A stretch of DNA of 35,632 bases, taken from positions 1-35,632 of IMG/VR virus record IMGVR_UViG_3300017613_000573. The stretch is one strand, 5' to 3'. The notes below the pieces were generated by a model. That model was given only the letters and a program-made list of their open reading frames with translations. It made no database searches and was not told where the DNA came from. The position numbers were made by a program, and so were the translations under genes. Below are positions 1-35,632 of this stretch, piece after piece; position 1 is the first letter of the stretch; the number at the start of each line of letters is the position of its first letter. The stretch is from a virus.

Positions 1-121
1 AAGGCAAGGCCCTGGCAGAATTGCCTCAAGAGCTCCAGGGCGCGTTTAAACGCTATGGCATAACGGGCGACGACTGGGAGATTATGCGGGCGACGGATCC
101 ATTAACCCATAAAGGAGTTAA
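1..121. repeat. Terminal overlap copy 1 (identical to 35512-35632); marks circular closure of the assembly
   Basis: Base-by-base comparison: 1-121 (aaggcaaggccctggcag...aaaggagttaa) equals 35512-35632. The repeat lies inside an open reading frame and preserves the frame. Confidence 0.9.
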
Positions 122-914
122 TTTTTTCTCTCCTGAAAAACTAATGGAACGTGCGGACCTGGATGAATCTAAGCGGATAAGCTTGGCGACTAAGCTCCAG
201 GAGATGATTATCACGGAGATGGATTTCGCGGTCCCTATGCCAGACGCCAGGGTGAGAGCAATCACTACCGGCGGCCTACCCAGAGGCTCGATCATGGGCG
301 AGATAACTCGAGGGGTCGGGATGTTTAAATCCTTTCCTATCACGGTTATCGCTACGCACCTATATCGTGGTGCACTCCAGGAGGGGATCAGCGATAAAGC
401 TAAATACTTGGCCGGTATTACAATCGGGACCACGGTAATGGGCCTAGTGGCTATGCAGATGAAAGAAGTATCCAGGGGTAAAGAGCCTCGAGATATGACG
501 GATCCAAAAACCTGGGGCGCGGCATTCCTCCAGGGCGGTGGAGCTGGTATATATGGCGACTTTTTAACCTCGGACGCTAATCGATTCGGGGGTGGTCCTC
601 TGGATACTAGCCTGGGCCCTATGTACGCCTTAGGCGAGGACGCCTTTAAATTAACGCTCGGTAATGTTCAGCAAGGACTAAGGGGCGACGATATGAACCT
701 GGGCGGGGATATCATTAATTTCGCCAGGCAGTACACGCCAGGCGGATCCTTATGGTACACGCGGCTTGCTTATGAAAGAATGGTCCTAGATCAATTACAA
801 AAAGCAGCGGATCCTAATGCTGGCGCACGATTTAGAAGAATCCAGCAGCGACGAGCAAAAGACTATAATCAATCATATTTTTGGAAGCCAGGCGAAACGG
901 CTCCGGGGAGATAA
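1..914 (+). CDS. 3' part of the wrap-around internal virion (ejection) protein gene; continues from 34023-35632
   Basis: The open frame (codon phase 3, 6, 9...) has no start requirement at the window edge and is in phase with the ORF leaving the right end. TAA stop at 912-914. It lies directly upstream of the tail fibre gene, as T7 gp16-type proteins do. Confidence 0.8.
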   Translation, partial: GKALAELPQELQGAFKRYGITGDDWEIMRATDPLTHKGVNFFSPEKLMERADLDESKRISLATKLQEMIITEMDFAVPMPDARVRAITTGGLPRGSIMGEITRGVGMFKSFPITVIATHLYRGALQEGISDKAKYLAGITIGTTVMGLVAMQMKEVSRGKEPRDMTDPKTWGAAFLQGGGAGIYGDFLTSDANRFGGGPLDTSLGPMYALGEDAFKLTLGNVQQGLRGDDMNLGGDIINFARQYTPGGSLWYTRLAYERMVLDQLQKAADPNAGARFRRIQQRRAKDYNQSYFWKPGETAPGR

Positions 915-916
915 AA

Positions 917-2251
917 ATGGCTTTCGATATTAACGACACTTCACCACGGGACCAATACACGGCCTCAGGTGGTAGTCAGACTGTTTTTACAGTTTCTTTT
1001 GAGTTCCTGGCTAATGCAGATCTAAAGGTCTACCTAACTCCAGTCGGTAACGATCCGGACGATACAGCTGATTTATTGACGTTAACCACGGATTATACGG
1101 TGGTAGGTGCTGGCTCTAATGGCACGAAAGAAATTACCTTGGTTGTGGCCGCGACTGATGGCGACGTTATAACTATTGTTCGTGATGATGCCCTGGATAG
1201 AGATACAGAATTTTTAAGCAATGGTGATTTGACGATCGCCTCGATGAATACCGAGCTTAATAAAATCATTACGCTCATGCAACAGATTGAAATGAACCAG
1301 GAACAGCGGAGCCTTATGTTTATGCGGGCGGCTCAGCTGGCTGGGGTCAGTTTGGCCTTACCGGCTCCGGTAGCGGATAGCGCTCTCGTTTGGAATAGTG
1401 GCGGGACTGCGCTCGAATGTCAGGATGCGGATACATTTTCTGGAGGTATTCAAACAGCTGCAGAAGCAAGCGCGACGGCGGCGGCCAATAGTGCAACGGC
1501 CTCAGCAAACAGCGCGACGGCGGCGGCTAATTCATTTGATGAATTTGACGATATTTATCTCGGTGCAAAAGCGACCGCGCCGGCGCTTGATAATGATGGC
1601 GACGCATTACAGGCAGGGGCTTTATATTTCAATACAACAACAGAGGATCTCTGGTTTTATACTGGTTCAGCCTGGCAGCTATATAACAGCTCAGCGGCTT
1701 CAAGTGCTAACACTGTCAGCATTGCTGATTCTGGTGGTCATTATGCTGGGTCGGATGTAGAGGCCGCATTGCAAGAGCTGAGGCCTTATACATATACCGT
1801 AATTACAGGAAGCGCGGCACAATCGATCTCTATAGGGTCATTAAGTTTAGCAGCCGATAAAGATATAGAGGTAAATTTATCAGTTGTGGGGTTAAGTGCT
1901 GGCGCTATAGCGCTGATTCTTAATGGTGATACCACGCTCACAAATTACGATAGCGCATATTCTACAGACGGCGGGGCAGCAACAAAAGCAAATAATTCAG
2001 CTATTGGTATATCTACGCTAGTTGGTCAATATGCAATAGTAAGAGGCGTCATAAGCCCGAATAGTACCAGCGGTGATACTACTGTAACGCTCAGCATATC
2101 AAACTGGGATACTTCTGCTATGGGGGTTGTAACAACATCAATAAGATACACTGTATCAGATACCATAACCTCTATAGGCTTTGAGGATGCCGCTTTGTCC
2201 GCTACTGTTTTCGGTATTGGATCGAGATTATCAATAAGAGAGCTGAATTAA
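917..2251 (+). CDS. Tail fibre protein with a T7 gp17-like N-terminal adaptor domain and a divergent C-terminal receptor-binding part
   Basis: ATG at 917 follows GGGGAG. The N-terminus (DQYTASGGSQTVFTVSFEF...DLKVYL...TDYTV...ITIVRD...DRDTEF..NGDLTIASMNTELNKI) matches the T7-type tail fibre N-terminal pattern. Its position after the ejection proteins fits. Confidence 0.8.
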   Translation: MAFDINDTSPRDQYTASGGSQTVFTVSFEFLANADLKVYLTPVGNDPDDTADLLTLTTDYTVVGAGSNGTKEITLVVAATDGDVITIVRDDALDRDTEFLSNGDLTIASMNTELNKIITLMQQIEMNQEQRSLMFMRAAQLAGVSLALPAPVADSALVWNSGGTALECQDADTFSGGIQTAAEASATAAANSATASANSATAAANSFDEFDDIYLGAKATAPALDNDGDALQAGALYFNTTTEDLWFYTGSAWQLYNSSAASSANTVSIADSGGHYAGSDVEAALQELRPYTYTVITGSAAQSISIGSLSLAADKDIEVNLSVVGLSAGAIALILNGDTTLTNYDSAYSTDGGAATKANNSAIGISTLVGQYAIVRGVISPNSTSGDTTVTLSISNWDTSAMGVVTTSIRYTVSDTITSIGFEDAALSATVFGIGSRLSIRELN

Positions 2252-2674
2252 ATGAAGGTATCCCCAAATTTTGATATACGTGAATTAGTCCACCCCGATA
2301 TCCATGAGGCTCATGGCGATCGATGCCCGAATTTTATAAGTGCTTTTTTGCCTGTAACTCTGGAATCACTCAAGGAAAATTTAACCGAGGTTGTTACGGT
2401 TAATAACTGGATCTGGGGCGGTAACAGGGACAGCGCTGGATTAAGACCAGACGGGGACCCGGATGGCGCTAAGTTGAGTACGCATAAATTTGGTAATACT
2501 GCAGATCCTAAATTTAAACATCATACAGCTGAGGAGGTTTATTATCATATCCTCAGTAACCCACACAAATATCCCCATATAATCCGCATGGAGCATATAG
2601 ACCACACTCCTACTTGGGTCCATATTGAAGTCGGGCCTCGTCGTTATGGCGATATAATAATTTTTAACCCATAG
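2252..2674 (+). CDS. Endolysin, peptidase M15 (VanY / L-alanyl-D-glutamate peptidase-like zinc peptidase)
   Basis: Zinc-peptidase motifs are present: STHKFGNTAD (SxHxxGxAxD) and a C-terminal H in TWVHIEV. It is 140 aa and adjacent to membrane-protein genes. Confidence 0.8.
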   Translation: MKVSPNFDIRELVHPDIHEAHGDRCPNFISAFLPVTLESLKENLTEVVTVNNWIWGGNRDSAGLRPDGDPDGAKLSTHKFGNTADPKFKHHTAEEVYYHILSNPHKYPHIIRMEHIDHTPTWVHIEVGPRRYGDIIIFNP

Positions 2675-2681
2675 GTGATTT

Positions 2682-3596
2682 ATGAAAAAACTCCTCCTTT
2701 TATTATTTTTAATAGCCTCATTTAGCACTAATGCCAGCAGATTAAACGTATTAGAGCACTACAGTAAAGACGGGCAACCGATAAACGCAGAGTTCCCGCT
2801 TGATGTCGTGTTATCCGGTATAAGCACCTTCAATGGGGCGATAAACATACATGACGCCGATGTTCATTATAGAGCGGTTAATCAGCATGTTCGCCAATAC
2901 ACAGCGACCACAACCACTGTAGACACTGACTCAGCAATAAATGCCACATCGATTATCGTGGCAGATGGGACGAGCTTTTCAGCTGATGATTATATACACA
3001 TAAACACTACCACTATTGAGTCCACGCTCCCTAGAATATTATCCGTAGTGGGAACCACCCCGGCTACGCTAAACCTTGATCGTAGGCTTGATAAAGTTCA
3101 CTTTATTGGCGATGTAGTTACTAAAGTTGTAATTAATTTAGCGTCCCAAGCAGGGACTGTGGCATCACCACAGGAATACGTTGTAGGTCCGCCAGCGGGT
3201 GAAGTCTGGCACATCACTAACCTTACTCTTGCTCTGGGGCATACTACTGCTGGCAACCTTGGTCGATTTGGAAATCTAGGCGCTTTAACTAATGGCGCTC
3301 TTTTAAGAGTTAAAATAAGCGGCCAGTATGGAACTCTTACTAACTGGAAAACTAACGGGGATATTAATGTAGACACTGGGGAGGTTGATTTTCATGCAAG
3401 GTCTGGTGATCCAGGAGATGGCTCTTTCGGTACGTCTGCTAATGGCGCATTTAAAATTAGAACAGGTGCAGTAATGAGACTTGATGGCGATAATGGCGAT
3501 CAGTTTGAAGTGTATATTCAGGATGATTTGACAACGGGCGACCCTGATCTAATCTTTTGGAATATGAAAGTACAGGGCCATATAGAAGGCGAATAG
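2682..3596 (+). CDS. Secreted or envelope-targeted beta-rich protein of unknown function (304 aa)
   Basis: RBS AGGTGA. The N-terminus MKKLLLLLFLIASFSTNA/SR looks like a type I signal peptide. The remainder is Thr/Gly/Asn-rich and has no motif I recognise. Confidence 0.6.
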   Translation: MKKLLLLLFLIASFSTNASRLNVLEHYSKDGQPINAEFPLDVVLSGISTFNGAINIHDADVHYRAVNQHVRQYTATTTTVDTDSAINATSIIVADGTSFSADDYIHINTTTIESTLPRILSVVGTTPATLNLDRRLDKVHFIGDVVTKVVINLASQAGTVASPQEYVVGPPAGEVWHITNLTLALGHTTAGNLGRFGNLGALTNGALLRVKISGQYGTLTNWKTNGDINVDTGEVDFHARSGDPGDGSFGTSANGAFKIRTGAVMRLDGDNGDQFEVYIQDDLTTGDPDLIFWNMKVQGHIEGE

Positions 3597-3623
3597 TTTA
3601 CAATCAATCGTAGAGGGTAAAAA

Positions 3624-3683
3624 ATGTCGGCTAGACCTAAACCACCTAAACCCACGCACCCGCCACAGCGGCCAGGAAAATGA
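3624..3683 (+). CDS. Candidate 19-aa proline-rich cationic micro-ORF (MSARPKPPKPTHPPQRPGK)
   Basis: GAGGG lies 6 nt upstream of the ATG. The TGA stop is 1 nt before the next ATG (3685). It is shorter than the cutoff used for the ORF track. Confidence 0.25.
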   Translation: MSARPKPPKPTHPPQRPGK

Positions 3684-3684
3684 T

Positions 3685-4182
3685 ATGGATATATTAAGCT
3701 ATGAAAACATGATCATTGATTGGCTTTTTGTTGTTGCGGCTGCCCTGGTCGCTCTTTTCTCGAGCAAAGGATGTGCTTATAAACATGCGAATATACTGCT
3801 TGCTTATCAATTTCTTGTTGCCATTGGATTCTCAACAGCCATTATTGCTCTTGATATGTATGACGGGCTCTACTTTGACGCCGTTTTAACCGTCGTTTAT
3901 TTTGCTTATTATCACTATATTGCAAAAACCGGAGACAAATTTTTAAGTAATTTAAGCCTGATCATTGGCGGATATCATTTTGCTTTAACCTTTAGCAGGT
4001 GGATTGGATTAAATACCCAGCAAATTATCGGCATAAGTTATCAAGATACAATGGTCTGGGTTATGACCATACAGCTATTATTAGCATTCAGGGGCGCTCT
4101 ATATGGATTATGTGACTGGCTTAATAATAGGGCTCGGTATGCTCATTGGTGGAATTATCGGGACCTGGGTGGTAATAAATGA
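3685..4182 (+). CDS. Polytopic inner-membrane protein (about 5 predicted TM segments), holin-like or transporter-like, function unknown
   Basis: Successive hydrophobic stretches: WLFVVAAALVALF, LLAYQFLVAIGFSTAIIAL, VLTVVYFAYYHYI, LSLIIGGYHFALTF, VWVMTIQLLLAF. Confidence 0.6.
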   Translation: MDILSYENMIIDWLFVVAAALVALFSSKGCAYKHANILLAYQFLVAIGFSTAIIALDMYDGLYFDAVLTVVYFAYYHYIAKTGDKFLSNLSLIIGGYHFALTFSRWIGLNTQQIIGISYQDTMVWVMTIQLLLAFRGALYGLCDWLNNRARYAHWWNYRDLGGNK

Positions 4183-4442
4183 CCGCAGCTACAACCGACA
4201 GAGAGCGGCTAATAAAAATAGAAGGCGAGCGGGATGCCTACCTCAAGGAGCTAAGGGATATAGAAAAAGACCTGGCTCAGGCAGAAACCGAGAATAGGAT
4301 GCTCAGGCGAGAGGCTAAGCAATTCTCAGCTATTAAAGATCAGCAAGGGAAAGGCCTGGTTACTCATTTAATTGAAATAGTTAAAATGCTTTTTTATGTC
4401 ATATTTGCCTTATTAGGCATTAAATACGGGATAAACAAATGA
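4179..4442 (+). CDS. Coiled-coil protein with a C-terminal TM segment (87 aa)
   Basis: ATGA-type overlap with the upstream stop. The heptad-rich charged N-terminus (ERLIKIEGERDAYLKELRDIEKDLAQAETENRMLRREAK) is followed by the hydrophobic LIEIVKMLFYVIFALLGI. Confidence 0.55.
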   Translation: MTAATTDRERLIKIEGERDAYLKELRDIEKDLAQAETENRMLRREAKQFSAIKDQQGKGLVTHLIEIVKMLFYVIFALLGIKYGINK

Positions 4443-4846
4443 AAAACAAAGACTCTTTAAGGCTTATTAAAATGCTGACAGCTCTTATTTCATTTATTGC
4501 TCTGCTAATGTGGTTTTCTATAGACGAGGCTGAGGCCGGAGACTACAGACACCACGATGATACGGTGATCAATAATTATTATAGTGAAACACTTACAGAA
4601 ACAAGCTACACGAACGACACCGATATAGCGAAAGGCGTGGCGCTGTCTCTGGCCACTAATCACCCGTTTGATTTTGATACAAAGAAGCTGCAGGGCTCCA
4701 TTAATGGCGGCTATTATGATGGCCAGAATGCGCTCAGCTTGGGCCTGGCTAAACGATTTGATAAAACTGACGCCTTACTCCATACCTCCTACGGTCAGAA
4801 CGCTGGTAAGCATGCTGTTACGTTAGGCGCTGTCTGGAGATTCTGA
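4439..4846 (+). CDS. Minimal YadA-anchor-like outer-membrane protein (signal peptide plus trimeric-autotransporter beta-barrel anchor)
   Basis: ATGA overlap at 4439-4442. The N-terminal signal-like segment is LIKMLTALISFIALLMWFSIDEAEA. The C-terminal 70 aa (KGVALSLA...GSINGGYYDGQNALSLGLAKRF...ALLHTSYG...AVTLGAVWRF) follow the four-strand YadA_anchor pattern and end in an aromatic residue. Confidence 0.6.
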   Translation: MKNKDSLRLIKMLTALISFIALLMWFSIDEAEAGDYRHHDDTVINNYYSETLTETSYTNDTDIAKGVALSLATNHPFDFDTKKLQGSINGGYYDGQNALSLGLAKRFDKTDALLHTSYGQNAGKHAVTLGAVWRF

Positions 4847-5121
4847 TGAGTGAGAGAACTTTCGGGCAAAAAGTAGGGCAATGGCTATCAAATTTAACTG
4901 TAATGATACCTTTATTGTCTACGCTCGGACTCAGTTCAATATACGGAAACTCTGATACAGTAAAAAGATTGGTAAATGATTTTCTATTCACAGCGGATGG
5001 AACGCCAATTGTTACTCCTGATAATCGAGATAAAGTATTAACAGATTTGATTGAAGCGAACAAAAAGCGAGACATTAAAATAAACAAGTTAGAAAACGAC
5101 ATTAAAGAATGGCACGAATAG
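4846..5121 (+). CDS. Type II (N-terminal TM) membrane protein with a C-terminal coiled coil; i-spanin-like architecture
   Basis: TGATG overlap with the upstream stop. The TM segment is LSNLTVMIPLLSTLGLSSIY. The C-terminus (LTDLIEANKKRDIKINKLENDIKEW) is helical and charged. Confidence 0.5.
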   Translation: MSERTFGQKVGQWLSNLTVMIPLLSTLGLSSIYGNSDTVKRLVNDFLFTADGTPIVTPDNRDKVLTDLIEANKKRDIKINKLENDIKEWHE

Positions 5122-5130
5122 GGGAATAAT

Positions 5131-5523
5131 ATGATTGGATTTTTTAAAGGTTTATTTTCGTCTGACGTGGTAGGTTCAATTGAGCGTATCGCAAGTGAAG
5201 CGATAGAGACTGATATGGAGTCGGCTGAAGCTAAGTCTCTATTTATTAAGACGCTTGATCCTAACGGGATGATGAGGCGAGAATTATCAAGATTCGCCTG
5301 TGTAATTTATGGCTTCTATTTGGCATCAACCACTATTTTAATATTCATTCATGCGTTTAGTAGCGACCCTACTGCTTTAGGTGAGGCCCAGGTTATTGTG
5401 TCTCAATCAAAACAGGCTATTGAGGCAATGACTGGCTTGTTCTTGCCTATTACAACAGCCTGGGGCTCAATTGTGACCGCTTCTTTTGGCGTGAACGGCC
5501 TAAACGCTCATAAAGGAAAGTAA
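5131..5523 (+). CDS. Holin-like membrane protein (resembles the 3-TM GTA/phage holin family)
   Basis: RBS GGGGA. An amphipathic N-terminus (MIGFFKGLFSSDVVGSIERIASEAIE) is followed by TM segments (FACVIYGFYLASTTILIFIHAF, GLFLPITTAWGSIVTASFGV). It is the last gene of the rightward arm. Confidence 0.5.
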   Translation: MIGFFKGLFSSDVVGSIERIASEAIETDMESAEAKSLFIKTLDPNGMMRRELSRFACVIYGFYLASTTILIFIHAFSSDPTALGEAQVIVSQSKQAIEAMTGLFLPITTAWGSIVTASFGVNGLNAHKGK

Positions 5524-5533
5524 GGTATTAATA

Positions 5534-5632
5534 TTAGAAAAAGCTAATCAACCAGGTTAATAAATGGCCTATAACTCCAGCGCATATTAAAAAATAAATG
5601 CCTAGAGCGGCCATAATAACCTCGCCCCTCAT
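5534..5632 (-). CDS. Candidate 32-aa hydrophobic peptide (MRGEVIMAALGIYFLICAGVIGHLLTWLISFF)
   Basis: Its ATG shares one base with the upstream TAA (TAATG junction). It is a single TM-like segment and is not in the ORF track because of its length. Confidence 0.3.
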   Translation of the reverse strand: MRGEVIMAALGIYFLICAGVIGHLLTWLISFF

Positions 5633-5781
5633 TAAGCTAACAGGTAGACGCAATAAATAACGCCCGCGGTAGCGATCATATAATAAAGAAGTTTAACGGT
5701 GTCTCGATATTCAAGATCCTTGATATTCTCCTGATCAACTGGATCCCGCTCGGCGTAGTCTTTTGGCTGTTCGTTTATCAT
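5632..5781 (-). CDS. Candidate 49-aa tail-anchored membrane peptide
   Basis: ATGA overlap with the stop of 5778-6152. The acidic N-terminus is followed by the hydrophobic LLYYMIATAGVIYCVYLLA. Confidence 0.4.
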   Translation of the reverse strand: MINEQPKDYAERDPVDQENIKDLEYRDTVKLLYYMIATAGVIYCVYLLA

Positions 5782-6152
5782 CTGTAATTCCTATCCTCTT
5801 TTGGTAGTGGTAATAGAGCCTTAACAGGTGGTATATACTCGTAATCTATACCCTGTATGGGCTCGCGCTCGATTTCTTTCGTTATTTCTGGCGGCTGTTT
5901 ATAGCCTGGCACTTTGGAAACGGTGTAAGTTTTATCCATGGCGTACCTCAAAGGCATGGCCCCTAGCCTATACCTCAAGCTGGATCTGGAGCAACCCATA
6001 GCCCTGGCCCAGTCAACCAGCTCGCGCTCTATACCTTGCCAGATAATGATCGTTTTAGACTTACCTCCGACTTTGCCGGGAAATTTAACGCAATCCCCTG
6101 GCATAGGCTCGAGGCCTGGCTTTATTGCTTCTAGTAATTTAACTCTAGTCAT
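5778..6152 (-). CDS. Hypothetical protein, possible HTH DNA-binding protein (124 aa)
   Basis: ATG at 6152 is preceded by GGGGA. The segment LVDWARAMGCSRSSLRYRL resembles an HTH. The family was not recognised. Confidence 0.6.
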   Translation of the reverse strand: MTRVKLLEAIKPGLEPMPGDCVKFPGKVGGKSKTIIIWQGIERELVDWARAMGCSRSSLRYRLGAMPLRYAMDKTYTVSKVPGYKQPPEITKEIEREPIQGIDYEYIPPVKALLPLPKEDRNYR

Positions 6153-6327
6153 AATTTTCCCCAAAACTGAAAAGCGTATAAGGGACTAAGCCGGGCTTAT
6201 CCCATCTCTTTGAAATAGGAAACCATAATAAAACTGAGTTGCCTACCTTGTAATACAGTATTGTTTTATCGGGTAGTAAAGCCCAGTGCGTTGCCCCATC
6301 AGGCATATAGATATGTTTATTAGCCAT
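6145..6327 (-). CDS. Hypothetical protein (60 aa)
   Basis: ATG at 6327 lies in an 8-nt ATGGCTAA overlap with the upstream stop. There is no recognisable motif. Confidence 0.5.
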   Translation of the reverse strand: MANKHIYMPDGATHWALLPDKTILYYKVGNSVLLWFPISKRWDKPGLVPYTLFSFGENYD

Positions 6328-6736
6328 AATCAATAACCCTCATAAGTTCGCTTTCTGTGATACCATTACCTAGCTCTTTTAAAAACACATTGATGGCGGT
6401 ATCAAATAATGCTTTAAATTCATCCTCATCCATGCTCTCGAATGATATCGACTTGGCCGCGAATATTGTGGATCCGCTGGGTGTAACAATCGTGTCGAAA
6501 TATCCGGCCTTCATGGTTATCCACTTCCGATATATCTCCATGATCTCAAAATGCTCCTGCATATCGAAGGTGGTTTTAATAAAGCTAAAGAATCGTTTAT
6601 GGTTTTCGTAGTTCCTGGCGATCTTAATCTCAGCTGAGATAATGGTCCCAGGCTTACGACGCTGGACATAGAGCCTTGTCTCCTCGTTATTAGGATAAAA
6701 AGCTCCGTTTCTGGATTTGATAAAAAAAGCTTTCAC
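6320..6736 (-). CDS. DUF1367-like phage protein
   Basis: GTG start directly after the upstream TAA. The pattern (NYENHKRFFSFIKTTFDMQ...KSISFESMDEDEFKALF) recalls the lambdoid DUF1367 family. Confidence 0.55.
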   Translation of the reverse strand: MKAFFIKSRNGAFYPNNEETRLYVQRRKPGTIISAEIKIARNYENHKRFFSFIKTTFDMQEHFEIMEIYRKWITMKAGYFDTIVTPSGSTIFAAKSISFESMDEDEFKALFDTAINVFLKELGNGITESELMRVIDYG

Positions 6737-7357
6737 TTATAGCTCCTTGTTTATCCGAGCATCGATCTGGATTTTAAGCAGACGCTTATATTCGATAAGA
6801 TCATTAATATTATGAACCTGACCAGGTTGTTTATAATCATATTCAATAGCGAAGGACCGGAGTGCAGCGATATCAATGGATCCAGGCATTTGAGCCCATG
6901 GCTCGGCCTTTAACTCCTGGAGTCTTTTCTCACGATCCTCCTTGTTGAGTTTCTTTTTAGGCGGTAAGTAATCCTTTAAAAAATAATGCTCACGGCCATA
7001 AAATGTTCTGGCCTGTAATACATGTTTTGTTCCCTCAACTTCATCAGCGATACAATATTTTTTATATCTAATAGCGCCCTCTGTTAATTGATCAACGGTG
7101 AAACCTTCTAATAACCTTGTTTTCCATTGGCCAAAAGCCTCAATTTTTGGATTATTGGCTGATCCTCTAGACGGCATAAGCTTCCAGGCATTTTCAAATT
7201 CAGGCGAGTATTTAATCTCCTTGGCGGTGCGTTTTTTCTTCTGGCGCCTGGTTACGCTCCATTTTTCATCATTCCAGTCAACATCAAAGCCACACTCATC
7301 CATAAAAGTAAGCTGTAAATCCATTAACTGCCTGAGTAATTTCATTTCCGGGCTCAT
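6737..7357 (-). CDS. Hypothetical protein, possibly replication-associated (206 aa)
   Basis: ATG at 7357 has GGAGG 5 nt upstream and an ATGA overlap with the upstream stop. The motif YSPEFENAWKLMPSRGSANNPKIEAFGQW resembles motifs in phage replication-organiser-type proteins. This is a weak call. Confidence 0.5.
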   Translation of the reverse strand: MSPEMKLLRQLMDLQLTFMDECGFDVDWNDEKWSVTRRQKKKRTAKEIKYSPEFENAWKLMPSRGSANNPKIEAFGQWKTRLLEGFTVDQLTEGAIRYKKYCIADEVEGTKHVLQARTFYGREHYFLKDYLPPKKKLNKEDREKRLQELKAEPWAQMPGSIDIAALRSFAIEYDYKQPGQVHNINDLIEYKRLLKIQIDARINKEL

Positions 7358-7638
7358 GCTAACCTCCAAGCATAACAAAGGTTTCCAAAATCACCACGAC
7401 GCTGGATATCAGTTTTAATCAGCTTGTTATCATGGGTCAGGTTCGTCATGGCTCGGCGGATAGAGGTGATAGGCGTTTTATTAGTAAAGATAAGTTTATG
7501 CACCTCAAACGGTGTAAAATCATCTTTAGTTTTTTGGAATAACTCCAGGATTTTTTCTTCCTGGGTTAATGCTAAACAATCCCTCTTAGCAAGTTCCTCA
7601 AATTCCAGGCTATTCGTGTTGTAATAATGTTTTGTCAT
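7354..7638 (-). CDS. Winged-helix DNA-binding protein (94 aa)
   Basis: The leader is TTGCGAGGTtactATG. The segment FTPFEVHKL...TPITSIRRAMTNLTHDNKLIKT...GDFGNLCYAW looks like a wHTH recognition helix plus wing. Confidence 0.6.
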   Translation of the reverse strand: MTKHYYNTNSLEFEELAKRDCLALTQEEKILELFQKTKDDFTPFEVHKLIFTNKTPITSIRRAMTNLTHDNKLIKTDIQRRGDFGNLCYAWRLA

Positions 7639-7659
7639 AGTAACCTCGCAAGTTAATAG

Positions 7660-7691
7660 TTTATAGCATATAGCTATACTGCTCGATAATC
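7660..7691 (-). promoter_or_regulatory. Extended -10 promoter with the conserved early box (GTATAGCTATATGCTATAAA on the minus strand)
   Basis: TGcTATAAA (-10 at 7660-7665, TG at 7667-7668) lies 22 nt upstream of the ATG at 7638. The TATAGCTA palindrome is 3 nt upstream of TGC. The -35 is weak. Confidence 0.5.
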
Positions 7692-8033
7692 AATATATTA
7701 TTTATTCTCTTAATTTTATCCACAGTACGACTAATGACCTTAGGGACACCTATTTAAAATACAGGGATTCCTACGATATTCTTTTATTCTATTTGTTAAT
7801 CATCCATAACCAATATTGTATATATTATTGTCCACAACCCGATATCATCTATGAAAGGAGGTCAATCTGCCTACAGTGTCCACTAAAATGGTTTTACCGC
7901 CGGTCAATCCAGGCCTAAACATGGCTCTAGGAAAGCGGGAATATACAATTTCATCCAATTTTTTTAAAACTTCTCGCAGTTATACAGTGCCGTTGGCATA
8001 CCCGTGCTGTATTTGCGGTTGGTGTAGGACTAT

Positions 8034-8062
8034 TTGACAAAAATAGAAAGAGCAACGATAAT
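8034..8062 (+). promoter_or_regulatory. Near-consensus sigma70-type promoter: TTGACA-17 nt-GATAAT, pointing rightward
   Basis: TTGACA at 8034-8039, an exact 17-nt spacer, and GATAAT at 8057-8062. It lies in an otherwise non-coding 555-bp gap. Confidence 0.5.
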
Positions 8063-8087
8063 TGCGCTTAGCAGCAACGATAATTGC
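8051..8087. repeat. Two identical 15-bp direct repeats AGCAACGATAATTGC (8051-8065 and 8073-8087), 22-bp period; operator- or iteron-like
   Basis: Exact duplication read directly from the sequence. Each unit has GCAA-N6-TTGC dyad ends. Copy 1 covers the -10 of the 8034 promoter and copy 2 covers about +3 to +17. Confidence 0.7.
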
Positions 8088-8195
8088 TTCTACTTCTGTC
8101 AAACAGTCCCACACCTCGCAAGTGAAAGACTACAGGAATTTTCCCCACAGTCAATTCCAAAACTTGAAGGCCCCTATCTGGGGCCTTCTTCTATT
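8070..8195 (+). ncRNA. Candidate antisense small RNA of about 120 nt (promoter at 8034 to hairpin at 8167-8187)
   Basis: The predicted start is about 7 nt after GATAAT. The interval has no ATG and no RBS-linked start codon. It ends at an 8-bp GC-rich hairpin followed by CUUCUAUU. Confidence 0.3.
8167..8187 (-). terminator. Hairpin terminator (AAGGCCCC-5 nt-GGGGCCTT) 7 nt downstream of the stop of 8194-9162; possibly bidirectional
   Basis: Perfect 8-bp stem. The minus-strand downstream sequence is CAAGTTTTGG. Confidence 0.6.
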
Positions 8196-9162
8196 ACGCT
8201 ACTTTTTCCTCCTCAGGTTTATAAGTTTTAATCAGCTTTAATACGTCCAGGCTAAAGCAAGCCATATCCGAATTAAGGCCTTTATCTTTTAATTTGGGCT
8301 GGTTATCAACTACCTGGCGCACATCATTGAGATAGGCGTCGAGCTTCTCATAATCAGGGGCTAGGGCTTTGCGCTTAGCCTCAGCTTCTTTGTCAGCTTT
8401 CTCCTTGGCCTCAGCTTCATCCTTAAGGCGTTGCTCCTCCTCAGCGGCCTTACGTTCATTTTCAGCCTTTTCGTCGGCTTCGCGTTGTTGTTTATCGAGA
8501 GCGGCCTGTTTATCGTCTAGCTCTTTTTGCTGAGCGGCCATTTTTTCCTCACGCTCCTTATTTTCAGCTTCACGACGATCCAGGTCAATGCGGGCGTCCA
8601 GCGCCTTTTCAAGATCTGATTTAACTTGGTTAAAAGTTACCTGAGCCGGCTCGAGAAATTCCTGATATTTTTCCTCAGTAATCTCCAGAGCGTTAACCAT
8701 ATCCAGGCGGGCTTTGATAACATCAGTTGAGGCATTAAGCAGACCGTTAACCTGGTTTCTCATAGTGGCGATCATATCCTCAATGATCTGGATCCGGCTT
8801 TCCTCGGCTTCACGTTCCAGGCGCTCCTCCTCAGCTTTGGCTTGGTCCACTTTTTCGCGGGCCTCGACCATTGGCTGAGCGATATCCTTAAGGATTTCAG
8901 TAACGCGCTTTGCTTCTGCGTTAACTCCGCGCTGGTGCTCTAGGGCCTCAGCTGTTTGGACTTTTCGCTCCTTATCGACCGCGGCCCATAAGGTCCGGAG
9001 CTCTTGAACATTAGAAACAATTAACTGATAACCGTCGGCCGTATTGGCGTCCGGAACTACCTTAAATTTTTTCTTGAGCTCATTTAGCTTTTTATCGGTC
9101 ACACCTAGATTAACCAGGGCTTTTTTAGTTTGGGTTTTTACAGGGTCTTTAGTTGATGCCAT
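8194..9162 (-). CDS. Highly charged coiled-coil protein (322 aa) linked to the recombination genes
   Basis: GGAGG RBS. It has long E/K/A/R-rich heptad regions (EEERLEREAEE..., EKAENERKAAEEEQRLKDEAEAKEKADKEAEAKRK). It lies downstream of exo and erf, like the DUF1351-type partners seen in other phages. Confidence 0.6.
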   Translation of the reverse strand: MASTKDPVKTQTKKALVNLGVTDKKLNELKKKFKVVPDANTADGYQLIVSNVQELRTLWAAVDKERKVQTAEALEHQRGVNAEAKRVTEILKDIAQPMVEAREKVDQAKAEEERLEREAEESRIQIIEDMIATMRNQVNGLLNASTDVIKARLDMVNALEITEEKYQEFLEPAQVTFNQVKSDLEKALDARIDLDRREAENKEREEKMAAQQKELDDKQAALDKQQREADEKAENERKAAEEEQRLKDEAEAKEKADKEAEAKRKALAPDYEKLDAYLNDVRQVVDNQPKLKDKGLNSDMACFSLDVLKLIKTYKPEEEKVA

Positions 9163-9171
9163 TATGGCCTC

Positions 9172-9783
9172 CTATTTATTTAATACTTTTAAACAAAGAT
9201 TTCTCTCGGCCTCCACGGCCTTGAGTTGTTTTTTTAACGTATCAATCACCAATTGATCCGGGGTTATCCTAATCTGTAACATAGGGAGATCAGGATGATA
9301 AAAAACTAAATCGCACCAGGGGCGGCCAGTTACAAACATTTGGCCCTGTACCTGGGCGATATAAGTGGTCGGGGCGCGGCCGTGTTTATCGAAATACATC
9401 AGAGTTTTAACGTGCTCTTTAGGGATCTGGCATTTAAACTCGACCAGGCCAGGACCAGCTAATCCGTCTGGGCTGCAGCCGTACTGCATTAAGTCATTCG
9501 TGATAAAACCGACTTGCTCCACGTCGATATCATTATCCATTGAATAGGCCATGCGGGCAGACTCCTCGAGATCCTTGCCTCGATCCGTGTATTTATTACC
9601 CATAAAGCCATCCAGGACCTTACCGGCGTATTTTTCAGCGGCCAGAGCCATGGCATACTCAGGCATGGATTTGCTCACGGCGCCTGTACTTGTAACTAGT
9701 TTTGAAAATTCGCTGGCTGTAGGTATCCCGGCGCGTAGTGTGTGCCATTCTTCTGAGCCTTGTTCAACGTCGTGTATAATCAT
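9172..9783 (-). CDS. YqaJ-like (lambda Exo-type) recombination exonuclease
   Basis: The N-terminus QGSEEWHTLRAGIPTASEFSKLV is typical of the YqaJ family, and PDG...VEFKC matches the PD-(D/E)xK core. ATGA overlap with erf. Confidence 0.8.
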   Translation of the reverse strand: MIIHDVEQGSEEWHTLRAGIPTASEFSKLVTSTGAVSKSMPEYAMALAAEKYAGKVLDGFMGNKYTDRGKDLEESARMAYSMDNDIDVEQVGFITNDLMQYGCSPDGLAGPGLVEFKCQIPKEHVKTLMYFDKHGRAPTTYIAQVQGQMFVTGRPWCDLVFYHPDLPMLQIRITPDQLVIDTLKKQLKAVEAERNLCLKVLNK

Positions 9784-10553
9784 TCGCTTTTAGCCTTAAT
9801 TGCCATATTTAAACGGGTGATAACTGCCTCATAATTGCACTCATAGAGATCGTCGAAGCGATCCACTTTAAACGCCTCCTTTAACCAGCTCATAACCCTG
9901 GCCTCAGGGAGCTCGTTTTCTTTGATCATGGAGTCAATTTTTAATAACTGCTCCTCGCTCAACGTTTCAGGCAGTGGTCCGCCAGCCGCGTTCCCGTCGT
10001 CGTCGTTGCCTGTATTAAGATTAAATATTAAACAGGTTAGATATCTACGGCCGTAAGAATTAGCTGAACCGGTCCCGTGGGTTTTAGTTTTGTTAACCGC
10101 GCCCTTAATACCTGTAAGATCCAGAGGCGTATCAGTAAAATAATGCTTTGAAAAGCCTGAGGAGTGCATCACGTCGCATGTAACGCGAACATGATCAGCC
10201 AATGGGCTCTCAGCATTGCCGAAAGATAAAGCGAATCCCTCAGCCGTATAAACCGGCGTTATGGTTTTAATGATTACTTTCAAGTCTGAATAGCTAGAAT
10301 TTGTTTGATCATTCTCTCTATTTTTCACAATGGCCGGCATTTTTTTCTGAACCTCGACCATTGATATCGAGTAAGCTTGTTCAGCCTGGCGATCTAATAC
10401 GCGCTCCTGCATGTTTAAAAGTTTTTCCAGGCTATCTGCATCTACGCCATTTTCTAGGGCGGTCTGCAGCATACCCATAACCTGAGCCTCAGGAGAGAGC
10501 TGTTTTCTGCGAGCTCTCTTTTTTGGTACTACTGATAAATTATTTTCTGTCAT
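9780..10553 (-). CDS. erf: ERF-family single-strand annealing protein
   Basis: Motifs SYSDLKVIIKTITPVYTAEGFAL, VTCDVMHSSGF and THGTGSANSYGRRYLTCLIFNL, followed by a DDDG tail, match the ERF pattern. Confidence 0.8.
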   Translation of the reverse strand: MTENNLSVVPKKRARRKQLSPEAQVMGMLQTALENGVDADSLEKLLNMQERVLDRQAEQAYSISMVEVQKKMPAIVKNRENDQTNSSYSDLKVIIKTITPVYTAEGFALSFGNAESPLADHVRVTCDVMHSSGFSKHYFTDTPLDLTGIKGAVNKTKTHGTGSANSYGRRYLTCLIFNLNTGNDDDGNAAGGPLPETLSEEQLLKIDSMIKENELPEARVMSWLKEAFKVDRFDDLYECNYEAVITRLNMAIKAKSE

Positions 10554-10555
10554 TA

Positions 10556-10810
10556 TTAACTCCAGTGGTTATCATTACGCAGCTCGACCAATTCTAAAAA
10601 GCAAATTTTCGAGCATGTAATATCTGTTATATCGGGCTTGATGTGTGTTTCGATCCATACAGGCCTCTTACAGATCCGGCACTCGTATAGATCGTGGTTG
10701 TGTGATTTTGGGTAATATCCAAAATGATCCTTATATCTCAGGGACCATAATAAATATCTAACATTGTTATTTTGTGGGCTATTGCCCGTAAGAATTTTAC
10801 TTATATTCAT
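10556..10810 (-). CDS. Small Cys-containing (zinc-ribbon-like) protein
   Basis: GAGGT RBS. CRICKRP...CSKIC gives a pair of CxxC-like motifs. Confidence 0.55.
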   Translation of the reverse strand: MNISKILTGNSPQNNNVRYLLWSLRYKDHFGYYPKSHNHDLYECRICKRPVWIETHIKPDITDITCSKICFLELVELRNDNHWS

Positions 10811-10829
10811 CTCTACCTCGCCCGGTTAT

Positions 10830-10858
10830 TATATAGCAGATTGCTAGAAAGAGCCATA
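10830..10858 (-). promoter_or_regulatory. Extended -10 promoter of the early-box type (TGCTATATAA on the minus strand)
   Basis: The motif CTAGCAATCTGCTATATA lies about 20 nt upstream of the RBS of 10556-10810. The -35 is weak. Confidence 0.4.
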
Positions 10859-10881
10859 TTTCAGGCCCTTAATTCCCTTAA

Positions 10882-11457
10882 CTATCTTTGACAATTATAT
10901 GAAGTTTGATAAACCGGCTTACCTTCATAGGGTGACGCACTAGCATAGCTAGCAATTCTTACAGAGTTATACTGATTAACTCGTTTAAGCATTCCGTCGC
11001 CATCATTCAAAAATTTATCTTTTACCGGCTTTAAGTAATCAGCTCCAAAATCAGAACTATCAACCATTGCGCCGATCGCGCGGATCTTCACGGACTTTTT
11101 GCCAACCAGCTCAACTACTTGATAAAAATCAACATTAGTTTGATCATAGCCCCAGCTGGAATACAAGATATCTCCAACTTTTAGTGACATTTCAAAATTA
11201 TTTTTAGCTTCCTGTCTGGCTTTCTTCTCCTGAATCCTTCGCTCCAGATCATCCAGGTATTTATCGACGTACTCCTGGCGACGCTCCTCGCTTTTGAATC
11301 TCAGGAAAAAATCAGGCTTTGATCGCTTACCGCCAAAACCCTTGGCGACTGGACCGTTATCACCATCAGTCAAGTAGACCTCAGCCTGGACGCCTTCGCG
11401 CTCAACCTTTTCAGAATACTTACTAGGAATAAAAAACTCTCTGGACATTCTCATCAT
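10882..11457 (-). CDS. Hypothetical protein (191 aa)
   Basis: The leader TTGCGAGGTgtgaATG is the same leader motif as at 7638. There is no recognisable domain. Confidence 0.65.
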   Translation of the reverse strand: MMRMSREFFIPSKYSEKVEREGVQAEVYLTDGDNGPVAKGFGGKRSKPDFFLRFKSEERRQEYVDKYLDDLERRIQEKKARQEAKNNFEMSLKVGDILYSSWGYDQTNVDFYQVVELVGKKSVKIRAIGAMVDSSDFGADYLKPVKDKFLNDGDGMLKRVNQYNSVRIASYASASPYEGKPVYQTSYNCQR

Positions 11458-11489
11458 TCACACCTCGCAATTAATTAACCCACGCCTCT

Positions 11490-11518
11490 AATATAGCAAA
11501 TAGCTATACAGATTGCAA
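11490..11518 (-). promoter_or_regulatory. Strong sigma70-type early promoter: TTGCAA-17 nt-TATATT with extended TG and a TATAGCTA spacer palindrome
   Basis: The minus strand reads TTGCAATCTGTATAGCTATTTGCTATATT. It overlaps the 3' end of 11504-11719. Confidence 0.6.
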
Positions 11519-11719
11519 CAGTTTTTTATTCGCCTCTTTAATGGCCGCTCTTAATGATGGTAATTCCTTGGCTATTCTCATGCTGTTATAATAAACATTG
11601 AAGAATTTACCGTACTTGGCGATCGTATAGCCCTCGCATACTTTTTTAGGATAGGGGTATTCTCTCCAGCGGTTGTCCCAGAAACCGCCACCAGGTAATA
11701 AAGCTTTTTTAAATTTCAC
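11504..11719 (-). CDS. Hypothetical protein (71 aa)
   Basis: GTG start with GGAGGG 6 nt upstream. No motif recognised. Confidence 0.55.
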   Translation of the reverse strand: MKFKKALLPGGGFWDNRWREYPYPKKVCEGYTIAKYGKFFNVYYNSMRIAKELPSLRAAIKEANKKLLQSV

Positions 11720-11721
11720 AA

Positions 11722-12147
11722 TTAACCCTCCAAAATTGCGACCGCTTTCGCGTATCGTTTGGCCATGCTGGCCGGCATATCATAGTCTCGACTCGGATCC
11801 ATGTTATCGGCCAAGTCTGCTCGTTTTATCTTAATAGCGATATCGTTCCCGCTATCCTTAACTCTTTTAATAAAATCCAAATAAACATCACCAGGCTTTT
11901 TACTCACGATCACCACGGCGTTAACCACTTCGCCAGGCATACCCATAGCGATCAAGTCCTCAGCCTCCAGCTCACTATCCTCGATCGCGTCGTGTAATAA
12001 AGCCGCGGCCTCATAATAGGATCCATAACCAGAAACAGCCCTGGCCACGCTCAAAGGGTGATAGATATAATCCACGCCGGACTTATCTACCATGCCCCCA
12101 TAAGCAAAAGTAGCGATCTCAAAAGCTTTAATAACTAAATAATCCAC
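11722..12147 (-). CDS. HD-domain small alarmone hydrolase-like protein (SpoT/Mesh1-type (p)ppGpp/(p)ppApp pyrophosphohydrolase fold)
   Basis: Motif order YIYHPLSVARAV ... AALLHDAIEDS ... VVNAVVIVSKK ... IKRADLADNM matches the H..HD..D metal ligands and spacing of SpoT/Mesh1 hydrolase domains. It is 141 aa with no synthetase domain. Confidence 0.75.
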   Translation of the reverse strand: MDYLVIKAFEIATFAYGGMVDKSGVDYIYHPLSVARAVSGYGSYYEAAALLHDAIEDSELEAEDLIAMGMPGEVVNAVVIVSKKPGDVYLDFIKRVKDSGNDIAIKIKRADLADNMDPSRDYDMPASMAKRYAKAVAILEG

Positions 12148-12297
12148 TTATTCACCACCAACGTAATAACAATCAAAATCATTAACCCCGGAACCTGAAA
12201 ACTTACCAGATCCGGCGTATTCATTAACTGGGTATTTTTTAAGGTAGAGGCTCTGAGCTATTGCAAACAGAACCAGGCAAGAAAAGAAAACAACCAT
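12148..12297 (-). CDS. Small membrane protein (49 aa), first gene of the leftward early operon
   Basis: GGAGG lies 5 nt upstream of the ATG at 12297. The N-terminal TM segment is MVVFFSCLVLFAIAQSLYL. The longer ORF-track start at 12336 would overlap the promoter. Confidence 0.5.
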   Translation of the reverse strand: MVVFFSCLVLFAIAQSLYLKKYPVNEYAGSGKFSGSGVNDFDCYYVGGE

Positions 12298-12326
12298 ATC
12301 AACCTCCGAATTAACCCCACGGCTTA

Positions 12327-12355
12327 AATATAGCAATTAGCTATACAGATAGCAA
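12327..12355 (-). promoter_or_regulatory. Leftward early promoter: TTGCTA-17 nt-TATATT with extended TG and a TATAGCTA palindrome
   Basis: The minus strand reads TTGCTATCTGTATAGCTAATTGCTATATT. It is 23 nt upstream of the GGAGG of 12148-12297. Confidence 0.65.
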
Positions 12356-12374
12356 GTAATCAAATAATTTAATT

Positions 12375-12412
12375 TAGCCTATTGCTATATTTCATAGCTT
12401 AATGCTATATTT
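12375..12412 (+). promoter_or_regulatory. Rightward early promoter region: two tandem 18-nt boxes TAGCyTAwTGCTATATT (12375-12392 and 12395-12412)
   Basis: TTGCTA (12382-12387), an 18-nt spacer, then TGcTATATT (-10 at 12406-12411). The first box is itself an extended -10. The ATG at 12420 is only about 1-2 nt beyond the predicted start site. Confidence 0.55.
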
Positions 12413-12419
12413 ATATCCC

Positions 12420-12620
12420 ATGAATATTATGAAAAGCTGGCTTAGACGCCACACAAAAGAAGAAAACCAGGCCTTTGCCGATAAGATCGACACATCACTG
12501 ATGTATCTCGAGCAGATCGGCATGGGTATCCGGACGCCTTCGCCTAAAATGGCCGAGAAATTGGCCGAGGCGAGCGATAACGAGCTGGATAAGATGGGGC
12601 TTTTATTCCCGAATGGCTAA
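12420..12620 (+). CDS. Cro/YdaS-like HTH DNA-binding protein, probably translated from a leaderless or near-leaderless mRNA
   Basis: ENQAFADKIDTSLMYLEQIGMGIRTPSPKMAEKLAEAS has an HTH-like layout. No SD precedes the ATG at 12420 or 12429. It is the first gene after the rightward promoter. Confidence 0.6.
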   Translation: MNIMKSWLRRHTKEENQAFADKIDTSLMYLEQIGMGIRTPSPKMAEKLAEASDNELDKMGLLFPNG

Positions 12621-12807
12621 TAATTCCGAGGCTTATCGCTGGGAGTGTCTAGCTAGAACAGTCTGCAGGATGCCTGGAAAAGAAAGGCGAAAAGCATTTA
12701 TAGCTCGCTGGCGAAAGCGGCATGGTGTCGAGTCAGCTATTAAATTAAAAACCCTGGTCCGCGAACAGTGGGCCCTATTACATCCAAAGGAAAACAATAA
12801 TGTTTGA
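12613..12807 (+). CDS. Hypothetical basic protein (64 aa)
   Basis: ATGGCTAA overlap with the upstream stop. No motif recognised. Confidence 0.55.
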   Translation: MANNSEAYRWECLARTVCRMPGKERRKAFIARWRKRHGVESAIKLKTLVREQWALLHPKENNNV

Positions 12808-13363
12808 TATTAAATTCCGCACCCCTGAGATTCAGGAAAAAGGCCTCAAAGGAGATAGTTTAGTCTTAGTGGCTGATATCCCTCAAACCGTTAAATTATT
12901 CCAGGGTCAGCGCCTTAAAGTTAAAACCGGCGTGGCCATGAAAACGGATAACCATGCTTTCGCCATGGCTCTACGCGGTAATAACGAAATGGGCCTGGTG
13001 CTGGCTTGTGGTATGGAGCTCGTTAGCGACCAGGATGGCGAGGTCGAGATCCTGATGTGGAACCGAAACGCCCAAGGCACACCTCGAATGATCGAGATCA
13101 CCCCAATGATGCCTATTGCTCAGCTGTTATTTATGCCGGCTGCAGTTATTGAATTGCCAAAGGTAGAACAGGAAGAGACTGAGACTCAGCCAGAAACAGA
13201 AAAAACCCTGGAGCAGCTTGGCATTAAAGATCTGAGGGCTATTTTGGATATGAAAGCCCAGGACCAAGGTATAGAAACGGCCATGTATAAGCAGAAGGAT
13301 ACTAAATCTGAGCTTATCGCTTTAATTCGTGGATCTGGTAACGATGGCCAAGAAACAGGATAA
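12800..13363 (+). CDS. Divergent dUTPase-fold protein with a C-terminal HeH/Rho_N (SAP-like) motif
   Basis: Degenerate dUTPase motifs are present: KTGVAM, ALRGNNEMGL, ELVSDQDGEVEILMWN, PIAQLLF. The C-terminus TLEQLGIKDLRAIL...KSELIALI is HeH-like. Confidence 0.55.
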   Translation: MFDIKFRTPEIQEKGLKGDSLVLVADIPQTVKLFQGQRLKVKTGVAMKTDNHAFAMALRGNNEMGLVLACGMELVSDQDGEVEILMWNRNAQGTPRMIEITPMMPIAQLLFMPAAVIELPKVEQEETETQPETEKTLEQLGIKDLRAILDMKAQDQGIETAMYKQKDTKSELIALIRGSGNDGQETG

Positions 13364-13649
13364 ATATACCAAAAGCTCCAGGGGTAAACCGTGTCTGATC
13401 CGGATCCCTGGCTATTGTAAGCCGGCCCCTGAAAATGAAACTACGGTTTTATGCCATCTTAATGGCGGGGGTATGGCTTCAAAAAATCTAAATATACACG
13501 CGGCCGATGGCTGTAATGTCTGCCATGATATTGTCGATGGCCGAATGCAGAACACCGGCTTTACACCTGAGGAGATCGAGCTCATGTTTCTGCAGGGCGT
13601 TATCCGTACTCAGATAAGAATGGTTAATGATGGAACCTTAAAGCTTTGA
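13344..13649 (+). CDS. YbcO-like (DUF1364) putative nuclease
   Basis: RGKPCLIRIPGYC...ETTVLCHL...GCNVCHDIVDGR matches the conserved Cys/His pattern of E. coli prophage YbcO. Confidence 0.75.
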   Translation: MAKKQDKYTKSSRGKPCLIRIPGYCKPAPENETTVLCHLNGGGMASKNLNIHAADGCNVCHDIVDGRMQNTGFTPEEIELMFLQGVIRTQIRMVNDGTLKL

Positions 13650-13990
13650 ATCACTGGGAGGATAACGAACAAACAGCTCTTTTTCAGTGGGCGGCTCATT
13701 ACAAGGAATTGCGCTGGCTCCATGCGATCCCTAACGGTGGTAAGCGGCATAAAAAAGTAGCCATAAAGCTTAAGGCTCAGGGATTAAAGTCTGGCGTATT
13801 GGATATATTTTTGCCTAAAGCTCGCCAGGGGTTCCATGGGTTATATATTGAGATGAAGGTAGGAAAAAATAAATTAACCGCTAACCAGGCCGATTTTAAG
13901 GCCGAGGCCGATGCTGAGGGATATCGATGTGAGGTATGTTATTCCTGGGATGAGGCGAGAATTGTAATTAAGGATTACATGAATTTATGA
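13646..13990 (+). CDS. VRR-NUC domain nuclease
   Basis: EQTALFQW...HAIPNGG...LKAQGLKSGVLDIFLP...GLYIEMKVGKNKLTANQ matches the VRR-NUC PD-(D/E)xK pattern. TTG start overlaps the upstream stop. Confidence 0.8.
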   Translation: MNHWEDNEQTALFQWAAHYKELRWLHAIPNGGKRHKKVAIKLKAQGLKSGVLDIFLPKARQGFHGLYIEMKVGKNKLTANQADFKAEADAEGYRCEVCYSWDEARIVIKDYMNL

Positions 13991-14202
13991 ACGATAATAC
14001 TCTCAACTGGGTTATACCCGCTATCACTCTAGGCTATGCAGTAGTCCAGGACCGTGACGGGCGCCTGAGGTTTTTCTCCGAGGATGTTGAGATCGTACAC
14101 AGGAAAGGGGGCTGGATCGGGCGGGATAACGTGGATCCAGATCGAGAATATTTAGACTTGCCTCATGCCCTGCAGGGTGAGGCCTGGAGGTTGCCGGAAT
14201 GA
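13987..14202 (+). CDS. Hypothetical protein (71 aa)
   Basis: Coupled start (ATGA). No motif recognised. Confidence 0.5.
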   Translation: MNDNTLNWVIPAITLGYAVVQDRDGRLRFFSEDVEIVHRKGGWIGRDNVDPDREYLDLPHALQGEAWRLPE

Positions 14203-14519
14203 CAGATAAAATGCCAGATTTACTTCCTTGTCCGTTTTGTGGTGATCAGCCTCGTTCTTTCCATGATAAAAGTTCGGATTATGAGGCGCATTGGAGCTGG
14301 TCAGTAGTGTGTGAATGTGGTGGCGAAGTAAATCATGAATTTGATACAGAAAAAGAAGCCATAGAATGCTGGAACACCCGAACCCCCGCTGACCTTCAAG
14401 CGCTTAAGGAGAGGGTTATGAAAGAGGTTGAGAATGAATTAAGCAAGTACGATATACCTTTATTGGCGACAATAAAAGCTCAACAGGCAATCAACAAAGC
14501 ATGGGAGGGGATGGAGTGA
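14199..14519 (+). CDS. Lar-like restriction-alleviation family protein, paralog 1
   Basis: LLPCPFCG...VVCECGG...EKEAIECWNTR matches the Lar (Rac prophage) zinc-ribbon pattern. Confidence 0.7.
   Translation: MTDKMPDLLPCPFCGDQPRSFHDKSSDYEAHWSWSVVCECGGEVNHEFDTEKEAIECWNTRTPADLQALKERVMKEVENELSKYDIPLLATIKAQQAINKAWEGME
14370..14418 (+). repeat. 49-nt near-identical repeat, copy 1 (tggaacacc...gaccttcaagcgcttaaggagagggtta)
   Basis: Compared by eye with 14690-14738. The last 28 nt are identical and there are a few mismatches before that. The copies are 320 bp apart. Confidence 0.8.
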
Positions 14520-14851
14520 GTGAATTAAAACCGTGTCCGTTTTGTGGCTATGAGTTACCGGATTATGAGGGGCTTATAAAAGCTGTAAATGATGAAGATG
14601 GGATATTACAACATCCTACAGGTGTTTGTTGTTCAAATTGTGGATGCTATCAAGTTGGGGGCGAAACAATAGAAGATGCAATCAAAACATGGAACACCAG
14701 AAACCCCGCCGACCTTCAAGCGCTTAAGGAGAGGGTTAAGGGGATGAAGAAGCCTGAAACCTGTGGAGCAGGGGATATTGATTGTGGAGGCAAATACAAT
14801 CAAGCCATTAACGATGTACTTGAAGCAATCAAAGCATGGGAGGAGAAATGA
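14501..14851 (+). CDS. Lar-like restriction-alleviation family protein, paralog 2 (start may be the GTG at 14516)
   Basis: LKPCPFCG...CCSNCGC...IEDAIKTWNTR. It shares the ADLQALKERV segment with paralog 1. Confidence 0.7.
   Translation: MGGDGVSELKPCPFCGYELPDYEGLIKAVNDEDGILQHPTGVCCSNCGCYQVGGETIEDAIKTWNTRNPADLQALKERVKGMKKPETCGAGDIDCGGKYNQAINDVLEAIKAWEEK
14690..14738 (+). repeat. 49-nt near-identical repeat, copy 2
   Basis: See copy 1. It lies at the equivalent position in the second Lar-like gene. Confidence 0.8.
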
Positions 14852-15075
14852 GCGAATGCGGACATAGTTTATATAACAAAACTTGTGGGTTGTGCAAAGA
14901 GAAACTATACACCCAATCCCAACTAGACGAGCTATTAAGACAGCAGCGAGAGGCTTGCTGGGATTCATTTTGTACTATTCCAAAATATAGCAGGCCAATG
15001 ATGGAAGGTGATTTCTATAAGGCTAAAAAAGCAATCCTAAACGCCAAAGTTTTGGAGGAAGATGATGGGCATTAA
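14848..15075 (+). CDS. Small Cys-rich protein (75 aa)
   Basis: GGGAGGAG RBS and an ATGA overlap. CGHSLYNKTCGLC is a possible zinc knuckle. Confidence 0.5.
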   Translation: MSECGHSLYNKTCGLCKEKLYTQSQLDELLRQQREACWDSFCTIPKYSRPMMEGDFYKAKKAILNAKVLEEDDGH

Positions 15076-15607
15076 ATTAACACAAGAAGCCTTAAAAAAT
15101 CTGCTCGATTATAATCAGGAAACAGGCGTGTTTTTATGGAAAGACAGAGAAGACAACAGGCTAAATTGGAACAAGAGATACTCAGGAAAAGTGGCTGGAT
15201 GTATACGAGATGGACAGTATATAGATATTTCTATCTATAAAAAAACTTATCTGGCTCATAGACTGGCTTGGCTTTATGTTTACGGCAAATGGCCTGATCA
15301 TCAAATAGATCATATTAACGGATTAAAAGCAGATAATAGAATTATTAATTTAAGGGATGTCACACCAGCAGAGAATTGCAAAAATATTTTAATGTCGGAT
15401 AGGAATACATCAGGAATAACTGGTGTTCATTGGACTACTACTGATAAACATTGGATTTCAGTAATAAGAGCAAATAATAACTACATTTATTTAGGCATGT
15501 TTAAAGGTAAATTCGAGGCTTGTTGTGCCCGTAAATCAGCAGAGATTGAATATGGTTTCCATGAAAATCATGGTAATAAGCGAATTAGCAAGGAAGGTGT
15601 GGAGTGA
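15062..15607 (+). CDS. HNH homing endonuclease with an AP2-type DNA-binding domain
   Basis: LAHRLAWLYVYGKWPDHQIDHINGLKADNRIINLR is an HNH_3 motif. SGITGVHW...WISVIRANNNYIYLGMF is AP2-like. The gene is AT-rich relative to its flanks. Confidence 0.8.
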   Translation: MMGIKLTQEALKNLLDYNQETGVFLWKDREDNRLNWNKRYSGKVAGCIRDGQYIDISIYKKTYLAHRLAWLYVYGKWPDHQIDHINGLKADNRIINLRDVTPAENCKNILMSDRNTSGITGVHWTTTDKHWISVIRANNNYIYLGMFKGKFEACCARKSAEIEYGFHENHGNKRISKEGVE

Positions 15608-15894
15608 ATGAAAAAGAATTTAATTTGAAGTGTGCAGATTATATGGGTTACGAATATGTTAGTGCAAACGATGTTCGCGTATTCAGTGAGAGTGAAGATA
15701 CTTACACATTTAACCCCTATTTAGATGCTAATTCACGCAACAAGGTTATTGAGAAGATGCGGATAAATACAGAATGGGGAGCAGGTCAGCAATCATGGTT
15801 ATGCAGGCAATTTGGCAGACATTATCACTGGGATGATTCAATGGAAGCCGCTCAGATAGCCTGTATTACTAAGGTATTGGAGAGTAAACAATGA
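15604..15894 (+). CDS. Hypothetical protein (96 aa)
   Basis: GTGA overlap start. No confident motif. Confidence 0.5.
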   Translation: MNEKEFNLKCADYMGYEYVSANDVRVFSESEDTYTFNPYLDANSRNKVIEKMRINTEWGAGQQSWLCRQFGRHYHWDDSMEAAQIACITKVLESKQ

Positions 15895-16283
15895 GTAGGG
15901 AAGAGGATGATATTCGCCGCAATATCGGAGGCTTTGATAATTTAAGCCAGGACAAAAAAGAAAGGATGCGGATATCCAGGCTTAAGAAGGCCGAGCGGAA
16001 AAAGAAAAAGGAAACACTACGGAAAGCTAATAATTTTGATCATATCCTCAAGGAGTGTATTAAGTTATTTTCAGAGGATAAACTGGACGAGGGTGCTGAG
16101 GCCGTGGCTGAGATGGCGCATATTTGGAAGTCTGGAGGCCAGGATATCAATAGCTTTCTGGACCTGATGAAATATGTAGAGGACCAGGCGATCGAGATAT
16201 CTGGCGCTGGAGAGTTGTTAAGGGTGCGGATCCGTGAGGCCCTGAAAAGGCAAAGGAATAAAACAGGGGTTATAATTCATTAA
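15891..16283 (+). CDS. Hypothetical protein (130 aa), with a basic stretch KKAERKKKKE
   Basis: ATGA overlap start. Unknown family. Confidence 0.5.
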   Translation: MSREEDDIRRNIGGFDNLSQDKKERMRISRLKKAERKKKKETLRKANNFDHILKECIKLFSEDKLDEGAEAVAEMAHIWKSGGQDINSFLDLMKYVEDQAIEISGAGELLRVRIREALKRQRNKTGVIIH

Positions 16284-16516
16284 TGAAGTTATCTAAATAT
16301 TATAATTCACTGTTTGAGCCTGGATGTGATGCCCCGGCTGAGACTATTAGCCGGATAATTAAACAGCCATTTTTTGGAAGATCTAATTTTATTATGAGCC
16401 GGTATTTTCACAGCCATATTTATACGGCTATAGGATCGCCTGAGTTTGTTCGTATGGCCACGGATATTGTGATTAATGATGTTGTTGAGCTAGATAGGCG
16501 AATACGTAATGGCTAA
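16283..16516 (+). CDS. Hypothetical protein (77 aa)
   Basis: TAATG junction. Unknown family. Confidence 0.5.
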   Translation: MKLSKYYNSLFEPGCDAPAETISRIIKQPFFGRSNFIMSRYFHSHIYTAIGSPEFVRMATDIVINDVVELDRRIRNG

Positions 16517-17072
16517 AAAGATCGCAAAAGCTAAAACACACCTGGACTGTACGCCTAAAGAGGATGCTCTGGCTCGAGATCATGCTTTAACTACTAATAC
16601 TCTACAGCAAAATTATGTGGTAGCCGGCTATTCAGACCATGGCCAAAACAATAGACAGCTGGCATCACAGGTATTACAGCGCCCTCATGTAGCCGAGCGG
16701 GTTGATTATTATAAGGCTATGATGGCGGCTAAGCTTGATATCAGGGCTGAGCGTATAACGGCCGAATTTGCAGCTCTGGCCTTTGTTGATCCGATTGATG
16801 TGTTTGATATTAAGGATGGTGTGGTGACAGTAAAGGATCTGGATCAAATTCCTCCATGGGCCAGGCGGGCGATTATGTCAGTAAAGAGTAAGCGGACCGT
16901 AAACCTGAGCGAATCAGGCGATGAGTACGAAACAACAGAGATCGAGGTTAAATTTCACCCCAAAACTGCAGCACTTACTAAACTGGCCGAAATTAAGAAT
17001 ATGTTTAAAGAAAGCAACAAAGCCAAGGCGCCACAAGTGCATCTTGATCTATCATTTTCGGGAGCGAGATAA
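16509..17072 (+). CDS. terS: Terminase small subunit
   Basis: NTLQQNYVVAGYSDHGQNNRQLASQVLQRPHV resembles the Terminase_2 HTH region. It lies upstream of terL. Confidence 0.7.
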   Translation: MAKKIAKAKTHLDCTPKEDALARDHALTTNTLQQNYVVAGYSDHGQNNRQLASQVLQRPHVAERVDYYKAMMAAKLDIRAERITAEFAALAFVDPIDVFDIKDGVVTVKDLDQIPPWARRAIMSVKSKRTVNLSESGDEYETTEIEVKFHPKTAALTKLAEIKNMFKESNKAKAPQVHLDLSFSGAR

Positions 17073-17239
17073 TGGCAGTATTATTAATTCACGGAGTATT
17101 AACTAACCCTTATGTATATGCTCTATTATTTATATCTACGCCTTTCCTCGATTAAAGGGACTGAGCTCAGAATGTTTTTTTATAGCCTGGCGATATCGAT
17201 CGCCTTTAACTGGTTTTGTGCTTTTGTGGGGAGTATTTG

Positions 17240-17377
17240 ATGATGTATGCCTGGTATATGGAGCATTTTATGTGCTGGTGTGTCATGGAGCCAGTAGGCG
17301 GGATGTGTGCTCAATTAGTTTGCAAGTGCGAATCTGAGGCTGAGGCCATAGCTCTGGCGGCACTAGGTAACGAATGA
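17240..17377 (+). CDS. Candidate 45-aa Cys-rich micro-protein, translationally coupled to terL
   Basis: GGGGAG lies 6 nt upstream of the ATG. The TGA stop overlaps the terL ATG (ATGA). It contains CWC and C..VCKC. Confidence 0.35.
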   Translation: MMYAWYMEHFMCWCVMEPVGGMCAQLVCKCESEAEAIALAALGNE

Positions 17378-18906
17378 GCGCCCATATATCAGAATTTATC
17401 CCAGCTGAGGAAGCGGATCAGCTCTATCAATATGATGATTATTACGAGATTGCTCGCGGTGAGTTTCTTATCGATGATCAGGCGGCCAATGATAGCGAGG
17501 GCGTAACACTTCCATATCTCTACCAGGCCAGGACTTACCAGGTCCCTGTCTGGGATGCTTTTTTCCCTGACACAAAGCTAAACCCGCTGGCTGAGGCTGT
17601 TAAGCGTATTGTCCTGGTATGGCATAGGCGAGCCGGCAAGGATAAAACTTGTGTAAATCTCCTGATATCCAAAATGGTGGAGCGTAAGGGGTATTATCTT
17701 TATCTATTGCCTAAACAGACTCAGGCCCGGAAAGTTATCTGGAAGGGTATCGGCAAGGAGCAAAAGGATCCGGAGACTGGTGAGATTATACCGGGCGTCA
17801 AATTCCTGGATCACTTCCCTGAGGAGCTGATAGCCAATGTAAACAACACCGAAATGACGGTCGAGTTCATTAATGGCTCGATATGCCAGCTGGGCGGATC
17901 CGACTCATACGACGCTATGATGGGGACTAATCCGGTCGGGATCGTTTTCTCTGAATATTCCCTGCAAAACCCCATGGCCTGGGATTACTTCCGGCCTATC
18001 CTGGCGGAGAATGATGGCTGGTCTATCTTCGAGTACACGCCTCGAGGGAAAAATCACGGCTATTACATGAGTGAACAGGCCAAAGCTTTATCCAGAAAGG
18101 ATAGATCTGGCTGGTTTCACCAGGTTCTCACTGTTACTGATACCAAAGCCATCCCGCTCGAGGCCGTTGAGGCTGAGCGTGAGGCTGGAATGTCGGATGA
18201 GATGGTGGACCAGGAGTTCTATTGCAGCTTTGATGCCTACAATAAGGGCTCGATATTTGGTAAACAGATCCAGCTCGCCTGGAAAGAGAAAAGAATTAAG
18301 CATGTACCTGTAACGCCCGGCGTGCCTGTCTCGACTTTTTGGGATATCGGGGTATCAAAGGGATCCGCTAATAAGAATACAATCTGGTTTGCTCAGCTGG
18401 TCGATGGCCAGGCAAGGATAGTTCACTATTATGAAAATGACGACGAGGGCCTCCCTCATTATCTTGCTTATATTAACGCCTGGGCTAAAGAGCGCGACGT
18501 TACATTCGGCCTACACTGGGCTCCCCACGATATCCAAGTTAGAGAATGGACCTCAAAGAAAAAGAGAATCGACACCGCAAAAGCCGCGGGCATTACGTTT
18601 AAACAGGTTCCGAATATTCCAAAATCTGACGGTATCGAAGCGGCGAAAGCGTTTATCGCCCGCTGCACGTTTGATGAGGCGCAATGTAAAACGGGGATAA
18701 CTTGCTTAACTGACTATAGTTATAAATACGATGAGAAGCTTAAGGTGTTCAAACTGGAGCCTATCCATAACTGGGCCGCTGGAGGCTCTGATAGCTTTCG
18801 CATGATGGCAGTAGCCTGGAAGGATGAACTAATGAAGCCAATACCTAAGGCGCCAATACAGGGCGCTATGGCCACACCACAAAACGACTGGAGTCCTTTC
18901 GGATAA
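17374..18906 (+). CDS. terL: Terminase large subunit
   Basis: HRRAGKDKT is Walker A-like and VGIVFSEYS is Walker B-like. C-terminal nuclease motifs are FWDIGVS and GGSDSFRMMA. It is 510 aa. Confidence 0.9.
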   Translation: MSAHISEFIPAEEADQLYQYDDYYEIARGEFLIDDQAANDSEGVTLPYLYQARTYQVPVWDAFFPDTKLNPLAEAVKRIVLVWHRRAGKDKTCVNLLISKMVERKGYYLYLLPKQTQARKVIWKGIGKEQKDPETGEIIPGVKFLDHFPEELIANVNNTEMTVEFINGSICQLGGSDSYDAMMGTNPVGIVFSEYSLQNPMAWDYFRPILAENDGWSIFEYTPRGKNHGYYMSEQAKALSRKDRSGWFHQVLTVTDTKAIPLEAVEAEREAGMSDEMVDQEFYCSFDAYNKGSIFGKQIQLAWKEKRIKHVPVTPGVPVSTFWDIGVSKGSANKNTIWFAQLVDGQARIVHYYENDDEGLPHYLAYINAWAKERDVTFGLHWAPHDIQVREWTSKKKRIDTAKAAGITFKQVPNIPKSDGIEAAKAFIARCTFDEAQCKTGITCLTDYSYKYDEKLKVFKLEPIHNWAAGGSDSFRMMAVAWKDELMKPIPKAPIQGAMATPQNDWSPFG

Positions 18907-19316
18907 TGCCCCTGGCTAAATTTAAACGAGAAACCTTGCTCCATGGTAAAAGCCTGGCGGACTATTACATCGTGTTTAAACCCTCTGAGCTCAATATGCC
19001 ATTTATCGATCGAGGCTTTTCTCATTGCTACGCGATGAAATGGGACGGCTACAACTGGATGATGATTAACCCGGCGCTGGGCTTTACTGATATCTTTATT
19101 TTACCGAGCTATGATCCAGATATCCGCGTCGCGCTTGCAGATGAGCCATATACAGATATAATCCGAGTAAGCGCCTGGCGTAAGATCAATCGATGGCGCA
19201 CCCCTTGGCCGGTAGCTTTTACATGCGTTGAACAAATTAAAGCGGTTTTAGGGATATCTGCCTGGTGGATCATTACGCCAAAGCAATTATACAAACACTT
19301 GGGAGGTCCAAAATGA
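18906..19316 (+). CDS. Hypothetical protein (136 aa) between terL and the portal gene
   Basis: TAATG junction. Unknown family. Confidence 0.55.
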   Translation: MPLAKFKRETLLHGKSLADYYIVFKPSELNMPFIDRGFSHCYAMKWDGYNWMMINPALGFTDIFILPSYDPDIRVALADEPYTDIIRVSAWRKINRWRTPWPVAFTCVEQIKAVLGISAWWIITPKQLYKHLGGPK

Positions 19317-19516
19317 CCACGCTATTAAGTAAGCCAAAGATGCCAGCAAAATCGGCCGAGCAGTTAGCTGGCGAAAAACATCAAGCCGATGAGATTAAAC
19401 GATTAAAAGCGGAAGAAAAGGCCAGGAAAGGTGCGTTAATTCGTGGCCAGGGCGGTCGAGCTTCCTTGATATCTGGATCTGAGAAGGGCGTCCAGACCAA
19501 AGAGACACTGGGTTAA
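19313..19516 (+). CDS. Small basic protein (67 aa)
   Basis: GGGAGG RBS and an ATGA overlap. K/R/E-rich. Confidence 0.5.
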   Translation: MTTLLSKPKMPAKSAEQLAGEKHQADEIKRLKAEEKARKGALIRGQGGRASLISGSEKGVQTKETLG

Positions 19517-21060
19517 TGCCTTTTAATCTGCCTCCAGCGCTGGGCGACGTAAGCGCACTTATAGCCCGATGTGCTGCAGCTGTTAAGCGGAAACAGCCAT
19601 GGGAGACTCACTTATCCCAGTGTTATCGTTATGCAATCCCTTATCGAGAAACATTTTACAATTATTCACCCGGCCAAAAGAAAAACCAGGATATCTATGA
19701 CTCCACAGCGGTTATTGGTGTAAAGAAATTCGCCAGCCGCACACAGGCCACACTAACCCCGGCCTGGCGCAAATGGGTAAGCTTAGTCCCTGGGTCCGAT
19801 GTTCCAGAAAAGGATCGCGAAGAAGTACAAAAGGGCTTGGACAAAACAGCGGAAATTTTCTTTGATCATTTAAATCATTCTAATTACTCACAGCAAGCCC
19901 ATGAGGCTTTCCTGGATCTAGCGATATCCACAGGATCCCTGACTATGGAAGAAAGCGACGGCGATTCAGCTTTTGCTTTTAATGCCATACCTTTATCTGA
20001 GATTAACCCGGAGGAAGGCCCTAACGGCACGATCGAGACTAACTGGCGTAAATACAAAGTACCCGCCAGAAATATCGAGCGAATCTGGAAAGGCGCGGAT
20101 TTAAACGAAAACCTTAAAAAAATAGTAAAGGAGAGCCCAGACGAAAAGATCGCATTAACTGAGGGCACAGTTTACGAGCCACAATCAGAAAAAACTTATA
20201 ATGTTGTGGTCTACGAGGATGATCAGCATTTGGTTTACATGGCTGATTATGAAGTAAGCCCGGTGATTATCTTCCGTGAGATGGTGGTCCCTGGCGAGGT
20301 GCTGGGCCGTGGTCGCGTAATGAATGTATTGCCGGATATCCTAACCGCTAATAAGGTGGTGGAGTTCGTTTTACGTAATGCAGCTCTGGCGATATCTGGT
20401 GTATATACAGGCACTAGCGACGGCGTAATGAATCCCTGGACTATGCGGGTAGCGCCTGGCCAGGTTATCCCGGTTGAGTCTAATGATAACGCTAACCCGA
20501 GCTTAAGAGCTCTGGAGCGCTCCGGAGATTTTTCCGTGGCCGAGCTTATCCTTTCGGATCTACGTGGAAACATTAACTCAGCTTTATTTGCTGAACCTTT
20601 TGGAGATGTTGAGGGCGCGGTTAAGTCTGCGACTGAGGTATCGCTGAGGGGGCAGGAGGCTCTGATGGATAGCGGCTCTGATTATGGCCGGCTCCAGACT
20701 GAGTTTATTGAAAAGATTATTAAACGCGGTATTTATATCCTGGGTAAACAGGGAAAAATCCCTAAGATCCGGGTCGATGGCCGTGAGGTAACAATTAAGC
20801 ACACATCTCCCCTGGCTCGAGCTCAGGATCAAGAGGATCTATTGGCTTATGATCAATACATGCAGCGACTAGCGCCTCTCGGTCAAGAGGTTATGATGTT
20901 AGGCGTTAAAATGGAGGACGTGCCTGGTTACTTAGGAGAAAAGCTTGGCATACCTCAAGACCTGCAGCGTGATAAGCCGGAACGTGAGGAGCTTATGCAA
21001 ATGGTAGCTAAGATGATTGCAGATCAACAGATGGCCGCACAGGAGGCTCCAGCGCAATGA
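19516..21060 (+). CDS. Portal (head-to-tail connector) protein, podovirus type
   Basis: It is 514 aa and follows terL. The N-terminal pattern (SQCYRYAIPYRETF...IYDSTAVIGVKKFASRTQATLTPAWRKW) is typical of podoviral connectors. Confidence 0.8.
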   Translation: MPFNLPPALGDVSALIARCAAAVKRKQPWETHLSQCYRYAIPYRETFYNYSPGQKKNQDIYDSTAVIGVKKFASRTQATLTPAWRKWVSLVPGSDVPEKDREEVQKGLDKTAEIFFDHLNHSNYSQQAHEAFLDLAISTGSLTMEESDGDSAFAFNAIPLSEINPEEGPNGTIETNWRKYKVPARNIERIWKGADLNENLKKIVKESPDEKIALTEGTVYEPQSEKTYNVVVYEDDQHLVYMADYEVSPVIIFREMVVPGEVLGRGRVMNVLPDILTANKVVEFVLRNAALAISGVYTGTSDGVMNPWTMRVAPGQVIPVESNDNANPSLRALERSGDFSVAELILSDLRGNINSALFAEPFGDVEGAVKSATEVSLRGQEALMDSGSDYGRLQTEFIEKIIKRGIYILGKQGKIPKIRVDGREVTIKHTSPLARAQDQEDLLAYDQYMQRLAPLGQEVMMLGVKMEDVPGYLGEKLGIPQDLQRDKPEREELMQMVAKMIADQQMAAQEAPAQ

Positions 21061-21362
21061 GCAAATCAGAGGACTTATTAAAACAGCTTGAGGGCTGGGG
21101 CGCCCTGGATCTCGAGAGCGAGGCCCTGGATGAGATCCGCGCCGAGCAGGAAAAAGAGGGCCGAAGCATGGCCAGCTTATTCCACCAGGCTTTCGTCCAA
21201 AATGAAGCGGGCAAGATCATCCTGGATATTATGATCAAACAAACAATTTTAAAACCGACGGTCACACCTAACGCGACTCAATTCGAGGCAGGTATCCGAG
21301 AGGGCCGCGCTGATATGGTCCGTCAAATTCTTTTAAACATCGAGCTCGCTGAGGGCTCTTAA
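21057..21362 (+). CDS. Conserved small head-module protein (101 aa)
   Basis: ATGA overlap. Its position between portal and scaffold matches BPP-1-like phages. Confidence 0.55.
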   Translation: MSKSEDLLKQLEGWGALDLESEALDEIRAEQEKEGRSMASLFHQAFVQNEAGKIILDIMIKQTILKPTVTPNATQFEAGIREGRADMVRQILLNIELAEGS

Positions 21363-21386
21363 CTCTCTACCCTGGAGAATCCCATA

Positions 21387-22193
21387 ATGAAAATAGATAA
21401 ATACTGGCTTTTTAAAGTTCACTCAATGGCGGAAGAAGGCGACGACCCCGGTAAAAGCTCTTTACTGCCAGAGGGCGGAGATCCACCAGCGGATCCAGCT
21501 GGCGATCCACCAGCCGGAGATCCACCAGCGGATCCAGCAGGAGAAAACGACTGGTTTAAAAAAGACAAATACAAAACCGTAGAGGACCAAGCTAAGGCTT
21601 ATAACGATCTGGAGAAAAAGCTGGGCGAAACTTCTACTCTTACCGGCGCACCTGAGGAGGATTATGTCCTCACCATGCCTGAGGGTATGGATGCTGAGTT
21701 TATGGAAGGCAATCCGGCCCTGGATGGTTTCAAAGAAGTAGCCAAGGAGATGAACCTGAGCCAGGAGGCTTTTGATAAGATCCTGGGTAAATACCTGGAG
21801 GCCGAAGCGGCTATGACTGGGACCAGTGTAGAGCAAGAAATGAAAGCTCTGGGCGATAATGCAGATCGACGCCTCAAGGACCTGGCTGATTTTGGCTCGG
21901 CTAATCTGAGTAAGGAAGATTATGAAGCATTTAGAGCGGTAGCCAGCACAGCGGCCGGGGTTACGGTCCTGGAGGCTATGAAGTCTTTAACTAAAGAGCA
22001 TAAATTACCTGGTGACGGGGAGCACGTGCCCGGAAATACTGGTATGACGCCTGAGATCTTAAAGGAAATGATGGCTAAAAAGGATGATAACGGTAATAGG
22101 CTTATGTCATTGGACCCAGCTTATAAAAAGAAAGTGGATAAAGCTTATAACGATTATTACGGCTCAGCGCCTAAGAGCTCAGTTGTTGGGTAG
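21387..22193 (+). CDS. Scaffolding protein with an N-terminal Pro/Asp repeat
   Basis: GGAGAA RBS. It is acidic and helical and lies between portal and capsid. DWFKKDKYKTVEDQAKAYNDLEKKLGE is scaffold-like. Confidence 0.65.
   Translation: MKIDKYWLFKVHSMAEEGDDPGKSSLLPEGGDPPADPAGDPPAGDPPADPAGENDWFKKDKYKTVEDQAKAYNDLEKKLGETSTLTGAPEEDYVLTMPEGMDAEFMEGNPALDGFKEVAKEMNLSQEAFDKILGKYLEAEAAMTGTSVEQEMKALGDNADRRLKDLADFGSANLSKEDYEAFRAVASTAAGVTVLEAMKSLTKEHKLPGDGEHVPGNTGMTPEILKEMMAKKDDNGNRLMSLDPAYKKKVDKAYNDYYGSAPKSSVVG
21477..21538 (+). repeat. In-frame tandem repeat ggagatccaccagcggatccagc (x2, with a degenerate unit between) encoding GDPPADPAGDPPAGDPPADPAG
   Basis: Exact 23-nt copies at 21477-21499 and 21516-21538. 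Confidence 0.8.
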
Positions 22194-22222
22194 TTGACGT
22201 ATTGATCAGTAAGTATTATATT
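22194..22222 (+). promoter_or_regulatory. Sigma70-type promoter TTGACG-17 nt-TATATT upstream of the major capsid gene
   Basis: TTGACG at 22194-22199 and TATATT at 22217-22222, with an exact 17-nt spacer. It starts immediately after the scaffold stop codon. Confidence 0.5.
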
Positions 22223-22241
22223 GAAATTCAGAAACGTATTA

Positions 22242-22270
22242 CCGGCCCTGTTTGGAGGGCCGGGATTTTA
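22242..22270 (+). promoter_or_regulatory. GC-rich hairpin (CCGGCCCT-6 nt-AGGGCCGG) plus GATTTTA; either an attenuator/terminator or a 5' stabilising stem of the capsid mRNA
   Basis: Perfect 8-bp stem located 12-34 nt after the predicted start site, followed by a 135-nt untranslated leader before the ATG at 22406. Confidence 0.5.
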
Positions 22271-22405
22271 CTACCACAACGGACACCCTCAATGAGGCCC
22301 GCTTAAAGTAGTCGGATAGGCGCAACGAATAGCGCAAGATCGGCCCACTTAGTTGGATACCCGGATCGCTTAATTTTCTATTAACGATTTGATGAGGGAC
22401 ATACA

Positions 22406-23236
22406 ATGTCTAAAACTCTATCAGCCGCAGCACAACAGCAGTTTGACGACGCTGTTTTACAAGAGTTCCAGGGTACTGGCTTCTTGCGTAATACAGTGAC
22501 GATCCGCAACAATGTTGTAGGCGACATTTATAAATTCCGCCACATGGGTAAGGGAATGGCTAATCAAAAGCCTACTCAAGCCGATGTAACTCCTATGGGC
22601 GTTAATCACGCACTTATCAACTGTACTCTGGAAAACTGGAACGCTCCAGAATATACAGATATCTTTGATCAGGCAGAGGTTAATTTCGATGAACAGCAAG
22701 AACTGGCCGAGTTAATCGCTAGTGCTTTGGGTCGTCGTCTTGATCAGCTGATCATCGATGCTTGTGACGCTGAGGGCTCTCCAGCCGCAACAATCGCACA
22801 CGGTAGCGCCGCGCTCTCCTTTGAGAAGGTTAACGCTTGTAATACTGCTTTAGTAAAAAAAGGCGTACCAGCTGGCGATCGTACTTTCCTATTAACTGGT
22901 GACGGCCTTGAGGATCTTTTGGCAGAAACCGAAGTTAATAGCTCCGATTACAACACTGTTCAAGCATTAATGGCCGCTAAGGTTAATGATGGCTGGATGG
23001 GCTTTAACTGGAAAGTTATCGAGGATCGTGACGAGGGTGGCATCCCAGTAACTACGGGTAACGCTGAAAGCTTTGTTTACCATAAAAAGGCAGTTGGCCT
23101 GGCTATCGGTATCGATATCAAAGCTGAGGTTAATTACATTGCACAGAAAACATCCTGGTTATGTAATGGCGTTATGAAAGCGGGCTCTGTTTCTCGAAAC
23201 GGTAACGGCATCGTATCAGTGGGCTGGGTAGAGTAA
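22406..23236 (+). CDS. Major capsid protein
   Basis: GAGGGA RBS. It has its own promoter and terminator unit, lies after the scaffold gene, and is 276 aa. The family was not identified by motif. Confidence 0.7.
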   Translation: MSKTLSAAAQQQFDDAVLQEFQGTGFLRNTVTIRNNVVGDIYKFRHMGKGMANQKPTQADVTPMGVNHALINCTLENWNAPEYTDIFDQAEVNFDEQQELAELIASALGRRLDQLIIDACDAEGSPAATIAHGSAALSFEKVNACNTALVKKGVPAGDRTFLLTGDGLEDLLAETEVNSSDYNTVQALMAAKVNDGWMGFNWKVIEDRDEGGIPVTTGNAESFVYHKKAVGLAIGIDIKAEVNYIAQKTSWLCNGVMKAGSVSRNGNGIVSVGWVE

Positions 23237-23277
23237 TCTACCTTTAGCCTCCTTTAAATTATATAGGAGATTAAGCA

Positions 23278-23544
23278 ATGGCTTTTTCACTTGATGGTCT
23301 TTACCAGGTAGGTCCTGGCGGTAGCGCTCCACGCTTGTGGATGTACAGCACAGAGGATCCTATTGCCGACGTAAATACTGAGGGTTATTTTAATGACGCC
23401 TCTGATTTGCTTGGCATCCGTGACGTTATGTTTATTTGTGACACAAATGTTCCATCTACTACTATCGTAAACGTTCTCTCGAACGCTTCCGGTGTTGTTG
23501 ATGTATCTGACGGCCTAACGGTTCCTGAAACAGACGGCGACTAG
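23278..23544 (+). CDS. Small head-associated protein (88 aa), possibly a decoration or cement protein
   Basis: AGGAGA RBS. It is co-transcribed with the capsid gene upstream of a strong terminator. Confidence 0.5.
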   Translation: MAFSLDGLYQVGPGGSAPRLWMYSTEDPIADVNTEGYFNDASDLLGIRDVMFICDTNVPSTTIVNVLSNASGVVDVSDGLTVPETDGD

Positions 23545-23591
23545 TCGCTAAAAGAATGGGTAAGCTAAACATTGTTTGGCTATTCAGGGCA

Positions 23592-23626
23592 GGGCGCCTG
23601 GCTTAACGGTCCGGCGCCCTTTTTGA
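23592..23626 (+). terminator. Rho-independent terminator (GGGCGCC ... GGCGCCC TTTTTG)
   Basis: 7-bp GC stem (23592-23598 and 23613-23619) followed by a T5 run. Confidence 0.75.
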
Positions 23627-23641
23627 TGAGGAATTGAAAAA

Positions 23642-24046
23642 ATGTCACAACCAATAGCAGCAGAAAGAACACTAGCCTCAACTGTCGTGGCGGTAGCTGG
23701 GTTAACGACAATAGGCGATAATATCCAGGTTAAAAATTATGACCAGATTATGGTAATAATTGATAACTCTGATGATACAGGGACGGCCGCAGTATTGTTT
23801 GACGCTTTTGAGATACAGCATAGCAACGACGGCGGAGTTAATTTTGAAACGCTTTATAGTGCGTCTAGCGATTACACAAGCCCGTCGGGTATCTTGGTTG
23901 GGGTTAGTAGCGATTTAACGGTGTTAGCCGTGGACGCTAGAGGCTGGTTTATTTTAGATTGTACCGCGCTTGATTTATTAAGGATTCAAGCCTCTGCCGA
24001 CACTACTCAATCAGTCGGCGTAACAGGAACTTGGAGCGCTAAATAA
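23642..24046 (+). CDS. Hypothetical virion-module protein (134 aa), AT-rich island
   Basis: Beta-rich composition. Unknown family. Confidence 0.55.
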   Translation: MSQPIAAERTLASTVVAVAGLTTIGDNIQVKNYDQIMVIIDNSDDTGTAAVLFDAFEIQHSNDGGVNFETLYSASSDYTSPSGILVGVSSDLTVLAVDARGWFILDCTALDLLRIQASADTTQSVGVTGTWSAK

Positions 24047-24534
24047 TGGCTAACTGGCGAGATAAAAATAGCGCTTCTTTAATTGAGGTTATCGGCTCTG
24101 GTGCTGGCATATCTCATACAGGCAATACAACTAAAACATCTCTAAAAACTATTACCTTCCCTGCTGGTACATTTCAGGTAGGTGACAGCTTAAGAATACA
24201 ATGCCTTTACAATATAGATGATGGTGATGGTGTCGGTGGAGCGCCTGCTGGAACAATGACAGCGAGAGTTGAGTGGGATGGGACAACATGCTGCTCTATT
24301 GCCACAATAGGTTTTGATCTTGGTATTGATAAACTTATTATTGTTGAAAACTCAACTACATTAACATGCCAAGCTGCTAGTCGTAACACAGATATAAAAG
24401 GAACTGGAGCCAGTGAAAGGATAACGGTTGATATTAGTGCAGAAATAACACTTGAGTTTACTGCGCAATTAACTAATGGGGCCGATGCTGCTTATTTGCG
24501 GAACTATACCGTACTACATAATAAGGCACAGTAA
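24046..24534 (+). CDS. Hypothetical virion-module protein (162 aa), N-terminus MANWRDK
   Basis: TAATG junction. It shares the N-terminal M-x-N-W-R-D motif with the next gene. Confidence 0.55.
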   Translation: MANWRDKNSASLIEVIGSGAGISHTGNTTKTSLKTITFPAGTFQVGDSLRIQCLYNIDDGDGVGGAPAGTMTARVEWDGTTCCSIATIGFDLGIDKLIIVENSTTLTCQAASRNTDIKGTGASERITVDISAEITLEFTAQLTNGADAAYLRNYTVLHNKAQ

Positions 24535-24536
24535 TC

Positions 24537-25697
24537 ATGCCTAATTGGAGAGATAATAGTCAACTTTCGACTGTAGTAGCTAATAGATCAGTCAGCTTAA
24601 CTAACCTTGTGTTGACCAACATAGGCGGGGGTGCAGTCAGACCCTTTGGGGGGCTTGGTAGCGTCCTATATGGATTTAATAATGGTGGTGATGTCTTATG
24701 GTCTAGTACAGATAAGGGTGATAACTGGACTCAAGTGACAGGGATAACACTTGGTAATCCTGTAGGCGGTTCCGGTAATTGCAGAGCTATTTATCAATGC
24801 ACTGATGGCGAGGCTCTTGTTCTTAGAGATAATGATTTAGTCAAGTCCACTGATTGGGGTGGAGCAACTCCAACATGGACAACGAAAGCAACATTATCTT
24901 CACCGGCTGGCGCAACATCCGGTCAGTTCAAAGAGTGGGGTATTGATTTTAGTGGCACCCACGGAATTTTAAGTGAATATCACAATCCGTGGGAAGATAT
25001 AACAGCAGCTACTAATGTATGGATAACCGAAGATGGCGGGGATACATGGTCAGTTGAGCTTGCTACAGGAACAGCTCCATTTACAGACTATGCCTGCCAC
25101 TGGCACGGGGGTTGTGTAGATAAATGGCAAAATAGATTCTATATCAGTATGGGGCATGGTGATCAAGTTGGGTTGTATGTCAGAGATTTTGGAGATACGA
25201 CTTGGCATTCAGTAGATATTGAGCCACATAAACTTAATGCACTTAGATCAACAAGCAGTGTAGACCCGCTATATAGTGGTCTTACACAGTTATGCGCAAC
25301 ACCTCGCGGCATTTATGGCGGGACTGATGATTATCCATCCGCTTTTGTTGAAGTGTTGGGCAATCAGGCAACAGCCAGCCAGAGAGCAGAAGAAATATAT
25401 ACTGATGATGAGCTTGACCTTATGCCTTGGTGGATAGAATGCGGCACTTATCATGCTTCATCTGGTGCAACTATAATGGGAACAAAATTAACGCCTAGTG
25501 TTACAACACAAGAGCCACGGCTTTATGGTTGCATTGACGGGAAAGTAACTATGATTTGGGAATATCCAAATGACCCAGGGACTAATACAAGTGTGTCAAT
25601 AAGAAGCATATCTGATCTCGATGATGGGGCTGTGTTTGTTGTTATACAGATAGACTCGGATTTTTGGACTCTATCGGCCAGCGTGTCTGTAAGTTAG
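24537..25697 (+). CDS. BNR/Asp-box beta-propeller protein (sialidase-like fold); candidate tail spike or glycan-binding protein
   Basis: Asp-boxes are SSTDKGDNW (about 24705-24728), ITEDGGDTW (about 25024-25050) and a degenerate STDWGGATPTW. The N-terminus is MPNWRDN. Confidence 0.6.
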   Translation: MPNWRDNSQLSTVVANRSVSLTNLVLTNIGGGAVRPFGGLGSVLYGFNNGGDVLWSSTDKGDNWTQVTGITLGNPVGGSGNCRAIYQCTDGEALVLRDNDLVKSTDWGGATPTWTTKATLSSPAGATSGQFKEWGIDFSGTHGILSEYHNPWEDITAATNVWITEDGGDTWSVELATGTAPFTDYACHWHGGCVDKWQNRFYISMGHGDQVGLYVRDFGDTTWHSVDIEPHKLNALRSTSSVDPLYSGLTQLCATPRGIYGGTDDYPSAFVEVLGNQATASQRAEEIYTDDELDLMPWWIECGTYHASSGATIMGTKLTPSVTTQEPRLYGCIDGKVTMIWEYPNDPGTNTSVSIRSISDLDDGAVFVVIQIDSDFWTLSASVSVS

Positions 25698-25755
25698 TAA
25701 TAAATGACGCATTACTGAGAATGTTAATAAAAACAAAATAAATTGGCGGTAAATT

Positions 25756-26316
25756 ATGGCTTCCGACGTATCAATATGCAGTAACGCTCTCCTGTTAATC
25801 GGCCACAGCAAAATATCAGCGCTCAGTGAAAACGAACACGCTGAGGCCTTCTATCCTACAAGCTATAAGAGCTTGTTAAGCAAACACAGATGGCACTTTG
25901 CAACCAGGAAAAGCGTCCCTTTATCCAGGTTAACTGCAGCGCCACAAAACGAATTTGATTATGCTTTCCAGCTTCCTACCGATATGCTGGTCCTGGACCG
26001 CACCTATCCCTCGACAAATTATAAAATATTTGGCGATAAGCTTTATAGCAATAACCCGACCGTCGAGATCGATTACCGATACCAGGTAGCTGAAAGCGAT
26101 TTGCCTCCCTATGTGGTGACGGTTATGGAGTTCTTAATGGCTTCTAAATTTGCGATCCCTGTCACGGCTAATAAAACAACGGCCGCGGAGTATCGGGAGG
26201 CTTATAAGGACGAGCTAAGGACCGCTAAATTCCTGGACGCACAACAGGCGCCAGCGGATCCTATCAGTGATAATCCATTAATCGATGTACGCGGCGGTGG
26301 ATTTAACAATGCCTAA
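25756..26316 (+). CDS. Tail tubular protein A (T7 gp11-like adaptor)
   Basis: The N-terminus DVSICSNALLLIGHSKISALSE...HRWHFAT is a pattern typical of gp11-like proteins. It precedes the gp12-like gene. Confidence 0.7.
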   Translation: MASDVSICSNALLLIGHSKISALSENEHAEAFYPTSYKSLLSKHRWHFATRKSVPLSRLTAAPQNEFDYAFQLPTDMLVLDRTYPSTNYKIFGDKLYSNNPTVEIDYRYQVAESDLPPYVVTVMEFLMASKFAIPVTANKTTAAEYREAYKDELRTAKFLDAQQAPADPISDNPLIDVRGGGFNNA

Positions 26317-28333
26317 GAATGTCAGTCTCCAGTCGTCGTTTAATGCCGGGGTCCTGGATCCAAGGCTCGGCTCCCGTACCGATATCGAGAAATATTACTC
26401 AGGCTTAAGCGAGGGTAAAAATGTCTTATGCACCCCACAGGGAGGCTTTAAGCGTCGCCCTGGCATGGCTTTTGTGCACGATATCGGTCTGGATGGTCAT
26501 TTAGCCAGCTTTGCTTTTAATGTTGAGCAGACTTATCTCCTGGTTTTTACCGATTTAAATGTCGAAATATTCAGGGACGGAGCAAGCCAGGCCAATGTTA
26601 CGACGCCTTGGACGCTGGCCCAGCTCCCTAGCCTGAGATATACCCAATCAGCGGACACCATGATCCTGGTGCATGAGGACCATGCCCCTAGACAGCTGGT
26701 TCGAGGCGCGACACATTCATCCTGGACGCTCTCTACAATTACATTTAGTAACGTGCCTCAGCATGACTTTAATGATGCGAGCTCGCCCGCCCAGGTCGAT
26801 GAGGTTCAACAAATCACTATCCCGAGCACTACTTGGGCCGGTGGCGAAACCTTTAAACTGGATCTTGATGGCGAGATAACCGACACTATTACTTGGGCGA
26901 CCGCTTCAACGGCTATCAATGAGGAACGGATCCAGACCGCATTAAGGGCTTTAAGCGGTACAAGCTCAACAGGGATAACAGTGGCTTATGTCGCGGCCTC
27001 CTCTCCCGAGGAATACGACGTGACCTTCGCCGGATCTGATGGCGGTATTGACTGGGTTCAAATGGTTGACCGAGAGGATACGACACCTGGTATATCAATC
27101 AGTACCACTACCGACGGCGTTCCAGGGACCGAGGATATCTGGAGCGCTACCCGCGGCTATCCTAGATCAACTACATTCCACCAGGGCCGATTAATTTTTG
27201 GCGGAACAAGGGATCGACTACAGACGGTTATCGCTTCGGTTACTAATGACTTTTATAACTTTGATACCGGGACCGGCCTGGATGATCAGGCGATCGTTGC
27301 CACCATGGACACGGACCAGGTTAACGCCATCTCAGCTGTAACCTCGACTCGACATTTACAGATCTTTACCTCTGGCGGTGAGTTTATTGAGAAATCGATC
27401 CCGCTTACTCCTGGCAGCGTGGCAATTACACGCCAAACACAATACGGATCTATAGGATTACACCCGGTTAATATCGACGGCGCGACTATGTTCGTCGAGC
27501 GACGGGGTAAGGTGGTTCGTGAGTTTGTGTTCAGTTTTGGTGAGGATGCTTATAACGCGGCTCCTGTTTCTATCCTGGCGCCGCATTTAATTAATACGCC
27601 CGTTGATATGGCGGCTCGTAAGGGCACAGCTACAGACGACGCCAACCTGGTGTTTATTGTTAATACTGATGGCACTATGGCGGTCCTCAATACCCTCAGA
27701 ACTGAAAATGTCGCGGGCTGGACTCAATGGGTAACCGATGGCGAGATCCTATCAGTAACCTCCGTTATTGATGAGGTTTATTTCCTGGTAAAACGGACCA
27801 TTAACTCCTCGACTGAGTATTACCTGGAGCGCATGGATGAGGACACTTATACAGATTCTAATATCGCTCAGACTCAAGCCTCAAGTGTAACGGTGACAGG
27901 GCTCGGCCATTTAGATGGCGAATCTTGCCGAGTTAAAGCGGACGGCGCGGTGATGGCCGATGCTACTCCAGCGAGCGGATCCATTACTCTGGCGCGTGAG
28001 GGCGTGGATGTAGAGGTCGGACTAGATTATGATGTAATAGCGACGACTATGCCGCTTAATGTTAATTTTGCCAATGGCCCGACACTGATGAGAGAAAAGC
28101 GACCATTTCATGCTCAAATTGATCTATATCAATCTTTAGGCGTGATTATCCAGGGGAAACGATTACCGGATAGAACAATGGCCGGCCCGCTTCCTGATAT
28201 CCCGGATCCATATACGGGCATGAAAGAGGTCTGGTTAACTGGCTGGAGTCATATAGCCGACATTACAATCTCACAAACGGATCCTTTGCCTATGTTTGTT
28301 CGATCATTATCTTTAGACGTGGAGGTGAGTTAG
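26309..28333 (+). CDS. Tail tubular protein B (T7 gp12-like nozzle)
   Basis: ATG at 26309 (8-nt overlap). SFNAGVLDPRLGSRTDIEKYYSG...GGFKRRPG is gp12-like. It is about 675 aa. Confidence 0.7.
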   Translation: MPKNVSLQSSFNAGVLDPRLGSRTDIEKYYSGLSEGKNVLCTPQGGFKRRPGMAFVHDIGLDGHLASFAFNVEQTYLLVFTDLNVEIFRDGASQANVTTPWTLAQLPSLRYTQSADTMILVHEDHAPRQLVRGATHSSWTLSTITFSNVPQHDFNDASSPAQVDEVQQITIPSTTWAGGETFKLDLDGEITDTITWATASTAINEERIQTALRALSGTSSTGITVAYVAASSPEEYDVTFAGSDGGIDWVQMVDREDTTPGISISTTTDGVPGTEDIWSATRGYPRSTTFHQGRLIFGGTRDRLQTVIASVTNDFYNFDTGTGLDDQAIVATMDTDQVNAISAVTSTRHLQIFTSGGEFIEKSIPLTPGSVAITRQTQYGSIGLHPVNIDGATMFVERRGKVVREFVFSFGEDAYNAAPVSILAPHLINTPVDMAARKGTATDDANLVFIVNTDGTMAVLNTLRTENVAGWTQWVTDGEILSVTSVIDEVYFLVKRTINSSTEYYLERMDEDTYTDSNIAQTQASSVTVTGLGHLDGESCRVKADGAVMADATPASGSITLAREGVDVEVGLDYDVIATTMPLNVNFANGPTLMREKRPFHAQIDLYQSLGVIIQGKRLPDRTMAGPLPDIPDPYTGMKEVWLTGWSHIADITISQTDPLPMFVRSLSLDVEVS

Positions 28334-28828
28334 ATGGCAGATCCAGTAACAGCAACAGCGGCGCTATCGACTGCCGGAACCGCAGCAGCAACAACAACAG
28401 CCGCAGGGGTTGGAGCGGCTAGTTTGTTGCCAGGGTTTACAGCGGCTAACGTATTGGCCGGGCTAAGTGTTGCCTCAATGATTCGCCAGGGCCAGGCGGC
28501 AAAAGTAACGGGCCGAGTACAGGCTGATCAAATTAAACAAGATGCTAAAAATAAAGAAGTTAATCGGCGCCGGAGATTAGTCTCCAGCTTGGCAAGTCAA
28601 AACGCTACCCGAGCGGCCAGTGGTATCGCCTTCCTGGAAGGCTCAAGCAAAGAGGCGGCTCTTGAGGATATCCGTACAGGTCGGGGCGCTGGCCTGGTTG
28701 AGACTGGTGGCGCGGAAGCTGCAGCGGCTTCGGCTATATCTCAGGCCGGATATCGACGAACAGGGAGCATGATAGGCGCGACGGCTTCGCTGTTAGACCA
28801 AATAAACAGAAATGTAGATAGGGGCTAA
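28334..28828 (+). CDS. Internal virion protein (Ala/Gly-rich, hydrophobic N-terminus)
   Basis: Its position after gp12-like and its composition resemble T7 gp13/14-type proteins. Confidence 0.55.
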   Translation: MADPVTATAALSTAGTAAATTTAAGVGAASLLPGFTAANVLAGLSVASMIRQGQAAKVTGRVQADQIKQDAKNKEVNRRRRLVSSLASQNATRAASGIAFLEGSSKEAALEDIRTGRGAGLVETGGAEAAAASAISQAGYRRTGSMIGATASLLDQINRNVDRG

Positions 28829-28829
28829 A

Positions 28830-30890
28830 ATGCCACAGGTTAAACGATTTGATCCTACTATAGGAAGTCAGCCGCGGGTCCAGACGGGCGCCCAAGAACA
28901 AATGCTTGGCTCTCTGGCAGACCGTTTAAGAGGTTTTGCCACTCGAGAAAATAAACTGGCGGACATTGAAGCCCAAAAAGAAGGCGAGCGAGCGGGTGAA
29001 GCTGCAGCGGCCGGGCGTGTTGGTGGTGTTGATATCCCTGAGGATATGACTATCCGCGACCAGGCTTTCGCTACCGGCGCAAGGGTCGCTCATACAGCAG
29101 CTATCCAAACTGATATCCGTAAAACGGTGGCGGATCTTGAGCTGAATAACCAGAATGATATCGGTAATTTCAATTTAGAGTTTGATGCCTATAAAGAGGG
29201 CCTGTTATCTGAGGTCGATGATTCGCTCAAACCTATGGCTATCAAGGAAATGGGAGATTATTCTCTCCGCTCTAAGGTTCGTATTGAAAAAACCATGTTT
29301 GATACGGCTCAGACTGAGCAGCTGGCTGCGATTAATACCGCTTCTGATGGCTTTAAAGACGACGCCATGAGCTCAGCCTATAATGGCGACAATGCGCTCT
29401 ATGACAGCAAGCGAGAGGATTATTTCGACTTATTGGACTCGGGGGTGGAAAGTGGGCTCCTGGATAAAAATAAAGTAGAAATCACTAAGCGAGCCTTCGA
29501 GGATGAGGCTCTCATGCGTACAGTAACCGGCGCTTTTGATCGTACAATCGATGAGGAAGGTCTGGACCAGGCTGAGGAGTCTTATAAAAAATTCAGATCT
29601 AAAAAACACCAGGGCGTCGATCCGGATCTAGTTGATAAAATCGATAACAAGATGAAAGCGGCCCTAACCCAGGAGCGGGCTCGAGTTCGCTCTGAGATAA
29701 CTAGGGGTAAAGCGGTTATAACTGCCAGGGAAAAGGCCCTGGATCGCACAGTAAAAAATGCCGAGTATTCCCTAGACCATGGGCGCCAGGTCGAGGGATT
29801 GCCTGAGCTGATCGAGGTTTCACGTGGAACAAAGCACGAAGCCACGCTCAAATCGATACAGATCCACCAGGACGCAGTTAATGAGTTTGTGCAGTTATCA
29901 CCGGCTCAAATGGATGAAACCCTGAATAAACAAAACCAGAAAAAATTATCCGGCGAGCAAGTTCGATTAGTTGAGCGCCTGGAGAAAACTCGAGACTATA
30001 CACGCGGCGAGCTTAAATCTGGCCGAGGCCTGGACCTGGCTCTGGAGCAAAACATTATTGAGGATCTTCCCCCATTAGGTGAGGAGGGAGCTTTCCAGGA
30101 GAGAGCAAGATTATCCAAGGTAGCCGAGGAGCATTATGGTCAGCCTATTTCACCCATGACGGATAGCGAGATCGATGATTTTAAAGCGGGCCTGGATGAA
30201 ATGAGCTCGGATGAAAAAATCGTGGCTATGGGTCAGCTGGCCGAGGGCCTGGGTACTGAGTCTTTACCTCTATTGGAAAACCTGGCCGGAAAGAATAGCG
30301 GGACCTATGCGGTCGCGGGTAGCTTAATGGTTGAGGGTCGAGGTAATTTAGGCCGTGAAATGATCAAGGGCCTGGATGCTCGAGCGGCTTATCCTAAAAT
30401 AATCCCTAAGGATTTTGATACGCAATTTAATAACATCATAAAAACAGCCTATGCCAGGACGCCCAAACAGGTGGAGGTATTGCGCGACTCAATGCGGAAT
30501 ATATACGCCCAAAGAGCGGCCAATAATGGCAATGTTGACGGTGTGGCGGTAGATACCGAGGTATTAACCGGCGCATTTAACGAGGTTACTGGTGGCGTGT
30601 ACTCCCTGGAGGATCAGGGCTCTGGTTTCTTTATGGATAATGCTTATGATATCGAGGCGCCTCAGCCTGGAGTTGATCAAGATCAATTTATCGACTGGAT
30701 GGAAAATATCACCCAGGCAGAAGTTGAGGATATGGGTGCGGGCAGTATCGCGCCTGAGCTTTCAAAAGCTATTAACGATATGAGCGTAAAATTGATTACA
30801 CTGGGCGACGGAAACTATCAGGTAATTAGAAACGGCTTACCCGTGGTTAACGATGACCTAACCCCATTTACTTTAACCTGGCCTAAATAA
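28830..30890 (+). CDS. Internal virion / ejection protein (686 aa)
   Basis: Assigned by position and size. No enzymatic motif recognised. Confidence 0.55.
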   Translation: MPQVKRFDPTIGSQPRVQTGAQEQMLGSLADRLRGFATRENKLADIEAQKEGERAGEAAAAGRVGGVDIPEDMTIRDQAFATGARVAHTAAIQTDIRKTVADLELNNQNDIGNFNLEFDAYKEGLLSEVDDSLKPMAIKEMGDYSLRSKVRIEKTMFDTAQTEQLAAINTASDGFKDDAMSSAYNGDNALYDSKREDYFDLLDSGVESGLLDKNKVEITKRAFEDEALMRTVTGAFDRTIDEEGLDQAEESYKKFRSKKHQGVDPDLVDKIDNKMKAALTQERARVRSEITRGKAVITAREKALDRTVKNAEYSLDHGRQVEGLPELIEVSRGTKHEATLKSIQIHQDAVNEFVQLSPAQMDETLNKQNQKKLSGEQVRLVERLEKTRDYTRGELKSGRGLDLALEQNIIEDLPPLGEEGAFQERARLSKVAEEHYGQPISPMTDSEIDDFKAGLDEMSSDEKIVAMGQLAEGLGTESLPLLENLAGKNSGTYAVAGSLMVEGRGNLGREMIKGLDARAAYPKIIPKDFDTQFNNIIKTAYARTPKQVEVLRDSMRNIYAQRAANNGNVDGVAVDTEVLTGAFNEVTGGVYSLEDQGSGFFMDNAYDIEAPQPGVDQDQFIDWMENITQAEVEDMGAGSIAPELSKAINDMSVKLITLGDGNYQVIRNGLPVVNDDLTPFTLTWPK

Positions 30891-33800
30891 TGCAGAATTT
30901 TGATCGACGTGGCATAGAGGATCTAAACGATGAGGCTCGACGTGTAGGCCCTACCGGGGCGGAAAGCTTTGAGGAGCCTGGTTTCCTTGAGGTCCATAAT
31001 GCTTTCGACAAATATTCTACTAACGAGGCGCGATCAGACTCCGAGGAAATTCTCATGGAGGCGGACGTTAATACCGCGCTCGAGGCTTATGCTCAAGTAA
31101 GGCCTGATATCAGGGATATGATGGAGCCGGATATGGTTACGCCTGGTTATATGGCGCCTAGTTTTTATAAACGCAAAGAATTATTAAAGGCCCTGGAGCA
31201 AGATATCATTCGGGATCAGGCAAAATTCCCGGACGCGGGCCTGTCTACACTGGGCTCATTGATGCAAGCCACCCAGGAAAAAGCAAAAACAGACCGAGAA
31301 ACGGCCATGAGAATGTTTGCCAATGCTCGGGGTATGTCAAAAGCTGGCATTGTCACCGGTGCGGCTACCGGTATTATTACAGATCCTTTAATCCTGGCGA
31401 CTCTACCCATGGGCGCGGGTACAATCTCTGGCGCTGGTATCGCTGGAAACGCATTTAAAGCTTTTAAGCTTGAGGCCATGATCGCGGGCGTATCTGAAAC
31501 CGCTATCCAGCCACAAGTCTACAACTGGAAAAAACAAATAAACTCGCCCTATTCGGTCCAAGAGGCGGCGCTTAATATCGTGGTGGCCATGGGTGCAGCT
31601 GGCGCCATACGTGCTACAGGCTCGACGATCGTGGACGTAGCGGAGCTCAGGGGTGCGGCCAAGTTAAAACGCACCGAGGGCGGTAAGACGGCTAATTCTG
31701 AGGCCGATATCCTGGAGTCTCATGCCGATAATATCGAGGCGGCGGGTGAGGATATTCCTGGACACTTCGACGCAATGGACCAGGCGATCGATCGATTCGA
31801 GGGCGGACGTTCCGCGGACACTGGAAAAACGGCTGAGCATGTTGAGGCGGTGGATCCAAATAGTGTTTTAATTGATGCAGATCAATTTCAGTTTAAAGCG
31901 GGTGCGGATATCGAGGGAGTAACTGAGCGCCTAAAAGGTGTTGAGCGCTGGGATCCAAAGCTGGCCGGTATTGCGATCGTGTACGAAAACAACCAGAGCC
32001 AGCGGTTTATTGTAGATGGCCATCAGAGAGTTAGCCTGGCTAAACGTATGATCGAAGGCGGCCAGGATCCATCCGAGGTAAACCTTAACGCGATAGTCCT
32101 CAGAGAGGGGGATGGCGTTAGCGTTGCCGATGCCAGGCAGATAGCCGCGGTTAAAAATATAGCCGAGGGAACCGGGTCCGCGGTGGATACCGCTAAGATA
32201 TTCAGAGAGCTCGGAGAAACCGGGCTGGATCTTATGCCTAGTTTACCTCCTAAATCAGCCCTTGTTGCTGCAGGGCGCGGGCTGGCTAACCTGGATGATG
32301 ATGCCTTTGTCATGGTTATTAATGGCGTGGTAGACGAGCGCATAGGCGGTATTGTGGGCGAATTGGTCCAGGATGGTGCTGAACAAAAAGCAATTATCAG
32401 CGCTCTGGCTCAGGCTGAACCAGCTAACCAGGTCCAGGCTCGTATCATGGTTAATGATATGAAAGCGGCCGGATTTCAAAAAACAGAGACTATGGACCTA
32501 TTTGGCGGCCAGGAAATAACTGAGAGCCTATTCAAAGAACGTGCCAAAATTGTAGAGCATACACTCAAAAGATTGCGCAATGACAAGGCAACCTTTAAAA
32601 CTTTGGAGCGCCAGGCTTCTGATATTGCCGACGCTGGTAACGTATTAAAACGCGAGGCTAACCTTGCTAGGATTGCTACCGATGAAGAAACGATCGCACA
32701 AATCACAAAATCAGCAAACACAAAAGGGGATATCTCCGACGCGCTCAGCGAAGCCAGCCGCACCCTCAAAGAAACCGGTAACGTCAACCAAGCGACCAAT
32801 GATTTTCTCGGGGCCATTCGAGGAGCGGACGCTGAACAACGTGCTCCGGGGGTTAGAGCTGGCGAGCCTGGACAACCTACAGAAGCAATAGAGTTTAAAA
32901 AAGGTAAGCCGGTCAACTTTGATAATCTCGATGAGGTTGGCCAGAAAGCGGCTGAGATTGAATTTAAAAGCAAACAGGCCGGCCGAAGTGTTGAGGATAC
33001 TTACAAAGTAGCTACTAAAAACCAGGGCCAATTAACTCGAGCAGCTAACTCTATTAAAAAGGAATTAGGTGAGGACGTTGAATACCTAAACCCTGGTATT
33101 AAAAAGCGAGCGGATACTGAGGCCAAGGTCGAGCGTAAGGGTTACGTGGATGCTGGAGAATTGACCGACGTGGTTCGCGGTGGCTTCCTGGTACGCACCC
33201 AGGGCCAGGGCGATCAAGTGGCTGATCTTCTGGCTAAAAAATTCGAGGTTATGGATGAGTCCTGGAAGGTAAACGATGCCGGATACTTCGATCGCAAGGT
33301 TATGGTCCGATTTAAGGATGGCACAGTGGGCGAGATCCAGATCTGGGAGCCGCACATGCTACTCGCTAAAGAGGGCGAGGCCGGTCTTAAGTTTATTCCT
33401 AAAAAATGGATCGATCCAAAACAAAGAGTATTAACTAATACGGCCTCAGGTCATGGCATTTATGAACGTATGCGAGCCTTAATTAAGGACGGACGTGTGA
33501 CGGACGTTAAAGCTTATAGAGCGCTCGAGGCAGAATCAGCGGAAGTTTATGCCGACGCTATGCGATCAGCAAACATGGATTGGAAGACGCTCATAGAAAC
33601 ACGGCGACCAGAATCCAAGATTTCAGCCGGTGAGGCTTTAGACCAGGCGCCTGGTGCGGCGTCAGATTTAACGAAGAAGCCAGAAATACCCTCAGGCGTT
33701 TCAACAACGACGGCGGGGCGGGCTTCCCAGTTAACCCAGGATGTGACTGATGATGGTGTGAAAGGAGTTTCCATACCTGATAATATAGCAAAGGGCGATA

Positions 33801-34030
33801 AGGAAATCAAAGCAAAATACACGGATGAGCCAGTGGATCCAGAAGTGGCGGCCAAAGAGGCGGCCCTGGATCGTGAGATATACGACCAGGATTTAGATAT
33901 CCCGGTCGGGATTAAAACCGACGAGGATGGTAATATCGTCGCACACACCCTGAGCGCTCGAGAGGTTTATGATGATATCGACGGCCAGGCTAATGCGCTG
34001 AAAGAGCTGGAGGGCTGTTTAGTTGGCTAA
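30890..34030 (+). CDS. Large internal virion 'polyvalent' protein: glycine-zipper membrane region, ParB-like domain, RelA/SpoT-like nucleotidyltransferase domain
   Basis: Hydrophobic G/A-rich region (GIVTGAATGIITDPLILATLPMGAGTISGAGIAGN). ParB/Srx-like FIVDGHQRVSLAKRM (about 31850-32130). RSH-like PGIKKRADTEAKVERKG..LTDVVRGGFLV..AGYFDRKVMVRF.DGTVGEIQIW (about 33095-33480). Confidence 0.7.
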   Translation: MQNFDRRGIEDLNDEARRVGPTGAESFEEPGFLEVHNAFDKYSTNEARSDSEEILMEADVNTALEAYAQVRPDIRDMMEPDMVTPGYMAPSFYKRKELLKALEQDIIRDQAKFPDAGLSTLGSLMQATQEKAKTDRETAMRMFANARGMSKAGIVTGAATGIITDPLILATLPMGAGTISGAGIAGNAFKAFKLEAMIAGVSETAIQPQVYNWKKQINSPYSVQEAALNIVVAMGAAGAIRATGSTIVDVAELRGAAKLKRTEGGKTANSEADILESHADNIEAAGEDIPGHFDAMDQAIDRFEGGRSADTGKTAEHVEAVDPNSVLIDADQFQFKAGADIEGVTERLKGVERWDPKLAGIAIVYENNQSQRFIVDGHQRVSLAKRMIEGGQDPSEVNLNAIVLREGDGVSVADARQIAAVKNIAEGTGSAVDTAKIFRELGETGLDLMPSLPPKSALVAAGRGLANLDDDAFVMVINGVVDERIGGIVGELVQDGAEQKAIISALAQAEPANQVQARIMVNDMKAAGFQKTETMDLFGGQEITESLFKERAKIVEHTLKRLRNDKATFKTLERQASDIADAGNVLKREANLARIATDEETIAQITKSANTKGDISDALSEASRTLKETGNVNQATNDFLGAIRGADAEQRAPGVRAGEPGQPTEAIEFKKGKPVNFDNLDEVGQKAAEIEFKSKQAGRSVEDTYKVATKNQGQLTRAANSIKKELGEDVEYLNPGIKKRADTEAKVERKGYVDAGELTDVVRGGFLVRTQGQGDQVADLLAKKFEVMDESWKVNDAGYFDRKVMVRFKDGTVGEIQIWEPHMLLAKEGEAGLKFIPKKWIDPKQRVLTNTASGHGIYERMRALIKDGRVTDVKAYRALEAESAEVYADAMRSANMDWKTLIETRRPESKISAGEALDQAPGAASDLTKKPEIPSGVSTTTAGRASQLTQDVTDDGVKGVSIPDNIAKGDKEIKAKYTDEPVDPEVAAKEAALDREIYDQDLDIPVGIKTDEDGNIVAHTLSAREVYDDIDGQANALKELEGCLVG

Positions 34031-35632
34031 CTTAAAAGATTGTATCGAGGCGGCGGTCGCTACCGGAAAGATATCCGATGAGGAGGCTCAGGACCTTGCG
34101 CGTAGAATTGATCAATATCAAGACCAGATTGTATTACGTGGTGAAGTTTCACCAGAGGCGGCGCTGTCAGAGGCGGAGCAAGCGGTATTAAAAGCTAAAG
34201 GCGCTGAGCTCGCACTCAAAAAACGCCAGGCGCGGCTCCAGGCCGTGGCCCTTCACAAGATAACTAACCAGGTGCAAGATCATCCGGCCGGTGTAAAGGT
34301 CGGCGTTATGTCTCTCCTGGTTAAGGATGTGGGCTCGAGAGCGGCTTATTCTAATATTGACGCCCGTGGTAACGCCATCCTGGCCACATATCATGCCAAG
34401 TTTGCCGAGGCCATGGATAAATTCAGGACTAAAAATCTAGGTTTCTCCCAGGATGTAGATGGCCTCAGGAATATGGTGCGTGAATTATTTAACTCTCCGA
34501 CGGGTGATAGTACGGCTGCCTCAATGGCTAAGATCTGGAGTGATACGGCTGAGATGGCTCGAGTTCGTTTTAATCGTGCCGGTGGTGCTATCCCTAAGCG
34601 TGAGGATTGGGGGATGCCTCAGTGGCATGATCCTGTAAGAGTTTCCAGGGTATCAAAAGAAAACTGGATCGATGGGATTAAGGATAAACTCGATCGTAAT
34701 AAAATGCTCGACGACGCTGGGCTCCCTATCAATGATATGCAGCTTGAGCAGATGCTCGCTCGATCTTATGATGAAATAGCAACCGATGGCCTGGCCTCTA
34801 TGACGCCTGGCAGAATGGGCGGATCTAAACTGGCTAACCGCCATAGGGACCATAGAACACTCCCCTTTAAAACAGCGGACGACTGGCTGGAATACCACGA
34901 TAATTTCGGCCATGCGGACCTGTATGCGACGTTAACAGATCATTTAAGCAGTATGGCCAATGATACAGCCAAGCTCGAAATACTAGGCCCTAACCCTCAG
35001 GCTTCCTGGAGATACATGAGGGATATGGCTTTGAAAGACGCAGAGGGCGAGGGCCTGGATATGGCGCTCCTGGATTCTGTCTGGAGGGTGGTGTCTGGTG
35101 AGGCTAATCAAACTAAATCTGTAAAGCTTGCCGACTTTATGCAGTCGGTTCGCTCGCTCCTGGTGGCCAGCAAGTTGGGCGGCGCCATGTTATCAGCTGT
35201 ATCAGACACGGCTTTCCTGAAAAAAACCTCAAGCTTTAACGGCATACCCGCGACCAAAGTATTTCAACGTATGAGCTCGCTATTAAATCCAGCTAATGAG
35301 GCGGATCGATTAACTGCAGTTAAGATGCAATTAACGGCGGACGCCTGGGCGAATCATGCCCTGGCTGCAAATCGTTTCACTGAGGTTACGGGTGCGGGCT
35401 TCTCGGCTAAGATTGCCGACTTTACCATGCGGGCCTCAATGTTATCAGCCTGGACGGATGCCGGGCGTAAGGCCTTTGGCATGGAGTTCCAGAGCTTATT
35501 AGGTGATATGCAAGGCAAGGCCCTGGCAGAATTGCCTCAAGAGCTCCAGGGCGCGTTTAAACGCTATGGCATAACGGGCGACGACTGGGAGATTATGCGG
35601 GCGACGGATCCATTAACCCATAAAGGAGTTAA
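34023..35632 (+). CDS. 5' part of the wrap-around internal virion protein gene (800 aa in total, continues at 122-914)
   Basis: TTG at 34023 is the first codon after an in-frame TAG. GGAGGG lies 8 nt upstream, in a TTGGCTAA overlap with the upstream stop. The frame stays open to the window end and is in phase with 1-914. (35511-34023+1)+914 = 2403 nt = 801 codons. Confidence 0.75.
   Translation, partial: MANLKDCIEAAVATGKISDEEAQDLARRIDQYQDQIVLRGEVSPEAALSEAEQAVLKAKGAELALKKRQARLQAVALHKITNQVQDHPAGVKVGVMSLLVKDVGSRAAYSNIDARGNAILATYHAKFAEAMDKFRTKNLGFSQDVDGLRNMVRELFNSPTGDSTAASMAKIWSDTAEMARVRFNRAGGAIPKREDWGMPQWHDPVRVSRVSKENWIDGIKDKLDRNKMLDDAGLPINDMQLEQMLARSYDEIATDGLASMTPGRMGGSKLANRHRDHRTLPFKTADDWLEYHDNFGHADLYATLTDHLSSMANDTAKLEILGPNPQASWRYMRDMALKDAEGEGLDMALLDSVWRVVSGEANQTKSVKLADFMQSVRSLLVASKLGGAMLSAVSDTAFLKKTSSFNGIPATKVFQRMSSLLNPANEADRLTAVKMQLTADAWANHALAANRFTEVTGAGFSAKIADFTMRASMLSAWTDAGRKAFGMEFQSLLGDMQGKALAELPQELQGAFKRYGITGDDWEIMRATDPLTHKGV
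35512..35632. repeat. Terminal overlap copy 2 (identical to 1-121)
   Basis: Same 121-nt string as the window start. Confidence 0.9.

Follow-up and report, generated by a model that had tools for sequence, protein, structure and literature searches.

Two kinds of described system come closest to the locus reported here, namely the devices with which phages disrupt the outer membrane at lysis and the membrane anchors of trimeric autotransporters (TAAs). For the former, a paper of January 2026 recognises spanins and disruptins only and considers that further types are still to be found (PMC12819732). Spanin-less phages made up 91 of 677 in the survey of Kongari et al. 2018 (PMC6139136), and it is acknowledged that the way in which phages lacking a recognisable spanin get through the outer membrane has yet to be explained. 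For the latter, small proteins that assist the barrel have been described: TpgA binds both the AtaA barrel and peptidoglycan (PMC12523085), and SadB is a trimeric inner-membrane lipoprotein aiding SadA (10.64898/2026.01.22.700529). A global TAA survey of 2026 reports no helper of the type described below and does not mention phages (10.64898/2026.01.22.700529). In the literature we found no earlier account of a YadA-type or trimeric-autotransporter anchor in phage lysis.

Here we describe an anchor of this type in the window, which is the whole stretch of viral DNA that was analysed (35,632 nucleotides; IMG/VR record IMGVR_UViG_3300017613_000573). As its two ends carry an exact 121-nt terminal repeat, the window represents a complete genome of ~35.5 kb. 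ORF 4439-4846, the barrel gene, and ORF 4846-5121, the partner gene, are best explained as together forming an envelope module that is conserved in the late/lysis cassettes of phages.

A minimal YadA-type anchor gene in a phage late operon

The two genes are situated at the 3' end of the late operon, downstream of the tail fibre and the endolysin and among lysis genes, the setting in which the original prediction had placed the barrel. That prediction was built on three overlapping ORFs (4179-4442, 4439-4846 and 4846-5121), all of which are present at these positions and overlap as described. The features that the argument needs are the following:

2252..2674, plus strand: endolysin of 140 aa (phrog_894 endolysin, E 5.9e-14)
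3685..4182, plus strand: multi-TM holin candidate of 165 aa (hydropathy; BLASTP)
4179..4442, plus strand: context protein of 87 aa, charged and helical in its N-terminal part and with a TM at 63-81 near the C-terminus, a holin/antiholin-like candidate
4439..4846, plus strand: barrel gene, 135-aa minimal trimeric-autotransporter-type outer-membrane anchor (ORF, PF03895, AF2, Foldseek)
4439..4537, plus strand: predicted barrel signal peptide, residues 1-33 (K/R n-region, hydrophobic core 10-28, AEA before G, no lipobox)
4538..4615, plus strand: barrel linker or mini-stalk, residues 34-59 (GDYRHHDDTVINNYYSETLTETSYTN), His-rich at the mature N-terminus
4616..4654, plus strand: pore-lining helix, residues 60-72 (DTDIAKGVALSLA; DSSP on the AF2 model)
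4655..4690, plus strand: family-specific conserved loop, residues 73-84 (TNHPFDFDTKKL), leading to the invariant Q85 (conservation)
4691..4843, plus strand: four transmembrane beta-strands (85-93, 96-106, 112-121, 124-133) and the WRF beta-signal (AF2, Foldseek, conservation)
4844..4848, plus strand: TGATG stop/start overlap of barrel and partner (sequence)
4846..5121, plus strand: partner gene, 91 aa, with a short N-terminal segment, one TM (~18-32), a predicted periplasmic helical region and C-terminal IKEWHE
5101..5118, plus strand: partner C-terminal motif I-K-E-W-H-E (alignments; C-terminal octets of 23 partners)
5131..5523, plus strand: membrane protein of 130 aa, last gene of the late operon (phrog_31219, E 6.9e-33)

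The signal-peptide-like N-terminus and the spacer of about 30 aa noticed earlier in the barrel protein were both recovered from sequence and hydropathy. The predicted signal peptide is of Sec type, with a basic n-region, a core at 10-28 and the AEA-G boundary, and residues 4-27 within it form a helix in the AF2 model. The 135-aa protein contains no Cys and is therefore not a lipoprotein. It had been called passenger-less, which is right in that it has no head or stalk, but the signal peptide is separated from the pore helix by a T/N/Y/E-rich linker of about 26-33 aa with a His-rich tip, modelled by AF2 at pLDDT 58-70 and predicted to be disordered in the monomer. By TAA topology this His-rich linker would end outside the cell, where a role in lysis is not obvious.

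The remainder of the protein was modelled with high confidence (pLDDT 87 overall, >94 for residues 61-135). The top five Foldseek matches in the PDB were all TAA anchors (Hia, AtaA, YadA; probability 1.00), and the model superposed on TAA anchors with an rmsd of 1.6-2.2 A over 75-78 columns. Helix 60-72, whose small residues G66, A68 and A72 are conserved, corresponds in the alignment to the C-terminal portion of the lumen helix of Hia. The four strands proposed originally are there, but their layout had to be revised: the segment GVALSLA closes the pore-lining helix and forms no beta-strand, and, given the strands at 85-93, 96-106, 112-121 and 124-133, what had been taken as the second strand corresponds to beta1 plus beta2. 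Conservation across 100 sequences is concentrated in the loop 73-84 and just after it (H75 78%, F77 87%, D78 81%, T81 94%, Q85 100%). K105, R106, R134 and F135 are likewise conserved at the periplasmic ends of strands, and the C-terminus is WRF, with an aromatic end as in a beta-signal for BAM (R134 86%, F135 87% in the same 100 sequences). By the topology of the Hia and YadA anchors the loop should lie on the periplasmic face, which makes it a candidate docking site for the partner.

Taken as a single sequence, the window barrel matched the YadA_anchor profile PF03895 at 21.2 bits (E 3e-4; residues 82-135 on profile positions 7-60 of 60). The match expected from the original prediction is real but falls just under the gathering cutoff of 22.7 bits, and this shortfall is what a reading as chance ORFs, or as a spurious resemblance to YadA, could appeal to. 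At the level of the family the picture is different. PF03895 was matched at E<0.01 by 61 of 100 barrel relatives (best E 1.4e-12), and a profile of the barrel family searched against PDB sequences reached Hia (E 8e-5), YadA (0.011) and AtaA (0.23). Together with the structure model, these family-level matches secure the homology to YadA_anchor and, with it, the claim of a minimal YadA/TAA-type anchor. The family comprises at least 258 representative clusters of conserved architecture, and its genes keep the same arrangement in 23 loci; considering also the model, which matches TAA anchors only, we rule out chance or spurious likeness, whose probability we put at practically nil.

All 156 retrieved family sequences are short (60-163 aa), and Pfam revealed no passenger domain in the window barrel or in the relatives scanned. 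The architecture of signal peptide plus linker is common to 146 members, in which the linker measures 8-63 aa (median 32), is rich in T/N/S/E/V/Y and in 101 cases carries a His within the first 12 mature residues. Many linkers contain 3-residue repeats (TEVTEV, NNYY), and that of locus L021 is collagen-like (GXY); both features lend a trimer indirect support. By analogy with TAA anchors, the protein would form a homotrimeric 12-stranded barrel in the outer membrane.

Searches of 50,697 deposited phage records by megablast, blastn and tblastn, with the region, the barrel, one partner and two further members of the family as queries, gave no match, and the module was thus seen in no cultured phage. 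The 100-sequence barrel alignment was too diverse for use in locus scanning. When IMG/VR was scanned with the window's own clade (A1), no match was obtained, and a scan of GTDB genomes returned a single locus, in a Kordiimonas MAG.

The barrel and its predicted bitopic partner

The barrel gene is directly followed by a partner gene in 23 of 23 loci, at a distance of -17 to +2 nt, and a reciprocal search seeded with partners found the barrel gene directly upstream in 3 of 3. In the window the barrel stop (4844-4846) overlaps the partner ATG (4846), with a GGAG Shine-Dalgarno sequence 7-8 nt 5' of that ATG. The proposed link between the barrel and the N-terminally anchored protein downstream is therefore borne out by the pairing and by the reciprocal search.

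On the contrary, the trio that had been proposed with the upstream 87-aa protein does not hold as one unit. That protein is as described, with a TM (63-81, from hydropathy) behind a charged helical N-terminal part, and its ORF overlaps the barrel ATG (4439) through ATGA. However, its Pfam and PHROG matches were at chance level only, and the upstream coiled-coil/TM proteins of other loci, which share its architecture in some cassettes, are not detectably homologous to it or to each other and are often parted from the pair by the endolysin. As judged from these comparisons, it is a context gene and not a member of the conserved module.

Partners across the loci are predicted bitopic proteins of 59-110 aa, with a predicted periplasmic part of 27-74 aa (median 59). 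The N-terminus, presumably cytoplasmic, is conserved and amphipathic (DWVKLxLxN). The C-terminus, which would be periplasmic, carries a conserved His motif (WHE in the window), and in an alignment of 20 divergent partners no column but H90 is invariant; Cys is frequent in the predicted periplasmic part. AF2 modelled the window partner with low confidence (pLDDT 56) as helices 6-32, 36-46 and 58-90. The N-terminal anchor originally read from this protein is a hydrophobic segment (~18-32), and where a C-terminal coiled coil had been read this low-confidence model places helix 58-90, with hydrophobic residues spaced 3-4 apart. Neither a Pfam domain nor a lipobox was found in the partner.

We also considered the partner as a diverged i-spanin. 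The PHROG search of partners returned chance-level matches only, with a spanin PHROG in 1 of 20 (E 0.045), and when hhalign was used to compare the partner profile with the Rz-like proteins from three loci described below, the probability was 0.25%, so this candidate was rejected.

With one TM and a charged C-terminal domain at 59-110 aa, the partner does resemble holins in size and topology. It could then be a class-III-like holin, an antiholin or a holin accessory whose periplasmic tail reads the barrel as an outer-membrane sensor, the two forming a lysis-timing device that would couple envelope or superinfection signals to holin triggering (compare T4 T/RI and LambdaSo Lcc6). Such a device would work with or without spanins, its DWVKLxLxN segment would face the cytoplasm, where holins are regulated, and further small lysis-essential membrane proteins exist, Lcc6 being an example (10.1101/2024.01.23.576932). 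Nevertheless, most cassettes already hold one to three other holin-like proteins, the partner has no homology to any holin or antiholin PHROG, and the frequent lack of spanins in carriers of the pair would be left unexplained. We therefore judge this explanation very unlikely.

Lysis cassettes, spanins and the possible role of the pair

In most loci an endolysin or a holin adjoins the pair. The endolysins belong to unrelated families (phrog_894 type, DUF5675, Peptidase_M15_3, M15_4-like, Amidase_2 and Amidase_3) and the holins are GTA_holin_3TM and phrog_3427; endolysins and holin-like genes are swapped between loci around a constant pair, a mosaic exchange that is characteristic of lysis cassettes. 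In the window, the 165-aa holin candidate has same-position homologues in L001 (BLASTP E 3e-14) and L006 (E 2e-5). The slot of the 130-aa protein is occupied in related cassettes by GTA_holin_3TM or other holin-like genes (PF11351 in L009 and L012, a phrog_3427 holin in L021), and neither BLASTP nor Pfam linked the 130-aa protein to these same-position genes. In six loci (L002, L007, L011, L013, L014, L016) the neighbours of the pair are tail-fibre or other structural genes, and no endolysin adjoins it. No integrase match was obtained among the larger ORFs that were scanned in the window phage. Assignment to a defence system was rejected, since PADLOC models gave no match to six cassette proteins at E<=0.01.

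Six-frame lipobox scans of the complete genome, both strict and permissive, found no plausible lipobox ORF in or near the lysis region, and the lack of a lipoprotein o-spanin, first noticed for the lysis region, holds for the whole phage. Besides the window, 12 of the 16 assessable loci (those with ~2.3 kb of flank or more) were without a lipoprotein spanin. Compared with the 91 of 677 phages of the survey (PMC6139136), this gives an odds ratio of 19-28 (p ~1e-8), where the count for carriers comes from our own simple lipobox scan and kinship between loci is ignored. However, in L004, L022 and L023 the pair is accompanied by the gene of an Rz-like protein (phrog_2466, E 4e-4 to 0.018), which a typical lipoprotein gene overlaps. 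The coexistence with canonical-looking spanins indicates that the pair is not simply an alternative to spanins.

The idea that the barrel replaces the o-spanin is consequently only partly upheld: the genome without a lipoprotein spanin speaks for it, while the three loci with both systems, the six without an adjacent endolysin and the shortest partners, with only 27-28 periplasmic residues, speak against it. Spanin complexes have a combined periplasmic length of 62-300 residues (Kongari et al.; PMC6139136), and the shortest pairs, with 27-28 periplasmic residues in the partner, would probably fail to reach across an intact periplasm. Adding the barrel linker to the periplasmic part of the partner gives 47-118 aa, although by TAA topology the linker should be extracellular.

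By considering the gene neighbourhood, we favour a reading in which the pair forms an outer/inner-membrane module that takes part in lysis when the outer membrane is breached, that is, a spanin analogue, which we hold to be a serious possibility falling a little short of probable. The barrel would be exported by Sec and then inserted in the outer membrane by BAM, as its homology to the Hia, YadA and AtaA anchors suggests, to form a homotrimer of 12 strands with a plug of three short helices and, instead of a passenger, a His-tipped mini-stalk of ~30 aa. The partner would be a bitopic inner-membrane protein whose C-terminal His motif reaches into the periplasm and docks on the barrel, linking the inner membrane to the outer. 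Docking might take place at the conserved periplasmic face of the barrel (H75, F77, D78, T81, Q85, K105, R106, R134) or, tip to tip, with the His-rich N-terminus of the barrel while this end still awaits export. The link would act last in lysis, once the endolysin has cleared the peptidoglycan, by destabilising or fusing the outer membrane, so that the pair would work in the manner of a two-component spanin whose lipoprotein is replaced by a beta-barrel. The constraint on the periplasmic face of the barrel and on the C-terminus of the partner supports this lytic reading, and a periplasmic partner bound to a TAA barrel has a precedent in the complex of the AtaA TM domain with TpgA (PDB 9vnj; PMC12523085). 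Against it stand the missing i-spanin homology and the low-confidence model of the partner, as well as the three loci that hold both systems and the six that lack an adjacent endolysin.

Alternatively, the pair could be a late surface module for superinfection exclusion, receptor masking or progeny protection, close to the lysis genes only because it lies at the end of the late operon. The barrel would then display its His-tipped mini-stalk and the partner would stabilise or anchor it, so that adsorption or DNA entry of other phages is blocked, or progeny are kept off debris. T5 Llp and Cor-type proteins are examples of such exclusion or protection at the surface. TAA topology places the N-terminal linker outside the cell, the conservation of the linker and its His-rich tip calls for an explanation, and known phage proteins with TAA anchors (Eib, the phiEco32-type 'agglutinating adhesin') are surface proteins or morons; the pair also coexists with canonical spanins in three loci and adjoins tail-fibre genes in six. 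Yet the exposed part would be tiny (8-63 aa, median 32) and of low complexity, conservation is strongest on the periplasmic face and not in the linker, and the pair is translationally coupled and wedged among endolysin and holin genes in many unrelated cassettes. Neither the integrase search among the larger ORFs scanned nor PADLOC lends it support, and the strong depletion of spanins among carriers would have no explanation. We consider a surface module unlikely, and the surface moron acting in exclusion, which the original prediction had offered as its alternative, is disfavoured.

The span-length problem of the shortest partners falls away if the barrel weakens the outer membrane by itself. 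Mass synthesis late in infection would then produce poorly plugged 12-stranded pores or jam BAM, and the partner would serve biogenesis or holding, either as a SadB/TpgA-like assembly aid or by keeping barrel subunits inactive until the holin fires. The lumen helix has 13 residues compared with ~25 in Hia, suggesting that the plug may be incomplete, and TAA helpers encoded in the same operon are known in SadB and TpgA (10.64898/2026.01.22.700529; PMC12523085). As an auxiliary factor, the barrel would also fit with coexisting spanins. On the other hand, no known TAA helper is like the partner, which is without a lipobox, a BamE-like or an OmpA domain; small pores by themselves leave the mechanical strength of the outer membrane in place; and the conserved cytoplasmic N-terminal segment and TM of the partner suggest more than a chaperone. 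For these reasons we give this explanation a rather low probability.

Returning to the spanin analogue, we tentatively propose, as a conjecture about which we are more doubtful, that the pair represents a third class of phage outer-membrane disruptor beside spanins and disruptins, a 'barrel spanin' in which a BAM-inserted, trimeric anchor with no passenger would be engaged by the C-terminal His motif of an unrelated bitopic inner-membrane protein after removal of the wall. If so, the class would cover a share of the ~13% of Gram-negative phages that are spanin-less, especially uncultured aquatic ones; a beta-barrel could stand in for a lipoprotein in fusing or disrupting the envelope, TAA anchors would have a role unrelated to adhesion, and annotation pipelines for phages would gain a new lysis-gene signature. 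The candidate is well defined, with two small clonable genes, at least 258 clusters, a confident model of one subunit and residues to mutate. Even without a lytic role, a minimal barrel obligately paired with an inner-membrane protein would offer a new compact model for trans-envelope contacts and BAM-dependent assembly.

Comparison with known systems

Disruptins such as phiKT gp28 serve spanin-less phages in disrupting the outer membrane (PMC12819732), as the pair would. They differ from the barrel, which has a signal peptide, is a beta-barrel membrane protein and comes with an obligate partner.

Phage-borne YadA-type anchors are known from EibA/C/D/E, from the phiEco32-type 'agglutinating adhesin' and from the Yersinia phages TG1 and phiR1-RT. 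The Eib and phiEco32 proteins carry passengers, unlike the barrel family, while those of TG1 (90 aa) and phiR1-RT (122 aa) are short like it. A search of phages with Hia/YadA anchors recovered the Eib and phiEco32-type proteins and not the short TG1 and phiR1-RT ones. The gene of phiEco32 gp119 has small early genes as its neighbours, and no endolysin, holin or partner is close to it.

TpgA, SadB and the in-cis coiled-coil extensions of Terrabacteria TAAs share with the partner the principle of a small periplasm-facing protein or coiled coil on the periplasmic side of a TAA barrel (PMC12523085; 10.64898/2026.01.22.700529). The partner is distinguished from TpgA by having no BamE-like or OmpA_C domain, from SadB by anchoring through a TM helix instead of a lipobox, and from all these helpers by being phage-borne and by its unique C-terminal His motif.

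Two-component spanins (lambda Rz/Rz1, T7 gp18.5/18.7, P2 LysB/LysC, T4 PseT.3/PseT.2) are likewise encoded by two small, adjacent and often overlapping genes of lysis cassettes, one product being held by a TM at its N-terminus and helical in its periplasmic domain and the other being targeted to the outer membrane, as predicted here. The frequent periplasmic Cys residues of the partner are a further likeness, and carriers of the pair mostly have no other candidate for outer-membrane disruption. The pair differs in that its outer-membrane subunit would be an integral beta-barrel instead of a lipoprotein (the window protein has neither a lipobox nor a Cys), in its reversed gene order, with the outer-membrane component first, and in its shorter periplasmic segments; it has no sequence relationship to spanins, and three cassettes hold both.

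Finally, TAA anchors (type Vc; PF03895; Hia 2GR7/2GR8/3EMO, YadA 2LME, AtaA 9VNJ) share with the barrel a pore helix, four strands and an aromatic C-terminus after a Sec signal peptide. TAAs count hundreds to thousands of residues, whereas the barrel proteins have 60-163 aa, with a linker of 8-63 aa instead of a head or stalk passenger. The family motifs (Q)HxFDxxTxxWQGS and AKRF are missing from the aligned positions of Hia. Moreover, unlike TAAs, the barrel family is phage-encoded, mostly within lysis cassettes and always together with a predicted bitopic inner-membrane protein.

Genome and lysis cassette of the window

The first 121 nt of the window recur exactly at its other end as a terminal direct repeat (1-121 = 35512-35632), and the window therefore represents a complete phage genome of ~35.5 kb, either as a circular assembly or as a genome with direct terminal repeats. 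Its gene content combines a T7-like structural module with lambda-like recombination genes (Erf, exonuclease, NinB), and a comparison with 50,697 deposited phage genomes gave no nucleotide match and no protein match. The three ORFs that the original prediction had grouped as one module are present in the sequence exactly as it described them, with an ATGA overlap between the 87-aa ORF and the gene of the 135-aa YadA-type anchor (the barrel) and a TGATG overlap between the latter and the gene of the 91-aa N-terminally anchored protein (the partner). This trio is encoded on the + strand and belongs to the 3' end of a long late operon, and the strand of transcription switches beyond the 130-aa gene that follows it.

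Genes of the window cassette (the three trio entries are ORF readings)
881-2251, +, tail fibre gene of the late operon, first in cassette order
2252-2674, +, endolysin gene (phrog_894)
2682-3596, +, gene for a secreted protein of 304 aa whose signal peptide is clear (MKKLLLLLFLIASFSTNA), between endolysin and holin candidate
between the 304-aa gene and the trio, +, gene for a 165-aa multi-TM protein, holin candidate
4179-4442, +, 87-aa ORF
4439-4846, +, barrel ORF, 135 aa
4846-5121, +, partner ORF, 91 aa
5131-5523, +, gene for a 130-aa membrane protein (phrog_31219), after the trio

The 304-aa protein has no family match and is not present in related cassettes. The tail-fibre gene encodes a T7-type N-terminal domain and contains tandem Ala/Ser/Asn-rich repeats (AANSATASANSATAAANS) at 1453-1594 (+). 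An alternative-frame ORF of 64 aa at 4103-4297 (+), which overlaps both the 3' end of the 165-aa gene and the 5' part of the 87-aa gene, encodes an N-terminal TM segment (VTGLIIGLGMLIGGIIGTWVVI) and an Arg/Lys-rich tail; it may be either an artefact of the frame or a small gene of holin type. At 14199-14851 (+), two neighbouring paralogous small genes of 106 and 116 aa have repeats in common (76 nt at 82% identity and 33 nt at 76%), which include a CPFCG Zn-ribbon-like motif.

The barrel as a trimeric autotransporter anchor

The barrel had been predicted to match the YadA_anchor profile PF03895. Taken alone it scored 21.2 bits, slightly below the gathering cutoff of 22.7 bits, but the expectation held for the family, as 61 of 100 aligned relatives matched PF03895 individually (best E 1.4e-12). 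An exhaustive profile search recovered 258 representative clusters at E<=1e-3, and among the matches listed from these clusters all 150 were 60-163 aa long. The family profile also found the anchors of Hia, YadA and AtaA among PDB sequences. In the AlphaFold2 model built from the 100-sequence alignment, pLDDT exceeded 94 from residue 61 onwards, and the top five Foldseek matches of the model in the PDB were all transmembrane domains of trimeric autotransporter adhesins (TAAs; 3EMO, 2GR7, 9VNJ, 2GR8 and 2LME; rmsd 1.6-2.2 A over 75-78 columns), with no other significant match in that database. Therefore, family-level and structural evidence settle the identity of the barrel as a TAA anchor despite its sub-cutoff single-sequence score, and it is very probably a genuine anchor of this type within a conserved two-gene module. 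An artefact reading of the ORF was excluded.

Anatomy of the barrel protein
Residues 1-33, signal peptide (AEA/G site)
Residues 34-59, linker, predicted disordered, with a His-rich tip (GDYRHHDD...)
Residues 60-72, pore helix
Residues 73-84, loop from helix to beta1
Residues 85-93, 96-106, 112-121 and 124-133, four beta-strands
WRF, C-terminal end of the barrel

Four strands were indeed found, but the GVALSLA segment taken for a strand belongs to the helix and the second assigned strand comprises beta1 plus beta2. The whole window protein is devoid of Cys. As the original prediction held, a full passenger is missing; the protein is nevertheless not entirely passenger-less, since a linker is present, with a median length of 32 aa across 146 relatives. 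Linkers of the family are rich in T, N, S, E, V and Y, with frequent 3-residue repeats (e.g., TEVTEV, NNYY), and 101 of the 146 relatives have a His among the first 12 mature residues. In the family member of locus L021 (4630-5001) the linker is a collagen-like GXY sequence (GQDGIDGQDGLRGKQGLPGKDGG), an obligate trimer motif that points to a trimeric stalk.

Column conservation over 100 barrels peaked at small residues of the pore helix (G66, A68, A72), in the helix-beta1 loop (H75, F77, D78, T81 and Q85, the last 100% invariant), in beta2 (A98, S100, G102) and at its end (K105, R106), and at the C-terminus (R134, F135). By analogy with the known topology of the Hia and YadA anchors, the helix-beta1 loop would face the periplasm, as would beta2 and beta4 at their ends. 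Where the HxFD...T...Q and KR motifs align with Hia, the latter has different residues, and the motifs therefore look family-specific. In the barrels of six loci (L011, L012, L014, L016, L020 and L006) the beta2-beta3 turn, periplasmic according to TAA topology, contains an inserted Cys-x(2-6)-Cys, whose presence does not neatly track how much Cys the partners contain.

A conserved gene pair among lysis genes

We gathered 23 loci from 2 close homologues, 4 profile-derived homologues, 1 GTDB MAG assigned to Kordiimonas, 6 IMG/VR and 6 JGI metagenome sources, and 3 seeded independently from the partner protein. Results showed that a gene for a partner of 59-110 aa lies directly 3' of the barrel gene in 23/23 loci (gap -17 to +2 nt), and reciprocally, partner homologues found independently of the barrel had a barrel gene directly upstream in 3/3 loci. 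Proteins with the architecture of the upstream 87-aa protein are found in several cassettes, frequently with the endolysin standing between such a gene and the pair, and they have no detectable homology to one another. The conserved unit is thus a two-gene pair, not the trio originally proposed.

The partner begins with a short conserved segment (consensus DWVKLxLxN), followed by a single hydrophobic helix (~residues 17-35), a variable region of 27-74 aa and, at the extreme C-terminus, a His beside an aromatic residue or a second His (KEFH, KEYH, REYH, KEHH, EHHGG or EWH; WHE in the window). This His is the sole invariant column of a very divergent alignment. Many partners (e.g., L004 5356-5643, L009 4335-4640, L018 4203-4478) have a C-x(1-3)-C pair 7-10 residues before the C-terminal motif, and in many the motif after the Cys pair is H-x(3-4)-H, so that Cys pair and terminal His could form a Cys2His2-like knuckle, or the Cys could form periplasmic disulfides. 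Partners of the window clade have no Cys and carry a longer heptad-like helix in place of the pair.

The pair is typically set among lysis genes whose families vary by locus, and these swapped neighbours around a constant pair have the look of lysis-cassette mosaicism.

Lysis gene families beside the pair
Endolysin DUF5675: L001, L004, L008, L021, L023
Endolysin Peptidase_M15_3: L022
Endolysin M15_4-like: L003, L012, L015
Endolysin Amidase_2: L009
Endolysin Amidase_3: L010
Endolysin phrog_894 type: window
Holin GTA_holin_3TM: L009, L012
Holin phrog_3427: L021 group

In six loci (L002, L007, L011, L013, L014 and L016) the neighbours of the pair are tail-fibre or other structural genes, and no endolysin adjoins it. 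Small lipoproteins with an HExxH metalloprotease motif occur within the lysis cassettes of L012 (3603-3938, GHELFH) and L023 (1221-1505, GHEMMH), matching phrog_27783 and, weakly, the metallo-protease phrog_87.

Spanins and a possible envelope link

As nested Rz/Rz1 genes are easily overlooked, as noted in the LambdaSo study (10.1101/2024.01.23.576932), we searched the complete window genome in its six frames by strict and permissive lipobox rules, allowing for the non-canonical lipoboxes that Kongari et al. reported as well as for rare start codons. The predicted absence of a lipoprotein o-spanin was borne out, with no candidate in or near the cassette. The identical scan detected spanin-like genes in other loci and is therefore able to find them. 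L004, L022 and L023 encode a 75-78-aa N-terminal-TM protein weakly matching the PHROG 'Rz-like spanin' (E 4e-4 to 0.018), whose gene is overlapped by 44-53 nt by a typical lipoprotein gene (LISC/LSSC lipobox; 74-88 aa, ending ..I(K/R)(S/T)TH). These canonical-looking overlapped pairs (L004 5793-6234; L022 5421-5844; L023 3112-3529) lie two genes downstream of the barrel-partner pair. L008 has at 5677-6012 an atypical 111-aa lipoprotein (LWGC lipobox, Asp at +2), acidic, globular-looking, unlike an o-spanin and not found in the window; its gene shares 13 nt with the 3' end of the partner gene.

Flanks of ~2.3 kb or more on each side were available for 16 loci, of which 12 had no lipoprotein candidate, 3 had a spanin-like pair and 1 was ambiguous. 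Compared with the published background of 91/677 phages without spanins (PMC6139136), carriers of the pair show a strong spanin depletion (odds ratio 19-28, p about 1e-8), to be read considering that the loci are not independent and the detector is simple. The pair and spanins are thus anti-correlated but not mutually exclusive. The lysis context of the pair is strong. That the barrel may replace spanins, as first proposed, is plausible; as an absolute rule it is contradicted by the three cassettes carrying both.

The window encodes a secreted TAA-type anchor without a full passenger and an obligate, translationally coupled bitopic partner, in a late operon and lysis cassette of a complete genome lacking a lipoprotein spanin. 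In the most likely mechanism, the barrel would trimerise and be inserted into the outer membrane by BAM, and the partner would be anchored in the inner membrane, its C-terminus reaching into the periplasm; their binding would then link the inner to the outer membrane at the last lysis step, as an analogue of a two-component spanin. The conserved periplasmic face of the barrel and the conserved C-terminal tip of the periplasm-facing partner suggest direct contact, for which the AtaA barrel, crystallised with the N-terminal domain of periplasmic TpgA, is a precedent (9VNJ; PMC12523085). Alternatively, contact may be tip to tip, between the His motif of the partner and the His-rich N-terminus of the barrel. 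This geometry is hinted at by the His-rich character of both ends and by a weak tendency of longer linkers to go with partners of longer periplasmic part (Spearman 0.44, p 0.03, uncorrected), and it would need the linker to be kept in the periplasm, against canonical TAA topology. Returning to the proposed link, the periplasmic part of the shortest partners has only 27-28 residues, and the link may therefore form only once the wall is removed and the membranes are pressed together. The endolysin would remove the wall and turgor would press both membranes together, making this late-forming link peptidoglycan-gated as well, like spanins.

We consider that the module probably serves lysis; that it is itself the outer-membrane disruptor is possible, though we hold this only tentatively. 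A surface module acting in exclusion or progeny protection would fit the predicted extracellular linker, the known TAA-like morons of phages (Eib; phiEco32 gp119, located among early genes) and the coexistence with spanins in some loci. Such a role is nonetheless unlikely, as the exposed part is tiny, conservation sits on the putative periplasmic side of the barrel, the larger ORFs scanned in the window match no integrase family and the PADLOC models gave no hit for the six cassette proteins. Still less likely, the barrel alone could be a pore or BAM-jammer with the partner as an assembly or holding factor, and least likely of these is a lysis-timing device with a holin-like or antiholin-like partner.

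We found no paper tying YadA-type anchors to phage lysis, and the sources searched do not name a member of the barrel family or of the partner family. The outer-membrane disruptors recognised in a January 2026 paper are spanins and disruptins alone, other types being treated there as an open question (PMC12819732), while a global TAA survey of the same month does not mention phage-encoded or passenger-less members and did not find helper proteins beyond TpgA and SadB (10.64898/2026.01.22.700529). The barrel-partner module, known so far from uncultured phages only, combines a TAA anchor and an unrelated partner in a two-component arrangement that resembles that of spanins.

Follow-up and report, generated by a model that had tools for sequence, protein, structure and literature searches.

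A probable control region in the gap before the replication genes

Between the recombination and replication genes of an uncultured phage (IMG/VR record IMGVR_UViG_3300017613_000573, analysed over its whole 35,632 nucleotides, hereafter the window) lie 555 bp (7639-8193) without a JGI-called gene, the largest internal non-coding stretch in the genome. What does a phage do with so much DNA at this point? A first-pass annotation had read the gap from its letters as a non-coding hub with a consensus promoter, twin operator repeats and a terminator, producing an antisense RNA like the oop RNA of lambda. Every element that it listed is present in the sequence, with the GGTCAATC repeats placed 1 nt off. 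Comparison with related phages retains the promoter, the terminator and the RNA, replaces the twin operators with a long hairpin, and adds a probable origin. The gap is a control region in front of the replication genes of the phage.

Locus and comparison set

One flank of the gap holds recombination genes encoding Erf, a YqaJ exonuclease and a 322-aa protein. The other holds replication genes, which encode a 94-aa winged-helix protein, an O-like/DnaD-like protein of 213 aa (a relative of the O-like replication proteins of lambdoid phages) and NinB. The genome has a GC content of 46%, and the phage is podovirus-like, about 35.5 kb in size, and appears to rely on the host RNA polymerase.

The comparison set comprised the window and three related phages, L001, L003 and L004. 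Because only four sequences carry the module described below, the counts of covariation are small. In L001 and L003 inserted genes separate the hairpin from the origin-like DNA, and in L003 a methylase gene stands between the module and the replication genes. The z-scores given for folds are those of the folding tool.

More distant homologues of the 94-aa protein were drawn from 80 viral loci, six genome loci and several metagenome contigs. None of these loci had the antisense-promoter pattern or a match to the covariance model of the RNA, and a comparable upstream gap was absent from those inspected. A search of GenBank phage DNA with the gap region also returned no match. Alignment delimited one further, strongly conserved block at 7975-8012 (minus strand ATACAGCACGGGTATGCCAACGGCACTGTATAACTGCG), common to the window and L001 only; an exact scan of viral contigs with a conserved 22-mer from this region recovered only the contig of L001 itself.

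A conserved antisense promoter and terminator and a predicted RNA

The promoter, P_as, occupies 8034-8062 on the plus strand, with a -35 hexamer TTGACA (8034-8039), a 17-nt spacer and a -10 hexamer GATAAT (8057-8062), and its predicted start is at about 8069-8070. It agrees with the sigma-70 consensus at 11 of 12 positions, better than any other site in the genome. Chance alone would give around one match of this quality per genome, so its significance comes only through conservation. The pattern TTGAC[AG]-17-GATAAT is kept at the same place in L001, L003 and L004, amid surrounding sequence that has diverged, and occurs nowhere else among the 98 loci scanned; AATTATC, its complement at the -10, is one of two meaningful motifs common to all four gaps. 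The plus-strand promoter proposed in the first-pass annotation is thus upheld, both hexamers and the exact 17-nt spacing being kept in three relatives.

Downstream lies a bidirectional intrinsic terminator hairpin at 8166-8188, a perfect 9-bp stem (GAAGGCCCC/GGGGCCTTC) with seven GC pairs and a 5-nt loop, followed on the plus strand by the tail TTCTATTA (8189-8196). In the plus direction the U-tract directly follows the stem in all four phages. In the minus direction the U-run is displaced 2-3 nt from the stem in the window (AAG) and in L001 (AA). Four of the nine pairs have changed on both sides across the four phages (RNAalifold), and the 8-bp GC hairpin noticed earlier at 8167-8187 thus stands, one pair longer and with compensatory changes in relatives. 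We predict that this hairpin ends a plus-strand small RNA and, in the other direction, terminates less strongly the upstream gene on the minus strand, the stop codon of which is at 8194-8196.

The conserved promoter and the terminator some 100 nt downstream together predict a non-coding antisense RNA of about 100-126 nt: approximately 126 nt in the window (8070-8196, plus strand) and 100-109 nt in the relatives. Its predicted fold begins, in the window only, with a 5' stem-loop formed by the second repeat copy (8070-8091), and continues with SL1 (8105-8131), SL2 (8135-8158, stem GGAAUU/AAUUCC) and the terminator. The SL1 motif CCUCGCAAG (CUUCGCA in L004) lies in a predicted loop of all four RNAs. 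The individual folds have z-scores of -3.3 to -6.2, and the consensus structure contains 17 pairs, five with a compensatory change, including one in SL2 (GGAATT/AATTCC to GGATTT/AAATCC). Searches of Rfam, with the whole window at gathering thresholds and with the gap at E-values up to 10, gave nothing meaningful. A covariance model of the RNA run over 535 kb of related loci found these four phages only, and a scan for the SL2 motif gave only chance coding-region matches in metagenome and viral contigs (L011, L012), with none in genome contigs.

No open reading frame in the gap, on either strand, is conserved among the four phages, which bears out the earlier view that the gap is non-coding. 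The 44/40-aa frame at 7980-8114 and the plus-strand 59/65-aa frames were rejected as genes for want of conservation, and the TTG-initiated 40-aa frame (7980-8102) that had been offered as a possible gene falls with them. A peptide that looks shared, MELTVGKIP (8068-8160, minus strand), has no ribosome-binding site and is frame-shifted by a 1-nt insertion in L003, while the promoter spacing there is kept. The comparison to oop holds in part. A short non-coding antisense transcript is predicted, and its position and direction are oop-like; it does not overlap the upstream coding sequence and matches no Rfam family. Judged from sequence, the small antisense RNA gene is conserved and previously undescribed, and it would exert a known type of control rather than embody a new principle.

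The twin repeats belong to a long hairpin

Two exact copies of the 15-bp repeat AGCAACGATAATTGC lie at 8051-8065 and 8073-8087, 22 bp apart from start to start. By our estimate about 1e-4 exact repeats of this length are expected within 555 bp. Copy 1 contains the -10 of P_as, and copy 2 covers approximately +4 to +18 of the RNA. The first-pass annotation proposed that a repressor, with the 94-aa winged-helix protein and the Cro-like protein as candidates, binds the two copies as tandem operators and so controls the promoter of the oop-like RNA. The promoter and terminator in that model are supported, the repeats are exact and have dyad ends, their 22-bp offset sets them over the -10 and the early transcribed region, and each relative retains a palindrome at its -10. 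The relatives, however, have one copy and not two: AACAAAGATAATTGTT in L001, ACAATGATAATTGT in L003 and AAATAGATAATTT in L004. The bases of the palindrome stem change in a compensatory way (GCAA/TTGC, ACAA/TTGT, AAAT/ATTT), whereas the candidate binding proteins are similar, the recognition helix of the 94-aa protein being nearly invariant. The GCAA-N6-TTGC motif has no genome occurrence outside the two copies. Finally, the palindrome runs on into covarying arms of 20-30 bp or more, so that a hairpin fits it better than a protein site. Tandem operators are an unlikely explanation on these grounds; the twin 15-mers are better read as a recent, window-specific 22-bp duplication of a hairpin apex than as an operator pair.

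The hairpin itself had escaped the first-pass annotation. An inverted repeat of 28 nt (8021-8048 and 8088-8115) encloses the twin repeats and, on the gene-sense (minus) strand, forms the arms (8115-8088 and 8048-8021) of a long imperfect hairpin at 8013-8121 with the twin repeats as its apex. At its foot, the leader-like UUGCG(AGG) at 8121-8114 is paired with CGCAA at 8017-8013. The window hairpin has a folding energy of -60.9 kcal/mol on the minus strand (z -11.6) and -43.1 kcal/mol on the plus strand, and all four mismatches in its arms are G-T on the minus strand. Equivalent hairpins in L001, L003 and L004 have z-scores of -4.6 to -8.2. Across the four phages the hairpin measures 77-118 nt, and the arms differ in sequence yet remain complementary. 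The sense strand folds more stably in three of the four; in L001 the plus strand is slightly more stable (-40.8 versus -38.2), so the strand assignment is not unanimous. P_as is embedded in the 3' arm and apex, and in consequence the antisense RNA is the exact complement of the 5' arm of the hairpin and of the leader-like GCGAGG at its foot.

A different palindrome, TAGC-N5-GCTA, is the probable real operator of this phage group. Six sites are present against 0.76 expected, all in early intergenic regions, and the one in the gap lies on the replication-gene promoter, P_rep (7664-7693, minus strand; -35 TTGATT at 7693-7688, 17-nt spacer, -10 TATGCT at 7670-7665), where the operator TAGCATATAGCTA (7664-7676) overlaps the -10. 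L001 and L003 have counterparts of the form TTGAT[TA]-17-TATATT with TAGCAACTTGCTA at the same place. P_rep is followed by the genuine leader and Shine-Dalgarno sequence TTGCGAGG (7644-7651, minus strand) of the 94-aa winged-helix gene, the ATG of which is at 7638. Being downstream of the whole module, P_rep could express the replication genes whatever happens at 8013-8196.

A leader without a gene and a candidate sense promoter

The copy of TTGCGAGG at the hairpin foot (8114-8121, minus strand) contains the Shine-Dalgarno-like GCGAGG and has no usable start codon after it. The sequence occurs at three sites in the window (7644, 8114 and 11463) against 1.04 expected, a number that nine of 100 shuffles reach. 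The copy is conserved in L001 and L003, and L004 has TGCGAAG. Its geometry is that of the real early promoters, with a -10, 6 nt and then (T)GCGAGG. The earlier observation of a leader copy lacking an ATG was thus accurate, but the suggestion that it might be a decayed gene start does not suit a sequence that is conserved, lies 6 nt past a promoter-like -10 and is paired at the foot of the hairpin. We read it as a conserved promoter-leader cassette, base-paired at that foot.

The promoter half of the cassette is a candidate weak sense promoter, P_sense (8127-8154, minus strand), with a -35 TTGACT (8154-8149), a 16-nt spacer and a -10 TAGTCT (8132-8127). It faces P_as, has a predicted start at about 8120 and a weak -10 (3/6), and falls under the threshold of the promoter scan. 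Counterparts are TTGACC-16-TAGTCT in L001 and TTGACC-17-TAGTTT in L003, and L004 is without the -10. Conservation of P_sense has two possible causes, because the same bases form SL2 and half of SL1.

The complementarity between the RNA and this leader opens the way to a trans-acting explanation, in which the SL1 loop CCUCGCAAG is an anti-Shine-Dalgarno sequence that shuts off translation of operator-controlled early mRNAs with a GCGAGG leader at the 5' end. Its targets would be the 94-aa/replication operon (7644-7651) and the 191-aa gene (11463-11470), and the leader copy in the gap would be a decoy or simply what templates the loop. In the window, L001 and L003 every early promoter is followed by GCGAGG, and the complementary motif is in a predicted loop of all four RNAs. 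Complementarity to ribosome-binding sites extends over 8-12 nt (191-aa gene, 12 nt; 94-aa gene, 11 nt), and these leaders give the best predicted duplexes among the real genes of the window and rank high in L003. The match would, however, be automatic were the gap to contain no more than another example of the usual promoter-leader cassette; the leader of the L004 replication gene matches over only about 6 nt; and the duplex ranking is noisy, with spurious open reading frames scoring equally well. We regard translational shut-off by the loop as improbable.

An extension of the same idea would make the small RNA and the hairpin a single RNA device, with SL1 repressing GCGAGG-leader mRNAs in trans and the leader at the hairpin foot serving as a decoy or sponge that sets the concentration of free RNA. 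It would act on the operator-controlled mRNAs of the replication operon and the 191-aa gene, and would pair less fully with that of the 84-aa gene (leader GGCGAGG). We give it a slim chance. T4 RegA is a global early-gene translational repressor, and such a device, if real, would be an RNA counterpart of a repressor of that kind.

A probable origin and a proposed convergent-promoter brake

The part of the gap nearest the replication genes resembles an origin. This region (7677-7974) lies directly upstream of those genes and combines an AT-rich stretch (28-30% GC over approximately 7600-7850) with DnaA boxes and GGWRTCCCT repeats. A perfect DnaA box, TTATCCACA, lies at 7716-7724 (plus strand); the 35.6-kb genome has no other perfect box, and no other 9-mer is present in all four gaps. 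A second box, with one mismatch, is at 7828-7836 (plus strand). As candidate iterons for the phage initiator there are only two GGWRTCCCT repeats, 21 bp apart (7742-7771, minus strand) and common with L001; the DnaA box is the one origin motif that recurs in all four gaps. The region is likely a replication origin assisted by DnaA. The first-pass annotation had raised an origin as a possibility, and the DnaA box in the gap of every relative, beside the stretch of low GC, strengthens the idea. The GGTCAATC repeats that it had named in this connection, which start at 7860 and 7902 and not at 7859 and 7901, were rejected as iterons: by estimate 555 bp should contain about two 8-mer pairs of this kind by chance, and the repeats are not conserved in L001.

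The reading that we favour, with a probability of about 0.5, is that the module is a countertranscript and convergent-promoter brake on transcription entering the origin and the replication genes, on the model of lambda pO/oop and IS10 RNA-OUT. The strong, operator-free P_as would fire head-on into transcripts bound for this region, and its RNA would run against early-left transcription until stopped by the hairpin at 8166-8188. Sense transcripts would arise from read-through of the terminator, weak in the sense direction, and/or from P_sense (8127-8154). Such unregulated sense transcription could then be throttled in two ways, by interference between polymerases and by duplex formation of the small RNA with the sense transcript at its 5' arm and leader. 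Expression of the replication genes and activation of the origin would then depend on the operator-controlled P_rep. Since the antisense RNA overlaps no coding sequence, its target is one that we infer. Further points against this reading are the weak -10 of P_sense and its absence in L004, the L001 hairpin with its more stable plus strand, the place of P_rep beyond the module, and the intervening methylase gene of L003.

The same elements could be assembled into a priming system, in which the sense RNA from 8120, with its 5' hairpin, activates or primes the origin 150-450 nt downstream and the antisense RNA is its inhibitor, much as the RNA I of ColE1 refolds or removes RNA II. A promoter-like cassette does stand upstream of the origin-like region, and the antisense RNA, of about 100 nt with three stem-loops, is complementary to the 5' 30-50 nt of the sense transcript. 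The sense promoter is nevertheless weak and is absent in L004, no G-rich segment that would favour an R-loop was seen, and in L001 and L003 other genes come between the hairpin and its origin-like region. The phage also encodes initiator-like proteins of its own, so priming by RNA polymerase is not required. This makes an RNA-activated or RNA-primed origin very unlikely.

It is likewise highly doubtful that the hairpin is the functional unit and the antisense RNA secondary, the hairpin being either a place where RNase III processes or insulates the polycistronic early-left RNA or a DNA palindrome at the origin. It is the most strongly structured feature of the module (z down to -11.6), its arms covary in all four phages, and RNase III typically acts on stems of 30-45 bp, as at the processing sites of lambda and T7. 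A bare hairpin would leave unexplained, however, the conservation of GTCAA where it is unpaired (L001, L003 and L004), the exact 17-nt spacing between it and ATTATC in all four phages, and a plus-oriented terminator at a constant distance.

Three further readings were rejected: a type I toxin-antitoxin system, as no conserved small hydrophobic open reading frame lies in or beside the module; a tRNA, attP or integration site, as no tRNAs and no integrase were found; and a mobile inverted-repeat element (MITE or Correia-like), as the hairpin keeps one locus throughout the four phages, its arms diverged in place, and it has no other copies.

To our knowledge, phage-encoded regulatory RNAs have been described in a handful of model phages. 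The RNA described here is a comparatively well-supported candidate from an uncultured aquatic podovirus-like lineage, with promoter, terminator and stems conserved or covarying in four genomes, and its module lies at the meeting point of transcription, recombination genes and an origin that is probably DnaA-assisted. The TAGC-N5-GCTA operator and the coordinates of the candidate origin should also help to annotate related metagenomic phages.

Comparison with known systems

Several well-described antisense systems share parts of this arrangement. Like sar of P22, which is antisense to the arc-ant junction, the predicted RNA is a small phage antisense RNA with a promoter in the early region and an end at an intrinsic terminator. 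The sar RNA overlaps the ribosome-binding site of ant, whereas the sole sequence resembling a ribosome-binding site in the overlap here has no gene behind it.

The RNA-OUT/RNA-IN pair of IS10 (pOUT/pIN) offers a geometrical parallel, in that a strong antisense promoter faces a weak, here predicted, sense promoter with a 5' overlap of about 30-50 nt. In both, the 5' end of the sense RNA carries a Shine-Dalgarno sequence and the antisense RNA presents its complement, here in a predicted stem-loop. In contrast to IS10, no start codon follows the sense leader in the phage, and the overlap thus has no evident translated target; furthermore, the sense RNA itself forms a long hairpin, and the sense promoter is a prediction and is absent in L004.

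The countertranscripts of plasmids R1 (CopA/CopT), ColE1 (RNA I/RNA II) and pT181 (RNA I/II) are also antisense RNAs of about 100 nt with several stem-loops, encoded beside an origin and upstream of initiator genes, and complementary to a structured sense leader. The phage differs from them in that an operator-controlled promoter beyond the module serves its replication genes, in that neither an attenuator terminator nor a leader peptide was found, and in that other genes stand between module and replication genes in L001 and L003.

Another likeness is to oop of lambda and its promoter pO, which lies between cII and the replication gene O and is convergent with pR. In both cases a promoter close upstream of the replication genes makes a short antisense RNA, pointing away from those genes and against the early operon. 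There is no sequence or Rfam similarity between the two. The oop RNA overlaps about 50 nt of coding sequence, whereas the RNA of the window stops at the stop codon of the upstream gene; with a tail ending at 8189-8196 and the stop codon at 8194-8196, any overlap is at most that codon. The origin of lambda lies inside the initiator gene, and here the origin-like DNA is in the gap. The convergent pO of lambda reduces transcription from pR across the origin and modulates the initiation of replication (PMC3985674). The convergent promoter here might similarly lower transcription into the origin. Unlike pO, P_as is enclosed within the tip of a long hairpin that is conserved, and a promoter so placed on a sense-strand hairpin is an unusual feature that would make for a compact design. 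If the proposed model is correct, a dual convergent-promoter brake like that of lambda arose independently in these phages, with unrelated sequence.

Genome context and related phages

The window comprises an entire JGI metagenome contig (3300017598), and its bases 1-121 are identical to 35512-35632. Because of this 121-bp terminal direct overlap, it is a complete genome of ~35.5 kb, either circularly assembled or terminally redundant. The portal protein is ~30-35% identical to portals of Pelagibacter, Methylophilales and Vibrio podophages, and searches of the window turned up neither an integrase nor a tRNA nor a phage RNA polymerase. No other internal non-coding stretch of the genome is as long as the gap at 7639-8193, in which JGI called zero genes. 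It lies within the minus-strand early-left operon. Its neighbours on the recombination side encode Erf (9780-10553), a YqaJ exonuclease (9172-9783) and a protein of 322 aa (8194-9162). The replication side holds NinB (6320-6736), a 213-aa protein (6737-7378) with relatives among DnaD-like and lambdoid O-like initiators, and a winged-helix protein of 94 aa (7354-7638).

The replication initiator is apparently divided between these 94-aa and 213-aa proteins (6737-7638, minus strand). The 94-aa gene overlaps the start of the 213-aa gene, the 213-aa product matches only the C-terminal/central part of O-like/DnaD-like replication proteins, and the recognition helix of the winged-helix protein (TPITSIRRAMTNLT) is nearly invariant. 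Elsewhere, a 212-bp gap at 22194-22405, preceding a 276-aa gene at 22406, opens with TTGACG-17-TATATT on the plus strand (10/12 promoter match), a possible middle or late promoter, and two neighbouring paralogous genes at 14199-14851 match the Lar-like restriction-alleviation family (phrog_599).

The module in the gap is also present in three other phages: L001 (IMG/VR contig, 35.8 kb), L003 (ENA contig, 35.6 kb) and L004 (Logan contig, 2.9 kb), whose 94-aa proteins are 79%, 60% and 52% identical to that of the window. Among farther homologues of this protein (80 viral loci, 6 genome loci and several short contigs), there were zero occurrences of the promoter pattern TTGAC[AG]-17-GATAAT and no match to an RNA covariance model, and those inspected had no comparable upstream gap. 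In L001 and L003, additional genes separate the module from the replication-gene promoter: L001 has a 64-aa ORF (3437-3631) that matches no family and is preceded by a good ribosome-binding site, and L003 has a DNA cytosine methylase (4317-4958) with a putative promoter, CTGATA-17-TATAAT, that has the DnaA box inside its spacer.

A predicted antisense RNA gene

The elements described in the first-pass annotation were located in the gap as reported, except that the GGTCAATC repeats lie one base away, at 7860 and 7902; this 8-mer pair is within chance expectation, while the exact 15-bp repeat and a 9-bp GC hairpin both exceed it. The plus-strand promoter TTGACA-17-GATAAT (8034-8062; P_as) scores highest among the genome's sigma-70 matches, though about one 11/12 match per genome is expected by chance. 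TTGAC[AG], exactly 17 nt and GATAAT recur on the strand opposite the genes in all four phages, with variable sequence between and around the hexamers. GTCAA is conserved also in places where the long hairpin described below leaves it unpaired; this argues for a promoter over a structural constraint.

A GC-rich hairpin follows ~100 nt downstream of P_as. Its stem variants (GAAGGCCCC, GAAGCCCTC, GGGCTCC, GGCTCC) are compensatory, with four of nine pairs changed on both sides, and a U-tract directly follows the stem in the RNA direction in every phage (TTCTATTA, TTCTATTA, TTTTCTTTTA, TTTTTCTATTA). The hairpin is probably conserved primarily as a plus-strand RNA terminator, since the gene-direction U-run is shifted 2-3 nt from the stem in the window (AAG) and in L001 (AA). 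The predicted RNA (~126 nt in the window, 100-109 nt in the relatives) would consist of SL1, a stem-loop with CCUCGCAAG in its loop, SL2, with a GGAAUU/AAUUCC stem and one compensatory A-U to U-A change in L004, and the terminator. The non-coding plus-strand unit anticipated by the first-pass annotation is thus borne out as a conserved prediction, its promoter and terminator recurring in all four phages and none of the gap's plus-strand ORFs being conserved among them. The RNA matches no Rfam family; it is without known homologue and restricted to a small clade.

A conserved hairpin enclosing the promoter

The exact 15-mers at 8051-8065 and 8073-8087 had been taken for twin operators controlling the promoter. 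Over the -10 the relatives carry just one palindrome (AACAAAGATAATTGTT, ACAATGATAATTGT, AAATAGATAATTT), so the twin copies appear to be a local 22-bp duplication in the window. The palindrome's stem bases vary compensatorily between phages, and the rest of the genome lacks GCAA-N6-TTGC; repressor control through these repeats is accordingly improbable.

The twin repeats are enclosed by a 28-nt inverted repeat (8021-8048/8088-8115) that the first-pass annotation missed. The palindrome extends outward into long arms that diverge in sequence among the phages and keep their complementarity, giving a hairpin of 77-118 nt in each of the four (fold z -4.6 to -11.6). Predicted sense and plus folds are -60.9 and -43.1 kcal/mol in the window, -38.2 and -40.8 in L001, -41.4 and -30.7 in L003, and -29.2 and -25.6 in L004. 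On the sense (minus) strand, each of the window's four arm mismatches is a G-T, and we therefore read the conserved hairpin as a probable sense-strand RNA (or single-strand) structure whose apex and 3' arm contain the antisense promoter. A rival and improbable reading is that it acts mainly as an RNase III site.

Sense-direction promoters, operators and leaders

TAGC-N5-GCTA appears to make up the principal operator network of the phage. Its six genomic sites (0.76 expected) all lie in early intergenic regions and overlap -10 boxes: 7664-7676, 10834-10846, 11494-11506, and three copies (12331-12343, 12375-12387, 12395-12407) between the divergent 62-aa and Cro-like genes. The first of these overlaps the -10 of P_rep (TTGATT 7693-7688, 17 nt, TATGCT 7670-7665, minus strand), a putative operator-controlled promoter for the replication genes within the gap. 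L001 and L003 have TTGAT[TA]-17-TATATT with TAGCAACTTGCTA at the equivalent place.

The conserved leader TTGCGAGG of the first-pass annotation is present, though in only three occurrences against 1.04 expected. More generally, (T)GCGAGG comes after early promoters (window 7644-7651, 10812-10820, 11463-11470; L001 613, 3988; L003 1234, 2263, 4988), and at several of them it begins only 6 nt past the -10, so that these predicted mRNAs would begin nearly at the Shine-Dalgarno sequence. Complementarity to 16S rRNA gives no explanation for the conserved TGC upstream of GAGG. The gap's own leader copy (8120-8114) matches this geometry, with GCGAGG 6 nt past the -10 of a promoter-like minus-strand element (TTGACT 8154-8149, 16 nt, TAGTCT 8132-8127); L001 and L003 share this layout and L004 lacks it, and no start codon follows the copy. 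In the predicted folds of all four phages, GCGAGG pairs with a downstream CGC, placing a conserved leader copy at the hairpin foot. GCGAGG leaders also form the best predicted real-gene duplexes with the antisense RNA in the window, as a trans-acting anti-Shine-Dalgarno role would have it, but the duplex ranking is noisy and we consider such a role unlikely.

Two short ORFs were rejected. The reading frame of a 44/40-aa ORF is not conserved, and a short ORF beginning MELT[VL]GKIP (window 8068-8160, minus strand; L001 3283-3354; L003 3964-4026) is without a ribosome-binding site and is frame-shifted after codon 9 in L003; its similarity comes from conserved nucleotides in the SL2/-35 region rather than from coding.

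Origin-like DNA

The gap contains a DnaA box and AT-rich DNA. The only 9-mer common to the four gaps is TGTGGATAA, a perfect DnaA box, which at 7716-7724 is the sole perfect one in the 35.6-kb genome and occurs once per gap in each relative; a one-mismatch box lies at 7828-7836, and GC content around the boxes is 28-30%. Two GGWRTCCCT repeats (GGAATCCCT and GGTGTCCCT, 7742-7771, minus strand), 21 bp apart and shared with L001 at nearly equal spacing (~22 bp), are candidate iterons in two copies only, and no clear iteron set emerged in the gap. A ~38-nt block at 7975-8012 (ATACAGCACGGGTATGCCAACGGCACTGTATAACTGCG, minus strand) is nearly identical to L001 3641-3678, with divergent flanks. Neither a promoter nor a convincingly covarying structure was seen in it, and it may be an initiator-binding site. 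That the gap encodes an origin-priming pair like RNA II/RNA I is improbable.

Proposed mechanism and known parallels

Our hypothesis, built from four sequences, is that the strong, operator-free P_as would oppose sense transcription bound for the origin and replication genes. Such transcription could start at the weak face-to-face promoter, pass through the terminator, which is weak in the sense direction, or do both. The effect of P_as would be exerted through polymerase interference and through pairing of its RNA with the leader and the 5' arm of the hairpin. Phages and plasmids provide well-known antisense RNAs whose convergent promoter lies in a replication control region; the unusual feature here is the promoter at a hairpin apex. 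The proposed mechanism resembles IS10 RNA-OUT/RNA-IN and plasmid countertranscripts. It also resembles lambda, in which the convergent promoter pO reduces transcription from pR across the origin and thereby tunes replication (PMC3985674).

Follow-up and report, generated by a model that had tools for sequence, protein, structure and literature searches.

Why would a phage carry an alarmone hydrolase gene in its presumed early region, and could the product act as an antidote to an alarmone synthetase of the same phage? This question was raised by a viral genome, IMG/VR record IMGVR_UViG_3300017613_000573, whose full length of 35,632 nt is referred to here as the window. The original prediction, made from the sequence alone, paired a small HD hydrolase gene with a distant RSH domain in a virion protein as a time-separated antidote and toxin.

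Family and specificity of the hydrolase

The hydrolase gene lies in a small cassette on the minus strand, together with the following features.
12327..12355, minus strand: sigma-70-like promoter TTGCTA-17-TATATT, 5' of the Aph cassette (promoter scan)
12148..12336, minus strand: opening ORF of the cassette, small and hydrophobic; 62 aa when started at TTG, 49 aa in the JGI call
11722..12147, minus strand: predicted Aph1-family (p)ppApp hydrolase gene (phmmer, alignment, AF2, Foldseek)
11504..11719, minus strand: 71-aa ORF, last in the cassette (ORF listing)
11490..11518, minus strand: second promoter/operator copy TTGCAA-17-TATATT, directly 3' of the cassette (promoter scan)

The interval 11722..12147 is a real ORF of 141 aa, as had been proposed; the ORF listing agrees with the JGI gene caller, which predicted an identical product on the source contig (P0004). 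Its GTG start abuts the TAA of the small ORF upstream and has a Shine-Dalgarno-like GGTGGTG 8-14 nt 5' of it. All four motifs named in the original prediction were located in the protein (FAYGGM, aa 14-19; YHPLSVA, aa 29-35; LLHDAIED, aa 50-57; RADLADNM, aa 109-116), which indeed contains no synthetase domain. Megablast of positions 10500-14500 against isolated phages returned no match, so the phage is without a close cultured relative, and Rfam and tRNA scans likewise produced no match.

The claim that this protein is an alarmone hydrolase homologue held, but its assignment to the SpoT/Mesh1 type did not. The protein matched PHROG 990 (E 1.5e-38), and phmmer identified 7SMG, a "(p)ppApp hydrolase", with an E value of 1.3e-20 and an alignment extending to aa 126, compared with at least 4.7e-6 for every Rel/SpoT/SAH chain. 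An AF2 model of the monomer, generated from a 3-sequence alignment (pLDDT 88), also had 7SMG as its best Foldseek match (TM 0.87/0.86, rmsd 2.2 Å, 38% identity) over 144 columns, i.e., the full length, whereas MESH1 and the SAHs (172-193 aa) were recovered at E ~1e-4 with target-side TM scores of 0.54-0.66. The model predicts a compact eight-helix protomer that lacks helix 9, found at the C-terminus of (p)ppGpp-type SAHs. According to Ahmad et al., the C-terminal third (Aph1 Y90-E143) separates Aphs from other HD hydrolases; homology of the window protein covers this third, while SpoT/Rel models stop short of it and match aa 4-87 only.

Residue-level comparison pointed in the same direction. 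In the phmmer alignment, the metal ligands H30, H52-D53 and D114 correspond to H33, H53-D54 and D113 of 7SMG, and they are invariant across a 7-sequence alignment of phage Aph-like proteins. A six-residue specificity signature (D24, R96, D116, R119, K133 and Y134) has been described for Aph1, in which mutation at D24 and R119 leads to acceptance of ppGpp (PMC10083569). Five of these six residues are identical here (D21, R95, D117, R120 and Y132 for D24, R96, D116, R119 and Y134), including both ppGpp-excluding positions (D21 and R120). The sixth, K133, is replaced by R131, and Arg occupies this position in all three phages of the window's clade. Among isolated phages, the nearest homologues (49.6% identity) are HD genes of pneumococcal prophages located in portal-MuF(Apk2)-IapK-HD modules, and Aph1 activity has been demonstrated for these HD proteins (PMC12226406). 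Overall, the 141-aa protein is a member of the Aph1 family, not a generic SpoT/Mesh1 hydrolase, and (p)ppApp hydrolysis is its predicted activity. It would act as a metal-dependent 3'-pyrophosphohydrolase that converts pppApp, ppApp and pApp to ATP, ADP and AMP, with little or no activity expected on (p)ppGpp.

A generic (p)ppGpp hydrolase of the SpoT/Mesh1 SAH kind, damping the host stringent response, seems very improbable by comparison. Its support comes from the HD_4/SpoT profile search suggested originally, which returned weak N-terminal HD_4 and spoT_relA matches; the HD_4 score is nevertheless below threshold (22.5 bits, cutoff 27.2), and the alignment is limited to profile positions 1-72 of 156, the N-terminal half of the domain. 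The signature residues and the fold, which lacks the extra C-terminal helix and matches Aph1 far better than it matches the (p)ppGpp hydrolases, argue otherwise, and on these grounds the assignment was rejected. In TtRel, R43 and R44 stack on or bond to guanine; D21-K22 occupy the equivalent positions here, and the space of the guanine carbonyl in the pocket is filled by R120, as in Aph1 (residue roles from PMC10083569). Furthermore, ppApp was hydrolysed by all 12 Aph homologues assayed in that study, with modest ppGpp activity in two (PMC10083569).

The fold matches also bear on other substrates. Some SAHs undo tRNA pyrophosphorylation, and MESH1 takes NADPH and PAPS. With 5VXA and 9CHY among the weaker fold matches, the hydrolase might instead act on 3'-pyrophosphorylated tRNA CCA ends, as produced by CapRel/FaRel2-type defence, or on NADPH/PAPS in the manner of MESH1. 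Set against this are the intact adenine-specific signature of Aph1 and the lack of any sign of tRNA activity for the family, either here or in the Aph1 papers considered, and we regard such a substrate as extremely improbable.

The FAYGGM motif had been read as a meaningful deviation from AHxGQ that might alter specificity. This was not borne out: phage Aph-like proteins have H, Y or F at the substituted position, which is neither a metal ligand nor one of the six specificity residues (Aph1 H19 and Q22 correspond to Y16 and M19). Placement among the dNTPases or in another unrelated HD family, the outcome named originally as speaking against an alarmone hydrolase, was looked for and did not occur. 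Pfam and NCBIfam profile matches included no dNTP triphosphohydrolase or YpgQ-type family, and YpgQ-type structures were found by Foldseek only at E > 0.1; a dNTPase or other HD family was thus rejected as unsupported.

The synthetase domain of the 1046-aa virion protein

The presumed counterpart of the hydrolase is encoded on the plus strand among the virion genes.
30890..34030, plus strand: polyvalent internal virion protein, 1046 aa, at the T7 gp16 position (gene order, sequence)
31844..32833, plus strand: ParB-like module, aa 319-648, with DGHQR at 376-380 (PHROG 10691, E 3e-59; PHROG 21)
32936..33607, plus strand: Tas1/Apk-like RSH synthetase domain, aa 683-906 (profile, AF2, Foldseek)

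The virion genes are ordered as nozzle (26285-28333, PF25675), 164 aa, 686 aa, 1046 aa and ~800 aa, and it is from this position that ejection of the 1046-aa protein is predicted. The gene of the ~800-aa virion structural protein begins at the stop codon of the 1046-aa gene and was split by the circular assembly; the apparently ORF-free 1.6 kb at the window end was consequently rejected as non-coding DNA. The 1046-aa protein consists of a Gly/Ala-rich hydrophobic N-terminal part, the ParB-like module, the Tas1-like Apk domain and a C-terminal tail. Its PHROG matches are confined to the ParB-like module, for which tblastn matches included Ruegeria phage 45A6, and a Pfam search of the whole protein returned no domain. 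PF04607 fails to detect the RSH domain, for which a custom profile had to be built.

The RSH domain of the original prediction was confirmed by profile, AF2 and Foldseek. As a single sequence, aa 683-906 matched Tas1 at E 0.02; a 26-sequence profile matched 6OX6 at E 2e-19 over the whole toxin domain, with all other matches at 6e-4 or worse. The AF2 model of the domain (pLDDT 92.5) had 6OX6_A as its best Foldseek match (E 2e-8, TM 0.63/0.71), compared with E values of at least 7e-5 for RelP, RelQ and Rel. Residues K738, K746, D760, R763, Y799, D801, E815 and Q817 do not vary across 26 diverse homologues, and the conserved Syn-motif residues align with their Tas1 counterparts; we take them to be the ATP-binding Lys/Arg, the Mg-binding Asp, the GY and the catalytic E-x-Q known from RSH enzymes in general. 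Other toxSAS enzymes carry out (p)ppGpp synthesis or tRNA pyrophosphorylation, and closeness to Tas1 makes (p)ppApp a plausible product of aa 683-906 without proving it.

Tas1/Apk1, a PAAR-fused T6SS effector of Pseudomonas aeruginosa (6OX6), is the nearest solved relative of the domain, at 24% identity. The window protein differs in having neither a PAAR domain nor a Tis1 partner, and its delivery would be by the phage particle. The synthetase domain is internal (140 residues lie C-terminal to it) and no PAAR or MuF was found; by sequence it appears Apk-like, yet it fits the definition of neither Apk1 nor Apk2. No Tis1/IapK inhibitor gene was found adjoining it, the neighbour being the ~800-aa virion protein. 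A comparison of pneumococcal IapK with all window ORFs gave no match (E 5.6), a search that a very divergent inhibitor could escape, and the PDB, where the Tas1-Tis1 complex is represented by 6OX6, yielded no match for either of the two small ORFs beside Aph.

Large, multidomain polyvalent phage proteins that combine ParB-like and RelA/SpoT modules, with predicted co-delivery with DNA, were described by Iyer et al. 2017 (PMC5512222), and the window protein has both module types. The sister phage's 710-aa orthologue (L003, ORF 1695..3827) is missing the ParB-like module, an instance of the modular accretion known from the polyvalent proteins. That survey predicted (p)ppGpp-like alarmone synthesis and placed the proteins in Helicobacter and spirochaete prophages, not in this podovirus-type lineage; the portions considered here do not tie a hydrolase partner to the RelA/SpoT domains (PMC5512222).

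The hydrolase cassette and its co-occurrence with Apk domains

A promoter 180 nt upstream, with the hydrolase as second gene, was part of the original prediction and was recovered by the promoter scan and the ORF order. The site at 12355..12327 (9/12, with a TG extension; 180 nt from the end of the -10 to the hydrolase start) overlaps an operator-like palindrome, ATAGCAATTAGCTAT. In total, the scan returned 6 sites compared with 3.4 ± 2.1 in shuffled sequences, which is weakly above chance; this promoter is nonetheless credible because the diverged relatives L001 and L002 both carry it at the equivalent location. The second copy, likewise kept in both relatives, precedes the LPD29-Erf-exonuclease genes. 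The two copies form a 40-nt direct repeat (11479-11518 and 12316-12355, 88% identical), and the Aph cassette thus lies between duplicated promoter/operator copies in three diverged phages. This arrangement suggests that the cassette is its own transcription unit, heading the recombination/replication operon, and its position among the genes points to early expression.

The other two ORFs of the cassette are less conserved. The small hydrophobic ORF had no PHROG, PDB or PADLOC match and no conserved counterpart in L001 or L002. The 71-aa ORF also had no PHROG, PDB or PADLOC match, showed no IapK/Tis1 similarity, and is absent from L001, with a 59-aa ORF at that position in L002.

In the window, the Aph and Apk genes are encoded on opposite strands and separated by 19 kb (~13 kb when measured around the circle), and their linkage rests on co-occurrence, not on an operon. 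Both genes are also present on the sister phage contig, with 76% identity for Aph and 48% for Apk; for comparison, Aph occurs in ~0.4% of isolated phage genomes (192/50,697 records). To gather homologues, an exhaustive representative search was used instead of a word-indexed one, which had yielded 3-6 matches per query. In 48 of 80 Aph-bearing IMG/VR viral loci an Apk domain is directly upstream, and this arrangement is the known MuF-Apk2-IapK-Aph1 module. In three independent lineages (L058, L073 and L253), an Apk domain of the window type lies within a giant protein with Aph 0.4-3 kb away, always on the opposite strand. Conversely, 78 of 80 viral loci with a window-type Apk had no Aph within the 10-kb flanks considered, a scope narrower than the 13-19 kb that separate the two genes in the window, and no Aph was found in the 13-21 kb examined of three further relatives. 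Since most window-type Apk loci are without a nearby Aph, the partnership appears facultative and Aph not obligatory.

Two baits for related early regions were uninformative, with the LPD29 neighbour retrieving 80 unrelated phages and the 686-aa internal protein no relatives. Separately, a single-pattern contig search built from one alignment returned 5 loci.

The other 32 of the 80 Aph-bearing loci lack an Apk in the 10 kb around the gene, which would fit a role in counter-defence. The hydrolase would then degrade (p)ppApp made by a host FaRel-type toxSAS or abortive infection system, or by a T6SS Apk1 attack, and keep the infected cell productive. A separate promoter with predicted early expression suits an anti-defence gene, and Aph1 is known to protect against Tas1, hydrolase immunities being interchangeable and product-directed (PMC10083569, PMC12226406). 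Still, the Tas1-like synthetase in the same genome and in the sister phage is a simpler source of substrate, and the Apk near a phage Aph was phage-encoded in 48 of 48 cases. A PADLOC scan showed no related system. Counter-defence as the main role is therefore judged unlikely.

The placement of Aph in a putative immediate-early control region with operator-like sites could also be viewed in terms of superinfection, where early Aph of a resident or first phage neutralises the Apk domains of related phages arriving later. A product-directed antidote would work whichever virion brought the synthetase (PMC12226406). However, the window yielded neither an integrase nor a repressor, which speaks against a long-term resident state, and the idea is an addition to the antidote explanation, not an alternative to it. 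As the primary function, it seems quite unlikely.

The proposed antidote role

The hydrolase is probably an antidote to the phage's own putative (p)ppApp synthetase domain in the 1046-aa virion protein. This reading draws on family, fold, specificity residues, conservation in the sister phage and linkage elsewhere. As an Aph1-type hydrolase is combined with a synthetase domain nearest to Tas1, product and substrate are expected to match, and the hydrolase and the presumed toxin would share one metabolite, as a toxin/antidote pair requires. In MuF prophages, the Aph/Apk enzyme pair has been shown experimentally to be a toxin-immunity pair (PMC10083569, PMC12226406). For the pair first proposed in the window, both homologies, the matching metabolite and the sister phage provide support, whereas we infer its timing, the ejection of the synthetase and the genetic interaction of the hydrolase with the Apk-domain protein. 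The activities of both enzymes are likewise predicted from sequence and models.

Under the antidote reading, the 1046-aa protein would enter the cell with the DNA, make (p)ppApp, use up ATP and ADP and block purine synthesis. Tas1 and Apk2 have been shown to act in this way, through consumption of ATP and ADP together with a block of purine synthesis. Host RNA polymerase would then read the Aph cassette among the first genes, and the hydrolase would cap or reverse the intoxication. The many copies of the Apk-bearing protein synthesized late would meet pre-made Aph, and the producing cell would therefore also be protected, until packaging. Two considerations temper this scheme: bacteria widely encode Aph1 homologues in settings that have no link to a toxin (PMC10083569), such that an independent role of the window's Aph is possible, and early protein synthesis requires ATP, which is not easily squared with strong ATP depletion by an injected enzyme.

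A more specific version is that the two enzymes produce a time-limited alarmone pulse, in which a few synthetase copies, injected within the ejection protein, crash ATP and purine synthesis in the first minutes and early Aph ends the pulse and recycles the nucleotides for the replication of the phage. This is put forward tentatively, as it is more doubtful than not. If true, ATP-dependent host defences and host gene expression would be disarmed, and the placement of the antidote on the strand opposite to the toxin in four independent lineages would be a signature of temporal programming. It would also represent the first virus that both writes and erases a bacterial alarmone signal during infection and provide a function for the large uncultured Tas1-like domain family of phage internal virion proteins.

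Poison/antidote pairing is known from other phages, while its genomic wiring is new here. Compared with Aph1 (7SMG from a Bacteroides caccae prophage, and the pneumococcal, Mannheimia and Pasteurella orthologues), the window hydrolase has the same family, fold and metal ligands and a similar length (141 aa versus ~140-149), and it is likewise phage-encoded and co-resident with a Tas1-like synthetase on a virion protein. However, its gene lies outside the head-morphogenesis operon, is not 3' of the toxin and is not preceded by IapK/Tis1. Aph1 proteins form homotetramers in solution. The tricistronic Apk2-IapK-Aph1 module of temperate MuF phages similarly combines a virion carrier, a Tas1-like toxin domain and a product-degrading hydrolase. 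There, the carrier is a ~540-aa MuF/SPP1 gp7 protein with a C-terminal toxin domain and the genes are co-transcribed, whereas the window has a ~1000-aa polyvalent protein at the gp16 position of a podovirus-type genome with an internal toxin domain, toxin and antidote in separate predicted transcription units, no protein-inhibitor immunity found and no integrase seen. The SAH antitoxins of toxSAS modules (e.g., ATfaRel) and phage SpoT/Mesh1 SAHs follow the same logic of HD hydrolase versus RSH toxin, but these SAHs belong to another HD subfamily with the larger 9-helix fold, are usually encoded in a bicistronic TA operon, and have broader or guanosine-directed specificity.

The role of phage-borne (p)ppApp synthetase toxins has been posed as open with respect to injection, target and the need for immunity (PMC10083569, PMC12226406). 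Compared with the MuF prophages, the window genome allows a cleaner test, because ejection is predicted from the position of the protein that contains its synthetase, and because no protein-inhibitor immunity was found to confound the outcome, leaving the separately transcribed and presumably early hydrolase as the sole visible antidote. Loss of either active site would have directly predictable effects on host shutdown, on burst size and on the level of (p)ppApp. The window-type Tas1-like domain was absent from ~50,000 isolated phage genomes. It forms 570 clusters at 50% identity, occurs in more than 110 IMG/VR loci, and abounds in uncultured phages as well as in prophages of alphaproteobacteria; given this abundance, alarmone-writing virion proteins may be a common takeover tool.

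Family and predicted specificity of the HD protein

The candidate antidote is encoded by the following early gene:
11722-12147 (-), Aph gene, 141-aa HD protein

Its ORF is intact and starts with GTG directly after the TAA that ends a small ORF upstream, with a Shine-Dalgarno-like GGTGGTG 8-14 nt 5' of the start, and public gene call P0004 (source contig of 35,632 bp, JGI metagenome 3300017598) has an identical 141-aa product. The leftward gene of the original prediction was thereby recovered, as were its quoted motifs FAYGGM (aa 14-19), YHPLSVA (aa 29-35), LLHDAIED (aa 50-57) and RADLADNM (aa 109-116).

General libraries gave no more than "HD" for this protein. Profile matches to HD_4/SpoT hydrolase models were partial, as Pfam HD_4 reached 22.5 bits (threshold 27.2) over the first half of the model only and NCBIfam spoT_relA matched only aa 8-83, while PHROG 990 ("metal-dependent phosphohydrolase") was matched at 1.5e-38. 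Comparison with solved structures was decisive for its identity. The top PDB sequence match was 7SMG, a "(p)ppApp hydrolase" (E 1.3e-20, aa 4-126), which led every Rel, SpoT or SAH chain by approximately fifteen orders of magnitude; this entry is the Aph1 protein from a Bacteroides caccae prophage, on which a family of monofunctional (p)ppApp hydrolases was founded (PMC10083569). An AlphaFold2 model (pLDDT 88, pTM 0.85) likewise retrieved the four 7SMG chains first (E 3.6e-9, rmsd 2.2 Å) and superposed on 7SMG over its full length with a TM-score of 0.87 for query and target at 38% identity, whereas MESH1, PaSAH, RelH and Rel hydrolase domains followed at E values of at least 1e-4, the larger targets being only partly covered.

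Aph1 carries a six-residue signature (D24, R96, D116, R119, K133, Y134; PMC10083569). The corresponding positions here are D21, R95, D117, R120, R131 and Y132, so that five of six residues are identical and one is a K-to-R exchange. Every sequence and predicted-fold criterion places the enzyme in the Aph1 family. What stands of the SpoT/Mesh1-type hydrolase first proposed is a predicted HD hydrolase with intact metal ligands (H30, H52-D53, D114), but its nearest solved relative is Aph1 and HD_4 stays below threshold. A generic (p)ppGpp hydrolase, with which the partial spoT_relA match would agree, is very unlikely: both ppGpp-excluding residues of Aph1 are present, and an Aph1 D24R/R119A double mutant gains ppGpp activity (PMC10083569). 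Another substrate, such as pyrophosphorylated tRNA, appears highly improbable beside the Aph1 signature. The tyrosine replacing histidine in the "AHxGQ" motif, originally read as a possible deviation in specificity, was given no weight because this position is variable (H, Y or F in aligned phage Aph-like proteins) and belongs neither to the metal ligands nor to the signature.

A Tas1-like domain in a predicted internal virion protein

The second partner lies among the virion genes:
26285-28333, nozzle (PF25675, PHROG 376)
30890-34030 (+), 1046-aa putative internal virion protein, Apk domain at aa 683-906
31844-32833 (+), ParB-like module of that protein (aa 319-648; DGHQR at 376-380; PHROG 10691, E 3e-59)
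34023-35632 continuing at 1-914, ~800-aa virion structural gene (PHROG 684)

Pfam found no domain in the 1046-aa protein, which on its own matched only Tas1 (E 0.02, aa 699-895). An exhaustive search with aa 674-926 returned 570 representative clusters at 50% identity (P0007-P0153, L003-L082 and L250-L254 among the examples), 395 of them below 1e-10. A PDB search with a profile built from 26 diverse members then matched 6OX6 (Tas1, whole toxin domain aa 243-435) at 2e-19, with 8VX3 (exported Streptomyces alarmone synthetase, 6e-4) and 2BE3 (RelQ-type enzyme, 4e-3) behind. The predicted model of aa 683-906 (pLDDT 92.5) also retrieved Tas1 first (E 2.1e-8, TM 0.63/0.71), all (p)ppGpp synthetases lying at E values of at least 7e-5, and the family-invariant residues K738, K746, D760, R763, Y799, D801, E815 and Q817 align with Syn-motif residues of Tas1. 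The RSH domain originally proposed for this protein is therefore borne out in Tas1-like form. Since Tas1/Apk1 and the MuF-fused Apk2 make (p)ppApp exclusively (PMC10083569, PMC12226406), the domain is best read, from profile and model, as an adenosine 3'-pyrophosphokinase; what it is predicted to make is what the HD protein is predicted to hydrolyse.

The gene order (nozzle, 164 aa, 686 aa, 1046 aa, ~800 aa) parallels T7 gp12-gp13/14-gp15-gp16, a position that suggests packaging and ejection of the 1046-aa protein. As the first 121 nt (1-121) are identical to the last 121 nt (35512-35632), the assembly is circular or terminally redundant and truly 35,511 bp long, and a seemingly ORF-free 1.6 kb (34030-35632) is explained by the arbitrary contig start splitting the ~800-aa gene; the sister phage has an unbroken 800-aa orthologue (3820..6222 of its Apk locus, L003). 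Hydrophobic Gly/Ala-rich stretches were read at approximately aa 150-245 of the 1046-aa protein. Homologues of the ParB-like module occur in Ruegeria phage 45A6, "Dunaliella viridis virus SI2" and Prochlorococcus P-SCSP1 phages as well as in portal-fusion proteins (PHROG 21). The sister-phage orthologue (710 aa) lacks exactly this module, a clean case of a polyvalent virion protein gaining or losing a module. Iyer et al. (PMC5512222) noted RelA/SpoT and ParB-like domains in DNA-co-delivered phage polyvalent proteins, a pattern that the 1046-aa protein fits. The rightward operon contains two HNH endonuclease genes (13329-13649 and 15062-15607, +), which precede the terminase genes.

Promoters and the putative early cassette

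The Aph gene lies in a divergent early control region:
12355..12327 (-), promoter-like TTGCTA-17-TATATT
11479-11518, 12316-12355 and 12375-12413, promoter/operator copies (L001: 9622, 10436; L002: 9828, 10607)
12148-12336 (-) and 11504-11719 (-), small ORFs orf62 and orf71
12402-12620 (+), Cro-like HTH gene
10882-11457 (-), solo LPD29 gene

The predicted promoter was located where expected, its -10 ending 180 nt before the Aph start codon. A generic promoter scan barely exceeded expectation (6 sites versus 3.4 ± 2.1 in shuffled sequence), and the element was accepted as real because it is kept, with an embedded palindrome-like ATAGCAAnTAGCTAT, upstream of the Aph orthologue in two diverged relatives, L001 and L002, whose proteins are only 76% identical. 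A 40-nt direct repeat (88% identical, 12316-12355 / 11479-11518) holding promoter and operator-like site flanks orf62-Aph-orf71, so that the downstream LPD29, Erf, YqaJ-exonuclease and replication genes own a promoter copy. This two-promoter arrangement is kept in L001 and L002 and the small ORFs are not, which singles out Aph as the cargo that is conserved in this moron-like, self-contained early cassette. The cassette faces the Cro-like HTH gene, whose product probably binds the palindrome. Across the whole genome neither an integrase nor a repressor nor a phage RNA polymerase turned up, so early transcription by host polymerase is likely.

Promoter and palindrome occur four times in the control region, and a duplicated pair flanks the Aph cassette in all three diverged phages. 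The region's top promoter-like score (TGGCCA-18-TATAAT, 10/12, 12042-12071, +) lies antisense within the Aph gene and is probably a chance match. LPD29 (PF18847 in L001/L002, PHROG 37844 in the window) is otherwise known from large polyvalent proteins and is very widespread in viral contigs (304 confirmed loci).

Proposed linkage of hydrolase and synthetase

Aph1 has been shown experimentally to confer immunity to Apk2 in Bacteroides and pneumococcal MuF prophages, by destroying the toxin product, and it also covers non-cognate synthetases (PMC10083569, PMC12226406). Pasteurellaceae modules are homologous to these, and among isolated phages the window Aph is closest, at 49.6% identity, to the HD genes that the pneumococcal prophages carry (portal, MuF, 70-aa ORF, HD). 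An iterated RSH profile, run on 80 Aph-bearing IMG/VR loci, detected an Apk domain near Aph in 48, every time as the extreme C-terminus of the adjacent upstream ORF on the same strand (gap <600 nt); the Aph base rate in isolated phage genomes is ~0.4%. The sister phage (IMGVR_UViG_3300033148_001837, 35,818 bp) carries both genes positioned as in the window (Aph 76%, Apk domain 48% identity), and three further independent giant-protein lineages (L058, L073 and Methylobacterium prophage L253) have Aph 0.4-3 kb away on the strand opposite to Apk. Aph was absent within 10 kb in 78 of 80 loci with the window-type domain, a count outside which distal copies like the window's own fall, and from 13-21 kb of sequence in three other relatives. 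The partnership is thus facultative among Apk-bearing phages.

In the window pair, the toxin-immunity logic known for Apk and Aph is arranged in a new way. Its synthetase domain is predicted to be Apk-like in function but lacks the PAAR of Apk1, and differs from Apk2 in having no MuF and not being C-terminal. The virion carrier is another one, no inhibitor protein is detectable, and toxin and antidote are apart in place and strand and probably in time. The Aph1-like enzyme would remove the 3'-pyrophosphate from (p)ppApp produced by the phage's own Apk domain, switching off the pulse from a few injected copies or shielding the cell while many Apk-bearing copies are made late; both phases are plausible and not exclusive. 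As no IapK/Tis1-type inhibitor was detected among the window ORFs, including the small ORFs beside Aph and the gene after the 1046-aa protein, the phage may have no antidote other than the hydrolase. The main weakness of the antidote reading is that Aph is facultative and that an early gene would need to be expressed under strong ATP depletion. Counter-defence against a host (p)ppApp-producing toxSAS or T6SS attack would suit the cover of non-cognate synthetases, and is unlikely for a genome that encodes its own Apk domain. Protection from superinfecting particles would also make use of an early hydrolase and seems very improbable.

Many metagenomic phages carry the window-type domain, almost only within proteins of 700-2900 aa, and it is likewise abundant in prophages of alphaproteobacteria (Mesorhizobium, Rhodoblastus, Methylobacterium, Rhodoplanes, Rhodospirillales); in the best 150 of the 570 clusters it mostly lies inside proteins of 1000-3000 aa. 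A tblastn search of 50,697 isolated phage records (INPHARED, E ≤ 0.01) did not find the domain. In L247, a related podovirus-type contig with no Aph gene in the 21 kb examined, the Apk-bearing gene was called as two overlapping ORFs (7537-10050, 837 aa; 10001-11254, 417 aa), for which a frameshift, a sequencing error or programmed slippage could account. Stand-alone Apk domains of 266-270 aa occur in L248 (10001-10801) and L249 (5167-5979), one of them on an integrase-bearing contig; the L249 gene has two tiny ORFs after it (5990-6193, 67 aa; 6190-6327, 45 aa) that are IapK-like inhibitor candidates.

Follow-up and report, generated by a model that had tools for sequence, protein, structure and literature searches.

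A predicted Tas1/Apk-type synthetase domain in an internal-virion-type protein of an uncultivated podovirus, with a phage-encoded Aph1-type hydrolase as its likely antidote

An uncultivated aquatic podovirus with a T7-like structural module encodes, within its virion module, a 1046-aa modular protein with a predicted Tas1/Apk-type synthetase domain and, elsewhere in the genome, a predicted Aph1-type hydrolase. The reading we favour, to which we give a probability of roughly 60%, is that this modular internal virion protein delivers a synthetase making (p)ppApp and that the phage hydrolase is the antidote. In the course of infection that we infer, from packaging and ejection through product and timing to physiological effect, the 1046-aa protein would be packaged and then ejected into the host, where the synthetase would move pyrophosphate from ATP to ATP, ADP or AMP, yielding (p)ppApp; this synthesis would lead to a rapid drop in ATP and a block in purine synthesis and thereby shut down host metabolism. 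At a later stage the Aph1-type hydrolase would break down (p)ppApp, so that the adenylate pool recovers, and it may, in addition or instead, protect the producing cell during late synthesis of the 1046-aa protein. The phage genome is 35.5 kb long, and a 121-nt terminal overlap in the 35,632-nt record (henceforth referred to as ‘the window’, the whole stretch of DNA that was analysed) indicates a circular junction.

The synthetase domain occupies aa ~690-905 of the protein (32957..33604, + strand). The first-pass annotation of this DNA had proposed a RelA/SpoT-like segment here and had named the Pfam RelA_SpoT model (PF04607) as a check. That check failed: neither the whole protein nor its isolated domain nor any of 29 family members matched the model at E≤10, the family having diverged too far to be detected by it. 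The segment itself was borne out by other means. A profile of the family searched against the PDB matched Tas1/Apk1 at E=2.4e-19, compared to 2.4e-4 for SaEAS and 0.013 for RelQ, and phmmer matched Tas1 at E=0.02. An AlphaFold model of the domain, the structural check that had also been proposed, was obtained at a pLDDT of 95.3, and Foldseek placed Tas1 at the top (E=1.5e-8, TM 0.71; next best 4.8e-5), followed exclusively, among the 50 PDB matches listed, by RelQ, RelP, CapRel (E=1.2e-4), Rel and SpoT; all 50 matches listed were RSH synthetases, enzymes of a Pol-beta-like alpha/beta fold, 27 of them at E≤0.001. The four ordered RelA/SpoT motifs originally picked out in the translation are true catalytic motifs: residues K738, K746, D760, R763, G798-Y799, E815 and Q817 (alignment columns K59, K67, D81, R84, G119, Y120, E136 and Q138) are invariant in an alignment of 29 diverse family members (31-48% identity). 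The invariant columns correspond to toxSAS residues with assigned roles (donor triphosphate, Mg2+, G-loop Tyr and EIQ; PMC11782079) and align with the RelQ and Tas1 motifs, and the D-x-x-R spacing and a C-terminal GH-LYE helix are common to the domain and Tas1. Overall, the profile and model comparisons identify a predicted nucleotide pyrophosphokinase of RelA/SpoT fold whose active site is intact, with Tas1/Apk1 as a nearer relative than any (p)ppGpp synthetase or tRNA pyrophosphokinase.

The same alignment bears on whether the domain could be a structural or inactive relic, with the hydrolase kept for some other use, for example against (p)ppApp- or toxSAS-based abortive infection by the host. 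We consider this very improbable: phage small alarmone hydrolases have been reported to neutralise toxSAS products (PMC11782079) and most Aph homologues are unlinked to synthetase toxins (PMC10083569), but the catalytic positions are all invariant across the 29 members and the family extends to 569 clusters in viral metagenomes, which together argue for selection on catalysis.

The separate hydrolase gene named in the first-pass annotation is present and encodes a 141-aa HD-domain protein (11722..12147, - strand). It matched PDB 7smg, the (p)ppApp hydrolase Aph1, at E=1.3e-20 along almost the entire protein (aa 4-126 against 7-125), as well as phrog_990 (E=1.9e-38), Pfam HD_4 (E=1e-4) and the hydrolase region of TIGR00691 (E=1.3e-8). 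The specificity signature of Aph consists of D24, R96, D116, R119, K133 and Y134 (PMC10083569); in the phage protein, D21, R95, D117 and R120 aligned with it, and R131 (with K130 adjacent) and Y132 were placed by eye past the aligned block. R131, the equivalent of K133, represents a conservative K-to-R change at a position that reads [KR]-Y in relatives. The protein is thus predicted from its sequence to be an Aph-family (p)ppApp hydrolase that keeps the specificity signature, and it is likely to be the antidote or immunity enzyme.

With Tas1/Apk1 as the nearest relative among characterised enzymes and an Aph1-type hydrolase in the same genome, the comparisons make (p)ppApp the likely product of the synthetase and clearly favour it over the others put forward at the outset, (p)ppGpp and pyrophosphorylated tRNA. 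The product is not fixed by homology alone; SaEAS, a relative of Tas1, is promiscuous and prefers guanylate acceptors. It is rather unlikely, in our estimate, that an active RelA/SpoT-fold domain has another output here, whether (p)ppGpp or an SaEAS-like mixture causing a stringent-like shutdown, or pyrophosphorylation of the tRNA CCA end (as by CapRel, FaRel2 and PhRel) that halts translation. The fold is common to all RSH-type enzymes, CapRel being one of the structural matches, and a 2017 survey took the RelA/SpoT domains of polyvalent proteins as making (p)ppGpp-like alarmones (PMC5512222). However, the profile E-value for Tas1 surpasses that for every (p)ppGpp or tRNA enzyme by ~15 orders of magnitude, Tas1 also leads in TM-score, the partner hydrolase has the adenosine-specific Aph signature and not (p)ppGpp-type residues, and tRNA-targeting toxSAS are typically under pZFD antitoxins that act at the donor site (PMC11782079), none of which is evident here.

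The hydrolase gene comes second in a leftward operon that appears to be early; ~13-19 kb separate it from the synthetase, which is on the opposite strand and in a different transcription block. Co-occurrence of synthetase and hydrolase was verified in the window phage and in one relative, the closest, whose contig has the synthetase and a 76%-identical copy of the hydrolase. No Tis1-like immunity gene is adjacent to the synthetase, the neighbour being an 800-aa virion structural protein. If synthetase and hydrolase ran against each other in a futile cycle, ATP would still be consumed, and the full-length protein would therefore need some further control.

The 1046-aa ORF is real (30890..34030, + strand), as first called, and synteny confirms the proposal that it lies where T7-like phages encode ejected proteins, inside the virion module and between its tail-tube genes and tail fibre. 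The order in this module is terminase, portal, scaffold, capsid, tail tubular A (phrog_394), tail tubular B (phrog_376) and the genes for proteins of 164, 686 and 1046 aa, followed by the 800-aa phrog_684 protein and then by tail fibre and endolysin. The 164- and 686-aa genes (28334..30890, + strand) occupy the internal-virion slot upstream of the cargo gene, with which they are syntenic in related contigs, and family searches with their products gave no match. The 800-aa gene (5' part at 34023..35632, + strand), whose start overlaps the stop codon of the 1046-aa ORF, continues across the circular junction to its end at window position 914; its ORF was rebuilt across the 121-nt overlap, in agreement with the JGI gene call, and its product matched ‘virion structural protein’ phrog_684 at E=5.6e-194. 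No ORF outside the virion module is longer than 322 aa, consistent with the earlier description of the phage as RNAP-less. Searches of PHROGs and Pfam with the 164-, 686- and 1046-aa proteins detected no homology to gp14-16 of T7 or to annotated internal virion proteins, nor was homology of the internal proteins to any protein proven to be ejected detectable, and Pfam returned zero families, MuF included, for the 1046-aa protein at E≤10. Since homology to T7 gp14-16 is not detectable, the label ‘ejection protein’ comes from gene position alone.

Within the 1046-aa protein, two regions are kept in the orthologues that occupy the same slot. The N-terminal region (aa 1-323; 30890..31858, + strand) is 43-44% identical to that of the closest relative and contains the hydrophobic region previously described as a glycine zipper: Gly/Ala-rich hydrophobic segments are found at aa ~151-186 and 221-250, but with no regular zipper repeat, and their Kyte-Doolittle maximum over 19 residues (1.59) and G+A content (31%) are borderline for membrane helices. 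The C-terminal tail (aa 906-1046; 33605..34030, + strand) is 59% identical to that of the closest relative and ends in the Cys-containing ...LEGCLVG, with a Cys 3-8 residues from the end in all 12 complete tails. As judged from these comparisons, the N-terminal region and the tail appear to form a conserved scaffold with cargo modules slotted in between, and this scaffold probably directs capsid incorporation and ejection. The polypeptide combines two distinct conserved cargo modules with a late/virion gene context, as expected of a polyvalent protein.

The second cargo module is a middle cassette (aa ~324-667; 31859..32890, + strand), which is cleanly inserted when compared with the closest relative and is composed of a domain with FQFK, DGHQR and KNIAEG motifs (aa ~320-480) and a helical-looking part (aa ~481-660). 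It matched phrog_10691 at E=3e-59, and a homologous region is present in Ruegeria phage 45A6, ‘Dunaliella viridis virus SI2’ and Prochlorococcus P-SCSP1 phages. The first-pass annotation had identified a ParB/sulfiredoxin-like segment here, and this holds at the level of motif: D-G-H-Q-R is invariant or nearly so among family members and falls, though at chance-level scores, on the ParB motif in hhalign runs with ParB N-domains and ddrB-ParB; the ParB/Srx active-site motif is of the GERRxR, DGHHR or SGNGR type, contains an Arg and follows a beta-strand. Homology to ParB was not demonstrated. The proposed comparison with Pfam ParBc (PF02195) gave no match for 27 members at E≤10, nor did ddrB-ParB (six members weakly touched DUF1015), profile searches of the PDB found no ParB/Srx structure, and hhalign yielded nothing against P1 DdrB and chance-level scores against the canonical ParB N-domain (P=0.084) and 40 verified ddrB-ParB domains (PF18763; P=0.48). 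Because slot orthologues hold a genuine ddrB-ParB or an ADP-ribosyltransferase (ART-PolyVal) at this position in place of the middle module, alignment marks aa 324-667 as a predicted swappable cargo cassette.

The distribution of the family informs the question of where the synthetase acts. The synthetase motif was found in 77 IMG/VR contigs, 54 of which place the synthetase ORF at this same point of the virion module, between tail-tube and fibre genes; no member was found in GenBank phage genomes at BLAST sensitivity. Relatives in BFVD are named Tas1, RelA/SpoT, DdrB-like or ART-PolyVal-like, and giant homologues carry LPD38 and ART-PolyVal. We regard it as unlikely that the synthetase is no time-zero weapon and that the whole protein or a part of it acts in the producing cell or a lysogen, for example in superinfection exclusion or competition between phages, with the hydrolase as immunity, as discussed for MuF toxins. 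The authors of the Apk2-Aph1 study left interbacterial antagonism or colonisation open beside co-injection (PMC10083569), the genes for hydrolase and synthetase are not linked, and divergence of the cargo protein from its counterpart in the closest relative far outpaces that of its neighbours (43-59% against 73-93% identity), which fits an arms race of any kind. Set against an action in the producing cell are the embedding of the gene in the virion module in the 54 contigs and the conserved scaffold that flanks exchangeable cargo, the layout expected of a packaged delivery vehicle; a role in lysogens is unsupported, with no integrase or repressor recognised in the window. Time-zero delivery from the virion is, on this analysis, plausible.

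The best profile and structural match to the window domain, Tas1/Apk1 (PDB 6OX6), is a (p)ppApp synthetase effector of the P. aeruginosa T6SS. The two have the same catalytic residues, D-x-x-R motif and C-terminal helical extension, and in both the toxin domain is C-terminal of a delivery module, but they are only ~24% identical, and whereas Tas1/Apk1 is delivered by PAAR/T6SS and neutralised by the adjacent Tis1, the window domain is in an internal-virion-type phage carrier with no Tis1-like neighbour. The N-terminal PAAR and MuF delivery domains of the Apk1/Apk2 subfamilies are both absent from the 1046-aa protein (Pfam, E≤10). A virion-associated, MuF-fused (p)ppApp synthetase, Apk2, with the hydrolase Aph1 as immunity was characterised in 2023, together with BcTis1, from a temperate phage of Bacteroides caccae (PMC10083569), and other MuF-fused (p)ppApp synthetases are also on record (PMC10083569; Bartoli et al. 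2023). Both Apk2 and the window system, the latter as predicted, comprise a phage-encoded Tas1-type synthetase in a virion-type protein paired with an Aph-type hydrolase. However, the carrier of Apk2 is MuF, a portal-associated minor head protein, and that of the window occupies a T7-like internal-protein slot; Apk2 is encoded in a tight three-gene cluster, always with a Tis1-like immunity gene adjacent, in contrast to the dispersed genes described above; and the window protein has a second cargo module.

A wider precedent is provided by the phage-type polyvalent proteins described by Iyer, Burroughs, Anand, de Souza and Aravind in 2017, which are large, multidomain and virion-associated, combine RelA/SpoT, DdrB-like ParB, ART and LPD domains, with RelA/SpoT and DdrB-ParB sometimes in one protein, and shuffle domains rapidly (PMC5512222). 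Homologues of the window modules likewise co-occur with LPD38, ART-PolyVal and ddrB-ParB. Unlike the proteins of the 2017 survey, the window protein has a synthetase beyond the reach of Pfam RelA_SpoT and a middle module that is not a recognisable ddrB-ParB, and no processing metallopeptidase was found for it. The RelA/SpoT domains in that survey came chiefly from MuF fusions and from (pro)phages of spirochaetes and epsilonproteobacteria, and a conserved T7-like internal-protein slot is not reported there (PMC5512222). The first-pass verdict that no characterised system has this combination was therefore too strong, given these precedents from 2017 and 2023: the toxin/antidote pair is already known from other phages and the proposed delivery format is new.

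The enzymatic cargo domain of T7 gp16 is a lytic transglycosylase. The window gene resembles those of T7 gp14, gp15 and gp16 in its position between tail-tube (nozzle) genes and tail fibre, its large size and its hydrophobic segments, but T7 has three genes from nozzle to fibre and the window four, no sequence homology is detectable, and the cargo is a predicted nucleotide pyrophosphokinase as opposed to a cell-wall hydrolase.

The Tas1-like domain is far commoner in viral metagenomes than surveys based on Pfam can detect. Whether phage (p)ppApp synthetases are carried in virions and injected, and of what benefit this is, was posed explicitly as a question by the Apk2-Aph1 authors (PMC10083569), and the present locus offers a cleaner setting for it than prophage MuF toxins, with a 35.5-kb genome, a synthetase in the block that T7-like phages use for ejected proteins, an antidote in a separate, apparently early operon, and naturally occurring forms that have or lack the second cargo module. 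Tentatively, and with considerably less confidence than in the main reading, we suggest that in a large uncultivated group of podoviruses with T7-like modules the internal virion protein may be a hypervariable cargo rack, loaded with a Tas1-type synthetase and a window-type module, a ddrB-ParB, an ADP-ribosyltransferase or nothing; in the present phage, a time-zero burst of (p)ppApp would freeze the host and an immediately-early Aph would reset the adenylate pool, a toxin/antidote timer split both spatially (virion versus genome) and temporally. If time-zero delivery is true, nucleotide-alarmone poisoning would join the known virion-delivered enzymes of host takeover.

The window's two ends, 1-121 and 35512-35632, are identical over exactly 121 nt, which indicates that the assembly is circular, with a length of 35,511 bp; the same sequence exists in rotated form as the JGI metagenome contig Ga0187366_1318890. 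The large ORF that the first-pass annotation had described as encoding an ejection-type virion protein (henceforth referred to as the 'cargo protein') is present as claimed (30890..34030, + strand, 1046 aa). The genome runs from small and large terminase, portal, a scaffold/protease-like gene and major capsid protein to tail tubular A (phrog_394) and tail tubular B (phrog_376), then to genes of 164, 686 and 1046 aa, and finally to an 800-aa 'virion structural protein' (p800; phrog_684, E=5.6e-194), a tail fibre and an endolysin. Since the p800 gene crosses the circular junction (34023-35632 continuing to 1-914), we ruled out 34030-35632 as a non-coding region: it holds the 5' part of this gene and appears empty because ORF listing drops ORFs that run off an end. 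This gene order places the cargo gene inside the region that T7-like phages use for internal core/ejection proteins, in agreement with the placement proposed previously. Sequence searches revealed no homologue among T7 gp14-16 or annotated internal virion proteins, and the label 'ejection protein' is therefore a positional one. The C-terminal part of p800 contains Gly-rich hydrophobic segments, which makes p800 a further candidate internal or ejection protein. Judged by the portal, Pelagibacter, Methylophilales and Vibrio podophages are the nearest cultured relatives, with an identity of ≤36%. The non-structural genes (6320-16283) include ERF recombinase, YqaJ exonuclease, DUF1367, dUTPase-like, VRR-NUC and Lar (restriction alleviation) genes, and none of them was recognised as encoding an RNA or DNA polymerase, an integrase or a repressor. 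An HNH endonuclease gene adjoins the small terminase gene, and a 135-aa ORF (4439-4846) has a sub-threshold match (E=3e-4) to a YadA-like membrane anchor domain, an unusual find in a phage gene located 3' of the lysis region.

The C-terminal side of the cargo protein had been proposed to carry a RelA/SpoT-like domain, with Pfam RelA_SpoT as the suggested check. This check gave no match at E≤10, whether run on the full-length protein, on the domain by itself or on 29 relatives; Pfam and NCBIfam found no family anywhere in the 1046-aa protein; and neither a word-indexed homologue search nor a related-locus search with the single domain returned a relative. As a single sequence, the protein gave one weak match when searched with phmmer against PDB sequences, to the type VI (p)ppApp synthetase Tas1 (aa 699-895, E=0.02). 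Exhaustive HMMER searching with aa 680-910 recovered 569 clusters at 50% identity (394 at E≤1e-10), most of them within proteins of 1000-3000 aa, and a profile built from 29 family members gave E=2.4e-19 with Tas1, E=2.4e-4 with the exported synthetase SaEAS (8vx3) and E=0.013 and 0.16 with RelQ-type enzymes, the canonical motifs lining up. Because the single-sequence AlphaFold model was unusable (pLDDT 44), we used an alignment-based model (pLDDT 95.3, pTM 0.89). Foldseek against the PDB placed Tas1 first (E=1.5e-8, TM 0.71 normalised to Tas1), followed, among the 50 matches listed, only by RelA/SpoT-homologue synthetases (RelQ, RelP, CapRel, Rel, SpoT and RelA). The columns invariant in the 29-sequence alignment are K738, K746, D760, R763, D789, G798, Y799, D801, G811, E815, Q817 and Y858, and the four motifs initially noted by eye are exactly these invariant catalytic motifs. 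Most of the columns match residue roles known from toxSAS structures, namely binding of the donor triphosphate, the aspartate for Mg2+, the EIQ-motif Glu/Gln and the G-loop tyrosine, which is stacked against the acceptor base (PMC11782079). The D-x-x-R spacing and a C-terminal GH-LYE helix are in common with Tas1, whereas (p)ppGpp synthetases differ in these features. Overall, the profile and the predicted structure confirm that the proposed domain is real and is a Tas1-like synthetase of RelA/SpoT fold, belonging to a clade that is invisible to Pfam.

To determine how widely this domain is distributed, we searched IMG/VR with a degenerate DNA motif for GY-D-K...GE[VI]Q-W, which identified 77 contigs; 54 of these have the synthetase ORF flanked by genes homologous to tail-tube, internal or p800 genes of the window. 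The module in the middle of the cargo protein is present in 41 of these 54 contigs and absent from 13. Two different family members used as tblastn queries detected the synthetase domain in none of 50,697 GenBank phage records, megablast of the structural half against cultured phages found nothing, and GenBank phage relatives were seen only for the middle module (Ruegeria phage 45A6, 'Dunaliella viridis virus SI2' and Prochlorococcus P-SCSP1 phages). The 1046-aa protein is not named in any public source. In an alignment with its closest relative, a protein of 710 aa, the window's cargo protein is matched over aa 1-323 and 668-1046, and aa ~324-667 form a clean insertion. At the middle position, IMG/VR orthologues in the same gene position carry ddrB-ParB, ART-PolyVal or nothing: ddrB-ParB (PF18763) occurs in five (E=1e-29 to 1e-32), ART-PolyVal is above the Pfam cut-off in one orthologue (P0016), and the ART-type matches of the orthologues L051 and P0021 are sub-threshold. 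Similarly, among 150 representative homologues, the window-type module lies beside the synthetase in ~32 and a bona fide ddrB-ParB in ~35, with the module order reversed in some; LPD38 and ART-PolyVal are present in giant homologues; and, among predicted structures of viral proteins, those sharing this synthetase fold bear the names 'Tas1', 'RelA/SpoT', 'DdrB-like domain-containing' or 'ART-PolyVal-like'. The middle region is thus a swappable cargo cassette, and the domain partners around the window's modules are those of the domain network that Iyer et al. 2017 described for polyvalent proteins (PMC5512222). The cargo protein also diverges faster than its neighbours: identity to the closest relative is 43-59%, compared to 93% for capsid, 91% for terminase, 83% for portal, 76% for the hydrolase described below and 73% for p800. 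A Cys lies 3-8 residues from the C-terminus in 12/12 complete tails of the cargo family (...LEGCLVG in the window; 33983-34030, aa 1031-1046).

The middle module itself had been read as ParB-like. Its G-H-Q-R core, in which the R is R385, is invariant and the preceding D nearly so, and FQFK and KNIAEG motifs are also conserved, so the motif is present; every profile test was negative or at chance level. Pfam ParBc and ddrB-ParB gave no match for 27 module members at E≤10 (six of the 27 weakly touch DUF1015, and a check of the DUF1015 literature on the ParB question led nowhere); PHROGs returned only two uninformative matches for the whole cargo protein, both in this region; a word-indexed search with the module profile found only 6 unnamed fragments; and PDB profile searches yielded nothing. 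With hhalign, the module did not match P1 DdrB, and was aligned at P=0.084 with a verified canonical ParB N-domain alignment and at P=0.48 with 40 verified ddrB-ParB domains. Both of the latter runs put DGHQR on the ParB arginine motif, at chance-level scores; homology to ParB is not demonstrated and we regard the resemblance as a reasonable lead and no more. A 604-aa metagenomic fragment (P0004) has a window-type middle domain, then a ParB strand-helix-like stretch (...SILDGNSTYAIA...) and then the start of a synthetase, and Pfam recognised none of these three parts.

The window also encodes a 141-aa Aph1-type hydrolase (11722..12147, - strand). Pfam gave only a sub-threshold HD_4 match, and a PDB search matched it almost end to end with the '(p)ppApp hydrolase' Aph1 (7smg, 149 aa; E=1.3e-20). 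The six residues reported to define Aph adenosine specificity, D24, R96, D116, R119, K133 and Y134 (PMC10083569), have counterparts in D21, R95, D117, R120, R131 (K130 adjacent) and Y132, the last two placed by eye. This match and signature favour (p)ppApp as the likely product of the synthetase. The closest related contig (IMGVR_UViG_3300033148_001837) has both the hydrolase and a synthetase-bearing orthologue. In the window, the hydrolase gene comes second in a leftward block (small ORF, hydrolase, 71 aa, 191 aa, 84 aa, ERF, YqaJ and onwards) that begins at a divergent intergenic region (12320-12415), beyond which lies a rightward block. This region contains two similar promoter-like sites, one per strand (TTGCTA-N17/18-TATATT with an extended -10 TG), of a kind whose count is not above chance, as well as repeated TAGCAA/TTGCTA elements that look operator-like. 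From this operon layout we infer, with low confidence, that the hydrolase could be expressed early.

Systems of this kind are already known: work from 2017 described RelA/SpoT and DdrB-ParB domains as specific to phage-type polyvalent proteins (PMC5512222), and a 2023 study characterised a virion-associated (p)ppApp synthetase of MuF type that is accompanied by an Aph1 hydrolase, and left open whether the synthetase is injected (PMC10083569). In contrast to the MuF (Apk2) or PAAR (Apk1/Tas1) carriers, the window's carrier occupies a conserved T7-like internal-protein position and has a second cargo module, and its synthetase clade, unlike the known systems, escapes Pfam. Unlike in Apk2-Aph1, the antidote gene is unlinked to the synthetase gene and on the opposite strand; no Tis1-like gene adjoins the synthetase gene, and in Apk2 systems one is always adjacent. 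Two IMG/VR contigs of a different type, L027 (1450-2004, 3375-5630) and L059 (21-503, 1066-3393), resemble Apk2-Aph1 in linking an Aph-like HD hydrolase ORF to a ~750-aa synthetase protein within ~1.5 kb. Given what is established here on the synthetase (fold and active site), the hydrolase (family and signature), the position of the cargo gene and its exchangeable middle cassette, the best-supported reading is that the cargo protein would be packaged as an internal virion protein via its conserved N- and C-terminal parts and ejected into the host, where the Tas1-type domain would turn ATP into (p)ppApp. Synthesis of (p)ppApp by Tas1 depletes ATP and blocks purine synthesis (PMC10083569, PMC11782079), and the Tas1 relative SaEAS is able to make (p)ppGpp too. 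The phage Aph hydrolase would later clear the (p)ppApp, or shield the producing cell, presumably to the benefit of the phage.
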